64,000 nucleotides of DNA from Neoechinorhynchus agilis (Eukaryota; Animalia; Acanthocephala), in NCBI GenBank assembly GCA_051530055.1, contig CM121341.1, positions 3,276,151 through 3,340,150 on the forward strand, given 5' to 3'. The translations under genes and the position numbers were made by a program. The notes under the pieces were generated by a model. The model did no database searches, was not told where the DNA came from, and was given only the letters and a program-made list of their open reading frames with translations. Positions within the stretch are counted from its first letter, which is position 1. Each line of letters opens with the position of its first letter. Positions 1 through 64,000 of the stretch are shown here, in pieces.

Positions 1-499
1 ACACGGTGATCAATGAGCTCATTTAAATGCTACTAACTTTTTCGTGCTAGTTTTTGTGATCGTCTATTCCAGTCCTACCAAAAAGATGGTTGCAAAATTT
101 AGACCAAAATGGAGTCCTAAATCTTGGTATAATTTTTCTTTATTAAAGGATCTAAATTGCACGTTGTGATGCTCCTCTTCGGAGCACCTTTATTTTACGC
201 GCTGTTTATGGATAAAAATTGCGCTGCGATATCCAAGAATAGTTGGTCACCATGATTTCGGATTCATCGACCGTTTTCAAGAGAATTTTCTCATAAGAAT
301 TGGCAAGGTATACTTTGGAGAATACACGCATTCGGAATGAACTTCGATATTTTAAAGAGATTATTGAAATCGACTATGCCATTATGGCATTAAACAAGTA
401 TTCTCTAATAAGTTTCATACAATGGTAGCGCTTATACATCTTAATGAAAAGGAATTATAAAAATGGTCAAAGAAATTGACATTACAGTTGACTACTTCC

Positions 500-860
500 C
501 TCTTATGATCATCTTCCTCGCGATTGTGAAGATAAGATTCGAGCCAGCGGATATGCCACAAGTTGAGACCAAAATCGGAGAAGGGCCGGAGAAGGAGTGA
601 ATGGTCCACGGAGTCGAAAGCGTTCGATAAATCAAGTTGAATGAGACGGGTTAAACGGGAGGGATTACTGTCGAGGTTACTTAAGAGCGTGTCATAAATG
701 TAAAGTACAGCGCCGGTTGTAGAAAATTTGGGCCAGAAGCCAAATTGTAGGGGCGATAACTTTTCCTGGAGTGAAAAAAGGCGAGATTTAAAACACTTTT
801 CGATGATTTTTGAATGGATATTTGACGGAATAAACTTTTGGTTAACATAGACCCGGTCAT
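500..860 (-). mobile_element. CR1/L2-group LINE reverse transcriptase fragment
   Basis: ORF 415-921 contains QFGF..KFSTTGAVLYIYDTLLSNLD...RLIQLDLSNAFDSVDHSLLL (RT domains 2-3); same family as 11620-11900. The N-terminus of this ORF reads through an unrelated Penelope-like end, so the ORF is chimeric. Confidence 0.85.
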
Positions 861-883
861 AACCTATTTGATTTTGATTTATT

Positions 884-920
884 TGAGATATTTCGCGAGG
901 TAACCTCGCCTCATCAGTCA
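884..920 (-). ncRNA. Minimal type I hammerhead ribozyme motif, family A
   Basis: Minus strand UGA-CUGAUGA-G-GCGAGG-UUA-CCUCGC-GAA-AUAU-C-UCA: complete core, 6-bp stem II, palindromic helix III, AUC cleavage triplet, 3-bp stem I. Lies just 3' of a GIY-YIG remnant. Confidence 0.75.
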
Positions 921-929
921 TCTAAAAAT

Positions 930-1440
930 ATGTTTTTCATCTTAAGTTTTTAAGCTCGAGTGCGCGGTATCGCCTAACCCGAAGGTCGGGGACCAATTAT
1001 TCGCTCGGCTATACTGCGTTTTTCCATGATTTTAGTATTGATTTTTAACACGTCGCTGGTTAGAAGTTTCAAGCTAAAATTAGCTTTATTTCCTTCCATT
1101 GTGTTGGACACAGCGATGTGTAAGGCCTCCAAAACAAGCCGCCTTTTTAGGTTTTGCTCTATTTCTATAAAGTGCCACCAAAATCCACTCGATGCTTACA
1201 TGCCTCTCGACGATTAGAGATTGCTGACGAATGCTCAAATCGACTGCAGACTTGCTATTGTTGAGTGACCCTCTTCTCGATGCCTTGTATCGTTTGTCCG
1301 ATATAGACTTTCTCACACTGATCACAGTGAATTCAATAGATCTCATGGGTCGGCTCAGTTTTACCCTTCCTCTTGGATGTGCATCTGAGAGCGATTCCTT
1401 TAGTACTGTATAGACGAATTCCAACCTTCTTATTCATAAT
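930..1440 (-). mobile_element. Decayed Penelope-like element GIY-YIG endonuclease
   Basis: Frameshifted IY.IHCDQCEKVYIGQT...EKRV and LEALHIAVSNT motifs; the second copy translates as IYRIHCDQCEKVYIGQTIQGIEKRVAQQ (ORF 17522-17719). Confidence 0.8.
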
Positions 1441-1682
1441 GGAGTAAATCATTTGATTCGTGTCATCATCAATGAAGTGCGCTTCCCCGGTCTATAATCC
1501 TTTTGGGATATCCCCTCATTTTCAGCTCCTTTACTATAATCTCCCTTTCCCAGCCGAGATTTTATGGGTCATCGGTTGGTAACTTGATCAGTGTGGTGGT
1601 CCTCATGGTAGATTCGTCTTGCGATAAAGTCCTAATTTTGCCTTGTGCAGGACGCTTGACAGGGACGTCCAGGAACGAGACC

Positions 1683-1880
1683 TCAAAGAGCTTCCATTTC
1701 GCACTGAATAGCTTCCGCTGATATATCATTAACTGTGCTCATCGCTTCAATTAATGAGTTCTTTAGAGTTTCAGTAACTCGTTTAAAGCATTTCTTTAGT
1801 GCGACATCAATAAGAGTAGAATACTTGGCTGATTCTCGTTCACTGTTCGTTGATTTGTTAAGGGAGTAGATGTTGAGCAT
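1683..1880 (-). mobile_element. Fragment of putative LINE ORF1 (same family as 42947-43252)
   Basis: ERESAKYSTLIDVALKKCFKRVTETLKNSLIEAMST matches ERESDKYSALIDVALKKCFERVTEILKDSLIEVMST at the 5' end of the large CR1/L2 element. Confidence 0.6.
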
Positions 1881-3431
1881 CTTAGTTTAGCGAATATTTT
1901 TGCAGAATAGCACGTTTTTTATCGTTTGTAAAAACCCTATTAAACATCGTAAATTTTTCACTTGAGTTTTTGTTAGTAGGGAAAATCTATAAAAATTTGA
2001 GTTTGCAAGAATCACTATGCAAAAAACCTAAACTCCATGTCTCATGACTACGATGGATTTCACAGGGAATAGGATGTATTCTTTGGTTTATTTAGAATTA
2101 GTTTTGTCACCAATTTTAGTCCGGATGGATCACGCCAAGTGGACACATCCACAAGCGTATTTAAAAATTCAAAACGCATGTCGTGCGCTGTTTATGGATA
2201 AAAATTGCGATGTCCGAGAATAGTTGATCTCCATCCTTTGCTGAAGTCTCGTGGTTGAGCCTAGCACAGTTGAGCGACAGATGATTGAGTCTTAGAAGGT
2301 TAGATTTCGTTCTCCCTTCCTTTGTAGATGTAAAAAGTCGGGTGAGTGTACCACGACTTCGAGTTCATCGACCTTTTTTTCTAAAGATCAATCAGCTTGT
2401 TTTTCTTAAGACGTCCCACTCCAAAGGAGAATTTTCTCGTAAGAGCGAAAGATGCAGTGCAGAGAGATCTCGACCCACATTAAAATGTTTTATTCCTTCC
2501 AATCATTCTTATGTGACAATGGCGAATTTAAAATGAATAGAGCATCCTCTAAGAAAAACATGAGTTGCATTTTAAAATCAATTCTGATCTTAAGAAGGAT
2601 ATGGTCACCAAAAGCGAATTGAACAAAGCATAAGCTGTTAAGATCGAGCGATTAGAACAGCTTAGTTTGTGCAGTTAAAATTGTTGTTCGTAATACGATG
2701 AAAAAAGTTGTTTTTATACAATAATTTCCGTGATTAAGTTTTTTCTTTGATATTTTAATTCAGGCTCAAACAAAGCACAAAATTAAGCGGTATAATTATG
2801 AAATTAAATAGAATTTTGCGGCAGCAACAGCTAGAAACTTGTTGTTCGTTAAACGAAACTGAAGCCGCTAAAACAGCATCGTCCAGCAACAACGAAAAAG
2901 GCTATATAAATTTGATTTACAGATCGATCGCCCATTCTTGCTATGAAATAGCACCTAATTGATACTTTGTTAAATTGGTCTTGCTGATCGTAAAACAATT
3001 GATAACGATGAAATTATCGATTTGGGAAGTTGTAGTGTAAAAAAGGCTAAAAAATAATCAGCAGATATTGATTTTTTTAAATGTGAATAAGTGCACTGGC
3101 CTGACGCACTCGATAAAAATTATTATCTTCATTAATATCTATATTGTTTCGTTTTGCGATTGATCTATTATAATTATGCCGTTTGATCACATCCTGCTTG
3201 ACCGATTGGAGAAAAAGAATAAAAACTAATAATCACGTGATCGATGAATAAGCACGTAACTTAGTCTCGATCACGTTCCAAGTTTATGGCTTATAAGTAC
3301 GGACCGACGCAAATATATCAGGTAAAAGTGTCCAATAGGTCGAGAATTGGTTAGATTGTCTAATGCGTTTACATTACTTTGTTTCCGTAAATTTAAACAA
3401 ACAGAAAAGCATTTCAGATCTTTTGCGAAAG

Positions 3432-6248
3432 ATGGAAATAAAGAATGTACCGCATTTCGAAATTTTGGCATATGAACCAGGTTCATTGTGTGTTGAAGAA
3501 TGTAAAAAGAACGTTAAAGCTAATCCTTTATCTTATGATGCACTGATCAGTCTTGCTTATACTTATGCTGCGCAGCGAAGTTATCCTGAATCAATTGAAA
3601 CTTACATTACAGCAATGGAAATCGATCCAACGAGGTTTGATGCGCCAATGTTGCTCGGGAATTTGTACAAAGGTCTGGGCGAGTTAGAAAAGGCCAGGAA
3701 ATGCTTTAAGAAAATTGTAAAAATCGATAGCTCGTACGCACCTGCATGGAATAATATAGGATGCATTTTACAACTGCAAGGAAAAATAGATAAAAGTATT
3801 TGTAATTTCGAAGAAGCCTCAAAACAAAATCCTCAAAGTGTAAAAGCATTCCTTAACCTTGGAAAAGCTTTAAAAATTAAAGGATTATGCACAAATGCGG
3901 AAATAGCATACAGAAATGCGCTCAAAATTGAACCACTGAATGAAGATGCAATCATCAGTATAGCTGCCTCAGAATTCAAACTGGTAAAAATGAAACAAAT
4001 AGTAGAAACGTGTTCACGAAGTTTAAAGTCAAATACTTGGAATATATTATATTCACTTGGCCAGGAATTACTACAATTGGGTGAAAATGACCAAGCGGAG
4101 GTATGCTTTTTTGCGGCATCAAACGAAGATCCAACGGATCCCCTTTCACTCATTGAACTCGGTTATAGAAAAAGCGAAATAGGACTAACTGAAGAAGCAA
4201 AGGCACTATACCGACGAGCTCTAACTGTCAGTCCAAATAGTGGTCTACCGCATGGCTATATTGCAGAATTATTGCTGATGCAAAGAAATGGACATGCAAA
4301 GGAGATCCTAAAGCATTGCAGGAGGTTTGTCAATTTAGAACCAAATTCGTCCATAGCACATTTCATCCACGGACAAGCTCTCGAGATACTTAAGAATGAT
4401 TTTCATGGAGCAATAGATTGCTATAAGCGAGCCATTGAAAACGATAAGACATGCTTCGAAGCTTATCTTCACATGGCGGATATATTGGTTTATGAGGACC
4501 GTGTTAGCGATGCCGTGGACGTCCTTAAGAAATTACTAAGTGTTCGAGGGAAGGTCGTGAAGGTGATTTGTAATTGTGCATCGCTTCTTCGATCAAATTG
4601 CGATTGGAAAGATTTCCACGAAATGGAAAAAGTGCTTAAGAAGATTGCGCGAAAACAACTTGGTAAAGACGGGATACCAGCTCCTGGCAGAAAGATTGCT
4701 GAAGATTTTCCAGTGCAACCAAAACATTCACTCATGTACTCATTTGAACGATGGGAACGAAAGGAGATCGCAGCAGAACATGCGAGAACGTGTTTATTGC
4801 GTTTGTATCATGCTGGTAATCCTCAGTTTGAACACTGCCCACAAGCTCGGCAAGCGAGAAAGGATAAATATATTAGGATTGGCTATATCTCGACCAATTT
4901 TCGAAACCATGCTGCAACCCATTTAATGCAAAGTATCCCAATGATGCATAATCGAAACCGCTTTAAAATATATTGCTATGCCTTGAATTCAAGCGATGGT
5001 TCCACGTTTAGATCTATGATCGAAACCGAAGCTGATCATTTCTACGATTTTTCAAAGGAAAAAATTGCCGACGCTGCCGAAGTCATTCACTCCAATAAAA
5101 TAGATATCCTCGTCGACATGAATGGCCATAAAACTGGATCGAAAATTCAGATATTAGCGATGCGTCCTGCTCCAATACAAGTACTGTGGCTCGGATATCC
5201 AAACACAAGTGGAGCATCGTTTATGGACTATTTTATCACCGACGCAGTTGCCAGTCCTCTCAAATATGCGGATCAATTCAGCGAAAAGATGGCATATATG
5301 CCGAATTCCTTTTTTATCGGGGATCACAAACAAATGTTTCCCCATCTTGAAGAAAAACTTGTAATGAAAATAACGGGACTGGATAAACAGAGTGCTCAAA
5401 AAGCTTCTCCGACGGACACCAACTTTATAATTAATATACCACCGCCAGTTGTGACTCTTAAGGATTACATATTGCCAGGGGAGGTACATTATTCGCCATT
5501 TGATACGATTAACGTGGTCATTGGATCAGATATGGTTCCGGTTCAAGTTAAATATACTCCGCAGCAAGGCCAGGAGGCCTCCGGCCAAAAGGTTCCCTCT
5601 TTTCCTCTTCTAACGCAGCGATCGACTTATGGTATTCCAGACGATGCATTCGTATTCTGTAATTTCAATCAATGTTACAAATTTGATATGGAAACGATGG
5701 AGGCATGGAGCCGTATTCTTAAATCCGTCTCCAATAGTGTCTTATGGTTACAACGGAGAAGTAAATGTGCCAAAGAAAACATCATCAAGTTCTTTACTGA
5801 ACGCAGCATCGATAAAAATCGCTTAATATTCACTGGTTTTCTACCAAAAGAGATTCACGTTAGGCGAGGACAACTCGCAGACCTGTGTCTCGATTCCCCA
5901 AGTTTCAACGGACACACAACTGGGATGGACATTTTATGGGCTGGAACACCAATCATAACTTTTCCTATGGATACTTTAGCAAGTAGAGTAGCTGCGTCCC
6001 AGCTTACAGCACTCGGTTGCATAGAGCTCATAGCCAATTCGCTTGATGAATACGAGAAAATCGCAATCAGACTAGCTACGAACCAAGAGGAATTTGCATA
6101 CATTCGTCAGAAAGTCTTAAAAGCTCGACTAACTTCAACCTTGTTCGATGTACGCACATATACTCAAAATCTCGAGAAACTTTACGAGCGAATGTACCAA
6201 AGATTCGTAAATCAATCAAAACTGGACCATATACTAACCGTCGATTAA
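3432..6248 (+). CDS. OGT: O-GlcNAc transferase (TPR repeats plus GT41 catalytic lobes), intronless
   Basis: TPR-rich N-terminus; RIGYISTNFRNHAATHLMQS, DILVDMNGH, RPAPIQVLWLGYPNTSGASFMDY, FCNFNQCYK, DLCLDSPSFNGHTTGMDILWAGTP, TLASRVAASQL. First in-frame ATG is at 3432; the ORF track starts upstream at 3363. Confidence 0.96.
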   Translation: MEIKNVPHFEILAYEPGSLCVEECKKNVKANPLSYDALISLAYTYAAQRSYPESIETYITAMEIDPTRFDAPMLLGNLYKGLGELEKARKCFKKIVKIDSSYAPAWNNIGCILQLQGKIDKSICNFEEASKQNPQSVKAFLNLGKALKIKGLCTNAEIAYRNALKIEPLNEDAIISIAASEFKLVKMKQIVETCSRSLKSNTWNILYSLGQELLQLGENDQAEVCFFAASNEDPTDPLSLIELGYRKSEIGLTEEAKALYRRALTVSPNSGLPHGYIAELLLMQRNGHAKEILKHCRRFVNLEPNSSIAHFIHGQALEILKNDFHGAIDCYKRAIENDKTCFEAYLHMADILVYEDRVSDAVDVLKKLLSVRGKVVKVICNCASLLRSNCDWKDFHEMEKVLKKIARKQLGKDGIPAPGRKIAEDFPVQPKHSLMYSFERWERKEIAAEHARTCLLRLYHAGNPQFEHCPQARQARKDKYIRIGYISTNFRNHAATHLMQSIPMMHNRNRFKIYCYALNSSDGSTFRSMIETEADHFYDFSKEKIADAAEVIHSNKIDILVDMNGHKTGSKIQILAMRPAPIQVLWLGYPNTSGASFMDYFITDAVASPLKYADQFSEKMAYMPNSFFIGDHKQMFPHLEEKLVMKITGLDKQSAQKASPTDTNFIINIPPPVVTLKDYILPGEVHYSPFDTINVVIGSDMVPVQVKYTPQQGQEASGQKVPSFPLLTQRSTYGIPDDAFVFCNFNQCYKFDMETMEAWSRILKSVSNSVLWLQRRSKCAKENIIKFFTERSIDKNRLIFTGFLPKEIHVRRGQLADLCLDSPSFNGHTTGMDILWAGTPIITFPMDTLASRVAASQLTALGCIELIANSLDEYEKIAIRLATNQEEFAYIRQKVLKARLTSTLFDVRTYTQNLEKLYERMYQRFVNQSKLDHILTVD

Positions 6249-6419
6249 AGCGGCTGGAATGTAAAATGAGTTTGCACTAGTAAAATACCAAAATAATAAA
6301 TATTTGTTGGTATGTTTAAAGATGGAATTATTCATGGTTGTTTCTAGTGGGAAATTGAAGGAAGCTTATAAAATCCGATATTTCATCACAATCTTGTGTC
6401 TTTATTAAGGGATAATTGA

Positions 6420-6790
6420 ATTCAAAGTGTACTTAGATTAAATTTAAAGTCTGCCTTACTTCCCAGTCTACTGTTTCAACCTCGTTATAGAGAATATGGC
6501 CTCAATTTTAACGCGATCCCATTTGAATTCACTTAACGCCGAAAATAGTGGCATTGTCGATTTCCATAAAGTGGTCGTTTCGCTAAAAAATTGTTGAATA
6601 TTCCGGAAGTAGCATTCGGTACCTCTTTTTAGAGCATATTTTTGTTCTTTGGTTCTTCTTTCCAAATTGTTTGTTTGGCAAACATAAGATTTGGTGCATT
6701 CGGTGCAGAGAATTCTGTACACCATATATTTGCCCCTTTCTTCATCTCATTTCTTCACCATTAGACTAAGCTATTTAGCTTTCCTCGCTT
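6420..6790 (-). mobile_element. Penelope-like GIY-YIG endonuclease remnant
   Basis: ORF 6468-6725: VYRILCTECTKSYVCQTNNLERRTKEQ ... RVKIEAIF. Confidence 0.75.
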
Positions 6791-7164
6791 AGATACAACT
6801 ACAATCTAGGCCTTTGGACACGGATCATTTAATCAGATTGTTAATTGTAGTAAATAACTTTTCGCCGACGAATGGTGGACTTACGAAGGGATAAAGGCAC
6901 AAAATTGTGCCGAAATATCGGATTTGATAAAATTCCTTCAACTTTTCCACCATTAAAACAAATAATTATTAGTATACTCTTGCGCGGAAAATAAAAATTG
7001 GATCACGGAGGTCCTCATGTATTGCATCAATGATTTAAAATGATTTGAAATTGCTACGGAATATCATGCATGATAATTCCACATAATCGAAGGACACAAA
7101 ATCAAAACAACCTTTTTGATCAAATCAGTCTATCTTAGTCACATCTCCGAGCGACTACAAATGT

Positions 7165-8295
7165 TTAGAAGCACTTTCTGTGGACAATCGAAGGTCCGCT
7201 TTCGTCGTATTCCTCCTTTGAAATCCACATTGATTGGAACGTTGACAATGAAGCAAGAATAGATCCACCGATCCATACAGAGTATTTACGTTCAGGTGGG
7301 GCGATAATCTTAATTTTGATTGTGCTTGGCGCAAGAGCAGTCATTTCCTTTTGCATTCGATCAGCAATACCCGGGTACATGCTACTACCTCCCGAAAGGA
7401 CGGTATTAGCATAAAGATCTTTGCGGATATCAATATCACATCGCATTATTGAGTTAAAAGTAGTTTCATGAACTCCAAGGATTTCCATTCCTACAAACGA
7501 AGGTTGGAACAATGCTTCAGGACAACGGAATCTCTCGTTTCCAATGCTGATCACTTGACCATCAGGAAGTTCGTAACTCTTTTCAATCGAGGACGAACTT
7601 GCGGCAATAGCCAATTCTTGTTCAAAATCCAGCGCCACATAACACAGTTTCTCCTTGATATCTCTCACGATTTCCCGTTCTGCCGATGAGACAAAGGCAT
7701 AACCGTGTTCCATCATGATTTTCATCATGTATTCGGTCAATTCCCGTCCAGCGACGTCCAGACGGAGAATGGCATGAGGAAGGGCGTATCCTTCGTAGAT
7801 GGGAACTGTATGAGTTACACCGTCCCCAGAGTCCAGAACAACTCCGGTTGTTCGCCCTGAGGCGTATAAAGAAAGGACGGCCTGAATGGCCACGTACATG
7901 GCCGGTGAATTGAAAGTCTCGAACATGATTTGAGTCATCTTTTCTCTGTTCACTTTTGGGTTCAATGGAGACTCAGTCTGAAGAGTAGGATGCTCTTCTG
8001 GAGCAACTCGGAGTTCATTGTAAAAAGTATGATGCCATACTTTCTCCATATCATCCCAGTTTGTAATGATGCCATGCTCAACTGGATACTTTAGCGTCAA
8101 TATTCCTCTCTTGCTCTGAGCTTCATCTCCAACATAAGAGTCCTTTTGTCCCATTCCGACCATCACTGCCTGGTATTTGGGCCGTCCAACGATTGACGGA
8201 AACACGACACGAGGAGCATCGTCCCCGGCGAATCCGGCCTTGCACATACCCGATCCATTGTCAATCACGACTGCTGCGACCTCGTCTTCTGCCAT
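7165..8295 (-). CDS. ACT: Actin (divergent paralogue), intronless
   Basis: 376 aa with [45 protein letters not shown] and the C-terminal IVHRKCF. Confidence 0.98.
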
Positions 8296-8904
8296 TGAAT
8301 CAAAACGCTTCGGTGTGGATTGGAAACATCGGTTGCTTTTATATGGCTTTTGTGCATAATTAATGGCAACTCACATGAAGAAGATTTTTCCTTATAAGGA
8401 AATCCGAGTTTCTCCGCCTCCACACAGAGGAAAGATTTTCTATCCTTACCCCTTTTTCGCATTTTTTGCGCCTGGGCTACGGGGAATTTGACTCGCGTAT
8501 ATCGAAATCTATTTTATGAACACGAAAACTCGAAGAAATAAGGTAGTCAATAAACGATTTGTGGACTTTAAAGATTTAGAAACCTGAAAATGCCGATAGG
8601 CGCATTTCCAAGTTGGATTGCAAAAAACGCAAAGCATTCAACAGACGATATAAAAATGAGGAAAAGATGCTAATTTTTTTTGATCGCATCTTCGTTAAAT
8701 CGAATATCGTGATTTTATCTGATTACAAAATAAAATCTATAATCAGGTATTACTCTCTAAACCCTTGAAAAGTTTATAGTAGAACAATAAACGTACCGTA
8801 CAATTTATTTTCCTTTTAATTTGGAAATATGATTTTTTAGAAGAAATAAAATATATTTCTTTAAAAGTAATTTTGTTCTATTTTTACATTACATTAGGCC
8901 CATT

Positions 8905-9400
8905 ACATGTCATTTGGATGCTGGCTGCGGTCCCACGCTGGACCGCCAGACTCAAGTTTTGTCTCAAGAAAGTGATTGACTGCAGCTCTTTCGTCACACT
9001 CGCGATACGTCGCCCAGTTCAATCACGAATTCCGTTGCGGCCTTTCCAAATGCCCCGTAAGTCTCTACTCCGAAAGGCAGGAACAAAAACTGAGAGGCTA
9101 ATTCATGATACTTCACGGTCTTACGTTCCTCCGCTCTCGTTGCCGCGGCTCCTGCGCCTAATTTAGCGGTCGTTATATTGCTGTTTGCCAGCGCATCGAC
9201 GCATGCTGCGTTCCATATAAGGCATCCGCCACGTGACCAGGGAAAGACCGTTACCCCGTCAGGACGTTTCCCGTCTGAGAGGTAGAGATTATTTGGCTCC
9301 AGGATGCAGGGCACCTGAATCTATCCAAGCGCTGGACTTATGATGGCATTGATTTCAGCATGACGGGGAAAACGTCCTGCGGACCGCTTATCCATAAAAT
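8905..9400 (-). mobile_element. CRE-like non-LTR retrotransposon 3' fragment (restriction-like endonuclease)
   Basis: ILEPNNL..DGKRPDGVTVFPWSRGGCLIWNAACVD...AEERKTVKY...PFGVETYGAFG. Confidence 0.85.
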
Positions 9401-10029
9401 TAATATCATAAACCGTTAATTTGAGCCCGTTGCCGAGTAAAAAGTACACTTGTTTTTATCTAATAGTAAATAGACAATCGCGTAAATAAGTTTAATAAAA
9501 AATCTATCTCCGTTTCTAGTATGGCAAGAGCCTGAGTAAAGTTTTTTAGAAGCAGAGCTTTAATTTCCCTCAGTTAATATTGACACCTCCTTGTTTTATT
9601 TTTTCAAATAGCGTTGCTTAAGAAATAAATCCGCTTGATTCGAGTGATATTTTCGATTATTCTTCAATAGCGATTATGTATTTTTATATTGTTGGGTTCG
9701 TGTTAAGCTTAGTAGTAGAGTTGCGTTTCCAAACTATGGGTAGATAATGTCGATCACCGATTTACTGCTATCAATCAAAATAAGGCGAAATTTCGTGGAC
9801 GCAAAACCCAATATCAATGAGATGCCACAAGAATCGCGATTCGAAACCATCTTTGTCTTATTTCCAAGATATCGGATTACGAATCTTGCGATATTAATTA
9901 TAGAAATTTGCTGGAAGCGTATGAACGAATTCCAGATGAATCAAGACGAATAATTTTCAGAACCTTACCCACGGAAGTTGCATTTTGGTTCTAATGTTTA
10001 AGCAGAGATTGCCAATCTTCAACCGAAAC

Positions 10030-10750
10030 TTTCGGTACTGTGCTAACGAGTTGATGAATCATCTTCACAAGAGGCTCTGTTTCTCATCAAGAACATACTC
10101 TTTATTCCAAAATTGCTGTATAAGCTGTGCATAGCACCCTTTTTAGACATAAAGATAAGCTGACAAAATTAGACGAGCAGCCGATATTTCTCTGCCAGCT
10201 TATTTGGGATCGTATGAAGAAAGCCGCAAAATAGCTAAATTCGTTTTTGGCGAGAATTACACTTTGGATGAAGATTTCGTGGAGGCGCTTTATCTTTGAT
10301 GTGGAAATTTATTTAGCGAGCAGGTACCCGTCAATGGTTGCAAAGAATCAGTTTGGGACTCACCCCTCGTAGCGAGAATTCACAACTCTTTAATTTCAGA
10401 TTCTCGTGACCTGGTGAACCGAACTCGATTGGCGGCAGTCTCTACAAGAGAATCCGGTGCTTGGCTCAGCTATCCCAATCGCTTCTATGGGCACCCTTCT
10501 CTCCAACGGGACAGTAAGGATTGCAGTGTCCCTGAGACTCGGGGTACCGATGTGCGCATCGCATCGCTGCCGTTACGGAGCGACCATGGAATAACCGGGA
10601 TGCCATGGTATCGTCTGTCGGCAATCAGCCGGCAGGTACTCACGGCACGCCGAAGTAAACGCAACATCCTAGAGCCGAGCAATCATTGCCGACTCGATGG
10701 CTGTGTACCGGACGGTGTCACAGTTTTCCGTGGCGAGGGGAGGAAAAACA
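10030..10750 (+). mobile_element. CRE-like LINE fragment (RT C-terminal region to RLE), deleted
   Basis: RTRLAAVSTRESGAWL ... ILEP..CRLDG..PDGVTVF; colinear with 23330-24050 on the opposite strand. Confidence 0.85.
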
Positions 10751-10919
10751 ATCTTGCGATATTAATTATAAAAATTTGCTGTGGTGAGACAACGCAGAGA
10801 TTAGTGCTTAGTTCCAATGTTTAGCTCTTGGACTGCACGTCGCCGAAGCCGAATGGAATGAATTAATGCATTTCAGGTTACGATACCAGAATTTATTGGG
10901 CCTCATGGAAAACGGAGCG

Positions 10920-11995
10920 TAGGAATGGGGAGGTGCGAGGTCAAGGGAGTATGAAACGGATTAGGATTACGAGTGTTATGCACTTGTGAAAATAAGAATA
11001 AAATGTGCTAAAAATTGTCGTGGTAGGGTTGATAGGCGTTTTGATTGTTTGATGAAAATAGCATCAAAGCATCTGGTGAGAGGGGGAAAGTAAGCTGTGA
11101 AAATTTTGGATGCTCTTCTATGAAACATTTCAAGGCGGCAGATTTTAGATTCGGAATGGTTGCAAAAGACGGGATAACCGTAGGTGAGGGATGGTAGGAT
11201 AAAGAGGAAGAAAAATTTGGAGAGATCGGCTGAAGGGATCTTTGAATGTCGGAGGTTTTTGAGAAGGTAAATTTTAAAAGTGTTGTGCTTGAGGGAGGGA
11301 GCGATGTGCGGGAACCATTTCAAATTTGATTGAAACTGGATACCCAGAATTCTTAGGGAAGTTACTCGTATAATATCGTTTAGAAGCTCAAGGTGATTGG
11401 TACCGAAATCTTTTGAGTGTGATTTCTTTAGAGGTTAAAGAAAGGGAGAGGTGGGGTAGTGAATGGGTGATGAGGTGATATCGCCGGCGTATAAGAAGAG
11501 TTTAGAACGAGAGGAGGGAGGTTTGAGGTTCTTTAGGAAAATATTAAAGAGAAGTGGTGAAAGCACCTTGATGGACGCCTTTGGCGAGGGTCATCGAGGA
11601 GGTAGCTCGGCATTGAAAGTATTGTTGGCGATTGTGACGATAAGATTCGAGCCAACGGATCTGCCACAAGTTGAGACCAAAATCGGAGAAGGGCCGGAGA
11701 AGGAGTGAATGGTCCACGGAGTCGAAAGCGTTCGATAAATCAAGTTGAATGAGACGGGTGACTTTAGAGGGATTACTGTCGAGGTTACTTAAGAGCGTGT
11801 TATAAATGCAAAGTACAGCGTCGGTTGCGGAAAATTCAGGTCGAATGCCGAATTGTAGGGGCGATAACCTGTCGTTGAGAGGTGGAAGAAGGCGAGATTT
11901 AAAACATTTTTCGATGGTTTTTGAAAGAGCGGCGGGTAGAATGGAAATTGGACGGAATGATTCGGCAGAAATAGGATGTCCTGCTTTTAAGCATT
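10920..11995 (-). mobile_element. CR1/L2-group LINE ORF2 fragment
   Basis: HNTFKIYLLKNLRH...FILPSLTYGYPVF (ORF 10976-11323) and an RT DLSNAFDSVDH segment; purine-rich plus strand typical of this family here. Confidence 0.85.
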
Positions 11996-12144
11996 AACTC
12001 GCTATGATCTTTTCCTTCTGCGCTCATAAAGGTAACCATAAGGTAAAATTGGTTGCCGATCGATCTTTAAATAGCATAATCTCGCATTTGATTTGGAGGA
12101 GCCTATCAAAGCTTCTTTTGGGGATATTTATAGTCGCTTAAAGA

Positions 12145-13710
12145 ATAGAACAGTTAGATGATTTTTGAACAATATTATTTTTCCTGAAAACGAATGGAAG
12201 ACGCTTTTTCAAATACTATTTTAGCAATGATGATATCAAAATGATAACGCAAATATCAATGATCGTATAAATCCTCGTCTAAATCACGAATTTTGTTCAT
12301 CTTTCTCTTTCTTGAAAATTTGGCCTCATCTCCAAAGCAATGTCTTCAATACCCTTCGCCCTTTGAGGAGGCTCAATAATTTCAATTTTCATTTCATTTT
12401 TAATCTCAACAAAGCAAACCGTAGTAAAATCGCTTTCTTTTAATGGAGTTCCCATATTATCCATATCGACATCTTTTAAGCTGTACTTTATCCATTTGGA
12501 AGGATCGTGGAAAAATGAAATTTGTGGGAATTGAATAGCACGTTTTGGGAATAAAGGATTTTCATCGGAATTTTAACATTTTCTCAAAGTTTGCCATCTA
12601 AAACACGAACATTAGCGTTATCCTACGGACTGGTAATCCGTGTTCTTGAACTCATTGTCCAGTGCAACCGATGGAAGGCAATAGAGCCTGCATATCAGCT
12701 TAAAATTACCATTGAAAAGGCAGTGGTGCTCTAGCTCAGAGGTTCCAGTGGACAATGAGTCAAGGAACGGGCTTTTATAAATATGTTGCAAGGCTAATGT
12801 TCGAAATTAGTGAACTCAAATCTGGATTGGCAAAACAACCAATAGAAAGAAATCGTTTATGTCAGTTTAGAATAATTTTAATGTCTTCAAAATGCTTTGA
12901 GAAAACATGACTTCCAAATCGACGACATTTCATCCGCTTCAAAAGACGAGTTCAATGTTATCAAAACGGTCCATGAGACACCAATGCGAGGAAAGCCTTT
13001 GCAAATGTGGACAGCCTATAATCAAGATTATCGTAGTCTACTAAACCATTAAGAGTTGTTTACCACAGTTCAAACTTTTATTTTAAATCACAGCGACGAA
13101 GGCATTCTACTTTCATCAAAGGGAAAAATTGGTAACGATATCGAAATGCGCGAAATTCCAAGTGGCAAAGGACATGGAACTCGGATGGATCATCAAAAAA
13201 AGAGTAATTCAACCGTTTCATTTTTACTTTTAATCAAGTCGTTTACTTAATCAATGCATTTATTGGTGTTTGATTAGTGCAATTTAAATTTTTAAAAAAA
13301 GTCGACGCATGCTAATTCTAAAATTTTATCTCAGAATCGCATTGTATTCCTTAGGACCAAATGGCCGCTAATCTTCCAATACATTGGATTTTCACGATTA
13401 TGCATAAATGTAAATCGCATTTTGAAATTTCCACAGGTTACAACCAGTAGCATTATTCAACTTTCAGTCTCGATTCATCTTTGGAACAAAAGATATAAAA
13501 TGAACTAATTCGATTTGTAACGAACACACTGGAGTTTAAGCGGTGTTTTGACAGGAAAAAATTATGCAGCTAAAAATTTGATAACTTCAGCATTGTCGAC
13601 TTTTTTGTTTTTTAGAGTTTAAATCAGCTTGATTATTTCTTGCTGCATAAAAAGCAAAATGATCTTATCGATATGTCAAAGTAACTTCGAAATTAACACT
13701 GTGATTTTTC
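12145..13710. repeat. Segmental duplication X, copy 1 (partner 27541-28868); contains a decayed unknown coding-like segment on the minus strand
   Basis: Long colinear identity with 27541-28868. Copy 2 lacks about 240 bp corresponding to 12860-13098; copy 1 lacks about 20 bp at 12330. Confidence 0.9.
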
Positions 13711-14683
13711 GATGCGTTTTAAAATGCTATTTACCAATATACTTCTACCGGATTTTATGAAGGCTTTTAAAAGGAACAGAAGATTTGCTGTTAATTTGCA
13801 TTTCTGAATGACTTCGCTTTAATGACGAATGTTCTCCAAGTGCTGTCTTTTTTGGGACATTGTGAAGAATTTCTTTTCCAAAAAATAACCAAGGTATTTT
13901 TTGTTGTTTGGAATGAGAGCTGATAATGCAATCGCTTGTATAAAAATTGCGAATGTTCAGGTTACTTGTAGGTTATTGGACGAGCTGCACAAGAAAAATC
14001 TATTTACCATAAATTGCCCGGTCATTTTTAGCCAATCAGCGCTCGATACTAAAATTGTTATTTATTTCTAGGAACGGTGATGGTTGAGAGTAATTATTTA
14101 GTAAAATTACATTATTTAAGGTTATTCCATTCTCGCGAATGATTGAATACCTTTAAATGAAATCTTAAGTTTCTCTTTATGAATTTTATCTTAAAAGTAA
14201 ACGCCGATTTATTCCTGTTGATGATCGAGGCGGAGTCAGACGAGATATGTAGAAATGTTAAATAGAATCGCTTCCAACCGTTTTCCTTCCATATAAATGC
14301 AACTTTTTCGTGTTGAATGTTCGATATGTTTAGATTTTAAGTCCAAAATAACTCATGCAAATCTCATGTTTAATTTTTTGGACTGATAGTTTTTGTAAGT
14401 TTCTTAGCTTCTCGGCTAATATTTTACAAAAACTTAAATATAGAAACTGATGCATATTTCATAATAAATTTCATTTAATGTTCCTACAAAGAAGTATCAA
14501 AGTCCAAAGCGATTGCATAAGTGGCATAAATCGTGTTTACAAATAGTTAATTTACACGATTAAAGAATGAAGGCATTTTGGAAAATCTATCAAAGATTTA
14601 AAGTCGATTTACATTTATTATAGACAATGATGGGATTCTCCATTTTTTTAACTTAAAAGCTATTCCTCGGGGAAACGCATACA

Positions 14684-16220
14684 ATCTTATCACGAGCAAT
14701 ATTCGATCAATGATTTCTTTCAACATTAATTTCAATTTGACGTTATGACAATAATATTCGTATGCTTTTTTCTCCTTTGAGCAAATACCTTCAGGGTTTT
14801 CTTTATTGTTGCAAAATGGCATTTGTAAATGTCCAGTAATATGTAGTTATTTAAATCCATTGTACTTCTACGTTCATAGTATTCTGGTGGTAAAATTTCG
14901 TCAAACTTAACTTATAAAAATGTATATTTTTAAACTTTTACGCTTCTGAACATCAAGGCTATCTTGATAATAAAAAATTCAATTCATTGTGTATCAATAT
15001 AGAAAGTACAGTTTAACTATGCTTTCGAATAAAAAAAGATGGGTTTAGAGAATCGAATCTTTGTTCATTAAGTATCTATTCACTGATCTCGAAATGACCA
15101 TGAGTAAAAAGGAAGACGAGAAAATTCAACGGAGTAATCCATTGGATTCTGATACTTACAAAGATTTAATCACTATGTCTATCGCAAGCAGCCTGCACGG
15201 TTATCTCACTCAACATGGCATCTATATTTGGATCATCCAAAACTTTGAATACTTCAGACAGCGACAACGGTTTTCTCTTTGCAAACAATCGAAAAGTGCC
15301 ACCCGCCACAGTCCCTCCGTTAATGAAAAGTTTTATCGGTTTCCACCTACCAATCGTAAAAGACCATCGCTTTGGGCTATAAATCCAAATTACAAAAAAG
15401 GAATACCGAATAGAAAACGAAGTATTGATTCATTCACAGGAGATCAAGGGGCCGTGGAGGCACGCCGTCCGAAAAATACACCCCATCATTCGCAGCAATG
15501 CGATGCCACTTTCGACCTTCAAAATAATCCATTCATAAACAATCCGACGAACACTAATGGATTCATTTTTAATAGTCCACTAAATGTACCGCCTGCGGAT
15601 ATAAATGCCGGCATCGGTCAAAATTCTTTTGCCTATTTCGACAAACAAAACCCGGAATTCGGATTCCAACCGCTTTTAAATGCGTACAATTCGACCGCAG
15701 TAGCTACAAATCCCCAAGTTTCCACGAATGTGGCAACAAATCCGACTTATGGATATCAAGGTCAACAGTTGGTCCAACAACAGTTTTTCAACAATGGACA
15801 AGTTCAAAATGCTCAACATTACTCTAATGGCTATCATGGAGGCCAAAGCACTTACCAAAATACTCCACAAACCATGCAATTCTATCAACCAAATAACGAT
15901 TTTAATTTCAATCAGCAACAACCTACACAAAACGTACAGATTTCCTCTCAAAACCAATGTGCTCCTCAGAATTATTTAAATGCAAGCGAAGTGATTAAAC
16001 GTCAATTTCCAGTCCAAAACGAAGCAAGAGATCAAGCCTTTGAACCTAATAGTAGACCCTCGAACGATCCTCCTTTTACTGAACCAAATTGAAATCAACG
16101 TTTAGAGCAACATTTAGTAGATGATTGCATATTCCAAGTGCAATCTTGAGTTGTGCCTCAAATAGTGTTGCGCATCTCTTAGATAAATTAGATTTAGCGT
16201 AAATTTAGTGATTATTGGCG
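14684..16220. repeat. Segmental duplication Y, copy 1 (partner about 34710-36255), carrying the forkhead gene
   Basis: Near-identical upstream flank, colinear CDS and shared 3' flank; smaller shared pieces at 13810-13990 match 34110-34160 and 34470-34560. Confidence 0.93.
15094..16092 (+). CDS. Forkhead-domain protein paralogue A (degenerate recognition helix), intronless, Q/N-rich C-terminus
   Basis: TYKDLITMSI...IYIWIIQNFEYFR...SKSATRHSPSVNEKF...LWAINP aligns to the forkhead fold. 999-nt ORF from ATG 15094, same length as paralogue B. Confidence 0.85.
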   Translation: MTMSKKEDEKIQRSNPLDSDTYKDLITMSIASSLHGYLTQHGIYIWIIQNFEYFRQRQRFSLCKQSKSATRHSPSVNEKFYRFPPTNRKRPSLWAINPNYKKGIPNRKRSIDSFTGDQGAVEARRPKNTPHHSQQCDATFDLQNNPFINNPTNTNGFIFNSPLNVPPADINAGIGQNSFAYFDKQNPEFGFQPLLNAYNSTAVATNPQVSTNVATNPTYGYQGQQLVQQQFFNNGQVQNAQHYSNGYHGGQSTYQNTPQTMQFYQPNNDFNFNQQQPTQNVQISSQNQCAPQNYLNASEVIKRQFPVQNEARDQAFEPNSRPSNDPPFTEPN

Positions 16221-16263
16221 GTTGGGGGATATTATAGCTGAGTTAAATATATGACTGGATTTC

Positions 16264-19200
16264 ACACGGTGATCAATGAGCTCATTTAAATGCTACTAAC
16301 TTTTTCGTGCTAGTTTTTGTGATCGTCTATTCCAGTCCTACCAAAAAGATGGTTGCAAAATTTAGACCAAAATGGAGTCCTAAATCTTGGTATAATTTTT
16401 CTTTATTAAAGGATCTAAATTGCACGTTGTGATGCTCCTCTTCGGAGCACCTTTATTTTACGCGCTGTTTATGGATAAAAATTGCGCTGCGATATCCAAG
16501 AATAGTTGGTCACCATGATTTCGGATTCATCGACCGTTTTCAAGAGAATTTTCTCATAAGAATTGGCAAGGTATACTTTGGAGAATACACGCATTCGGAA
16601 TGAACTTCGATATTTTAAAGAGATTATTGAAATCGACTATGCCATTATGGCATTAAACAAGTATTCTCTAATAAGTTTCATACAATGGTAGCGTTTATAC
16701 ATCCTAATGAAAAGGAATTATAAAAATGGTCAAAGAAATTGACATTACAGTTGACTACTTCCCTCTTATGATCATCTTCCTCGCGATTGTGAAGATAAGA
16801 TTCGAGCCAGCGGATATGCCACAAGTTGAGACCAAAATCGGAGAAGGGCCGGAGAAGGAGTGAATGGTCCACGGAGTCGAAAGCGTTCGATAAATCAAGT
16901 TGAATGAGACGGGTGAAACGGGAGGGATTACTGTCGAGGTTACTTAAGAGCGTGTTATAAATGTAAAGTACAGCGCCGGTTGCAGAAAATTTGGGCCAGA
17001 AGCCAAATTGTAGGGGCGATAACTTTTCCTGGAGTGAAAAAAGGCGAGATTTAAAACACTTTTCGATGATTTTTGAATGGATATTTGACGGAATAAACTT
17101 TTGGTTAACATAGACCCGGTCATAACCTATTTGATTTTGATTTATTTGAGATATTTCGCGAGGTAACCTCGCCTCATCAGTCATCTAAAAATATGTTTTT
17201 CATCTTAAGTTTTTAAGCTCGAGTGCGCGGTATCGCCTAACCCGAAGGTCGGGGACCAATTATTCGCTCGGCTATACTGCGTTTTTCCATGATTTTAGTA
17301 TTGATTTTTAACACGTCGCTGGTTAGAAGTTTCAAGCTAAAATTAGCTTTATTTCCTTCCATTGTGTTGGACACAGCGATGTGTGAGACCTCCAAAACAA
17401 GACGTCTTTTTAAGTTTTGCTTTATTTCTATAAAGTTGGTGCCACCAAAATCCACTCGATGCTTACATGTCTCTCGATGATTAGAGATTGCTGACGAATG
17501 CTCAAATCGACTGCAGACTTGCTATTGTTGTGCGACCCTCTTCTCGATGCCTTGTATCGTTTGTCCGATATAGACTTTCTCACACTGATCACAGTGAATT
17601 CTATAGATCTCATGGGTCGGTTCAGTTTTACCCTTCCTCTTGGATGTGAATCCGATAGCGATTCCTTTAGTACTGTATAGACGAATTCCAACCTTCTTAT
17701 TCATAATGGAGTAAATCAATTGATTCGTTTCATCATCAATGAAGTGCGCTTCCCCGGTCTATAATCCTTTTGGGATATCCCCTCATTTTCAGCTCCTTTA
17801 CTATAATCTCCCTTTCCCAGCCGAGATTTTATGGGTCATCGGTTGGTAACTTGATCAGTGTGGTGGTCCTCATGGTAGATTCGTCTTGCGATAAAGTCCT
17901 AATTTTGCCTTGTGCAAGACGCTTGACAGGGACGTCCAGAAACGAGACCTCAAAGAGCTTCCATTTCGCACTGAATAGCTTCCGCTGATATATCATTAAC
18001 TGTGCTCATCGCTTCAATTAATGAGTTCTTTAGAGTTTCAGTAACTCGTTTAAAGCATTTCTTTAGTGCGACATCCATAAGAGTGGAATACTTGGCTGAT
18101 TCTCGTTCACTGTTCGTTGATTTGTTAAGAGAGTGGATGTTGAGCATCTTAGTTTAGCGAATATTTTTGCAGAATAGCACGTTTTTTATCGTTTGTAAAA
18201 ACCCTATTAAACATCGTAAATTTTTCACTTGAGTTTTTGTTAGTAGGGAAAATCTATAAAAATTTGAGATTGCAAGAATCACTATGCAAAAAACCTAAAC
18301 TCCATGTCTCATGACTACGATGGATTTCACAGGAAATAGGATGTATTCTTTGGTTTATTTAGAATTAGTTTTGTCACCAATTTTAGTCCGGATGGATCAC
18401 GCCAAGTGGACACATCCACAAGCGTATTTCAAAATTCAAAACGCATGTCGTGCGCTGTTTATGGATAAAAATTGCGATGTCCGAGAATAGTTGATCTCCA
18501 TCCTTTGCTGAAGTCTCGTGGTTGAGCCTAGCACAGTTGAGCGACAGATGATTGAGTCTTAGAAGGTTAGATTTCGTTCTCCCTTCCTTTGTAGATGTAA
18601 AAAGTCGGGTGAGTGTACCACGACTTCGAGTTCATCGACCTTTTTTTCTAAAGATCAATCAGCTTGTTTTTCTTAAGACGTCCCACTCCAAAGGAGAATT
18701 TTCTCGTAAGAGCGAAAGATGCAGTGCAGAGAGATCTCGACCCACATTAAAATGTTTTATTCCTTCCAATCATTCTTATGTGACAATGGCGAATTTAAAA
18801 TGAATAGAGCATCCTCTAAGAAAAACATGAGTTGCATTTTAAAATCAATTCTGATCTTAAGAAGGATATGGTCACCAAAAGCGAATTGAACAAAGCATAA
18901 GCTGTTAAGATCGAGCGATTAGAACAGCTTAGTTTGTGCAGTTAAAATTGTTGTTCGTAATACGATGAAAAAAGTTGTTTTTATACAATAATTTCCGTGA
19001 TTAAGTTTTTTCTTTGATATTTTAATTCAGGCTCAAACAAAGCACAAAATTAAGCGGTATAATTATGAAATTAAATAGAATTTTGCGGCAGCAACAGCTA
19101 GAAACTTGTTGTGCGTTAAACGAAACTGATACCGCTAAAACAGCATCGTCCAGCAACAACGAAAAAGGCTATATAAATTTGATTTACAGATCGATCGCCC

Positions 19201-19350
19201 ATTCTTGCTATTAAATAGCAGCAAATTGATACTTTGTTAAATTGGTCTTGCTGATCGTAAAACAATCGATAACGATGAAATTATCGATTTGGGAAGTTGT
19301 AGTGTGAAAAAGGCTAAAAAATAATCAACAGATATTGATTTTTTAAATGT
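16264..19350. repeat. Segmental duplication Z, copy 2 (partner 1-3084), including L2 RT, hammerhead, GIY-YIG and ORF1 remnants
   Basis: Offset of 16263 from copy 1 verified at several anchors. Confidence 0.95.
17147..17183 (-). ncRNA. Minimal hammerhead ribozyme motif, family A (duplicate of 884-920)
   Basis: Identical to 884-920. Confidence 0.75.
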
Positions 19351-19489
19351 TGGTCAAAGAAATTGACATTACATTTGACTACTTCCCTCTTGTGATCACC
19401 TTCCTCAATTATCATCCGTATGAACCCCCGTTGAATTTTCTCTCATTGGGTAAACTTTTAAAGTTTCAGGGAATCGGCTGATGATTTCA

Positions 19490-19610
19490 ATCTGACATTA
19501 TGCCAAAAATGCGCCCAATGGGGACATTATACTTCGTCGTGTTTAAATCACAGATAAAATTAAATTCTGCAATCGTGGCCTTCTCCATCTGTCCGAACTT
19601 GCGTTACGAA
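19490..19610 (+). mobile_element. CCHC zinc-knuckle remnant (gag/ORF1-like)
   Basis: ctg aca tta tgc caa aaa tgc gcc caa tgg gga cat tat act tcg tcg tgt = LTLCQKCAQWGHYTSSC (C-x2-C-x4-H-x4-C), followed by stops. Confidence 0.45.
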
Positions 19611-20671
19611 ATCCCTTATAAAGAAAATCGAATCAACTAATGGGTGGCCGCGAAAAAAAAGGATTTCACAGTATTCTAATGTGATCGAGCCATTAGTGGC
19701 GAATTTGAAGCGAATTGGCCTTTATTGTTTCCTCTTCATTCGCAGTCTTCAAAGAATGAAACCCAGCAGGACCCGTGTTCCCCAATAGAGTCCTAAAACA
19801 ATCTAGTCCCTGCTCATGTAAAAGGAAATCGATAATCTCCATAAGACGGTCAATACGATTCTATTGTTACTTACCAACGGCAGAATACTGATTCCGGTGA
19901 GTTTCGGTCTCGGTCAGCATTTCTATGACAAATCTACCCTTTGTCTACCAAACGCTAACATTCTCATTCACTAACACTAGACAAATCCCTGAATAAACGG
20001 ACACCAAATTCAATGACAAACACGAACAATCAGTAAATTTTTGTTTCGTGACATTCAACATATTTAGGGCTTTTCCCTACCAAATCAAATTTTGAACAAA
20101 ATAAATGAGGAATATCCGGATACTTTATATTTCTAAGAAGCATGTCTTAGATTTCCTCCTAAAAGTAATATATGATTCATTCTTAACCCAATCTGCCTCC
20201 CCTATAGGCTACAAGCTACTTGGTTTCTTGGGTGGTCCAAAAACTGTTGAGCTCTTAAACTAAAATTTTTATACCAATCCAAAACTAACAATTTTGCAGT
20301 ACAATATTAGAGAATTCTAAATCCATTTTATAAAATTAGCCCATTGTCGTTTACCAAATCTTTTTTAGATTTTATTTAATAAACGTTTTATTAGGTAATT
20401 GAGCAAATTTCAATCACGCACTTTGAGTAGCCGCCCATTCCAATAATGAGAAGCATTGCTGTATCTTCTAATTTTTCCCTTGAAAAGCACTTGGATGGGT
20501 GGCAATCAACTAGTTCAAAGGAAGCAAATCATTTTAGCTGCTTGCTAAGTTTTTTTAACTGAAAAGTAAAGAAAATAAATAATTTATGTTCGAAAATTTA
20601 CCGACGATCTGATCAAAATAAATATAATCTTAGCGTTCGAATTGTATTTTAGGATCTGTATATTTCTTTTA

Positions 20672-21106
20672 CATTTAATTTTCTCATAATAATTCTGAAG
20701 AACATTTTCGTGATGACTAGAAATGTGAAATAAACCAAGTTTAAGAATTCATTTTATTCCATCATCGGGGGAGCTAGCAGGCAAAATTTCAAAGTCGAGT
20801 GTATATATTTCAACTGATTCGATCAGTGATTATCAAATCTAAAAAATGAGTATGTAAGGTCGCCAACAAACGACATAATTGTTCGTCCCGCATTAACGAA
20901 TCAAAAGGAAAACAATCCTGTCATCTGTTTGTGACCAATACCTGCTTATTTTTTAGATAGAATTGACAATGACTGCTAATTGTGGGTTGAAATCTTGCCC
21001 GCTAACTCCCCCGATGATGGAATACAATAAATTCCGAAACCTATGTCATTTCATCTTTATAGTGCTCACGAAAATGTTTCTGGAATTACTATGAGAAATT
21101 TAAATG
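20672..21106. mobile_element. Palindromic MITE-like element with imperfect arms of about 120 bp
   Basis: tattccatcatcgggggagctagcaggcaaaatt (left) is the reverse complement of aatcttgcccgctaactcccccgatgatggaata (right); outer ends catttaattttctcata / tatgagaaatttaaatg. Confidence 0.75.
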
Positions 21107-21249
21107 GAAAAGAAATATACAGATTCTCAAAATAAGAATAGTCAAAAAATTTCATCCTTCGCAAATAAGAATAATGGCAATTCAAAATGATCTCATCTCC
21201 TGCTTCGAGAGGTTAATAAATAATAACCGGTTTAAGAATATTATTGGAC

Positions 21250-21490
21250 GACGAGACACTGCGCGTCTTATTTGGCCTCCGTTTTGGATTGAATAACTGC
21301 ATCCCGCACCAATGTTATTGCGGCTCAGCTGGCAAACGTGGATTCTGCAGGGAGGTTCCCGAGACAGTCGGTACTTAATGACATAATCCGAAGAGTTTTT
21401 TCCCGCATTAACATTCCTAGCATTCTCGAGCCAGATAAGCAATCTAGGACGTCTCGATGGAAAACGCTCGGACGGAGTTACCGTCTTCGC
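21250..21490 (+). mobile_element. Short CRE-like RLE remnants
   Basis: SAGRFPRQSVLNDIIRRVFSRINIPSILEP (ORF 21338-21583). Confidence 0.65.
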
Positions 21491-21994
21491 CTGTTGCCGT
21501 TGATGCTGTTTTATGTGGAATTCCATTCTTTTTTCATGGATTCAAGTTCCCATCGCAATTTTCGTCTGTGGGACATCGATTGAAATCCAAGTTGACCAAA
21601 ATTTCTAATCTTCAAAATCATCGCATTTCTTGTTTCGAAAGGATAATAAATACGAAGATATTTAATTTCCTTATCAAAAAGAAACAATTTCGAATTGTGG
21701 TGAACATTATCCCCTGGCATGACATATTTAATTTATTGGAAATATTTCACGAAGTAACCTCGAATCATCAGCCACCTAAAAAGGTTTTACATGTTATGTG
21801 TTCTATGGATCACGCGTACGGAATCGCCATTTCCGAAGTTCGGGGATGTATGCTCACCACAATTTTAATTATATTATCCCGAGGGATTTTTTATCGATGA
21901 GAAACTAATGGATTCATATCGAATAAAGGCGTTCACACCTTCTTAGCTCATCTTTATTCCCAAAATGAATCACACATCAACGTAAATTGTTAAA

Positions 21995-22860
21995 GTACAA
22001 AACGTGCAATCACCACCGTCCGCAAAATTGGAGCTTCCCTCCTTCCTCGGCTGTCGCTATCACGCTAGCGGCATTTAATCGTTGTACTGCGAGCGAGATA
22101 TTTTGTCGCAGGAATACAACTGCTCGTGCGTCGCCGGTCGTTTCTTTCAATTTCTTCGAGAGATCCTGGAGCAGAGTGCCGAGTTGCCAAGCGTTCCATA
22201 CGTCTCTACTCCGAAGGGGACAAAATAGTGGACCCTTGCTAATTCTTTATATTTTCGTACCTTTCTCCCTTCCGCCGCACGGACTGCAGCTCCAGCGATT
22301 TCGAGAGAATAGGGAATGTTGCTTACTGCGAGGGACGTGGCGTCCCAGAGAAAGCATTTGCCCTCCTGCCACGGGAAGACCGAAATTCCATCGGGCCTAC
22401 TGCCGTCTAGTCGACAAAGGTGGGCGGGTTCCAGGATGTTCGGGAAGTTCACCGTTCTCAACGCCCGAGAAATTGATCTCAGAATGGCGTGAGAACGTTC
22501 CTCCTGACCTTCTGCAGACGATACCGTGTCGCCCGAAAGCATCAACCAAAGACCCACATCGACAGCGATGGGGCGTGCGTATCGGGAGACCAAGTACTAA
22601 AGACACTGCGATCCTCGTTACCTCATCAGTAAGAAGAGTTCCCACTGATGCCAGAGGAACAGCCTCCAACCACGCCCCAGATTCTCGTGTTGAAACTGCC
22701 AACAGTCTAGCTCGGACGACCCCATCGCGAGAACCTGAAAGCTCTCGCGACGAGAGGTCTGTCCCAGATCGACTGTCTGAGGCCATTCACGGGAACATGG
22801 TTAGCGCCTGTCTGTTGGCACCATTCCTCAACCGCCACCCAATAAACTTTTACTGCAACT
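21995..22860 (-). mobile_element. CRE-like LINE 3' portion (zinc knuckle, RLE and 3' end)
   Basis: RLLAVSTRESGAWLEAVPLASVGTLL...HRCRCGSLVDAFGRHGIVCRRS...RHSEIN; RPDGISVFPWQEGKC; KVRKYKEL; 3' end shared with 61590 and 62470. Confidence 0.9.
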
Positions 22861-23149
22861 GAACCTTACTAAAGTCCTTGATTCTGTAAGTCGGAACCTT
22901 TTATATGAAACTTTACCTTCCTTTTTAAGTACAAAAGCGTCTAATTTACATAATTAATAATTTGATACTTATTATAAATACCATGAAATCATTCACACAA
23001 CCGCTCTGGATCACTCAGCTGCCATCCTGGTGTAACGGTTGAAAGGACGGAATCAGCGTTTCCCTTCCGTTGCACAGCCAGACTTATGTTTTGTAGGAGG
23101 AATGCTCCTGCCCTCTGATCGCCAGTGATTCGTCTCAATCTCTTAGACA

Positions 23150-24330
23150 ATTGCTTGACCGGGTCCTAAGCCGCGATACCAAACGACCCGAATGTCTCGA
23201 CGCCAAAGGGAACGAAATATTGATTTCAACTCAGGTCCCTGTATTTGGTCGTTTTGCGGTCTTCAGCAGCGGTTTTTACTCTTCCTCCAGTTTAATGGTG
23301 GCGATTTTTATGTTGCTGGTCGCGAATGACGTCCTCGAGAAGGCATTTTCCTTCTCGCCACGGGAATACTGTGACACCGTCTGGTCTACCGCGGCCATCG
23401 AGTCGGCAGAGATTGGTCAACTCTAGGATGTTGGGCGCATTCACAGTATTCAGGGCACGACTAGGAAAATTGCTTTCATTTCGATGTGTCGTGAGTACCT
23501 TCCAGCGGACTGTCGGCAGACGAGACCATGGCGTCCTGATGGTTCCACGGTCGCTCCCCAACGGCAGCGAGGGATGTTCACCGCCGGAATGTACCCACAG
23601 AAACGATGGGATAGCGTTGAGCCAAGCGCCCGATTACCTTGTAGAGACGGCCGCCAATCGAGTTCAGTTCACCAGGTCACAAGAATCTGAAATTAAAGAG
23701 TTATGAATTCTCGCTACGAGGGGTGAGTCCCAAACTGATTCTTTGCAACCATTGACGGGTACCTGCTCGTTGCCTGAATCTCCACACCAAAGATTAAACG
23801 CCTCTACGAAATCTTCATCTAAAGTGTAATTCTCGCCAAGAAAGGATTTAACTACTTTGCGGTTTGCTTCATACGATCCCAAATAAGCTGGCAGAGAAAT
23901 ATCGGCTGATTTTCGGATACCCAAACCGCCGGACGACACAGGCAAGGACGCTTGACCCCAGGCCTCGTCCGACATCTGAGTAGTTAAAATTTTCTCGAGA
24001 GAGGCTTTCATCGTCTCGTCTAATTTTGCCAGCTTATCCTTATGTTTAAAAAAGGTGCAGTGCGCAGCTTATACAACAGTTTTGGAATGAAGGACGGGAT
24101 TGACAGCGATTGAGAAGGTCAATGGACCCAAAGGATCCCGATGTTGAACTCATCTTTTTGACCACAAAACGTGGTTATTGAACAACAAGGGAGTTGGCGT
24201 CCCATAAGCATTAACGAAATAGCGAAATGCTTCTGGTGCGTGCCTCTGCGCCACAGGGTTCACAGCAGCCAAACTGAGTTGGGCGAAGCAGCATCCATAC
24301 TTTTTCCGCGATCTTTTTATTTACAATTTT
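23150..24330 (-). mobile_element. CRE-like LINE, internally deleted (RT domain 4 fragment to RLE)
   Basis: LWSKR*VQHRDPLGPLTFSIAVNP (QGDPLGP-like motif) near 24120-24170; QASLPVSSGGLGIRK; RPDGVTVFPWREGKCLL. Confidence 0.85.
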
Positions 24331-25438
24331 TGCTGTTTTTTTATTTTTGCTGTTAAGCGGCGCAGAATTATTCCAACACTAAGGCGAAAAATCTTACAGC
24401 GATCCAAATCAAAGGATATGACTTAGTTCAAGATTTCATTTTGCCTAATAGGCTATTCGGCACTAAAATTATTCAATGTTTTATAGATCACAGCTTGATC
24501 AATAAGGTTAAGGCCTTTGTTTATGTCTAATTAAATAACTGCCGTATTTGCAAAATTAATTGTTTAATTTAAGTAATTGAGACTGCTGAGGAGTGAATGA
24601 ACCGTCCCGTCCCTTTCTAAATCCTTGAAATTTATTTGGAAAGATGTTCGTCGGACGATCTTGTATCAAAGTAAAAACGTACATCAGATGGATATCCAAC
24701 TTCCCTCTTTTTATTTTTCGGTGAAATATTTTTTAGAAACATTAATATCGTATTCGTCTTCAATATTAATTAAATTAATAAGAAAATTTTAAAACCTATT
24801 TTTTGTTACTTTTAAATTTCTCCTCTATTTTTGTATTCGCGTAAACTGACGTTACCGGATGAAGCCTTTTGTGATTAAATCTCTGGGTGATTATCGCTCA
24901 AATATCAGAGCGTTTAATTCGTTTTGGCCTACTCTTAGTTGTTACTTAGAAAACTTCTATTTTTCTTGATTTTTCTTTTAAAGAAGCATTTTCTGTTTTC
25001 GATATACTTATTTGCTCTTTAAGAACGTTTATTTTAGCCTTCAACCCACCTTTCTTTTCCAAATTATTAAAAGAAATGTACTATGTTTTCGGCAATTTTC
25101 AAGGTTCGCTTTTACTGAAGGTCAGAATCTCTTGAAAGAAAAATGATTAGCTCAACAATTTCAACAATCTGAAAGTTTTGCCTCTGTTGTGATGAAATAT
25201 TCTTATCAATAAGATTTCCATTACTAGTACTCTTAATGGCTGTAAACCTTGCAAGTAGGATGTTTTTATCAATATAAGAAATGAACATGTAAATATTGCA
25301 ATTAAAAATTGTTCCAAGTCCAAAGAGCATCCCTCGATCCATATTCTTATATTTTCAACCATAGAATAATCCATGCGAATTTTTTATTATTGCTTGGAAT
25401 TTGGAAAGGATTCTAGTACTTGTAATTTTTCCTATTTC

Positions 25439-25588
25439 TAGACTTATTGTTTAGGTCTTCACTTGGAAAATAATTTTTTTATTAAAAACGTTTTGAACCT
25501 ATTTATAAACTGATGATGAACCCGACAAGGTTCAAAACGTTTTTATCAAAAAAATATTTATCGGGAGATAACCTAAACAATAAGTCTA
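25439..25588. mobile_element. Palindromic MITE-like element bounded by TA
   Basis: tagacttattgtttaggt ... acctaaacaataagtcta terminal arms; inner arms aaaaacgttttgaacct / aggttcaaaacgttttt. Confidence 0.8.
25505..25546 (+). ncRNA. Hammerhead-like motif, family C, with G12 to A change (probably inactive)
   Basis: AUAAA-CUGAUGA-U-GAACC-CGACAA-GGUUC-AAA-ACGU-U-UUUAU: 5-bp stems I and II, palindromic ACGU helix III, but AAA in place of GAA. Confidence 0.55.
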
Positions 25589-25815
25589 ATCATATTGCCT
25601 GGTACCTCAGATATAGACATTTCCTATTTTTAAAATAAAATGCATGTTAGAAGAAGACGATGTGAAATCTTCCATTTTATTATCCTATTTCATGCGGTTT
25701 TTTTACTTTCGTTTATTGGAACACACAATTATCGCACTTTATATTCTTCAGATATTAATTCAAATGAAAAGTTTCTTAGTGTCAAAGCGCAAACTTTAAA
25801 AACAAAGAGTATATT

Positions 25816-27399
25816 TCAATCCTGTAAAGGGTTCCCATTAACACCGATCAGCATAATTTCCAACTTGTATATAAGGAATGAACCTGTTTCATCGGAATTA
25901 AATAGTTGTACTTCCCAATAACCCCTTGGATCTTCAAACCAATTGAGAACCGACGTAAAAGACCCTCTTGGAAATCCATAAGTTTTATCGTCGTCAAGAG
26001 GTCGAGTAGGCAACATCTCTACACTGTTATTGCTAGGAGACACAAGCACAATTCTCAATTTTCCTCTTTGTCCACGATGGTGATAACCAGATTGGATATT
26101 AATATTTAGAATTACATGTTCTAAACTGGTTATCGCAGACGAAGATGAATTGCAGGCATCGGTATAAACTCGGAAACGCTCCATAGAATCGCTTTCTAGC
26201 AAAGTAAATGAATCTAACTTCACTTTACAGATATTAGATTCTGGCAATTTACTGCCTTTCATCGCAATGGCGTTATCCACAAAAGATTTGGGATCAAGAA
26301 TTCCGAACCCAAAGTAATTACTTACCCAATGTCCAGCTCCATTTTTCCACCATCCGTCGTTCATATTTGCATGCTTAACGGACGACATAACTACCAAATA
26401 CTGGATTTGTCTGTAGTCCAGATCAGGATTTGCTTCGAGTCCAAGTGCAATAATGGCCGCTACCATCGGAGTGGCGGCTGATGTTCCACCAAAATGTTGG
26501 CATGTACCATGTAGACCAGCAGTTATTATACCATCTGAATTGTCTTCGCTGGTATATCCACTTGTCATGATCGCGGCACATTTTTCAGCGTAAGACGGCG
26601 ATGAATGGTTTCTTAAAACGCCAGCCACGGCAATCGCGTAATGGGAATTCACTCGTCCATCGACAGCACAATTGTCCAAAAATTGACCACCATTTCCCGA
26701 GGTTATAACAAAGGAAGATCCTAATCCATTACGTCCTAACTGGGCATTATTTGCAAGTACTAAACTTTCGATCCCATTAAGTCCCTTAACCGAACTACCG
26801 TCACTCGGTTCGCCTAGGGACATGCTATAAATGTCAATCTTTGAATTTATTGGCAGCGTTGCATTATTTAGCGATATGAAGTTAAAGTATATAAACCCAA
26901 GCGAAATTATGCATCGCTGCTCTTTTAAGCCGTAGGATGCTTCAACGGGTTGGCGCTTATTGAAATAATAATGATCGTATATCGGAAATGCGTTTAAGCT
27001 GATGATTTTGGAATCATAGGCGATGCCAACGCCGCAAATATTGTTGTCCGGTTTCCCAGCTATGATTCCGGCGCAGCCATTGCCATGATCTGCGTAAACA
27101 TCCGAATTGGGAAGAGTTTCCAAGACGCTATCATTTAAATCGGGATGATCTTGTTCGATACCATAATCAATTACGCCCACAACGACACCTTTTCCAGTAT
27201 AACCCTCGTTCCAAACCCTTTCGATATTATATGCTGATCGGTGAAGATGCCAGCTATTAGGCCATTGCTCGTCGGTAATCGGCGATAATGTTGTTGATGC
27301 TGATAATGAAGAATTGCTCAAATGGGCACATAAATTTCCGTCTTTCGGTAGATTATAGGCAATGCGTACGGAAACTAAGAACAGAAAGATTGTTAACAT
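25816..27399 (-). CDS. Subtilisin/kexin-type proprotein convertase (S8 catalytic domain plus P domain)
   Basis: VVGVIDYGIEQDHPDL (Asp), DHGNGCAG (His), ITSGNGG (oxyanion Asn), FGGTSAATP (Ser), HYFGFG-like NYFGFG; P domain LEHV...RGKLRIVLVSPS...EDPRGYW. The 5' structure is uncertain. Confidence 0.9.
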   Translation of the reverse strand: MLTIFLFLVSVRIAYNLPKDGNLCAHLSNSSLSASTTLSPITDEQWPNSWHLHRSAYNIERVWNEGYTGKGVVVGVIDYGIEQDHPDLNDSVLETLPNSDVYADHGNGCAGIIAGKPDNNICGVGIAYDSKIISLNAFPIYDHYYFNKRQPVEASYGLKEQRCIISLGFIYFNFISLNNATLPINSKIDIYSMSLGEPSDGSSVKGLNGIESLVLANNAQLGRNGLGSSFVITSGNGGQFLDNCAVDGRVNSHYAIAVAGVLRNHSSPSYAEKCAAIMTSGYTSEDNSDGIITAGLHGTCQHFGGTSAATPMVAAIIALGLEANPDLDYRQIQYLVVMSSVKHANMNDGWWKNGAGHWVSNYFGFGILDPKSFVDNAIAMKGSKLPESNICKVKLDSFTLLESDSMERFRVYTDACNSSSSAITSLEHVILNINIQSGYHHRGQRGKLRIVLVSPSNNSVEMLPTRPLDDDKTYGFPRGSFTSVLNWFEDPRGYWEVQLFNSDETGSFLIYKLEIMLIGVNGNPLQD

Positions 27400-27540
27400 A
27401 ACTCAACCGTTATTTGAGTAGTCGTAAACTAATGTAGAAATGCTTTGGGACTTGGCTATGCGCATTTTTATATGTGGTGGTTGAATGTTACATTTTTGAC
27501 TCATTGTTTTGAAGACTTAACTTCTCTCATTTAATGGTTG

Positions 27541-28868
27541 AACAGAACTGTTTGATGGTTTTTGAACAATATTATTTTTTCTGGAAACGAATGGAGGACG
27601 CCTTCTCAAATACTATTTTTTCAATGATGATTTCAAAATGATAACGCAAATATCAATGATCTTATAAATCCTCGTCTAAATCACGAATTTTTTCATCTTC
27701 CTCTTTCTTGAAAATTTGGCCTCATCGGAAACCGCATCATTTTGCTCCAAAGCAATGTCTTCAATACCCTTCGCCCTTTGAGGAGGCTCAATAATTTCAA
27801 TTTTCATTTCATTTTTAATCTCAACAAAGCAAACCGTAGTAAAATCGCTTTCTTTTAATGGAGTTCCCATATTATCCATATCGACATCTTTTAAGCTGTA
27901 CTTTATCCATTTGGAAGGATCGTGGAAAAATGAAATTTGTGGGAATTGAATAGCACGTTTTGGGAATAAAGGATTTTCATCGGAATTTTAACATTTTCTC
28001 AAAGTTTGCCATCTAAAACACGAACATTAGCGTTATCCTACGGACTGGTAATCCGTGTTCTTGAACTCATTGTCCAGTGCAACCGATGGAAGGCAATAGA
28101 GCCTGCATATCAGCTTAAAATTACCATTGAAAAGGCAGTGGTGCTCTAGCTCAGAGGTTCCAGTGGACAATGAGTCAAGGAACGGGCTTTTATAAATATG
28201 TTGCAAGGCTAATGTTCGAAATTAGTGAACTCAAATCTAGATTGGCAAAACCACCAATAGAAAGAAATCGTTGAAGGCATTCTACTTTCATCAAGGGGAA
28301 AAATTGGTAACGATATCGAAATGCGCGAAATTCCAAGTGGCAAAGGACATGGAACTCGGATGGATCATCAAAAAAAGAGTAATTCGACCATTTCATTTTT
28401 TCTTTTGATCAAGTCGTTTGACTTAATCAATGCATTTATTGGTGTTTGGTTACTGCAATCTAAATTTTTATAAAAAGTCGACGCATGCTAATTCTAAAAT
28501 TTTATCTCAGAATCGCATTGTATTCCTTAGGACCAAATGGCCGCTAATCTTCCAATATATTGGATTTTCACGATTATGCATAAATGTAAATCGCATTTTG
28601 AAATTTCCATAGATTACAACCAGTAGCATTATTCAACTTTCAGTCTCGATTCATCTTTGGAACAAAAGATATAAAATGAACTAATTCGATTTGTAACGAA
28701 CACATTGGAGTTTCAGCGGTGTTTTGACAGGAAAAATGTAAAAAAATAACAAACTTAGAATTCGACAATTTCAGCATTCTAGAATTTATTTTTGTTTTTT
28801 AGAGTTCAAATCAGCTCATGATCTTATCGATATATCAAAGTAACTTCTAAATTAACACAGTGATTTTT
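27541..28868. repeat. Segmental duplication X, copy 2
   Basis: Colinear with 12145-13710. Confidence 0.9.
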
Positions 28869-29389
28869 GGTTCATTTCAAAATACAAAAAAGCTGAGGCG
28901 ATGATTTTACATTTCGAACTCGCGTTTTAGTATGCGAATTTAATCCAATTCGTATTCCGCATTTTTAATGCAAACATTAAATGAGGCTCTGGGCCATCAG
29001 TTTTAAAATAATTTAAACAGTTTCTAATCTTTTTATTTCCGGAAACCACAAAGTTAAAAATGCGTCATTTCACAATGTACGGATAGGAAAACGTTTTCAG
29101 TTTAGAAGCGTACGAGATGATGAAGTTTAGACAAAATTATTCCCATCGCAATTGTCGTTTATGGACCATCGATTGATTTTCGTACAAAATTAATGGGTCA
29201 AGGAAACAAAATGATTGCAAATATTATTCTCATTCTAATCGCAATCGTTAAAAGCGTCATTCCGGTCCTTTATTTGTGTAATATCTTAAATCTCGGAAAG
29301 TTAAAAGTGTTACAAAATCTAATTTTTTTCAATATTATACTTGCTTATTACCAGAACCTGAATGTAACATCGCTCACAAACTGTTATAT

Positions 29390-30700
29390 GCCTAGCCGTC
29401 CTCGTCCTCAATTGTCGCCCGAATGCTTGCAGTGTTGCCTCTCAACACGGCGATGCTGATATTTTGAACCTTGCATCGCCGGTTGTAACCTGAAGGCATC
29501 GCTTCAGATCCCTCAGGAGTTGAAGAGCCTCGCTACCAAGAGATCCGTAGGTCTCAACCCCAAAAGGCACAAACACATGGCCCGGGCTAAATCGAGGTAT
29601 TTAGCCGTTTTCCGTCCTTCCGCAGCGTTCGCCGCACCTCCAGCTTGAACCACCGAGAACTTGAGATTGCTGGCTGCGAGTGTATCGACACAAGTGGCGT
29701 CCCAGAGGAGGCTTTTACCCTCCCGCCACGGAAATACGGTCACCCCATCAGGTCTACGCCCGTCGTCCCTACAGAGGTTGGCAGGTTCCAAAATAAGTGC
29801 CCGGTTCATCACCATGTTAATTTCGGAATGTCTTGGGAATCTACCGGCTGATTTTCTACAGATGAGACCATGGCATCCCGACGAATCCACATTTGCACTG
29901 CAGCGGCATCGGTGGGGATGACACATTGGTAGTCCTCGTCTCATTGAAACTTCGACCCGTACTGCCTCGTCGGAAAGGAGAGTACCCACAGATGCCAGCG
30001 GGACCGCGTTCAACCAAGCATTTGATCCTCTGCTGAAGACTGCCAACAATCTGGCACGGACAACGTCGTCGCTTGAGTCTGATGAGAGAGAGCTTTGAAC
30101 TCTTGCTACGAGAGGTCCACATGGATTGTTTTTGGTCATTCACAGGTACTTGATCGGAGTTGATCAGTGTACACCACTCACTGATTCCCTCTTCAAAATG
30201 CCTATCAAGATGATAAATTTCAAAATGCGCTGAACTGCGCTTCCCTCATAGGAGCCTAAAAATGCGGGCAGGGATATGTCCGCTGTTTTCCGGATGCCCA
30301 ACTCGCCAGAAGATACAGGCAAGGATGCTTGTCGCCATGCCCCTTCTGACAGCTGGACATTTAAAACTTGCTCGAGACAGTCCTTTAATCTGTCATCCAG
30401 CTTGCCAAGCTGAACCTTGTGCTTGAAAAACGGGGCAGTGCGTAGAACATAAAGGAACTTGGGGATGAAGAGGGTGTACTTTATCAAGAACAGAGCCTCG
30501 TGTGATCCAAGCTCACAGACCCTATCGCAGAGCACCGATAACTTCTTTAGAAGGTTGTTAATTTCGTTTTCTACATTCCCATCAAAGACGCAACTGCCCA
30601 AAAGCTTAAGCCGGTCAAGGTCGATCATTTCTATCCCGGGTGCAACATTTTCAAAGAGACCGAGACCGGGCCCAAAGCAATTGAGTCGCAAATAAGTTCA
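29390..30700 (-). mobile_element. CRE-like LINE 3' half (RT C-terminus, zinc knuckle, RLE)
   Basis: ORFs 30164-30691 and 29513-30139: QASLPVSSGELGIR, HRCRC...HGLICRKSAGRFPRHSEIN, RRPDGVTVFPWREGKSLLWDATCVDT, RKTAKY. Confidence 0.92.
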
Positions 30701-30892
30701 ATGTTTACAAAAAATAATGCCGTGTTTTCATTTGAAATTTCTCGTCTTGAAAAGAGAATTTCCTAGATCAGAAAACCGCAATGATTGGCTTGTGTTTCAA
30801 AGTTAAATGCTGATATTCCTTGTTACTCTTCCTTCTTACGAAATTACCATAGATTAAGTGTTGTAAATAGTTGTTCATTTATAAATGTGTTC

Positions 30893-31061
30893 TTTGGCGA
30901 TGAGAAGAATAGATATTGATTTATTGTTCTCAATATTTCGTCCGTCTCGTCGGACTTCTTCAGGTCATAAACGTAGAGGGCCACCGTGACCTGAAGAAGT
31001 TCGACGAGACGGACGAAATATTTAGAACATTAAATCAATATCTATTCTCCTCATCGCCAAA
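30893..31061. mobile_element. Near-perfect palindrome (arms of about 75 bp, 19-nt spacer) whose arms carry hammerhead-like cores (family D)
   Basis: Arms tttggcgatgagaagaatagatattg...cttcaggtca / tgacctgaag...caatatctattctcctcatcgccaaa; right arm CUGAAGA-A-GUUCG-ACGAGA-CGGAC-GAA-AUAU-U at 30991-31022. Confidence 0.85.
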
Positions 31062-31105
31062 AAACTCAGATTGGGTGTAATAAGAAATCGATATATTAAG
31101 CTTTC

Positions 31106-31461
31106 TATACTTTGGTGAAAATAATAACGGTCATAACCTATTTTATTTATTTGAGATATTTCGCGAGGTAACCTCGCTTCATCAGTCATCTAAAAATATG
31201 TTTTTCACCTTAAGGTTTTATGCCCGAGTGCGCGGGATCTCCAAACCCGAAGTTCGGGGACCAATTTCTGCTCGTTTTTCCCGTCTTTTGTATTAATTTT
31301 TAACACGTGGCTGGCTGGAAGTTCCAAGCTAAAATTAGCTTTATTTCAGTCCTTTGTGTTGGATACGGCGATACTAATGAGGCAAGGTTACCTCCTACGA
31401 AATATCTCCAATAAATCAAATATAGGTTATGACCGGGTGGATTATTTTCACCAAAAGTATA
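31106..31461. mobile_element. Penelope-like remnant with inverted terminal copies, each carrying a family A hammerhead
   Basis: Ends tatactttggtgaaaataat / attattttcaccaaaagtata; the interior matches the GIY-YIG 3' end at 930-1120; intact motif at 31152-31188 (-), degenerate motif at 31371-31410 (+). Confidence 0.8.
31152..31188 (-). ncRNA. Minimal hammerhead ribozyme motif, family A
   Basis: UGA-CUGAUGA-A-GCGAGG-UUA-CCUCGC-GAA-AUAU-C-UCA; differs from 884-920 only at the extra nucleotide after A9. Confidence 0.75.
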
Positions 31462-32364
31462 CACTTTGATTAACCCTAAAGGATTTTCTCTGTCGATGAA
31501 TAAGCTTTCTGTTCGCTTTGGCCTATTGAATTCATTGGACGGTGAGTTCCTTCAATCTTAAAGCTAAACTTCCATCAACGCCCAATTGAAGCATGCACGT
31601 TTTATTGTGTGAAATTTAAAAGCTTCCGAAACATCACCACCAATTCTCATGCTCTCGGATTCTAATCTCAAAAGCAATTTCTTTGACTAGACGTCGCATT
31701 ACTGAATGCATTTCCTTTGTTGCACTACGTCTCTATCGATTCGTCCGGAACTTATAGTCTCGTTGACAAGGTCACGCCAAGGAAACAAAATTGTTCACAG
31801 CGTCTGGAAAATACAGTGACAAAAATGACTCCGAGAATCAATTGCTGGGTTTTTCGGTGAACAATCGTGGCGAAAGATGCTTTTTCGGTTTCGAAACACG
31901 TTTTAAGTATACCTTTTTTGAAAAGGACGTTTATTAATCATATGATTATCCTTATTAAAAGAAATAGTAATAAATGTAAGCAAAAGTTTTGTAATGCGTA
32001 TTTAAAAAGGGTAATATATGAGAAATAGTTTGAAATTTATTCTTTGATTTCCAAGTGCTTTCACTATCTCTGAAAATCGTTTCTTCCAAAATGCTAAAAC
32101 TCTTGAACTAGATGTCTAGCAAAACGTATCGAAATTTTTTCTACATATTTACGCTTTTCGGTTTTTAATAGTTATGGGATTTATATATTTCACCTCTCTT
32201 CCCTCTAAAACACAAACTTATGTACTTTTTAAATCGAATCATTGCTTCCGTGATGTTTAGGCTTTTATTTTTGCGAAGAAATATGACAGTTAGTTGTCAA
32301 TCGGTTTATATCTTTATTAATTTGTCGTTAGCGCTCACCAATTTCTTTGAATAAAATTCTAGAT

Positions 32365-32837
32365 ATGGTAAAGGAACTGGACACATTCAGCATTGCTTAC
32401 GGCGTCGCGGTTTTGACTGGTGGAATAGTCGGTTACTTAAGAAAACGTATGACAATCCGGTTTAATTTGAAACAATTATTGTACGTTTATTCTAAAAATA
32501 GGAAGTCGACCTTCATTATTTTCCGGATTCATATTTTGCATGTTCATTTGGTACGGAGCGAGACAAACATCGGGCACTAATTATCAAAACACGTTTCCAT
32601 GTAAGCTTCAAAGTTGCTTGGACGCTTGCACATTGATTTTTAGCAATGCTTGCAGCGGTTTCTTTACTTTTGGTAATGATCTACAGGTACACTCGACAAT
32701 GGAAACCTATTCCTGCAATTCCGGTAATCATTTTAAGGTAAATTAATGAAAATTTGGAGCTACTATCACATTTTATTTTAAATAGTATATTTCAAATCAT
32801 TAGATTAATGCGAATCGATCGTCAGAGCTCAAAATAA
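32365..32837 (+). CDS. TMEM14: TMEM14-family membrane protein, 4 exons (introns 32447-32501, 32601-32643, 32738-32785)
   Basis: Spliced: MVKELDTFSIAYGVAVLTGGIVGYLRKRSRPSLFSGFIFCMFIWYGARQT...SMLAAVSLLLVMIYRYTRQWKPIPAIPVIILSIFQIIRL; matches the GG..GY.K.GS.PSL pattern; three GT-AG introns of 55, 43 and 48 nt keep the frame. Confidence 0.85.
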
Positions 32838-33798
32838 ATCTTTATTTCTTTGAATCATGGTCCATAGTCGCTCACGGCAATCACCATCATACGGAAAGAG
32901 AGCACAATGCAGCATTCTAATTATGGAAGGTTCATTCCCAAAAGAATAATTATGAAATCCAAAGGTAATGATATCATTTATCGCGCTGAACGGGAACGTT
33001 CTCAATATCAGAGACAAGTTGTCCTTGTACAAAAGATGCGAGTGAAAATTCACTGCCTCAGTTCTGTGTAGTTCTAAATCATACTTAATGAGCTTGCCGA
33101 CATAAATATCATCGGGCAAATGCCATTTGTTGCAAGAATTTTTTTCTTCTCATTGAAAAAAATTATCTGCATTTGATGCATCCATCAATGAAAGTCTTTT
33201 CAGGCGTCACCAAAGGAAGCATTTTCTTTAGTAAACCATGAGAATAACACACTCCTGCTCCGTATGTGTTAAAACTAAGATTTAATCGTTTTGGTCTTTT
33301 TATTTGTACGTAATCGACCGACGCTCGACCAATGTAAAAGTCTTTCCTAAAATCGAATTGTGATAAATATTCAACCAAATTGTTTAGATTGACATATTGA
33401 TCGTCGTCAAATCTACAGTACCATTTCTTTTTAGAAAACTTCATTAAATTAAACTCTTTTGCCGTCTGGCAACACAGATTCTTTAGATTCCGCCCAATTG
33501 AACATCGTGAGGAGTGCCATTTAATTCGTTTTTGAGGATAGTCTCGAATAACAACAGCGTCGGTGACCACATGAACCGATTCAGCAAACAAAAACCACGT
33601 TTCAATCATCGGCAAAAGCCTGCGACGATAATTCGATTCAGTAGTTCGAACGATTAAAAGAACGTCGGAAATCTTACAGCATCCTGACTGACTTCTCTTA
33701 TCCATTTTAGGATAAACGTTAGAATTCAGAAATAGATACCAAATTATTAATGTAACCAATAGGAGTACTGAACATTTCTGCAGTATTTTTGATTTCAT
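32829..33798 (-). CDS. Fringe-family beta-1,3-N-acetylglucosaminyltransferase interrupted by a 46-nt hairpin insertion
   Basis: Type II TM segment; IVRTTE, TWF, KWYCRFDDDQYVNLNNL (DxD), DFYIGRAS, GAGVCYSHGL; second part LPDD..G...FHSHL...HCALFP. The two parts join in frame only after removing 46 nt with no GT-AG ends. Confidence 0.85.
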
Positions 33799-34709
33799 AA
33801 CTTCTAATCAATGTGGATAACGCCGCACTTTCCAGAGTTTCTTGCCTTTTGGATCCTAGATAGTACTTTTGCGTGAGGGAAATATTAATCAAATAAGTCT
33901 AGGCGTGTAGATCTGCACCGTTTGGCTTATCGGCATGTTTACGCGAAACTCCCAAAACGTAGATATGCAGCAATGAGCCAAGGGCTATTATGGAATCCAG
34001 TGATGGAGAAATAAATGCTGATTTAAAAAAAATGCCAAAGATTGAGCAGCTCCAGTTGATATAAGTAATTCTGTATTTCTTGACTAACTTTCATGATATT
34101 GAGAGCTAGTAATGCAATCGCTTGTATAAAAATTGCGAATGTTCAGGTTACTTGTAGGTTTCATCACAATCATGGCTATCGATTTTTTTGTTAGCGAAAT
34201 GCAATATCAGCGTCACTGAGCAAATGCGATACTTAATCTTTTATTTGACACACAAAAACGTCAATAGAATCGAACATTCCTACGATTACACAATATCACA
34301 CTGTATTCGTGGAAGTAAAATCGTAGATCGAGATGCGAATACAAGAATTTTTTCAAGAAGACGTTTCTTGTACTTTGCACAAGGAAAAACATTATAATCC
34401 TTACTTAATCGACGAGTTTCTCTATTTTTTAATTTTCTTTTAATTATAGCAATTTACATTTCTAAATTAATTCGCTTTAATGACGAGGGTTCTCCAAGTG
34501 CCGTCTTTTTTGGGATTTTTTGAACAATTCCTTTGCTAAAAAAATAACCAAGTTAATATTTTAATGTAAGTGAATAAGATAATTTACATTTAATTGACAG
34601 AACTATCATCGATTTTCGATAGAAATGGGAAAGGCATGTTTCCTACATGGACAATGATCTATTGGACGAGCTGCACATGAAAAGCCCGGTCATTTTTAGC
34701 CAATCAAGA

Positions 34710-36255
34710 AACGCATACAATCTAATCACGAGCAATATTCGATCAATGATTTCTTTCAACATTAATTTCAATTTGACGTTATGACAATAACTTTTGCATG
34801 CTTTTTTCTCCTTTGAGCAAATACCTTCAGGGTCTTCTTTATTGTTGCAAAATGGCATTTGTAAATGTCCAGTAAATTGTAGTTATTTAAATCCATTGTA
34901 CTTCTACGTTCATAGTATTCTGGTGGTAAAATTTCGTCAAACTTAACTTATAAAAATGTATATTTTTAAACTTTTACGCTTCTGAACATCAAGGCTATCT
35001 TGATAATTAAAAATTCAATTCATTGTGTATCAATATAGAAAGTACAGTTTAACTATGCTTTCGAATAAAAAAAGATGGATTTAAGGAGACGTTTCTTTGG
35101 GCGATAGGTATCTATTCACTGATCTCGAAATGACCATAAGTAAAGGGGAAGACGAGAAAATCAAACGGTGTAATCCATGGGGTCCTTATACTTACAAGGA
35201 TTTAATCACTATGGCTATCGAAAGCAGCCTTCACGGTTGTCTCACTCTCCAGTGCATCTATCTTTGGATCCTCAGAAACTTTGAATACTTCAGACAGCGA
35301 CAACGGTTTCCTCTTTGCAAACAATGGAAAAACGCCATCCGTCACAATCTCTCGATTAATGCAAAGTTTTATCGGTTTCCACTTACCAATCGTAAAAAGC
35401 TCTCGTTTTGGGCTATTAATCCAAATTACAAAAAAGGAATAGCGAATAGAAAACGAAGTATTGATTTATTCACAGGGGATCAGGGGGTCGTGGAGGCACG
35501 CCGTCCGAAAAGTTCACGCGATCATTCGCAGCAATGCGATGCCACTTTCGACCTTCAAAATAATTTATTTATAAACAATCCGGCGAACACAAATGGATTT
35601 ATTTTTAATGATCCACTAAATGTACCGCCTGCGGATATAAATGCCGGCATCGGTCAAAATACTTTTCTCTATTTCGACCAACAAAACCCGGAATTCGAAT
35701 TCCAATCGCCTTTAAACGCGTACAATTCGACCGCAGTACACCCAAATCCGGAAGTTTACACGAATGTGGCAACAAATCCGACTTATGGATATCAAGGTGA
35801 ACAATTGGTTGAACCACAGTTTTTCAACAACGCATACGCTTTAGATGCTCAACAGTACCCTAATGGCTATCATGGAGACCAAAGCACTTACCAAAATACT
35901 CCACAAACCATGCAATTCTATCAACCAAATAACGAGTTTAATTTCAATCAGCAACAACCTACACAAAACGTACAGATTTTCTATCAAGACCAATGTGCCC
36001 CTCAGAAATATTTACATGCAAGTGAAGTGATAAAACGTCAATTTCCAGTCAAAACCGAAGCAAGAGATCAAGCCTTTGAACCTAATAGTAGACCCTCGAA
36101 CGATCCTCCTTTTACTGAACCAAATTGAAATCAACGTTTAGAGCGACATTTAGTAGATGATTGCATATTCCAAATGCAATCTTGAGTTGTGCCTCAAATA
36201 GTGTTGCGCATCTCTTAGATAAATTAGATTTAGCGTAAATTTAGTGCTTATTGGC
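34710..36255. repeat. Segmental duplication Y, copy 2
   Basis: Colinear with 14684-16220. Confidence 0.93.
35130..36128 (+). CDS. Forkhead-box transcription factor paralogue B, intronless
   Basis: PYTYKDLITMAIESS...LTLQCIYLWILRNFEYFR...WKNAIRHNLSINAKF...FWAINP is a canonical forkhead domain. Subfamily not assignable by eye. Confidence 0.92.
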   Translation: MTISKGEDEKIKRCNPWGPYTYKDLITMAIESSLHGCLTLQCIYLWILRNFEYFRQRQRFPLCKQWKNAIRHNLSINAKFYRFPLTNRKKLSFWAINPNYKKGIANRKRSIDLFTGDQGVVEARRPKSSRDHSQQCDATFDLQNNLFINNPANTNGFIFNDPLNVPPADINAGIGQNTFLYFDQQNPEFEFQSPLNAYNSTAVHPNPEVYTNVATNPTYGYQGEQLVEPQFFNNAYALDAQQYPNGYHGDQSTYQNTPQTMQFYQPNNEFNFNQQQPTQNVQIFYQDQCAPQKYLHASEVIKRQFPVKTEARDQAFEPNSRPSNDPPFTEPN

Positions 36256-37700
36256 GGAGGGATCATTTCGAAGCATTTAGAGTAATTCAGGTGGAGTTTG
36301 CGATTGGTGCACAAATCTTTTGTGCAGATGATTTCGTGTGCCCAAGGCACAGTTTGGGCACGTGTGAAAAGAGTGCGATATGTGGAAGAAATTGTGGTGG
36401 TAGGGTTGATATGCGGAAATTTTAGATTATCTTTTATGAAACATTTCAAGACGACGGATTTGAGATTTTGACAGGTTGCAAAAGACGGGATAACCGTAGG
36501 TGAGGGAAGGTAAAATAAAAATGAAGTAAAATTTGGAGAGATCGGGTGAATGGATTCCTAAATGTCGGAGGCGTTTGAAGAGATAAATTTTAAAAGTGTT
36601 GTGCTTGAGGGAGAGAGTGATGTGCGAGTCCCATTTCAAATTTGATTGAAATTGGATACCCAGAATACTCGTAGAATATCATTTAGAAGCTCAGGCGATG
36701 TTGTGGAGTTGCGGGAGAGAGGGCATCATTTCGAAGCATTTAGAGAAATTGGGATGGAGTTTGTGATTGATGCAGAAATCATTTATGTGTGTGATTTCTT
36801 TAGAGGTTCAAGAAAAGAAGAGGTGGCATGGTGACGTAGAAGCGTGTCATAAATGCAAAGTAGGGCATCAGTTGCAGAAAATCTGGGTCGGAAGCAAAAT
36901 TGTTTAGGCGATAACTTTTCGTGGAGAAGTGAAAGAAGTCGAGATTTAAAACATTTTTCGATGATTTTTAAAAGAGCTGGTAGAATAGAAATTTTACGGA
37001 ATGAATCGGCCGAAATAGGATGCCCTTTTTTGGAACGAGTATAACTTGGCAGTTTTCAGGTAAGAGAGGTAGATTTCATATAAAAAGCTGAGGTTAATAA
37101 TGTGGGTAAGAGGGTCGATGAATTCGGGGATGATGGAGCGAAGACCTTAGTTTGGGATTTCGGATTGAGAGGACGAATGTTTAGGTAATTGCATGAATTC
37201 GAATTTCAGAGGAAAGGAAGTTTTTGCGGGCGATAAGTATTTTGTCAGCAAGTGCTTTTTGTAAACGGGGAGTCTGGGGTGTTATTGCGATGCGCCTTTG
37301 AAGCTTGCTTTGGGGCCACGGTTGAAGATCCTAATGAATTTCTTGGGAATTGCCGAAACTAGAGAATTTTCTATGATTTAGATTAGGGAGGACATGGCCA
37401 AGGAAGGGTCATTTATGTTGTCAGAGTGGGGACGGGTAAACGGGGAGATTTCATACGCTGAGGTGCGGTTTAGGGAGTGATAAGGGTAGAGGAATGGTCA
37501 GAGTTCGAGGGGAGGGAGTTTAGAGGCGGATGAGTAGGCGTCGATATTTGCGAACACTTTGTCGAGGTGAGCGTCAAGACGAGTTGGGAAGTCAATAAGT
37601 TGGCGCAACTCGGAGAAGGGTAGAAGAGGAAATAGATTATTGAAGTCCCCTGCAATTAGGAAATGATGCGGATTTGTGGAGTTTATGCGTTCACTTATAG
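36255..37700 (-). mobile_element. CR1/L2-group LINE remnants (rearranged)
   Basis: HNTFKIYLFKRLRHLG...FILPSLTYGYPVFCN (ORF 36427-36639) and QFCF RT segment; purine-rich plus strand. Confidence 0.8.
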
Positions 37701-37744
37701 AGTCAATTTGGATTAGCGATATTCACTCAGAAATAGATTTATAT

Positions 37745-37782
37745 TGAAAATTTTCGGCCTTTTCGTTGGCCTTCTTCAGTCA
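37745..37782 (-). ncRNA. Minimal type I hammerhead ribozyme motif, family B
   Basis: UGA-CUGAAGA-A-GGCC-AACGAAAA-GGCC-GAA-AAUU-U-UCA, starting 3 nt after the stop codon of the GIY-YIG ORF. Confidence 0.75.
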
Positions 37783-37785
37783 GAT

Positions 37786-38196
37786 CTACATTTTAAAAGA
37801 AACATTATCAATTAGTTTATCCGGTGGGACTCGTAGATTGAGTTTATAGTCAGCTTTGTTGCCAACAAAAGTACCTGTTTGCTGGATCATGATGGCTTCC
37901 ATGGTCACTCTGTCGCGTCTTACGTCACTCCTTGCAAGAACTTCAACACCGTCAAAATTGATCTCATGCCCATTGTCATTGATGTGGGACACTATTGCCG
38001 AGCTCACATCAGACTTTTTGATAGCTGCTCTTCTGTGTTCAGCAATCCTTCTTTTTAGATTGTTCGTTTGTCCCACATATGACATACTGCAATTCGAGCA
38101 TGGGATCTTATAGACACATCCAGGTGGAAGATCTTCATTCTTCGGTCGGAGTATTCCTTGGAGAGTCCTGCCCTTCCTACTATACGTAGTGAACAT
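37786..38196 (-). mobile_element. Penelope-like element, intact GIY-YIG endonuclease ORF (5'-truncated element)
   Basis: GCVYKIPCSNCSMSYVGQTNNLKRRIAEH...SAIVSH...GHEINFDGVEVL...MEAIMI. Confidence 0.9.
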
Positions 38197-38559
38197 TTTG
38201 TCACTATCGATTCGTTTGATCAGGGTTTCTATTTTAGAGTTCCATTGATCACTTACGTCTAATGGAGAAATTGCCCAGAAAACTGTAAACTGTATGAGGT
38301 ACTTCCTACATTCTTTCGACTACAGTCTGTTGCGTTTGGGTTCGATGGCTCAAAATACCAAAAGTCGATGCAATTCTGGTTGTTGGAAAACACAATTAAG
38401 GAACTCCAAAAAGAAAAGAAGCATCTAGAACGTCAATTAGAGAACAATCGTAATATACTAGAAAATGGTGGGGAAGGGAATTTTGGATTTCGGGAAATCG
38501 GGGGCGGAGGTGAGGGAGATGGGGGCTGCATTGTTTGTTGCGGGTGGTGGGTTATATAT

Positions 38560-41500
38560 AAACACGTTTTATTTATGGAAAAATACAGGATCCACACACT
38601 TGTCAGCATCTATCTTTGCTAAACGGTGTATGGATGGCGGATGTTGAAGGCAAGGGAAGTGGGACTGGTTTTTGAAGGGGTGTTGATGTGGGATCGGAGG
38701 CTTTGTAAAAGAGAATGGTTGCACGATGATGACAGATTAGGAGTATTTTTTTGTTCTCCGGTTATTAAGGAAAGATTGGGCTTGGGGGAAGAAAGATTTT
38801 TGGTAGAGGGCGGTACGAGCGAGGGGGGATGAAAAAGGTTGGGGTTAAGGGTGTTTACGAAGGAAGAGTATTTAGAGATGAAAGAAGAAAATTGTGGGGG
38901 TTGAACAAGACGGAGGGCGTCTTTGGAGAAAATGAAGTGGAGGTGGGCGTCGAGGGGTGGGAGTGAAGTCCCGCATATTTTAGCTGCTCTCTTGTGGAAA
39001 GCCTCGAGGGAATTGAGAGAGGAAAGTGAGGGAGGCGTATATAAGGATAGGAAGGATGGCAGAAAGATAAAAGTGAGCAAGGTGTTTAGGGGATACGTTG
39101 AGACGCCGGAGGAGTTTGATAAGGTAAAGCTGAGGGTTTGCTTTTGAGAGGGTAAATGAAATGTGGGCATCCCATTTAAGGTTTTCTTGGAAAGTCAGGC
39201 CCAGTATTCAGAGAGAAGAGGAGCGTTGGATGGGGAGAGGGAGAGGCGCGGGGATAAGATTGCGTTTGGAAATGTGGGGACAAGCTCAAAAGATTTGGAT
39301 AAATTTAGGGAGAGGTTTAGGGTGGAGAGCGAGGAAATGAGATGGTTGATCTCGTCCATGGTTGTAGAGGGGGAGAGAGAAGGAGATGCGATGGTAATGA
39401 CTGTGAGGTCATCTGCATAAAGAAAATATTTGGTAGAGAGAGCGAGGGGATGGAGGTCATTTAGAAAAATTCCAAAGAGGAGAGGGGAAAGTACGGCGCC
39501 TTGGGGGACCCCTTTAAATATGGGCAGAGAGGAAGAACATGAAGCTTCACATTGGATATATTGTTCGTGGTTGGAGAGGAAAGAGGAAATCCAAGCGAGT
39601 TGCAAAGTTGAGAGGCCAAAGGAAACATATGATTGGAGGAGAAGGGAGTGATCTGACGGACGGTTGATGCTGTGCAGAGTAGGGCGTCAAAACAAGAGTA
39701 ATTAAGACGGAAAGCGAATTGGGAACGGGAGATGTTTTTGAGGAAGAAGGGAAGTAGGCGAGTTTTGAAACATTTTTCTAAGATTTTAGATAAAGGTGAG
39801 AGGATAGAGATGGGACGAAGGGATGTGGAGGAGATCGGCTCATCGTTTTTGGGTAGGTTGACGACACGGGCTTCCTTAAGATACGATGGGAAAGAGCCCA
39901 GTAGAAAGCTAAGGTTCGTTATGTGCGTTAGAGGATTGATAAGTTCCGGCATGATGAGACGAATGGCCCGATTTGGGATGGTCGAATTAGGGAAAGAATG
40001 GCGGGGCAGGCGTTTAAGGATTTCTAGGATTTCGAGAGGGGAAACTAAGGAAGGGCATGTATGAATGGGCGGGTCAGAAAGTGAGAACGGAGGTTGGGAC
40101 AATGGATGGGAGGTTTGGGGAGGACAGAGGTTTTTATTCATTTAGTTAAGGATTGCGAGGAGATCAGATTTGGGGAGAGATGCGATGGGGGTGGATCTAC
40201 CAAGACCAGTGACATTTTTAATTTCACGCCACCAGTTTTGATTGGGAACGGACGAGAGACGAGATGAGAAAAATAATTTGCGGGCTATACGGATGCGTTT
40301 TGTCAGTGTGGAGCGGAGGGAGGGGTAAGCGGGATTACCTGACCGGAAAGCTTTGGTGACCTGTATTTGGAGGGCTTTTAGAAAAGACGAGAACCATGGA
40401 GGGTCGCGGTTCGATATTCGTATTGTTTTGTGAGGAAAGGAGGCCTTCATCGCAGATTCTATTAGATTTAACAAAGAGCCCATTGCAATCAAGGGGCCGG
40501 TTCCAAAGATGGTAGAGCGGTTTTGCGTGATAAGAGAATTGACACATGCAGCAAAGGTGTGGGTATGATGATCACGCTTATCCCAGACAATGTAGAGGTC
40601 GGAAAAGGAACGGTTTTTAGGTGATGTGGGGGAGAGAAGGATGGAACAATGGTCAGACGAGGCGATCGGGGGAAGTTTGCTCGAATATTGCCTGATGTTT
40701 GAGAAAATTTTATCAAGGCGGGATGGGAAGCGTGTAGAGAAAGTAACGAGTTGGGAGAGATGAGAGAGCGAGGGCGGGATCGGCAGTTTGTTAAAATCGC
40801 CAAGTATGATGAAGTGATCCGAGGAAGTGGAAAGTAGGTCAGTAAAGAGGTGGTCTATTTGTTGAAGACTGTTGGGAATGTTTGAGGAAGCAGGGCGATA
40901 GAGGCTAGCCATGGAGATCTCACGTTGGCCATTGCGGAGGGGGAGATGAAGTTGGATGTGAAGCCATTCAAGATCGTCAGAGATGAAAAGGTAGGGTGAA
41001 GAACAATGGTAAGGGAGAGAGGTGCGGATGAAAATCGATATGCCTCCCCTGTTTCGGAAGTCCCTTGTGAGGTGAAAAGCTTGAAAGTTTGGAAGAAGGC
41101 AGATAATTTGCCATGGCGTGAGAGCCATGTTTCCGTAATTACAAGGATGTCGGCGCTGCAAGAAGAGGCAACCATATGGAGCTCATCCAGTTTGGGGAGG
41201 GGGCTGCGGGTGTTAGAATAAAAGATTATTGGAAAGGGATGTTTAGAAGGGACATGAGGGGTGGACACTGACGGAGAGGGTTGAAGCTGCGCAGAGAGAG
41301 AAGGGATGGGAGTTGACCGATGGGGTATTCGTGGGTGGACACTGTGGTAAGGGGTGATTTGAGTGTAGAGACCATAAGGGTGGGAACTGTGCATGCGGGA
41401 TGAACTCTGGGGGGGAAAGAGGATATTTGGAGTTGAGGAGGTGGTGATAAGAGGTGAGGTAGTGTGCGCATCCAAGGTATTTTTCGCTTCTGAGGGGCGA

Positions 41501-43345
41501 AGCGAAAATGTCCAGATTTGGTAAGATGCGGAATAGTGGTTTTAGGCAGACGAGAGATGAGTGGTATTATATTGTATGCAACGGTACTTTCCTACGTTGC
41601 ACCGTAGGTATAAGCGCGTCAAATAGAATTAGACTCCGCAAGGGATCTAAAATACACGACAGCAGTCCTGTTATGCGGGCAATTCGCGTCTCTTAAAATA
41701 GGGTCATCGTATGTACGACAGTTCTCTTTGCCTTTACGATACAATGTCGTTGGCTTCCAGAAAAGGAACTGTTGCACGACCTGTGGACAAGATGCCTCGG
41801 ACCGAATTATATTGCCCGTGAACTGCAGTCATCTGCGGCGCAAATATTCACTGGGCGGTTGGACTCCGGCTCTCTTATGCAGTGCTTTGTTAGTCACTTT
41901 ATCTGACCATCTGACCTTCAACGCCGCACGTAAGAGAGATGAATGATTTTGATCCAACTGCTTCGTCGCCGTTGGTAACAGCGTCCAGGTCTATGCATTG
42001 TAGTAGAGAATGCTCTCAATTAGAATCCTGAACAGCTGCGAATGGAGTTCATCTGGCAAAGACTCACTGTCAAACAGTGGTTTAACTTGCCCCATTGCTC
42101 TCCAAGCTATAGCTCTCCGTCGGCTGACATCCGCACTCACCCCAGGAACGACAGCTCCCAGGTAGACATACCGCACTATCTGTTTTAATTGCTCAACGCC
42201 ATTCGGATCTTCGCCAGATACTGTATGCGCGACATGCTGAATCGTCAAGAATTCAGTCTTTTTCGAGTTGATGGTCAGACCAATCATAATCGCCCTTTCG
42301 CACAGTCTATTTAGCATGCGTTGAGCTCCTTCGACTGTTGAGGACATCAATACGATGTCGTCGGCATATGCCATGTAGGAGGCGCGTATCTCAGGATACC
42401 TGCGACCTCTTTTCCTCAACAGAGGAAATCCATCTTCATCATTCGGTAGTGCCCATCTCATTACCCAATCAAGCACCAAGATGAAGAGGAAAGGAGCCAA
42501 TGTGTCGCCCATGAGTGGTGGCAAGGATGAGAGGGGTTTAGAAGGAGTTAATTTGCGAGGCGAGGGATGCTTGACGTAGTCGTTGAAGGATGGTAGGGGT
42601 GTGTGCTTTTTACTAGAAAATCGGGATACAGGAGAGAAGGTGGTGGGTTTTGATGGGGCTAAAGTTGAAACGTAATCGTAGAAGGATGGGAGGGGTTTAT
42701 GGTTTTTTTCTAGCAGTACGGGGTGCTAGAGAGGAGGTGGAGGACTTAGATGAGGCCGAGGAGGAGGGAAGTTATGTTTTAATGGTGGAGCAGACTGAGA
42801 CTTAGAGTGCAGGGACGAGGAAAAAGGGGTATGAGAGATGATAGGTACGGAATTAAGGAGGGGAGAAGGTTGTTGATGAAAAGTCGAATTAGAGTGTGGA
42901 GAGGAGTCTTGGAGGGAGGAGGCAGCAAAGGGTGGATGGAAAGGATCTAGAGAGTGAAGCGAGGGAGAAGAGGAGGTCTGGGGTGGGAAAGCTTCTTAGA
43001 ATTCACCTTTGAAACTTTTGCTTGCCTTATTGAACCGTTGGCTTTCTTCCCTTTGCACTTTTTGACTTCGATCAACTGTTCATTTTTGAGAGCTTCCATT
43101 TCGCACTGATTAGCCTCCGCTAATACATCCTTAAGTGTGCTCATCACTTCAATTAATGAGTCCTTTAGAATTTCAGTAACTCGTTCAAAACATTTCTTTA
43201 GTGCGACATCAATAAGAGCGGAATACTTGTCCGATTCTCGTTCACCGTTCATTGATTGGAGGGCGTTGACTGAGATAGAAGGGACGTTGACGAGAAAGAG
43301 GACCGCTGACTGTGAAAGAGGACGAAGGTCTAGGAAATATTAAAA
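38560..43345 (-). mobile_element. Near full-length, frameshifted CR1/L2-group LINE (ORF1 remnant, APE, RT) with a nested RTE insertion
   Basis: APE: FYSNTRS..PKLDEL...DILVITETWLS, RGGISIFI, FIILGDFN, SRLDKIF, SDHC. RT: LRPISILSPLSKILEK, QFAFR, GVPQGAVLSPLLF, YADDL. Putative ORF1 at 42947-43252. Confidence 0.9.
41478..42521 (-). mobile_element. 5'-truncated RTE-clade LINE nested in the CR1/L2 element
   Basis: GDTLAPFLFILVLDWVMR...YMAYADDIVL...GLTINSKKTE...YVYLGA; possible 5-bp target duplication caagg at 41473-41477 and 42522-42526. Confidence 0.82.
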
Positions 43346-44299
43346 AGTTTCAGCACCAACCATATTGATACATTATTGGAAAGAAAAATAAAAAATAATT
43401 TTGTTTAAGCCAGTTAATGTGAAATAAAAGCGATTTTATATTATCTTCGGCAAAAAAATCACGTTTCATCAAACACCAGTAACTTCGAACTTCAACACTA
43501 TTTATTTTACGGAATACCTGTACTTTTTTGAAAAACATGAAGAAAAACACACCAAGGGCGACTATAAAGAAAACATTAATTAAAACATCTTTTTGTTAAT
43601 CTACAAAAAGTACCCATGTCCCCTTTTGTGTCCACATAGAAACTCGAGTTGTGATTTGCTAAATGAGTGCAGTCGTTTATTTTGGAGTGGAATACGAGTT
43701 GGGTCGGCCGTCCACTTCGGTCCTCGATTGAAGAAGATGGATGAAAGCCATTCGCTGAGGAATTTGCTTAAGATATTTATAATTGAGCGACTGCCACACT
43801 TCGCCAGCATGGTGTTGCGGAAATCTTTCTTCGCTTTTTTCTATGCGCCCGCCAGCAGTGAGTCGCAAGTCTTCTTCGATTGATATTCTGCTGGGCAAAA
43901 AGTCCTACTACGAGAGGCGAATTAAAATTTCAAAAATTAATAATTATAAACTAAATTGAAGCCGAATCAAAATCGATAAATTCCGTAAAGTCGTAGTTAG
44001 AATATTTAGAGAGCGTCGTTGGCTCAATAAGATACCTTCGCATTTCCGTACAAAAGCAATATTCCCGTTGTTCCGAGAACGTTTAAAATTAGCAGTATTT
44101 TCGACAAAATCTCTTCGTCTACTCGCTCATTAAAACTCGTTTTTGCTAAAATTAGAAATTTTTTGAGTAAAAACCACGTCGTTTTTTGTGAATATTTGAA
44201 AGATCAAAATGGTCTGAGAAATTTGCAATAACTAAGGAGATGGTCGCTCTCTCGTTTTATTGATTTCCATTGATGTACAACGGATGAGACAATTACTAA

Positions 44300-46541
44300 C
44301 TACGCATTCAAGACAGCCAGTGCATTTCTGCACTCAACAAATTCATCGCCACCGTCGCAGTCCTCAATGCGTCCGATCTTTAAATGTGTAAGCATTTCAA
44401 TGCACGACTGTTTATCAGCGAACCCCAGAGATTTGGAAAGATAATCAAGACTAACTCGTGGTCTCATTCTATACGCAGAGATTCGACGAGTAATGGGTGT
44501 AATCAAAAACTGCTTACGTCTTAAAGATAGAAATCAATAGTAATCGTCGATAATGTCCGGCGAATATTCCTACTAAGGACCGAATCGCGCACTTGGGAGG
44601 AAGAGATCGAACTATTCTAAAGAAAGCACCAAAGGCCTTCAGAGTGAAGCTTTGGTAGAGGCGTACACATTGCTCGTCCTCTCCTGTAAGACTCGTTTCA
44701 AGGAGAGCACTGAGTGCACGAATGGCTCCTGGTTAAGGAGTGAGAGAGGGGAAATCGAACAGAGTCCAACCAGCTCGATCTTCTATAAACATATTGTACA
44801 AGAGTCTATATCGAGCAAACGCTCGGCTGTTTCCTATATCAAGACCTTGTGCGTACAAAGATACCAATTGTGTTTGACATTGATTAAATTCCTCACGATC
44901 ACCCTAAAAGAAACGGTTAAAAAAAATTAAAATGATTTATTTATAAATCAATCGATTAGAAAAGGTTTCAGAATTTAAAGACAGAACACCAAGAAGAATA
45001 TGGTCGAAATTTAAATATCGATGTATGACTGGTGAAAAAAGAGAGAATTAGCATAGTATTTTAAATTCTTGAAAACAAAATGTTCTCATAAAAATAAAGA
45101 TGTATACAAAAGTGAAATACATTAAAAGAAACGTCGATCTTAATGTCGAAAAAGTTATTAAACAAACGAAACATTGAAATTTTAATAACGTCGAGAATTT
45201 CTCCATTTCACAATGTAGGAACCAATAATTAGTTCGATGAAGGCCAAAAAAATTTCGTAACTGACACTCTGATATAAAGAACGACAAAAACTCGTTTGAA
45301 AGATGATATCTAGGGATGCAACCGAAATGCATTATTGAATTAAGTGAGAATTGCGGGTTGAAGATCCTTCCTCCCGGAAATATTTCGAATGCTACGTTTT
45401 TAGATAAGCCGGATGATGCGTCCACTTTCGAAATGTCATTCAATAAAATATGAGATTTTCTCTCTGTGTGTGTTTGGATGATTGACTTAAGTTATTTAAA
45501 CATGTACGACACATACCATTTCAAGGGCAATTAAAGCATTCGTTTCGTAAACTTTTGTCGTGAATTCCGTCTTAATATTTTGTACCTAAGGCGAAAAACA
45601 TTAAGCTCCAAATAAAACGTCTTACTCACAGTCATATCTTGACGAATGCTTCGTAGTTGATCGCTTAAATATCCGAAATCGAGATTTTCTCCCACTGATG
45701 CTTTATTGACTACAAATTCAAAAGCGCGTTGGAGTACGTTTAAGGGTCTTATGAGCAATGGATCGGCTTCACTGGTCAATCGGAAATAGGACTTTTCGAG
45801 GGTTTCACAAACGCCGACAAACTCTTGTCTTGTTGACTCGGATGATTGTTCACTAACGACGGGTTCAGACAACCATCTTTTGTTTTGGTGATCGGAAGCG
45901 TACGACGAATTTGATGGCATTCGCTTTTGTACAACGGACAGCGGTGAAGGCGATGCACAACGATGTTGAGCGAACCTACTTGGTCGTCGAGGCTGCACGG
46001 TTGTTTGAGCCTGTTGTGCTGGTGGTGGTTGAGTTGGAATAGTCAAAAGAGTCGGAATCCCTGGCTCGACCGTGTCTGAGAAACGAGTACCACCCATGGC
46101 AGCTATCCGTTTCTTGGCGTCGTATTTAACGGAAGTCAAACGGCTGTCCAAGGATTGCAAAGGAACGGGTGAAGATTCTTGTTTGCTCAAGGAAGCTTGT
46201 GATGATGGTTGCTGATTTAGATTCACTGACTGCTGGGGAGCGTACAGTCGGTTAACCTGTTGATGATATTGGTACCATTGACGCCAATGATTCACGTATT
46301 GAGCCCATTGAGCCTGATAAGTAGCTGTATTGTACTGATTCCCAGAGTTCAGCATATAAGGATTACGGAAGTTCGAAGACCCAAAACGGGGATCGTGCCT
46401 CAGAGTGTGTAGAGGAGGATAGTAGGGATTAGGAATCGGTAACTGAACAGGAGTCCCTTGAGTTGGTTGCTGCTGAGGTCTCTCGGCCCGAGGACTATTG
46501 TACGTGAGTCTAGGATCCATTCTGAAAAAAGAGTGTGCCAT
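44300..46541 (-). CDS. LENG8: SAC3/GANP/THP3 (LENG8-like) protein, 5 exons (introns 45586-45629, 44904-45516, 44729-44770, 44469-44517)
   Basis: [37 protein letters not shown]|[18 protein letters not shown]|[23 protein letters not shown], |MRPRVSL; all four introns are GT-AG (44, 613, 42, 49 nt). Confidence 0.87.
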
Positions 46542-48354
46542 TTTAATCTTAAATAGCAAAATCTACGCGTAAAAAGATTTACGGAGAATGATATCAACAC
46601 TCGATTTAGAGATCAATCGGATTAAACGAAAAGCGATATGGTGTTTTGCGTTCTTTTTCTGGTCCTAATAACCGGCTGATCCGATTAACCGAAGATTCAA
46701 CCGTACTTAACATTCCTTTGACTTCTTTTAATCACTAAAATCCACTAATAATGAACCCCGTCGAGGTTCCACGATCCAACGTCGCAGGATCGAAATATCA
46801 AATCAATAAATTCTTAATTTCATTTATCTCTCCTATCGACAAATAACAATGAATTATCTTTTCAACATAAAAAAACTTCTAACACACTTCTAATCCTTAC
46901 ATATCGACATTTTAACCTTCCTTAAAATCTATTCAATCACTTTATGAACTCAAAAGAGCATTAAATTACAAAAAGACTTGTTTTGCACAAACAAATGATC
47001 GAAAATGAATTTATGATCTTTTAAAACACCAAAGATTCTAAATAGAACCAGGAAAACTCTCAACCTTCGAAAATGCGATTTTTGAATACCTAAAAACAAA
47101 GTCGTGGGGATCGTGGATTATTATCGTCGGAGAAAGGAAGAGACACTTTCTTTTCGTAGTCTCACCAACCCTGGACTCAAAAATTCACTAATTTATTTCC
47201 GGTATTTCATTTTGGATAATTCCGAAATTTTCGCAAGGTTTTAGTGCATTTTTGAATTCGGGGTTGGCAAATTTACGAAAAGAAAGCAATTTTTTTCAAA
47301 TTAAGTTTACGAAAGCTACTTGATGACCAACAGAAGTTTGGTACCGAATAAATGGTTTGTGTCATTTTTTCTTAACGAGATAATCGACCGACTAATTCGG
47401 TGACCAAGATGAATTTTATACTCATCTCGATTTTAAGAGCTATGAATATACTTGAGACTAGTAAAAATCAAGGTTAAAAGTTTGAGAATTTGGTTCTGGA
47501 AAACAAGTTGGCCTTTGGTTTTAATCAGCGTAGTGACGTAATGTACACGGAAGAATCTTATTTGGAATAAAGTAATCTTCGAATTAAATTAAAGAATGAT
47601 GATATAGTGAAAACAAGCGCTCTTTCGCCCCTCTCCTATCTGCAATACATAGAATTTGCACCTAAAATCTAGCACCAAGCAATTTAAAATCAATTTTTGG
47701 GAACAAAAGTACATAATGACAGCTTTTGAGGTTATCAATTAAACGTCAACTTTCACTGTCACACGTCTCACATCTTAATTTTCGAGATAATGACATCGCA
47801 CCAACCTTTGATCTGAATTCTTTCGTGTGTGTCTCAACGTCCTCTTGTAATATGTATCCACCTCAACGTATATGCAAACTTCTCTTCCTTTTTCTCTCTC
47901 CTTGTGAGCTCCGTAGTGTTTTAGTAGGTGCAAAATCGGGAGATTTTACGAGGCGATATTGGACTCTCGTAAAAATCGTAAACGATTCCTGCGGTGCCTT
48001 ATATTGCTTAATTTTGTTCCTTAATAACATTATCGGAGCACTAGGAACAAACAACCATCTTAGAGGCTAACACTTCCGAGGGCTTGTTACTAAAAAGTTT
48101 AGTTTAAAGGTTGAGCGGTTTGAAGGAAACGTCAAAAATCAATGTGAAGAATCATACTTTTTTCCAATTTCTATTCGTACTTTTCACGTGTATTTCGTAG
48201 CCTCACAATCTCTCCTGCCGACAGTCTATCCCTTTTCTGACCTTTTCAGGGTGAGGGAGAGTCCCCGAAGAAGGCGTGAAGCGGCGAAATTCTGACAAAA
48301 TTAAAAAAAAACATCGTACTCGGGAACGTTTTGGGAAAATCTATCTGTAACAAC

Positions 48355-51300
48355 GACCGAATTCCTTGAACAAATCGGAACTCGAGTTTTTATGAGGACC
48401 CAAATGGAGAAGGAGTGAACGAACCGATAAAAGTTCATTTGTAGCCATTCTTCTTTGAAATGTTGATAATATTTCATTTTTTTAATTATATAACCCTTAT
48501 TCAAGTACTAAAAATCGTTCATTTTGTTGCTTCAATGATGAGCGTTTATAGATTATTGGATATACGTCGCTGACGATTGATGATTTTCTTTTTCTGAGAA
48601 GCACAAATGCATCTTAGGGTCCGAGTCTTTTTTTAGGGCAACAACAAACATTTTCAAAGACTCAATGATGATGATAATTTTTATCTGATTAAGTGAAGAA
48701 AAATCATTCGCCATTCTGAGAGTCTTTTTTAATGCAAATGGACAACATTGGAAATTTGTATCAAATTCCACTATGTAACCTTGCAATCCACCCAAAAAAA
48801 GGACCGAATTCCTTGAACAAATCGGAACTCGAGTTTTTATGAGGACCCAAATGGAGAAGGAGTGAACGAACCGATAAAAGTTCATTTGTAGCCATTCTTC
48901 TTTGAAATGTTGATAATATTTCATTTTTTTAATTATATAACCCTTATTCAAGTACTAAAAATCGTTCATTCAGTTGCTTCAATGATGAGCGTTTATAGAT
49001 TATTGGATATACGTCGCTGACGATTGATGATTTTCTTTTTCTGAGAAGCACAAATGCATCTTAGGGTCCGAGTCTTTTTTTAGGGCAACAACAAACATTT
49101 TCAAAGACTCAATGATGATGATAATTTTTATCTGATTAAGTGAAGAAAAATCATTCGCCATTCTGAGAGTCTTTTTTTAATGCAAATGGACAACATTGGA
49201 AATTTGTATCAAATTCCACTATGTAACCTTGCAATCCACCCAAAAAAGGACCGAATTCCTTGAACAAATCGGAACTCGAGTTTTTATGAGGACCCAAATG
49301 GAGAAGGAGTGAACGAACCGATAAAAGTTCGTTTGTAGCCATTCTTCTTTGAAATGTTGATAATATTTCATTTTTTTAATTATATAACCCTTATTCAAGT
49401 ACTAAAAATCGTTCATTCAGTTGCTTCAATGATGAGCGTTTATAGATTATTGGATATACGTCGCTGACGATTGATGATTTTCTTTTTCTGAGAAGCACAA
49501 ATGCATCTTAGGGTCCGAGTCTTTTTTTAGGGCAACAACAAACATTTTCAAAGACTCAATGATGATGATAATTTTTATCTGATTAAGTGAAGAAAAATCA
49601 TTCGCCATTCTGAGAGTTTTTTTAATGCAAATGGACAACATTGGAAATTTGTATCAAATTCCACTATGTAACCTTGCAATCCACCCAAAAAAAGGACCGA
49701 ATTCCTTGAACAAATCGGAACTCGAGTTTTTATGAGGACCCAAATGGAGAAGGAGTGAACGAACCGATAAAAGTTCGTTTGTAGCCATTCTTCTTTGAAA
49801 TGTTGATAATATTTCATTTTTTTAATTATATAACCCTTATTCAAGTACTAAAAATCGTTCATTCAGTTGCTTCAATGATGAGCGTTTATAGATTATTGGA
49901 TATACGTCGCTGACGATTGATGATTTTCTTTTTCTGAGAAGCACAAATGCATCTTAGGGTCCGAGTCTTTTTTTAGGGCAACAACAAACATTTTCAAAGA
50001 CTCAATGATGATGATAATTTTTATCTGATTAAGTGAAGAAAAATCATTCGCCATTCTGAGAGTCTTTTTTTAATGCAAATGGACAACATTGGAAATTTGT
50101 ATCAAATTCCACTATGTAACCTTGCAATCCACCCAAAAAAAGGACCGAATTCCTTGAACAAATCGGAACTCGAGTTTTTATGAGGACCCAGGAGAAGGAG
50201 TGAACGAACCGATAAAAGTTCATTTGTAGCCATTCTTCTTTGAAATGTTGATAATATTTCATTTTTTTAATTATATAACCCTTATTCAAGTACTAAAAAT
50301 CGTTCATTCAGTTGCTTCAATGATGAGCGTTTATAGATTATTGGATATACGTCGCTGACGATTGATGATTTTCTTTTTCTGAGAAGCACAAATGCATCTT
50401 AGGGTCCGAGTCTTTTTTTAGGGCAACAAAAGAAACCTAAAATTAAGTACTCGTTGCAGACCAAACATTTTCAAAGACTCAATGATGATGATAATTTTTA
50501 TCTGATTAAGTGAAGAAAAATCATTCGCCATTCTGAGAGTCTTTTTTTAATGCAAATGGACAACATTGGAAATTTGTATCAAATTCCACTATGTAACCTT
50601 GCAATCCACCCAAAAAAAGGACCGAATTCCTTGAACAAATCGGAACTCGAGTTTTTATGAGGACCCAAATGGAGAAGGAGTGAACGAACCGATAAAAGTT
50701 CGTTTGTAGCCATTCTTCTTTGAAATGTTGATAATATTTCATTTTTTTAATTATATAACTCTTATTCAAGTACTAAAAATCGTTCATTCAGTTGCTTCAA
50801 TGATGAGCGTTTATAGATTATTGGATATACGTCGCTGACGATTGATGATTTTCTTTTTCTGAGAAGCACAAATGCATCTTAGGGTCCGAGTCTTTTTTTA
50901 GGGCAACAAAAGAAACCTAAAATTAAGTACACGTTGCAGACCAAACATTTTCAAAGACTCAATGATGATGATAATTTTTATCTGATTAAGTGAAGAAAAA
51001 TCATTCGCCATTCTGAGAGTTTTTTTAATGCAAATGGACAACATTTTAAATTTGTATCATATTTCACTATGTAACCTTGCAATCCACCCAAAAAAAGGAC
51101 CGAATTCCTTGAACAAATCAGAACTCGAGTTTTTATGAGGACCTAAAAGGGGACATTCTTTGTAGATTAACAAATAAACGTTTTATTATAAAATTTTTGA
51201 CAATTCGACGGGTTCTATAAAAGACTTCTACAACCATCTCGCCCCCCTTTGTAAGTTGTGAACGAAGCGATAAAAGTTAATTTGTAGCCATTTTTCTATC

Positions 51301-51470
51301 ATAAAATGTTGATAATATTTCATTTTTTGAATTATATAACCCTTATTCAAGTGCTAAAATTCGTTCATTCAGTTGCTTCAGTGATGAGCGTTTATAGATT
51401 ATTGGATATACGTCGCTGACGATTGATGATTTTCTTTTTCTGAGAAGCACAAATGCATCCTGGGATCCGA
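48355..51470. repeat. Tandem array, unit about 447 bp (478 bp with an insertion), six full units plus a divergent seventh
   Basis: Anchor ccgaattccttgaacaaatc at 48357, 48804, 49251, 49697, 50145, 50622 and 51100. Confidence 0.95.
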
Positions 51471-51749
51471 GAACTCTCTTATTGAGTATTCATAATTAAA
51501 ACATATGACAAAATTTGACGAAAGGGAGATGAGGTTTTTCAAAGCGCGTTTTACAAACCTAAATATTTGCATGTTCTTTAGTATGTAGAAGTCAAAATGT
51601 GTTAAAAACACAAGCAATATTCATCTCATCATAAAGCGAGAATTATGTTGTAAATTCCTTATAAAAATTGCACATTTCTTTAAATTTGAATGATCCGATA
51701 TTTTCAATTTGTTGGGAGATAAATATGATTAGAAATCAGATTTTAATTA

Positions 51750-52800
51750 ACGAGGATTCATGCCCGACAGAAGCACAATCGACGCAATATTTTTGCTAAG
51801 GCTGCTGTATGAGAGGTTCGGTGAGATGCTGTAGTCGTGCACAGTGTGGCGTACGACACGGTTCCTCGAGATCTGGTGTGAGCATTCTTCAGGAAAAGGA
51901 ATTGCTCCGAACAAGGTCGCCGCGATCCAAGCGATGTATCGAGAATGCTACACCTGCATGCGATGCCACAGCGGAACGACCGACTATTTCCGAGTATCCG
52001 TGGGTCTGCAACAGGGTTCGGCCCTTAGCCCATTCTTGTTCACGATCGTGATGGACGTCCTAGGAAATGCGGAAAGAGAAATGAACCCACCATGGATGAT
52101 GCTATTCGCGGACGATTTAATGCTCACAGCTAGGGACGTGGACACGCTCAGGAAGTTGCTGGAAAACAGCGATTAGAGAGCAACTGATTGAGAGTGAGAA
52201 GGCGCAAAACGAAATACAATGGGGTCGGGTAACCTCGATATGCAAGGAATTTAGATTGAAAAGATCTTCAAATATTTGGGCAGTATGTTGAACATGCAAT
52301 GTGAGCTCGCACCAGAGATCGGACAAAGAGTTCAATGCGTGTATAATAACTGGAGGAAGACAATTGGCATCCTTTGCGATAAGCGTCTCCCGAACAAGCT
52401 TAAATGACGGGTGTACAAGGCAGTAGTGGGAACCGCCATGCTCTACGGAGCAGAAACGGTGGCTACGAAGAAGGAAGACGTTCAACGATTAGCCGTCAAC
52501 GAAATGCGGATGCTGAGATGGTCCGCAGGATTGCCACGCAAGGATCGAGTGCCCAATGAGGAGGTGCGAAGGCTGCTTGCTATCGAGCCGACCGAGGAGG
52601 TAATCGCTAAGAGGTGGATGCGATGGTACCTGCAGGTTACATAAGCAGATGAAGACGCCTTGCATGGAGAATCGAGCTCGAGAAGAAAAGGAGAAGAGGG
52701 AGGTCCAATAAGAGGTGGAAGGACAGTGTGAGCGGAGATATCAATACGCTGGAAAAGGATAATAACAAAGACGAAAGCCGCCAATGCTTAAAAGAACGAC
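51750..52800 (+). mobile_element. RTE-clade LINE RT fragment, decayed
   Basis: GFMPDRSTIDAIF, AYDTVPR, VGLQQGSALSPFLFTIVMDVL, PWMMLFADDLML, YKAVVGTAMLYGAETV, EMRMLRWSAG. Confidence 0.92.
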
Positions 52801-53279
52801 CTCTCAAACGAGAGAAAAGTTCAAAGAAATGTTGTTGTTGTGAGATAAAGATTTATTTTAAAAATTTACGTTGATAGGCTCGCTAAACAACCTTTTTGGC
52901 TAATTTGCAAAAAGCTAAGGCGGTTGAATATCGAACGTTCTATCGTCGTTTTTCGTTGACCGAGTAATTGTATTAAAAATCGGTCTTTTACTATTGTCTT
53001 TATTTTTAAACTTTTTGAAAAAATTTTTAATTTCTTTAATTATTTTTACTTTTTGTGTTCGTTGTTTATCGAACCAACAATCGACGAGATTAAAGAATTT
53101 AGCGATTATTTTTTATTTTACTGCCTTTTGTTCATGTAGGGATAACTTTAGAGATTTCTACTTAAGCAAGTCTCTCGAAATCAATCCTTGATGCTTTTAC
53201 CAAAAATGTGATAAAGCTTCGGCAAATTGAGGTCAAAATGTATTGTTTACTATATAAAGTAGAAAGGGTAAGAAGCGAG

Positions 53280-53800
53280 AAAACTTCATAGAACCGTACG
53301 TTTTCGTTCGTTATTCGTTTCACCAATGCTTTCTTCAACCGCGTGAGGCCTGTGTTCAACAAAGAAGAAAGCGAGATGTTCTTGTTCAAGAGCGTTAGAC
53401 GGAAGCTTTCAAATATGAGTTCCGGTCGTATTCCGCGCAACATTCTAATGCCGTTATTGGTGATATTGATCACATTTGCGATCATTGCTATGCTAAGAGA
53501 TATATATCACATCTTTCGCCACTGCAACCAATACTAGAGGAATTTTATGAATTCATGTCTGCAGGTACTCCACAATAGAACTATAACCCACAGAACTTTG
53601 GACGGTCGAGACAATGTTGAACCTCCCAGGCTCTACAATGGTGCACACCTTTGTTTTGAAATGAGATGCGATATTGGTTGGTAAAGGACATGATGTGTTT
53701 ATTTCGCGCATTCCCCTCATCCCAACGGATTTGCCTTTTACGTTTGGACGCCTACAGTTTACAGTACGGATAACATTTGCAATAAAAGGAGAAATGAGAG
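53280..53800 (+). mobile_element. Helitron RepHel remnant (N-terminal piece fused to PIF1 helicase piece)
   Basis: Plus-strand frames give NVEPPRLYNG and ILVGKGHDVFISRIPLIPTDLPFTFGRLQFTVRITFAI (Helitron helicase pattern NLDPPRLCNG...IPRIPLIPTDLPF.FKRLQFPVRLAFAMT); upstream AFKYEF..YS.H...IGDIDHICDHCYAKRY resembles the Helitron N-terminus. Confidence 0.78.
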
Positions 53801-54161
53801 GTAGAAATTGAAGAGGATGAAGAGAATGAAGGCACTTTTGGAAGATTAGAGAGAAGTGTTTTTCTAAGGACACGAGTTCGGAGGATCAATTAACCATTAA
53901 TAATCGCCATCAATTATTCTTCTAAGAAGTATAATAAACATTATAGAGTAAGGTGGTCCGAGCAGAAGGAATATCTCGAATCCCTCAAGTCTATTCCTAC
54001 TGGCGTTTAAGTCTAAAAAACGTGAATCTGTTCAAATAGATTCGGATTGAAAAAGAGCGGACATTTATGATTCAGGCTTCCAATTTAAACAGCCTCCTAC
54101 GAATTATATTCGTTTCACATGAATACATTAAATAAATCTCGCTTGAGAGTTAACTTTATTA

Positions 54162-54368
54162 TTTAGCATCATTAAATTTTAGTCTATCCCTTTCTTGTCC
54201 GGCTTATTTTTTAGGCATACTGAGGATCCGGAGGAATGTACAAACTCTTAAACCGACATTAGAGACTATGTGGTTATATCACTTCTCTGATGTATAATTG
54301 GTTTGGCTTTATGCCTAAAAAAAATAAGCCGGACAAGAAAGAGATAGACTGAAATTTAATGATGATAA
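54162..54368. mobile_element. MITE-like inverted repeat, arms of about 57 bp
   Basis: agtctatccctttcttgtccggcttattttttaggcata / tatgcctaaaaaaaataagccggacaagaaagagatagact. Confidence 0.8.
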
Positions 54369-54447
54369 AACAATACCGGCTTGCCAGTAAAACTTAAATT
54401 TTTTTTTATTATTTAGAATTCGTCATCTTTAAAGGGAACGCTTTATT

Positions 54448-54486
54448 GAGGATGTTTCGAACTTCGTCGGGTTTATCATCAGTTCT
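54448..54486 (-). ncRNA. Degenerate hammerhead-like motif, family C
   Basis: CUGAUGA-U-AAACCCGACGAAGUUC-GAA-ACAU-C; homologous to 25505-25546, with GAA intact but stems weakened. Confidence 0.4.
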
Positions 54487-55149
54487 AAAAAACGAGGTTA
54501 TCGATATGCGAGAAGAGAATTATTATTTGGAAGTCTTCAACCGATAAAGAGTTTATTAAAGACGTTAATCTCGTTGTTTTTTTAGATCGAATGATGCCTC
54601 CCTGCGAGGTTCGCAGAACGTTTTTAACAAACAAGCTGAAGACTTCTAAATAACACTTTTAAACGATTGGTAATTTTTATAACTGGTGATAAAATCGAAG
54701 AACTTTGAAACGACTTCAATAAAACGTTGAAACAACAAATTTAATCAATTCCTAGATCGATGACGTCATGTTCAGTTTACGTTTCTTCCGGAGAAATGTG
54801 ACGGCGATAAAATAATCGTCCCAATTTTTTTATCAGACGTCACTTTTTCGTCAAATTAATCGCAGATTTCCAATGGACATTGCACTAAAGCTTTCAAAAT
54901 CCTTGTTTCTTTTCGATCTTCTTACCACTTTGATTACGTCATGTGTATTGTTTTCCGGAAACGAATATCTGTGTTTTTCGATAATTCTAAACTTGATGCC
55001 GAATCAAATATTTCGATTTTGATTATTGGTTTATGTGAAAATGAACTGGATAACGCAGGAAATGTTACATTGATCAAAATACTACGGGACTTTTCTTTTG
55101 AAGTCTTTATGGCCTATAATTCGATAAATTTGCGAATGATATGAGCGTT

Positions 55150-56100
55150 TCACGCTTTTATCAACTCCAATTTCAATCAAACTTGAAATGGGACTCGCAC
55201 ATCACTCTCTCCCTCAAGCACAACCCCTTTAAAAATTATCTCCTCAAGTCCCGATCTCTACAAATTTTACTTACCTGAATTCCTCTAAATGCGTGGAAAT
55301 GATCCCATCTCTCTCCCGCAACCCCACATCCTCCCCGGAGCTTCTAAATGACATTCTACGAGTAACCTCCCTGAGAATCCTGGGTCTCCAATTTCGATCA
55401 AATTTGAACACAGAACTTCCTTCCACTCCACTTCACTCGCATTGTAGATTACACCCTGAAGAAGCCGTTGGACGGCGAAAGCTAGGTGTTTCAATAAAAT
55501 CTCTCTCTTTCAGTCGGATTGTCAATCAAACAATCATCAATAGATAAAACATGCGGCTGAACAACCAAGCAGCGCTTAGTAATCTTACCGATTTCTGCAT
55601 CAATCACAAACTCCATCTCAATTTCTCTAAATGCTTCGAAATGATGCCCTCTCTCCCGCAACTCCACAACATCGCCTGAGCTTCTAAATGACATTCTACG
55701 AGTATTCTGGGTATCCAATTTCAATCAAATCTGAATTAAGACTCGCACATCACTCTCCCTCGAGCTTCTGACATTTAGGAATCCTTTCACCCGACCTCTA
55801 CAAATTTTACTTCTTTATTTTACCCTCCCTCACCTACGGTTACCCCGTCTTTTGCAACCTTTCCAAATCTAAAATCCGTCGTCTTGAAATGTTTCATAGA
55901 AGAGCATCCAAAATTTTCACAGCTTACTTTCCCCCCTCTCACCGAATGCTTTTATGAAATTTTAAAAAACAATGAAACCGCCTCTCAACCTTACCACCAC
56001 AATTTTTACTACATTTTATTCCTCTTTTCACACGAGTACAACATTCGTAATTCCAACCTCGCATCTCTCACTGCTCATTTTTCCATACTGCCTAATCTTC
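55150..56100 (+). mobile_element. CR1/L2-group LINE 3' remnants
   Basis: Pyrimidine-rich; reverse complement of parts of 36430-36830 and 10950-11400 (PSLTYGYPVFCNLS, RRLEMFHRRASK). Confidence 0.8.
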
Positions 56101-56729
56101 TTGACCTGAAATGAACCTGATAAAAATCCCAACCTCACAATCTCTTCTACAAACAATAAACAACTTTCCAATCCGAACGGACTCGTATTCCACTCCAAAA
56201 TAAACGACCGCATATATTTTACTAATCAGAACTCGATTTTTTATGTGGATCCGAATGGAGAAACAAAAATTGTACAATCTTCCAGCCATAATAATGGACG
56301 ATATTTTTTGTTCTAAATTATTTAGTAATATTTTTACCTTTAATTATCCTATACATTTTTTCAAATGTTTAAACTCTAAGCTTTAAGATTACTTCGCGTA
56401 CTTGCTGTGTAAAAATACACATATAAAATCCGATCAGTTACAAAAAATTTAAATAAGCGTTGAGGTTTTAGATTCCTAAAATTAAAAATTGAACGGTTCA
56501 CGATCGTTACTTATGAGTATTCATTTCCAGTTTTCTAAGCTTAATGGATTTTTATGTGATAATTCAATATCTCTAGATTGGGAAGATGAAAAGGATTTAT
56601 ACACCTTGATTGAATTTGAGACGCCTCTTCTAAAATTGGTTCCATAAAATTGTCAGTTTTGTTTTTAAATTCTTAACTTGATGATTCTCGCGATCGTAGC
56701 ATCAGTGGCCAACCTTTCACTCGTTTCAG

Positions 56730-58031
56730 ATGTTCGAACATTCTCCTATTCCTAAAAGTGAATTTTGGAATAGTAAATGCGCGGATCCAGTCTACGTTAG
56801 CGAACTTCGCAACAAAGCTCGAATCGTCCGTGGACGATACCGATCTGCTTCCTTAATCCAACTATGGATATTTCTCCACCTTTTTGGTTTACTCTCAGCC
56901 TTGGTGTTTATTTACACGCGAACTGAATCCAGTGGAATTCTGTTGAAACTTTTAACAAAGGCAGTAACTATGGTGCTCGCATTTTGTCTATGCGTGGATA
57001 TTGTTTCTTTTATTCAAGTCTATGCGGAAGAGCCATTGAAATTGACTTCAATTGAGATGTCTGTAGTGGGTGTGAAAGAAGGGGAACGTGGATTTGAGTT
57101 AGTTGACGAAAATAAAAAGTCTTCTAAGGTGGACCCTCCTCAGAAATCAACAGATTTATCTAATGTAACATCGTCATTAGTGACGACTAATGTAGTCCAT
57201 CGGAGAAAACATCAGAACGGATGCTCGGGAAAACTATCTGGGACCACTTTACGGTATCAGCTGGACTCTTCGTTCAATACGTCCTCGTCGCCAACCAGGT
57301 TTTCTTTCTTCAGTTCTCCTGAAAAATCCGCATGGATTCCACAGCAACCAGTCGGGGAAATCCCCTCGTGGTGTCCCAAGATCCGGTTTAATCATTCATG
57401 GAACACTCTTGCTCACTATAGAAACAATCTGATTGAATGGATGCAACGAAGTCTTGTATCGCGATTAGTCAACGACCAATTAGAACCCGAAACGAAAAAA
57501 GTATGGATGAAAGCACTTCCTGAGTTCAAAAGCTATGTCACTTCAAAACTCAATTCCATCAACAACAAAGGAATCCTCAGAAGTCTTAAAGAAGAGAAAA
57601 ATAGGTCACCTCAAATGGAATCCCTTCCGTTTGAATCCGAAATTCTGTTTTGTCTTTGGTGTGGGTATTTCGATGGAATCGTGTTCCGATCGCTTCCTAA
57701 TGAACGCCCTTTTTCGGATCGATTCGTATTGAACACCTTTCGCCCGGAGAACTTTCATCCAGTCTGTTATCGAAATGAAAAAACAAAAATCTGCATTTTG
57801 AAAGATGATCTTGGTGGTAATAAGATGCCGGTTTATGGATTTCTACGTAAAGGCGAACAAATTCGCACAAATACGCACCATTATTCGTTTTTGGATGCTA
57901 TTATTGGATTTCTATATATTGTGAAAGAAGAATGGAACGGGTGGATCGATCAGCTTAATCTTAAATCGGAAAAAATTACAGATATTTTGGAAATATTTTC
58001 AGAAAGAGAAGTATTGGGACCTCGAGAATGA
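56730..58031 (+). CDS. TMEM209: TMEM209-like nuclear envelope membrane protein, intronless
   Basis: Two N-terminal TM helices, S/P-rich middle, YRNNLIEWMQRSLVSRL, ESEILFCLWCGYFD and C-terminal FLDAIIGFLYIVKEEWNGWIDQLNL match the TMEM209 pattern as recalled. Confidence 0.72.
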   Translation: MFEHSPIPKSEFWNSKCADPVYVSELRNKARIVRGRYRSASLIQLWIFLHLFGLLSALVFIYTRTESSGILLKLLTKAVTMVLAFCLCVDIVSFIQVYAEEPLKLTSIEMSVVGVKEGERGFELVDENKKSSKVDPPQKSTDLSNVTSSLVTTNVVHRRKHQNGCSGKLSGTTLRYQLDSSFNTSSSPTRFSFFSSPEKSAWIPQQPVGEIPSWCPKIRFNHSWNTLAHYRNNLIEWMQRSLVSRLVNDQLEPETKKVWMKALPEFKSYVTSKLNSINNKGILRSLKEEKNRSPQMESLPFESEILFCLWCGYFDGIVFRSLPNERPFSDRFVLNTFRPENFHPVCYRNEKTKICILKDDLGGNKMPVYGFLRKGEQIRTNTHHYSFLDAIIGFLYIVKEEWNGWIDQLNLKSEKITDILEIFSEREVLGPRE

Positions 58032-58139
58032 ACGTTTTGTGAATTCAAGTCGGTTTTTTTTCTAAAAATGATCGTTAGTGCTGAATGAATTGTTTTTGTA
58101 AACATTTTAGAAATCGGTTTCGACCATTCATCGTGGAAA

Positions 58140-59030
58140 CAAGTGACGTTACTCTCCAACTACGGAGGTTCAGGGCTCAGACTCGTGGAGGACGTGATTT
58201 TGGCAAGTCGAGAGAACTCCCTTAAGATCTACCCGGAGTCCAACGTAGAGCATTTTAATAATGCTGTCTCCTTATGGACCTCTAAAGTAGGACAAGCCGC
58301 AGTACTCCATAAGTGCCAAAAGCAGTCATCGTGGGACTTACCGATCGTGCCGAAGGTTCACAAATCACTTCTAGACCAATTGGGCGAGAGGTCACGTTCG
58401 CGACTCATGGCTTGCTCGACGAAGGAGTCCGGCGCCTGGGACTCTTTTGGACAGCGAAACATTCCGGGTAGCTTTCTCTTTGAGATTGGGTACCACCATC
58501 AGCTTCCCACGCAAATGTCGCTGCGGCTAGCAATTAGACGCCAAAGGATTAAATGCTCTATCATGTCCTAGACATGCCGAAATCAACTCAATCCTGAGTA
58601 GAGCCCAGACCTCCATCAACATTCCAAACATCTTGGAGCCGAGCACTCTGTGTAGGTCTGATAGTTAGAGCCCAAATGGTGTGTCAGTCTTCCCTTGGAG
58701 CCGAGGGAAGTGCCTCTTACGGGATGCAACCTGCACCGACACCATGGCCAAGTCCTTTGCTGATTTAGCCAGTAAAGGCCCCGGTGCTGTGGCGACCGCA
58801 GCGGAGCGTCGGAAACCGGAAAAATACGTTGAGCTGAAGGAGAGCCATTTCGGGATCGAAACGTTCGGGGCCCTCGGAGAATCCCCACTTTAGCTGGTTT
58901 CAGATATAGCAAAGAGGTCGGTGGCGATGAAAAAGGGTCCCATGCGACAGCATTCTTTAGACAAAACATCTCCCTCGCAGTACAACGACGGAATACTGCC
59001 AGTGTGAGAAAAACCGCGGCTACACAGAAC
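58140..59030 (+). mobile_element. CRE-like LINE 3' fragment, decayed
   Basis: SRLMACSTKESGAW; SVFPWSRGKCLLRDATCTDTMAKS...AERRKPEKY..L...FGIETFGALG. Confidence 0.85.
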
Positions 59031-59236
59031 ATTATCTTTTAAAATTTGTAAATTTTAATAAAATTAATAAATTAATCTCTTAAATTCTGCGCAAGGTCAA
59101 CGCTTTTTGGTAATTTTGAGGATGCATAGAAAAGGTCTACTTTCGGTTGAATTTCGTGTACAAAAAATGTAAAATTAAGTTCTTTGATTTTTCGACCAAA
59201 GTGACTAAAAGAATTATAATGAACATCGCCCAGAAA

Positions 59237-60042
59237 TTAAATCAATATTTTATTTTCTACCATGTCCTTTTCCAAATGATCTATAGACATATCAATGCTT
59301 TTCAAGGCTGTTGCAGTGTACGGAGGTAAGTCCGCTTTCCTGAGAATTCGTTGAATTTTTAGAATACAATCATAGCATGATTTATGGCGGTCCTCGTATC
59401 CCGGTTCGAGACAATTCGCCGCTAAACGTGCCAGCTCCGCAACAAAACATACTAAAGCATTTAGATAAATCTTTGGATGTACATCAAAAGGAGCCTTAGA
59501 AAAGATTGTCTTTATCTCTTTAACTACATCATCATAATCCGGAAAGTCGGTATTCTTCAAAAATGCGTTCATGAGCGTACAGAAAATCAGTCTTTCGCAC
59601 ATATCATCTCTTTTATTCCTATGTGGAATTAAGATTGTGAAATTCCTAGGATTAAATAGTTATCGAACCGATTATAGGTGCATTTACAGAAATCCTCTAA
59701 GTCCATAGTGCTCACAATATCGCGAAGTTTTTCCATTGAAGACTCAAAGGATTCTGTAAGAGTATCGGAATCTAAAAATTGACATTGAAGAGTCTATTGG
59801 AAATTCACATATTAACGAAATATACAAACCATTCCGTAGTGTATGGATTTTAAGAAAATTCACTTTCATTTGTCCGATTTTCTCAAAGAGTTCAATGATA
59901 TCATCCTGCTGAAAGCTAAGGGATGTTCAAGTTTCGCTGTGGAGTAGATAATTACCGTGCCAGACTCATCCTTTGCATCTTTCATCTCTTCTGCCTTTTT
60001 TAGTAGTTGTGGAAATGACAAGGTAGATTTGTTTAGAGTCAT
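59237..60042 (-). CDS. Spliced gene of unknown function (helical protein), probably 4 exons
   Basis: ATG 60042 MTLNKSTLSFPQLLKKAEEM...; GT-AG introns at 59909-59955 (47 nt), about 58 nt near 59772-59829, and a 23- or 50-nt intron near 59620-59668 join to ORF 59237-59602. No family recognised. Confidence 0.6.
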
Positions 60043-60289
60043 CTTTAAAGGATAGCTCAGTTTTGATTTTAGAAGGAAAAGAATGCTTTAATTTCCACTA
60101 TTTAGATTCAACGAAGGATAAGCACGCTTAAAAGAATGGAATTTTTCAAATATTTTAAATAAAGAGCGAATTGCAAATGTATTTTTCCAAATAAATTTCC
60201 GGCATTCTAAGAATTTATTTGTGGTAATTGGAAGAATAAGCGCTTTTAACCCGTAAAAACGATACATCAATAATTCAAAAAAACACGTT

Positions 60290-60900
60290 GGTCAGACCCT
60301 TGGTTTGAGAAGGAGTTCCGAAACCTTTTTGGTTTCTGTGTAGACGCCAAAGAACGAGGCCGCAACCAAATGGTCCAGTGGTTTTACTTAACGCTTCAGG
60401 TACTAAATTGGATGACTGTTCCTTCGGTCTCGCTTCGGCACTAGACTTCGACGTGGCTTTCTCAATCCTGCAAGGTGCGAACTGTCCCACGGACTCAAAT
60501 GCCCCAAAGCGATAGCCAGTCACAATCGCCACGGCATAGTGAATACTCTAAAACGTAAAGTTTGGGCAAATATCTCGCATAAGTAAAGATAAAGGGAAAA
60601 AACCGGACTTCCCATCAAAAGTTCCGTGGGAAAGAGGCCGTCTCCTTGAGGCTTCATCTGCCGAATAGAAATGCTAAAAGGAAATTGTCCCTTTCAGTTC
60701 CAAGAGCCGGTAAAGTGGCAAAAAGAGCACTGAAAAATGAGAAGTACAAATGGCTCGATTCGTCTCGCTCTACTCCTTTTATAACCTCTTTCGCCATTGA
60801 GAACATTGGTGTCGTCGGACCAAGCACTGCAGAATTTTTAGCCACGGTTGGAAAATTGTTATTTTTATTGGAGAATCAGCGATTTAGAATGGAAATGCTG
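60290..60900 (-). mobile_element. Two short CRE-like RLE remnants
   Basis: AIVTGYRFGAF; reading frames with AER..LSHLYFSF.AIETFG-type motifs. Confidence 0.5.
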
Positions 60901-61439
60901 GATGCATCTTCGGTGCAATGGACCACCAAGATGTTCCCCCGTCATGATCTCAATTCGTTAACATAAATTCAATTTCCTGAGCACAAAAGTAGATAAGTGA
61001 ATTCGATCAACATTCGAAGATTTCAAAAAAAGAACACGAGAATTTAAAATAAAGGGCCCAAATAAATTTCCGACATATTAAGAATTCTAGCTGTGGTACT
61101 TCGAAGTAATAAAGCAAATTTCTCATTATCAAGTAAGGGAGTTATTGATCGATTCAATCGTAATGAACTCTTTATCATAATCTCAAACATTTTTAAAGAC
61201 CTGGTATTATCGGCTAAACGAATGTGAATTGCTATGCATTAAAATAAACGATTTAATCTAATTTTATTTATAGTGCGACCTTAAGGATATGCAGGAATAA
61301 ATTTTATTTTTAAACAGTTAAAGATAAAATCCATGAGTATATGGCGGTGGGGAAAAAATTTATATCAAAGAATTACTTTAATTGAAATATTTCGTCCAAT
61401 CACGCTGAACTTTTTCAGTCAATTATTGTTCGTAAGACA

Positions 61440-62621
61440 ATCTTTATTGTAGAGAAAATGCAACGTGGGAACATTTCTTTCCTTCCACTTTGCGTTGATT
61501 TTTCGAAAGAAGGTTTTAAAAGCCAATAAATCTGTTAGAAATCGGTCACTAATTCTTTTTTTAACTAACTTTTCTTACAATAATAAAGTAAAAAACGTGC
61601 AATCACCACCGTCCACAAAATTGGAGCTTCTCTCCTTCCTCGGCTGTCGCTATCACGCTAGCAGCATTGCCTCGTTGTACTCCGAGCGATATATTTTGTC
61701 GCAGGAATACACCTGCTCGTTCGTCGCCGGTCGTTTCTCTCAATTTCTTCGAGAGATCCTGGAGCAGAGTGCCTAGCTGCCAAGCGCTCCATACGTCTCT
61801 ACCCCAAAGGGGACAAAATAGTGAGCCCTCGATAAGTGAAGATATTTCCGTATTTTCCTCCCTTCCGCCGCACTGGCTGCAGCTCCAGCGATTTCGAGAG
61901 AATAGGGAATGTTGCTTACTGCGAGGGACGTGGCGTCCCAGAGAAGGCATTTGCCCTTGGACGAAATATTTCAATTAAAGTGATTCTTGGATATATAATT
62001 TTTCCCCACCGCCACATATTTTTAAACAGTCTAGAGTTGATGTGCAAAGTCGTTTTCATAATTTAAATGGGGTGTTCACTTTCAAATAATAATTTAAATT
62101 TTTTAAGAATGTGGCGGGAGAGCAAATGCCTTCGCTGGGACCTCGCACAACATTCCCTACTCTCTCGAAATCGCCGGCGGTGCCGCCAGTGCAGCGGAAG
62201 GGAGGAAAATACGGAAATATCTTCACTTATCGAGGGCTCACTATTTTGTCCCCTTCGGAGTAGAGACGTTTGGAACGCTTGGCAGCTAGGCACTCTGCTC
62301 CAGGATCTCTCGAAGAAATTGAAAGAAACGACCGGCGACGCACGAGCAGGTGTATTCCTGCGACAAAATATCTCGCTTGCAGTACAACGATTCAATGCTG
62401 CCAGCGTGATGACGACAGCCGAGGAAGGAGGGAAGCTCCAATTTTGCGGACGGTGGTGATTGCACGTTTTTTTACTTTATTATTGTAAGAAAAGTTAGTT
62501 AAAAAAAGAATTAGTGACCGATTTCTAACAGATTTATTGGCTTTTAAAACCTTCTTTCGAAAAATCAACGCAAAGTGGAAGGAAAGAAATGTTCCCACGT
62601 TGCATTTTCTCTACAATAAAG
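61440..62621. repeat. Large inverted duplication (arms of about 500 bp, spacer of about 160 bp) of a CRE-like LINE 3' end plus flank
   Basis: tctttattgtagagaaaatgcaacgtggg (61441) mirrors cccacgttgcattttctctacaataaaga (62621); the ORF track shows mirrored ORFs (ISLGVQRGNAASV / ISLAVQRFNAASV). Confidence 0.9.
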
Positions 62622-62858
62622 ATTGTTTGAAGAATAGAAATCGTTTTAGTAAAAGCTGTTTTTTAGGAAACGAACAACAGCAAAAGGTTGAATTTAAGAG
62701 CTTAGAAGTGTTAAATTAGGATGAAAAAGATATTAACCCCGGAATCAACCGTAATTAAAGACTAAAATAGTTCATTCGGTCGATAGAATCGAAAATTAAT
62801 ATTTGAACGTCTTAGAATTATCAGCATATTTACGGATCCAATGAGAGTTTTTCTTTAG

Positions 62859-63721
62859 ATGGCGATTCGTCACAAATGTAACCAATGTAATCGATTATTT
62901 TTGCGTCCTAAAAAACTTGCTGATCACGTAAAGATAATCCACAACAAAGAACAAATCCATCGATGTGTTGAGTGTGGAAAACCGTTCACTACTTGCTACC
63001 ATCTTCGTCGCCACAATGAAAACGTCCATAAAAAGAGCCAAGTTTCACAAGTTGCAATCGAGTGTCCGCAGTGTAACAAAGTTTACTCTTCATCGAGTGC
63101 TTTGAACAAGCACTTGAACAATGTATGTTCAAAATACAAATGCAATGAAGATCCATTCTGTAATGAGTCTTTCTCAAAAAAGACTCAACTGAAGAAACAT
63201 CTTGAGCTTGTCCATAACATAAGTCCGGATCTTCTCCACCGATGCCAAGAATGCGGAAAACGTTTCCCGTATCTCAGTAAGCTTAAAAGACACGAGAAAG
63301 TAAACTAAGGTTTATTTCGCCCAAGATCTTGATGGCGGAATAAATCTTGGGTTTTGTTGTCCACAACGGGTACGTTTGTGACCATTGTAACTGTGTTTTC
63401 CCATGTTTTTCACAACTGAGGGATCATCGATCGGATCAACATAAACGGTACAAATGCCGTTTTTGTCAAAAGTCCTCATTTGAAGATGCAATTGACCTTG
63501 CCAATCACATTAAGCACGAATGCGAATCGCGACCGAGGTTTACTTGTGAACTATGCAATCGAGTGTTTCGCTATAAGCGAAATCTGAAATCTCACATACG
63601 AGCGAATCACTCTGAGATTGAATTTCTCTGTTCGGCTTGTTCAGGAAAATTTAGATATGCTTCCACTTTGAAGCGCCATAAGCAGAAACATTGCCCTTGT
63701 CAAAGAATGAAAGATCCTTGA
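62859..63721 (+). CDS. GTF3A: TFIIIA-like nine C2H2 zinc-finger protein interrupted by a 59-nt hairpin insertion
   Basis: Nine fingers after joining 62859-63299 to 63359-63721 (267 aa); finger 4 CNEDPFC..SFSKKTQLKKH, finger 5-6 junction LKRHEKVHNGYVC (Xenopus TFIIIA LKRHEKVHAGYPC as recalled), finger 8 NLKSHI. Confidence 0.8.
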
Positions 63722-63800
63722 TTGATCTCTGATGATGGGACGAAAAATAGTTAATTAGTAAGACAGAAGGTTTCCGTGGTTGAAACAAATGTTGGTTTTT

Positions 63801-63837
63801 GATCAATATTTCGGAGTTTTACTCCTTCTTCAGGGTC
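63801..63837 (-). ncRNA. Minimal hammerhead ribozyme motif, family E
   Basis: GACC-CUGAAGA-A-GGAGU-AAA-ACUCC-GAA-AUAU-U-GAUC: intact core and 5-bp stem II; one mismatch in stem I. Confidence 0.6.
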
Positions 63838-63859
63838 CAATGAAGCACACGCAAGTAAT

Positions 63860-64000
63860 AATCGACAGAGAAAATCCTCTAGGGCAAATCAAAGTATACT
63901 TTTGGTGAAAATAATCCCTTGGCGTGGCATATATTTGATTTATTTGAGATATTTCGCGAGGTAACCTCGCCTCATCAGTCATCTAAAAATTTGTTTTTCA
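63860..64000 (-). mobile_element. Penelope-like element end (family A), truncated by the window edge
   Basis: Matches 31100-31200 and the reverse complement of 31440-31500; contains the family A hammerhead at 63945-63981. Confidence 0.8.
63945..63981 (-). ncRNA. Minimal hammerhead ribozyme motif, family A
   Basis: Identical to 884-920. Confidence 0.75.

What the first reader, a model, noticed from the sequence alone, without database searches (positions are those of the whole stretch)
63300..63358. TFIIIA gene split by a 59-nt hairpin with no AG acceptor
Seen: after CAC GAG AAA (HEK) the sequence runs GTAAACTAAGGTTTATTTCGCCCAAGATCTTGATGGCGGAATAAATCTTGGGTTTTGTT before GTC CAC AAC GGG TAC. It has an in-frame TAA and shifts frame. 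63307-63321 pairs with 63334-63348 (15 bp, two G-U pairs) around a loop holding the palindrome CAAGATCTTG. Removing exactly 59 nt (GT..TT, or slid along the GT repeat to TA..TG or AA..GT) restores C-x2-C-x12-H-x3-H and the RHEKVHNGY junction, giving nine fingers. The only AG inside (63324-63325) gives a stop (ATC TTG ATG GCG GAA TAA). Established: TFIIIA is normally essential for 5S rRNA transcription. Inference: if this is the only copy, the insert must be removed by non-canonical splicing, non-spliceosomal cleavage-ligation, or ribosomal bypassing (Val GTA to Val GTC, stop two codons after take-off).
Basis: partly seen in the sequence, partly recalled or inferred. Interest (0 to 1): 0.88.

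Follow-up and report, generated by a model that had tools for sequence, protein, structure and literature searches.

The report
Hairpin insertion splitting a worm TFIIIA gene
The only recognisable TFIIIA gene found for the fish parasite Neoechinorhynchus agilis is interrupted by a 59-base hairpin that no normal splice can remove; it is most likely a recent DNA insertion that breaks this copy, and public RNA data could quickly show whether the cell cuts it out by an unknown route.

Summary
At 63300-63358 a 59-nt insert interrupts an otherwise intronless ORF. Removing exactly 59 nt gives a 267-aa, nine-finger protein that is a collinear TFIIIA orthologue. The insert folds into a strong hairpin, carries an in-frame TAA and shifts the frame. 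No GT/GC-AG or AT-AC intron restores the protein.

The window is Neoechinorhynchus agilis (Acanthocephala), CM121341.1:3339450-3339508. The public annotation calls only the truncated 149-aa ORF.

Evidence against a special splicing system:
- All 9 neighbouring introns I reconstructed are ordinary GT-AG.
- This is the only hairpin splitting two long ORFs in about 148 kb.
- The insert is a near whole-length palindrome flanked by a 2-nt GT repeat.
- Gar, beetle and a plankton orthologue have no intron at this site.

Evidence keeping RNA-level removal alive:
- No close paralogue is annotated.
- All downstream zinc ligands are intact.
- The insert starts GTAAAC.
- Its length matches local introns.

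Best reading, about 0.55: a lineage-specific foldback DNA insertion that disrupts this allele. Non-canonical excision, about 0.25, is untested. Public RNA-seq (PRJNA1223661) would decide it.

The parts
62859..63299 (+). TFIIIA-like coding part 1: ATG to the AAA (Lys) of finger 5's H-E-K. It holds fingers 1-4 and finger 5 up to its first His.
   Evidence: ORF 62859..63308; finger map; collinear alignment with Xenopus TFIIIA and P0001.
63300..63358 (+). 59-nt insert. It starts GTAAAC and ends TTTTGTT, with no terminal AG in any of its three equivalent registers.
   Evidence: GC content is 0.37 against 0.40 for the flanking coding sequence.
63300..63301 (+). GT, the first copy of the 2-nt direct repeat at the insert borders. 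The second copy is at 63359-63360.
   Evidence: It could be a target-site duplication or microhomology; the chance probability is about 1/16.
63302..63354 (+). Imperfect 53-nt palindrome (AAAC...GTTT) that makes up nearly the whole insert.
   Evidence: Arm-to-arm alignment and the sequence itself. The arms differ by 2 transitions and 3 small indels.
63307..63321 (+). 5' arm of the core hairpin.
   Evidence: 13 Watson-Crick plus 2 G-U pairs with 63334-63348; MFE structure.
63322..63331 (+). Loop palindrome CAAGATCTTG, which contains a GATC.
63334..63348 (+). 3' arm of the core hairpin.
   Evidence: The sense-strand RNA folds at -22.7 kcal/mol and the antisense at -12.8.
63306..63308 (+). In-frame TAA. 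It ends the 149-aa product that the public annotation calls.
   Evidence: The gene is called at L005 16130-16579, which is window 62859-63308.
63339..63344 (+). AATAAA inside the 3' arm, a possible premature polyadenylation signal.
   Evidence: It is the only AATAAA in 63201-63800. Any function is inferred, not shown.
63359..63721 (+). TFIIIA-like coding part 2: the second His of finger 5, then fingers 6-9 and the TGA stop. It has no internal ATG before its last few codons, so it can only be made as a fusion with part 1.
   Evidence: ORF 63347..63721; finger map. All zinc ligands are intact, and the finger-8 motif NLKSHIRANH matches NLRSHIQSFH of Xenopus and NLSQHIRSFH of P0001.

Best explanation
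A roughly 57-bp foldback (near-perfect palindromic, MITE-like or repair-derived) piece of DNA has been inserted, with a 2-bp GT duplication or microhomology. It sits in the single coding exon of the Neoechinorhynchus agilis TFIIIA orthologue, between Lys and Val of finger 5's H-E-K-V-H. It is not a conventional intron.

In the assembled haplotype it puts a TAA three codons in, shifts the frame and adds an AATAAA. Transcripts of this allele would therefore encode only a 149-aa protein with four whole fingers and a fifth lacking its last His. They might instead be degraded or end early.

The four downstream fingers are still perfectly intact, so the event is recent. It is probably polymorphic in the pooled worms that were assembled. 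Function would come from an uninterrupted allele or from an unannotated copy.

Shown: the anatomy, the absence of any canonical splice solution, the conventional splicing of neighbouring genes, and the lack of an intron at this site in orthologues. Inferred: that the insert is not removed from the RNA, and that it is recent or polymorphic.
For: - The insert is a whole-length imperfect palindrome flanked by a GT/GT direct repeat. That is the shape of a DNA insertion, not of the local introns.
- The gene is otherwise intronless, like several neighbours (961-aa OGT, actin and a 527-aa convertase as single ORFs).
- The site has no intron in orthologues. Beetle TFIIIA is continuous there. The plankton orthologue P0001 is continuous there on a metagenomic contig. 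The gar intron lies 10 nt further downstream, and the gar exon reads CACGAGAAAGTCCAT, which equals the N. agilis flanks joined.
- All 9 introns reconstructed within 20 kb are GT-AG: translin 47/58/50 nt, G-patch 45/46 nt, LENG8-like 44/613/42/49 nt.
- Of 295 hairpin clusters in about 148 kb of this genome, this is the only one that separates two long open frames instead of lying inside one.
- No canonical intron restores the protein.
- The RNA-seq-guided BRAKER annotation calls only the truncated 149-aa gene.
- The assembly is a hybrid long/short-read consensus of pooled worms after haplotig purging, so a single haplotype's insertion can end up in the reference.
Against: - TFIIIA is normally essential, and no close paralogue appears among the proteins on record.
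- A pooled-sample consensus should favour the common allele, so a lethal insertion is not expected to be the one assembled.
- Both halves keep all 36 zinc ligands and have no other stop or frameshift.
- The downstream half has no start codon of its own.
- The insert begins GTAAAC and ends in a T-rich tract, and at 59 nt it falls within the 42-58 nt to 613 nt range of local introns.
- Both arm mismatches are G-U in the sense RNA, which folds at -22.7 against -12.8 kcal/mol for the antisense. The chance of that orientation is only about 1 in 4.
- No other copy of the element was found in about 155 kb, so a mobile-element family is not shown.
- If the palindrome arose perfect in place, its 5 arm differences would imply an age at which an unused downstream ORF should have decayed.
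Confidence: 0.55

Rival explanations
1. The insert is removed precisely from the pre-mRNA by a non-canonical route, giving the 267-aa nine-finger TFIIIA. One version is spliceosomal: the GT donor at 63300 is used, the T-rich tract defines a non-AG acceptor, and the hairpin holds the ends together. The other is a hairpin-guided, possibly non-spliceosomal excision like the inverted-repeat/direct-repeat introns of Amoebophrya or the nonconventional introns of Euglena.
For: - The gene looks single-copy and essential.
- The downstream fingers are intact and have no start codon of their own.
- It has a GTAAAC start, an intron-typical length and a TTTTGTT end.
- The junctions sit 2 and 4 nt outside the base of the extended helix.
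- The hairpin is much stronger in the sense RNA.
- Its layout, an inverted repeat plus a short direct repeat over the borders, matches Amoebophrya introner elements (PMC7789003). The sliding borders match what is described for Euglena (PMC12501133).
- From my own knowledge: C. elegans, which has similarly short introns, can splice at mutated non-AG acceptors (Aroian et al. 1993; the title is cited in papers found).
Against: - 0 of 9 neighbouring introns are of this kind, and it is unique among hairpins in about 148 kb. The known systems have such introns by the thousand.
- The Euglena signature N3CDG...CHGN5-6|R is absent in all three registers (signature, read against the sequence).
- GT-TT is essentially unknown for U2 introns.
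- An insertion that is not removed efficiently from the start could hardly be fixed in an essential gene.
- The annotation gives no sign of a full-length model, although BRAKER would not accept such a junction anyway.
Confidence: 0.25
2. The interruption is wholly or partly an assembly or consensus error. Either the real locus has no insert, or the real insert is a normal GT...AG intron whose last bases were miscalled in a palindromic, hard-to-polish stretch. For example, two bases could be missing before GTCCAC.
For: - The assembly is a MaSuRCA hybrid of ONT, a little HiFi and Illumina from pooled worms, then purged and Hi-C scaffolded.
- Palindromes are prone to poor short-read coverage.
- Everything about the insert except its last two bases fits a local short intron.
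Against: - A 53-nt imperfect palindrome is not a known artefact of these methods.
- It does not match the PacBio, ONT or Illumina adapter sequences as I recall them.
- A library ligation artefact at the central GATC would be a perfect palindrome, and this one has 5 arm differences.
- Hi-C reads were used only for scaffolding.
- The flanking 800 nt of coding sequence has no error.
Confidence: 0.12
3. Ribosomes hop over the insert by programmed translational bypassing. Peptidyl-tRNA-Val takes off at GUA (63300-02) next to the hairpin and a nearby stop, then lands on GUC (63359-61).
For: - There are synonymous Val codons at both borders.
- UAA lies one codon after take-off.
- A strong hairpin starts 3-5 nt after the take-off codon.
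- The gap of 56 nt is close to the 50 nt of phage T4 gene 60 (sequence).
Against: - The matched codons follow automatically from the GT repeat in phase 0.
- The codons are not identical, and the stop is not adjacent.
- From my own knowledge: bypassing is documented only in phage T4 and in Magnusiomyces mitochondria, never for cytoplasmic translation in an animal.
- An mRNA with a premature stop would be exposed to nonsense-mediated decay.
Confidence: 0.02

Closest known systems
MITE-like or foldback insertions in coding exons, e.g. the hairpin-forming inserts in buckwheat 13S globulin alleles GlbNC and GlbNB2 (PMC11061244, listed)
   Same: A short hairpin-forming insert sits in an exon. In that case one allele has most of its insert spliced out and still makes protein, while the other is a null. 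Those are the two outcomes at issue here.
   Different: No family of copies has been found for this insert (0 in about 155 kb). The direct repeat is only 2 nt and is not the TA, TTAA or 3-9 bp duplication of known transposon superfamilies. The host is an acanthocephalan and the gene is an essential one.
Introner elements and non-canonical introns of Amoebophrya (PMC7789003)
   Same: Inverted repeats of 8-20 nt pair the two intron ends into a hairpin. Short direct repeats overlap the exon/intron borders, and the ends are not GT-AG.
   Different: There they make up more than 60% of introns and form repeated families confirmed by RNA-seq. Here there is one instance, none among 9 neighbouring introns, a 2-nt rather than 3-5-nt direct repeat, and no RNA evidence.
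Nonconventional introns of Euglena (PMC12501133)
   Same: The ends are not GT-AG. Bases flanking donor and acceptor pair with each other. Direct repeats make the borders slidable. The authors suggest an origin from transposon insertion.
   Different: The genetically defined signature 5'-N3CDG...CHGN5-6|R is not present in any register of this insert. Those introns are 72% of all introns in a protist, not a single case in an animal.
Mirtrons (short hairpin introns of flies and nematodes; own knowledge)
   Same: It is a 59-nt unit that is almost entirely one pre-miRNA-sized hairpin, starts with GU and has short unpaired tails.
   Different: Mirtrons are defined by ordinary GT-AG splicing, and this insert has no AG. 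No Rfam miRNA family matches, and there are no small-RNA data.
Phage T4 gene 60 and mitochondrial 'byp' translational bypassing (own knowledge)
   Same: A non-coding gap of about 50 nt lies inside an ORF, with a hairpin and a stop next to the take-off codon and a matching landing codon.
   Different: The codons are synonymous rather than identical, and the stop is one codon away. There is no precedent in animal cytoplasmic translation, and the codon match is explained by the 2-nt repeat.
Plant TFIIIA P5SM cassette exon (a 5S-rRNA mimic with a premature stop; own knowledge)
   Same: It is a structured RNA element carrying a premature stop inside a TFIIIA gene.
   Different: That element is a bounded exon with canonical splice sites and mimics 5S rRNA. 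This insert has no significant similarity to 5S rRNA (p about 0.4) and no Rfam match.

Membership tests
TFIIIA (the protein encoded once the insert is removed) | Nine tandem C2H2 zinc fingers | tested here: met
   Nine fingers are present in the 267-aa joined product.
TFIIIA (the protein encoded once the insert is removed) | TFIIIA-specific finger 5/6 junction (H-x3-H-x-G-Y-x-C; Pfam PF22110) | tested here: met
   PF22110 scores 28.3 bits against a cut-off of 27 at residues 141-161, which span the junction. LKRHEKVH-GY is shared with Xenopus and P0001.
TFIIIA (the protein encoded once the insert is removed) | Collinear similarity to established TFIIIA proteins | tested here: met
   Identity is 29-37% over 83-97% of the length to vertebrate, Daphnia, beetle and Drosophila TFIIIA. 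The single-stretch match to yeast TFIIIA 8ffz has E = 1.5e-13.
TFIIIA (the protein encoded once the insert is removed) | Required for 5S rRNA gene transcription | not testable with these tools
   This is a functional assay. There is no 5S gene in the window.
U2-type GT-AG spliceosomal intron | GT (or GC) at the 5' end | tested here: met
   GTAAAC at 63300. Local donors are GTAATT, GTTTGT, GTTCGA, GTTTTG, GTGAGT, GTATGT, GTTGGA and GTAAGC.
U2-type GT-AG spliceosomal intron | AG at the 3' end in a register that keeps the reading frame | tested here: not met
   The ends are TT, TG or GT. None of the 352 frame-keeping canonical pairs gives the 267-aa protein.
U2-type GT-AG spliceosomal intron | Length and pyrimidine tract like other introns of the species | tested here: met
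   59 nt, against local introns of 42-58 nt and one of 613 nt. TTTTGTT precedes the 3' junction.
U2-type GT-AG spliceosomal intron | Excised from the transcript | not testable with these tools
   No N. agilis transcripts are in the collections searched.
U12-type intron | 5' RTATCCTT consensus with AT-AC or GT-AG ends | tested here: not met
   The 5' end is GTAAACTA, and no AT-AC pair restores the protein.
MITE or foldback DNA transposon insertion | Terminal inverted repeats | tested here: met
   The palindrome 63302-63354 covers nearly the whole insert.
MITE or foldback DNA transposon insertion | Target-site duplication | tested here: inconclusive
   There is only a 2-nt GT/GT repeat. The chance probability is about 1/16, and it is not the duplication of a known superfamily.
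MITE or foldback DNA transposon insertion | Multiple related copies in the genome | tested here: not met
   No other copy was found in the window plus about 90 kb of further N. agilis loci. That sample is only about 0.3% of the 46-Mb genome, which allows up to roughly 900 copies.
MITE or foldback DNA transposon insertion | Empty site in relatives | tested here: met
   The site is uninterrupted in beetle, in the plankton contig L006 and in the gar exon. No close relative was available.
Hairpin-bounded non-canonical introns (Amoebophrya, Euglena, Fritillaria types) | Inverted repeat pairing the ends, plus a short direct repeat over the borders, with non-GT-AG ends | tested here: met
   compared with the descriptions.
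Hairpin-bounded non-canonical introns (Amoebophrya, Euglena, Fritillaria types) | Present as a large class of introns in the genome | tested here: not met
   0 of 9 neighbouring introns, and only 1 of 295 hairpin clusters in about 148 kb splits two ORFs.
Hairpin-bounded non-canonical introns (Amoebophrya, Euglena, Fritillaria types) | Euglena code 5'-N3CDG...CHGN5-6|R | tested here: not met
   Positions 4-6 are AAC, ACT or CTA in the three registers, and there is no CHG 5-6 nt before the 3' junction (sequence).
Mirtron | Hairpin ends defined by GT-AG splicing | tested here: not met
   There is no terminal AG. The hairpin size would fit.
IRE1 (XBP1/HAC1) or tRNA-endonuclease (bulge-helix-bulge) intron | Both junctions in 7-nt CNGNNGN loops of twin stem-loops, or in 3-nt bulges either side of a 4-bp helix | tested here: not met
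   In the predicted fold the junctions lie in unpaired tails outside a single long helix. Neither junction has a CNGNNGN motif (sequence).
Programmed translational bypass (T4 gene 60 type) | Identical take-off and landing codons, with a stop directly after take-off | tested here: not met
   The codons are GUA and GUC, and UAA is one codon further on. A hairpin next to the take-off codon is present.

The most novel reading that the evidence does not exclude
The 59-nt hairpin is a true intron of a kind not described in acanthocephalans or their relatives. It would be a young, foldback-derived element, excised precisely from TFIIIA pre-mRNA although it ends in TT rather than AG. The hairpin and the GT direct repeat would define the cut. 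This could be the first glimpse of an introner-like, hairpin-guided splicing route in a bilaterian outside tunicates.
Probability: 0.2. Interest if true: 0.85.

Novelty: new member of a known kind. Interest (0 to 1): 0.42.

Why it matters
If the best reading is right, this is an ordinary event: a small foldback insertion that knocks out one allele of a gene in a draft assembly. Its practical value is then as a warning. The public N. agilis annotation holds a truncated 149-aa 'gene' that is really TFIIIA.

If the insert is cleanly removed from the mRNA, it would show that an animal with otherwise conventional short introns can excise a non-GT-AG, hairpin-bounded element from an essential transcript. 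That bears on two open questions: how new introns arise from inserted DNA, and how strict the AG rule is under intron definition.

The question is unusually cheap to settle. 74 RNA-seq libraries, a transcriptome and the genomic reads of this species are public.

Tried and rejected
- **Canonical rescue.** I enumerated every GT-AG, GC-AG and AT-AC pair that keeps one ORF. None restores the nine fingers. The mildest use the same GT with AG at 63471-72 (173 nt) or GT at 63269 with AG at 63419-20 (152 nt), and both delete finger residues.
- **-1 frameshifting.** GAGAAAG is not an X XXY YYZ slippery site, and the -1 frame meets a TAA at 63341-43 (sequence).
- **ADAR editing creating an AI acceptor.** No AA lies at a position that would keep the frame (sequence).
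- **5S rRNA or P5SM mimicry.** A by-eye resemblance to helix III and box C disappeared on testing, with p about 0.4 against shuffles and random 59-mers. Rfam at E up to 10 gave only two chance-level hits.
- **Sequencing adapters or a Hi-C ligation junction at the central GATC.** The palindrome is imperfect, and it does not match the adapter sequences as I recall them.
- **Ancient intron with a decayed acceptor.** The position is not shared with gar (10 nt off), beetle or the plankton orthologue, and two base changes would be needed.
- **Processed retrocopy.** There is no poly(A) remnant, and many neighbouring genes are also intronless.
- **Other copies of the element.**
  - There are none in the window at up to 3 mismatches.
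  - There are none in about 155 kb by blastn-short.
  - The four metagenome hits to a degenerate arm pattern are unrelated chance matches.
- **Searches that led nowhere.**
  - The exhaustive HMMER search was swamped by giant poly-zinc-finger proteins.
  - Two profile searches found no acanthocephalan or rotifer orthologue.
  - A window transposon ORF and Daphnia TFIIIA were not on record.
  - Channa gtf3aa turned out to be intronless and so uninformative.
  - The two N. agilis papers say nothing about introns, splicing or TFIIIA.
Full report
**Where the window comes from.** The actin ORF at 7165-8295(-) is encoded with exactly the same protein sequence on chromosome CM121341.1 of assembly GCA_051530055.1. 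Its cluster-mates are named Neoechinorhynchus agilis and Pomphorhynchus laevis. Locus L005 is identical to window 46730-64000 and runs 4 kb further. Locus L007 fixes the offset at window position + 3,276,150, so the insert is CM121341.1:3,339,450-3,339,508. The species paper describes the following (PMC12690905):
- The genome is 46.2 Mb.
- It is a MaSuRCA hybrid assembly of ONT, a little HiFi and Illumina reads from pooled worms, purged of haplotigs and scaffolded with Hi-C.
- It was annotated with BRAKER using RNA-seq.

**The observation.**
- *Frame.* The 59 nt at 63300-63358 follow CAC GAG AAA and precede GTC CAC AAC GGG TAC. They contain TAA in frame at 63306-08 and shift the frame.
- *Hairpin.* The arms 63307-21 and 63334-48 form 13 Watson-Crick and 2 G-U pairs around CAAGATCTTG.
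- *Strength.* The hairpin is far stronger than chance, with z = -3.9 and 0 of 200 shuffles as good. It lies in the lowest 0.2% of all 59-nt windows of this sequence, and most of the others in that tail lie in GC-rich transposon remnants.
- *Details to add.* There is a second AG at 63308-09. The complementarity extends to AAAC/GTTT at 63302-05/63351-54, so nearly the whole insert is one imperfect palindrome. The insert also carries the only AATAAA within 600 nt.

**The gene.** Removing the 59 nt gives a 267-aa protein with nine C2H2 fingers.
- Pfam's TFIIIA-specific finger model PF22110 matches residues 141-161, straddling the junction, above its curated cut-off.
- The protein aligns finger by finger with Xenopus TFIIIA and with P0001, an orthologue from a Tara Oceans metagenome. 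They share LKRHEKVH-GY-C at the junction and NL-SHI--H in finger 8.
- A profile without any vertebrate sequence still retrieves proteins named TFIIIA from Daphnia, beetles and Drosophila, at 30-35% identity over 93-96% of the length.
- A profile that includes Xenopus retrieves vertebrate TFIIIA at 29-37%.

The identification as the TFIIIA orthologue therefore stands. No protein closer than that is on record for N. agilis or P. laevis. The exact 149-aa product is encoded at one place only. The public annotation calls the gene as that 149-aa ORF, stopping at the TAA inside the insert.

**Can ordinary splicing deal with it?** No. Of the 352 GT-AG, GC-AG or AT-AC pairs that keep a single ORF from the ATG to the TGA, none yields the 267-aa protein. 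All of them remove conserved finger residues. The three equivalent registers of the exact 59-nt removal end in TT, TG or GT.

**How this species splices.** I reconstructed every nearby intron that could be pinned down by ORF continuity, annotated product length or homology.
- Translin has three introns of 47, 58 and 50 nt.
- The G-patch gene just beyond the window has two, of 45 and 46 nt.
- A LENG8/SAC3-like gene has four, of 44, 613, 42 and 49 nt.

All nine are GT...AG, and none is a hairpin. I also took every 60-nt stretch folding at -18 kcal/mol or better in about 148 kb of N. agilis DNA (the window plus four loci fetched around other actin copies). That gave 295 clusters. Of these, 43 have at least 60 open codons on both sides. 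Of those 43, 42 simply lie inside a continuous ORF, and only the TFIIIA insert separates two frames. So if a special hairpin-removal system exists, it is not common here.

**Is the site an old intron position?**
- In spotted gar gtf3ab a GT-AG intron lies in phase 1 inside the Gly codon of VHRG|Y. That is 10 nt downstream of the N. agilis site. The gar exon reads CACGAGAAAGTCCAT, the same as the N. agilis flanks joined.
- In the beetle Anoplophora the finger 5/6 junction is continuous, and the nearest intron is before finger 5.
- The metagenomic (genomic DNA) contig encoding P0001 is continuous there too.
- The N. agilis gene has no other intron, like OGT, actin and a convertase nearby.

The insert is therefore lineage-specific, not an inherited intron with a decayed acceptor.

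**What the insert looks like as DNA.** It is a 53-nt imperfect palindrome plus TGTT, bracketed by GT/GT. That is the shape of a foldback or MITE-like element, a transposon footprint, or a captured snap-back fragment joined with 2 nt of microhomology. I could not show that it belongs to a family.
- There is no second copy in the window, even at 3 mismatches.
- There is none in about 155 kb in total.
- A scan of the metagenome collection gave only unrelated chance hits.

The sample is only about 0.3% of the genome, so up to roughly 900 copies cannot be excluded.

**Weighing the explanations.**
- *For a plain disruptive insertion:*
  - the DNA-insertion anatomy;
  - the new position;
  - the uniformly canonical neighbours;
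  - the one-off status;
  - the difficulty of fixing, in an essential gene, an insertion the spliceosome cannot remove;
  - the base rate, since any haploid reference built from wild animals carries a few loss-of-function alleles, and a scan that looks for oddities will find them.
- *For RNA-level removal:*
  - the apparent single-copy, essential nature of the gene;
  - the flawless downstream half, with all zinc ligands, no stop, and no start codon of its own;
  - the intron-like GTAAAC start, T-rich end and length;
  - a hairpin that is much more stable in the sense RNA (-22.7 against -12.8 kcal/mol) because both arm mismatches are G-U. That has a 1-in-4 chance of arising at random.
- *A further point that cuts both ways.* If the palindrome arose perfect in place, its five arm differences would argue that the insert is old and the gene is still under selection. 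If it was inserted already imperfect, they say nothing.

I put the disrupted-allele reading at about 0.55, precise non-canonical excision at about 0.25, an assembly or consensus error at about 0.12 and ribosomal bypassing at about 0.02. The error reading includes two bases missing from a real GT...AG intron.

**Comparison with known systems.**
- The layout matches Amoebophrya introner elements (inverted repeats pairing the ends, short direct repeats over the borders, non-GT-AG ends; PMC7789003). It also recalls the base-paired, slidable borders of Euglena nonconventional introns (PMC12501133).
- It fails the Euglena sequence code, and it lacks the abundance that defines both systems.
- It has the size and shape of a mirtron but not the AG.
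- It resembles the T4 gene 60 gap only in features that the GT repeat and the hairpin produce automatically.
- It has no bulge-helix-bulge or IRE1-type junctions.
- It has no significant likeness to 5S rRNA or to any Rfam family, unlike the plant TFIIIA 5S-mimic exon.
- The nearest everyday parallel is a hairpin-forming MITE-like insert in an exon. In buckwheat 13S globulin alleles one such insert is largely spliced out and another gives a null (PMC11061244).

**Verdict.** Nothing here shows removal of the insert, and the surrounding evidence points to an ordinary, recent DNA insertion in one haplotype. The matter can be settled in an afternoon from public reads by counting joined-junction, filled-border and empty-site k-mers in PRJNA1223661 and in the genomic libraries.

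Noticed in passing
window 61338-62641: A large inverted repeat lies 218 nt upstream of the TFIIIA start codon. Its arms are 61422-61914 and 62148-62641, 93-97% complementary. They carry mirrored ORFs (61603-61974 on the minus strand, 62067-62459 on the plus strand) whose C-terminal motif resembles tyrosine-recombinase (DIRS-like) retroelement tails. Related ORFs recur at 10414-10824, 22147-22786, 29513-30139 and 58143-59032.
   Followed up: partly
window 30934-31020: A perfect inverted repeat of about 35 bp (ATATTTCGTCCGTCTCGTCGGACTTCTTCAGGTCA ... reverse complement) folds at -63.9 kcal/mol. It is far stronger than the TFIIIA hairpin and lies next to a transposon-like ORF.
   Followed up: no
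window 48355-51147: A tandem array with a 447-nt unit, about 6 copies at 95% identity. Its function is unknown.
   Followed up: no
window 3363-6248, 7165-8295, 25816-27399, 15061-16092, 35097-36128: Many conserved genes here are single long ORFs without introns: OGT at 961 aa, actin, a subtilisin-type convertase at 527 aa, and two forkhead genes. The two forkhead genes are a diverged local duplicate pair about 20 kb apart. A 168-aa reverse-transcriptase fragment is also duplicated at 415-921 and 16678-17184.
   Followed up: no
L010-L014 (CM121341.1 and CM121342.1): The identical 376-aa actin protein is encoded at five places in the assembly. Three of them lie within 220 kb of each other, often next to forkhead genes, which suggests segmental duplication.
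   Followed up: no
window 36000-44000: This region has a strong positive GC skew (0.28-0.40) and overlapping minus-strand ORFs rich in Pro, Ser and Leu. They include endonuclease and reverse-transcriptase-like LINE fragments.
   Followed up: no
window 44729-44770 (minus strand): The LENG8-like gene has a 42-nt GT-AG intron whose length is a multiple of three and which holds an in-frame TAA. If retained, it would truncate the protein.
   Followed up: partly
L008 (Channa argus) versus L009 (Lepisosteus oculatus): The fish paralogue gtf3aa is intronless in Channa (1068 nt for 355 aa), while gar gtf3ab has introns. The 'a' copy of teleosts may therefore be a retrogene.
   Followed up: no
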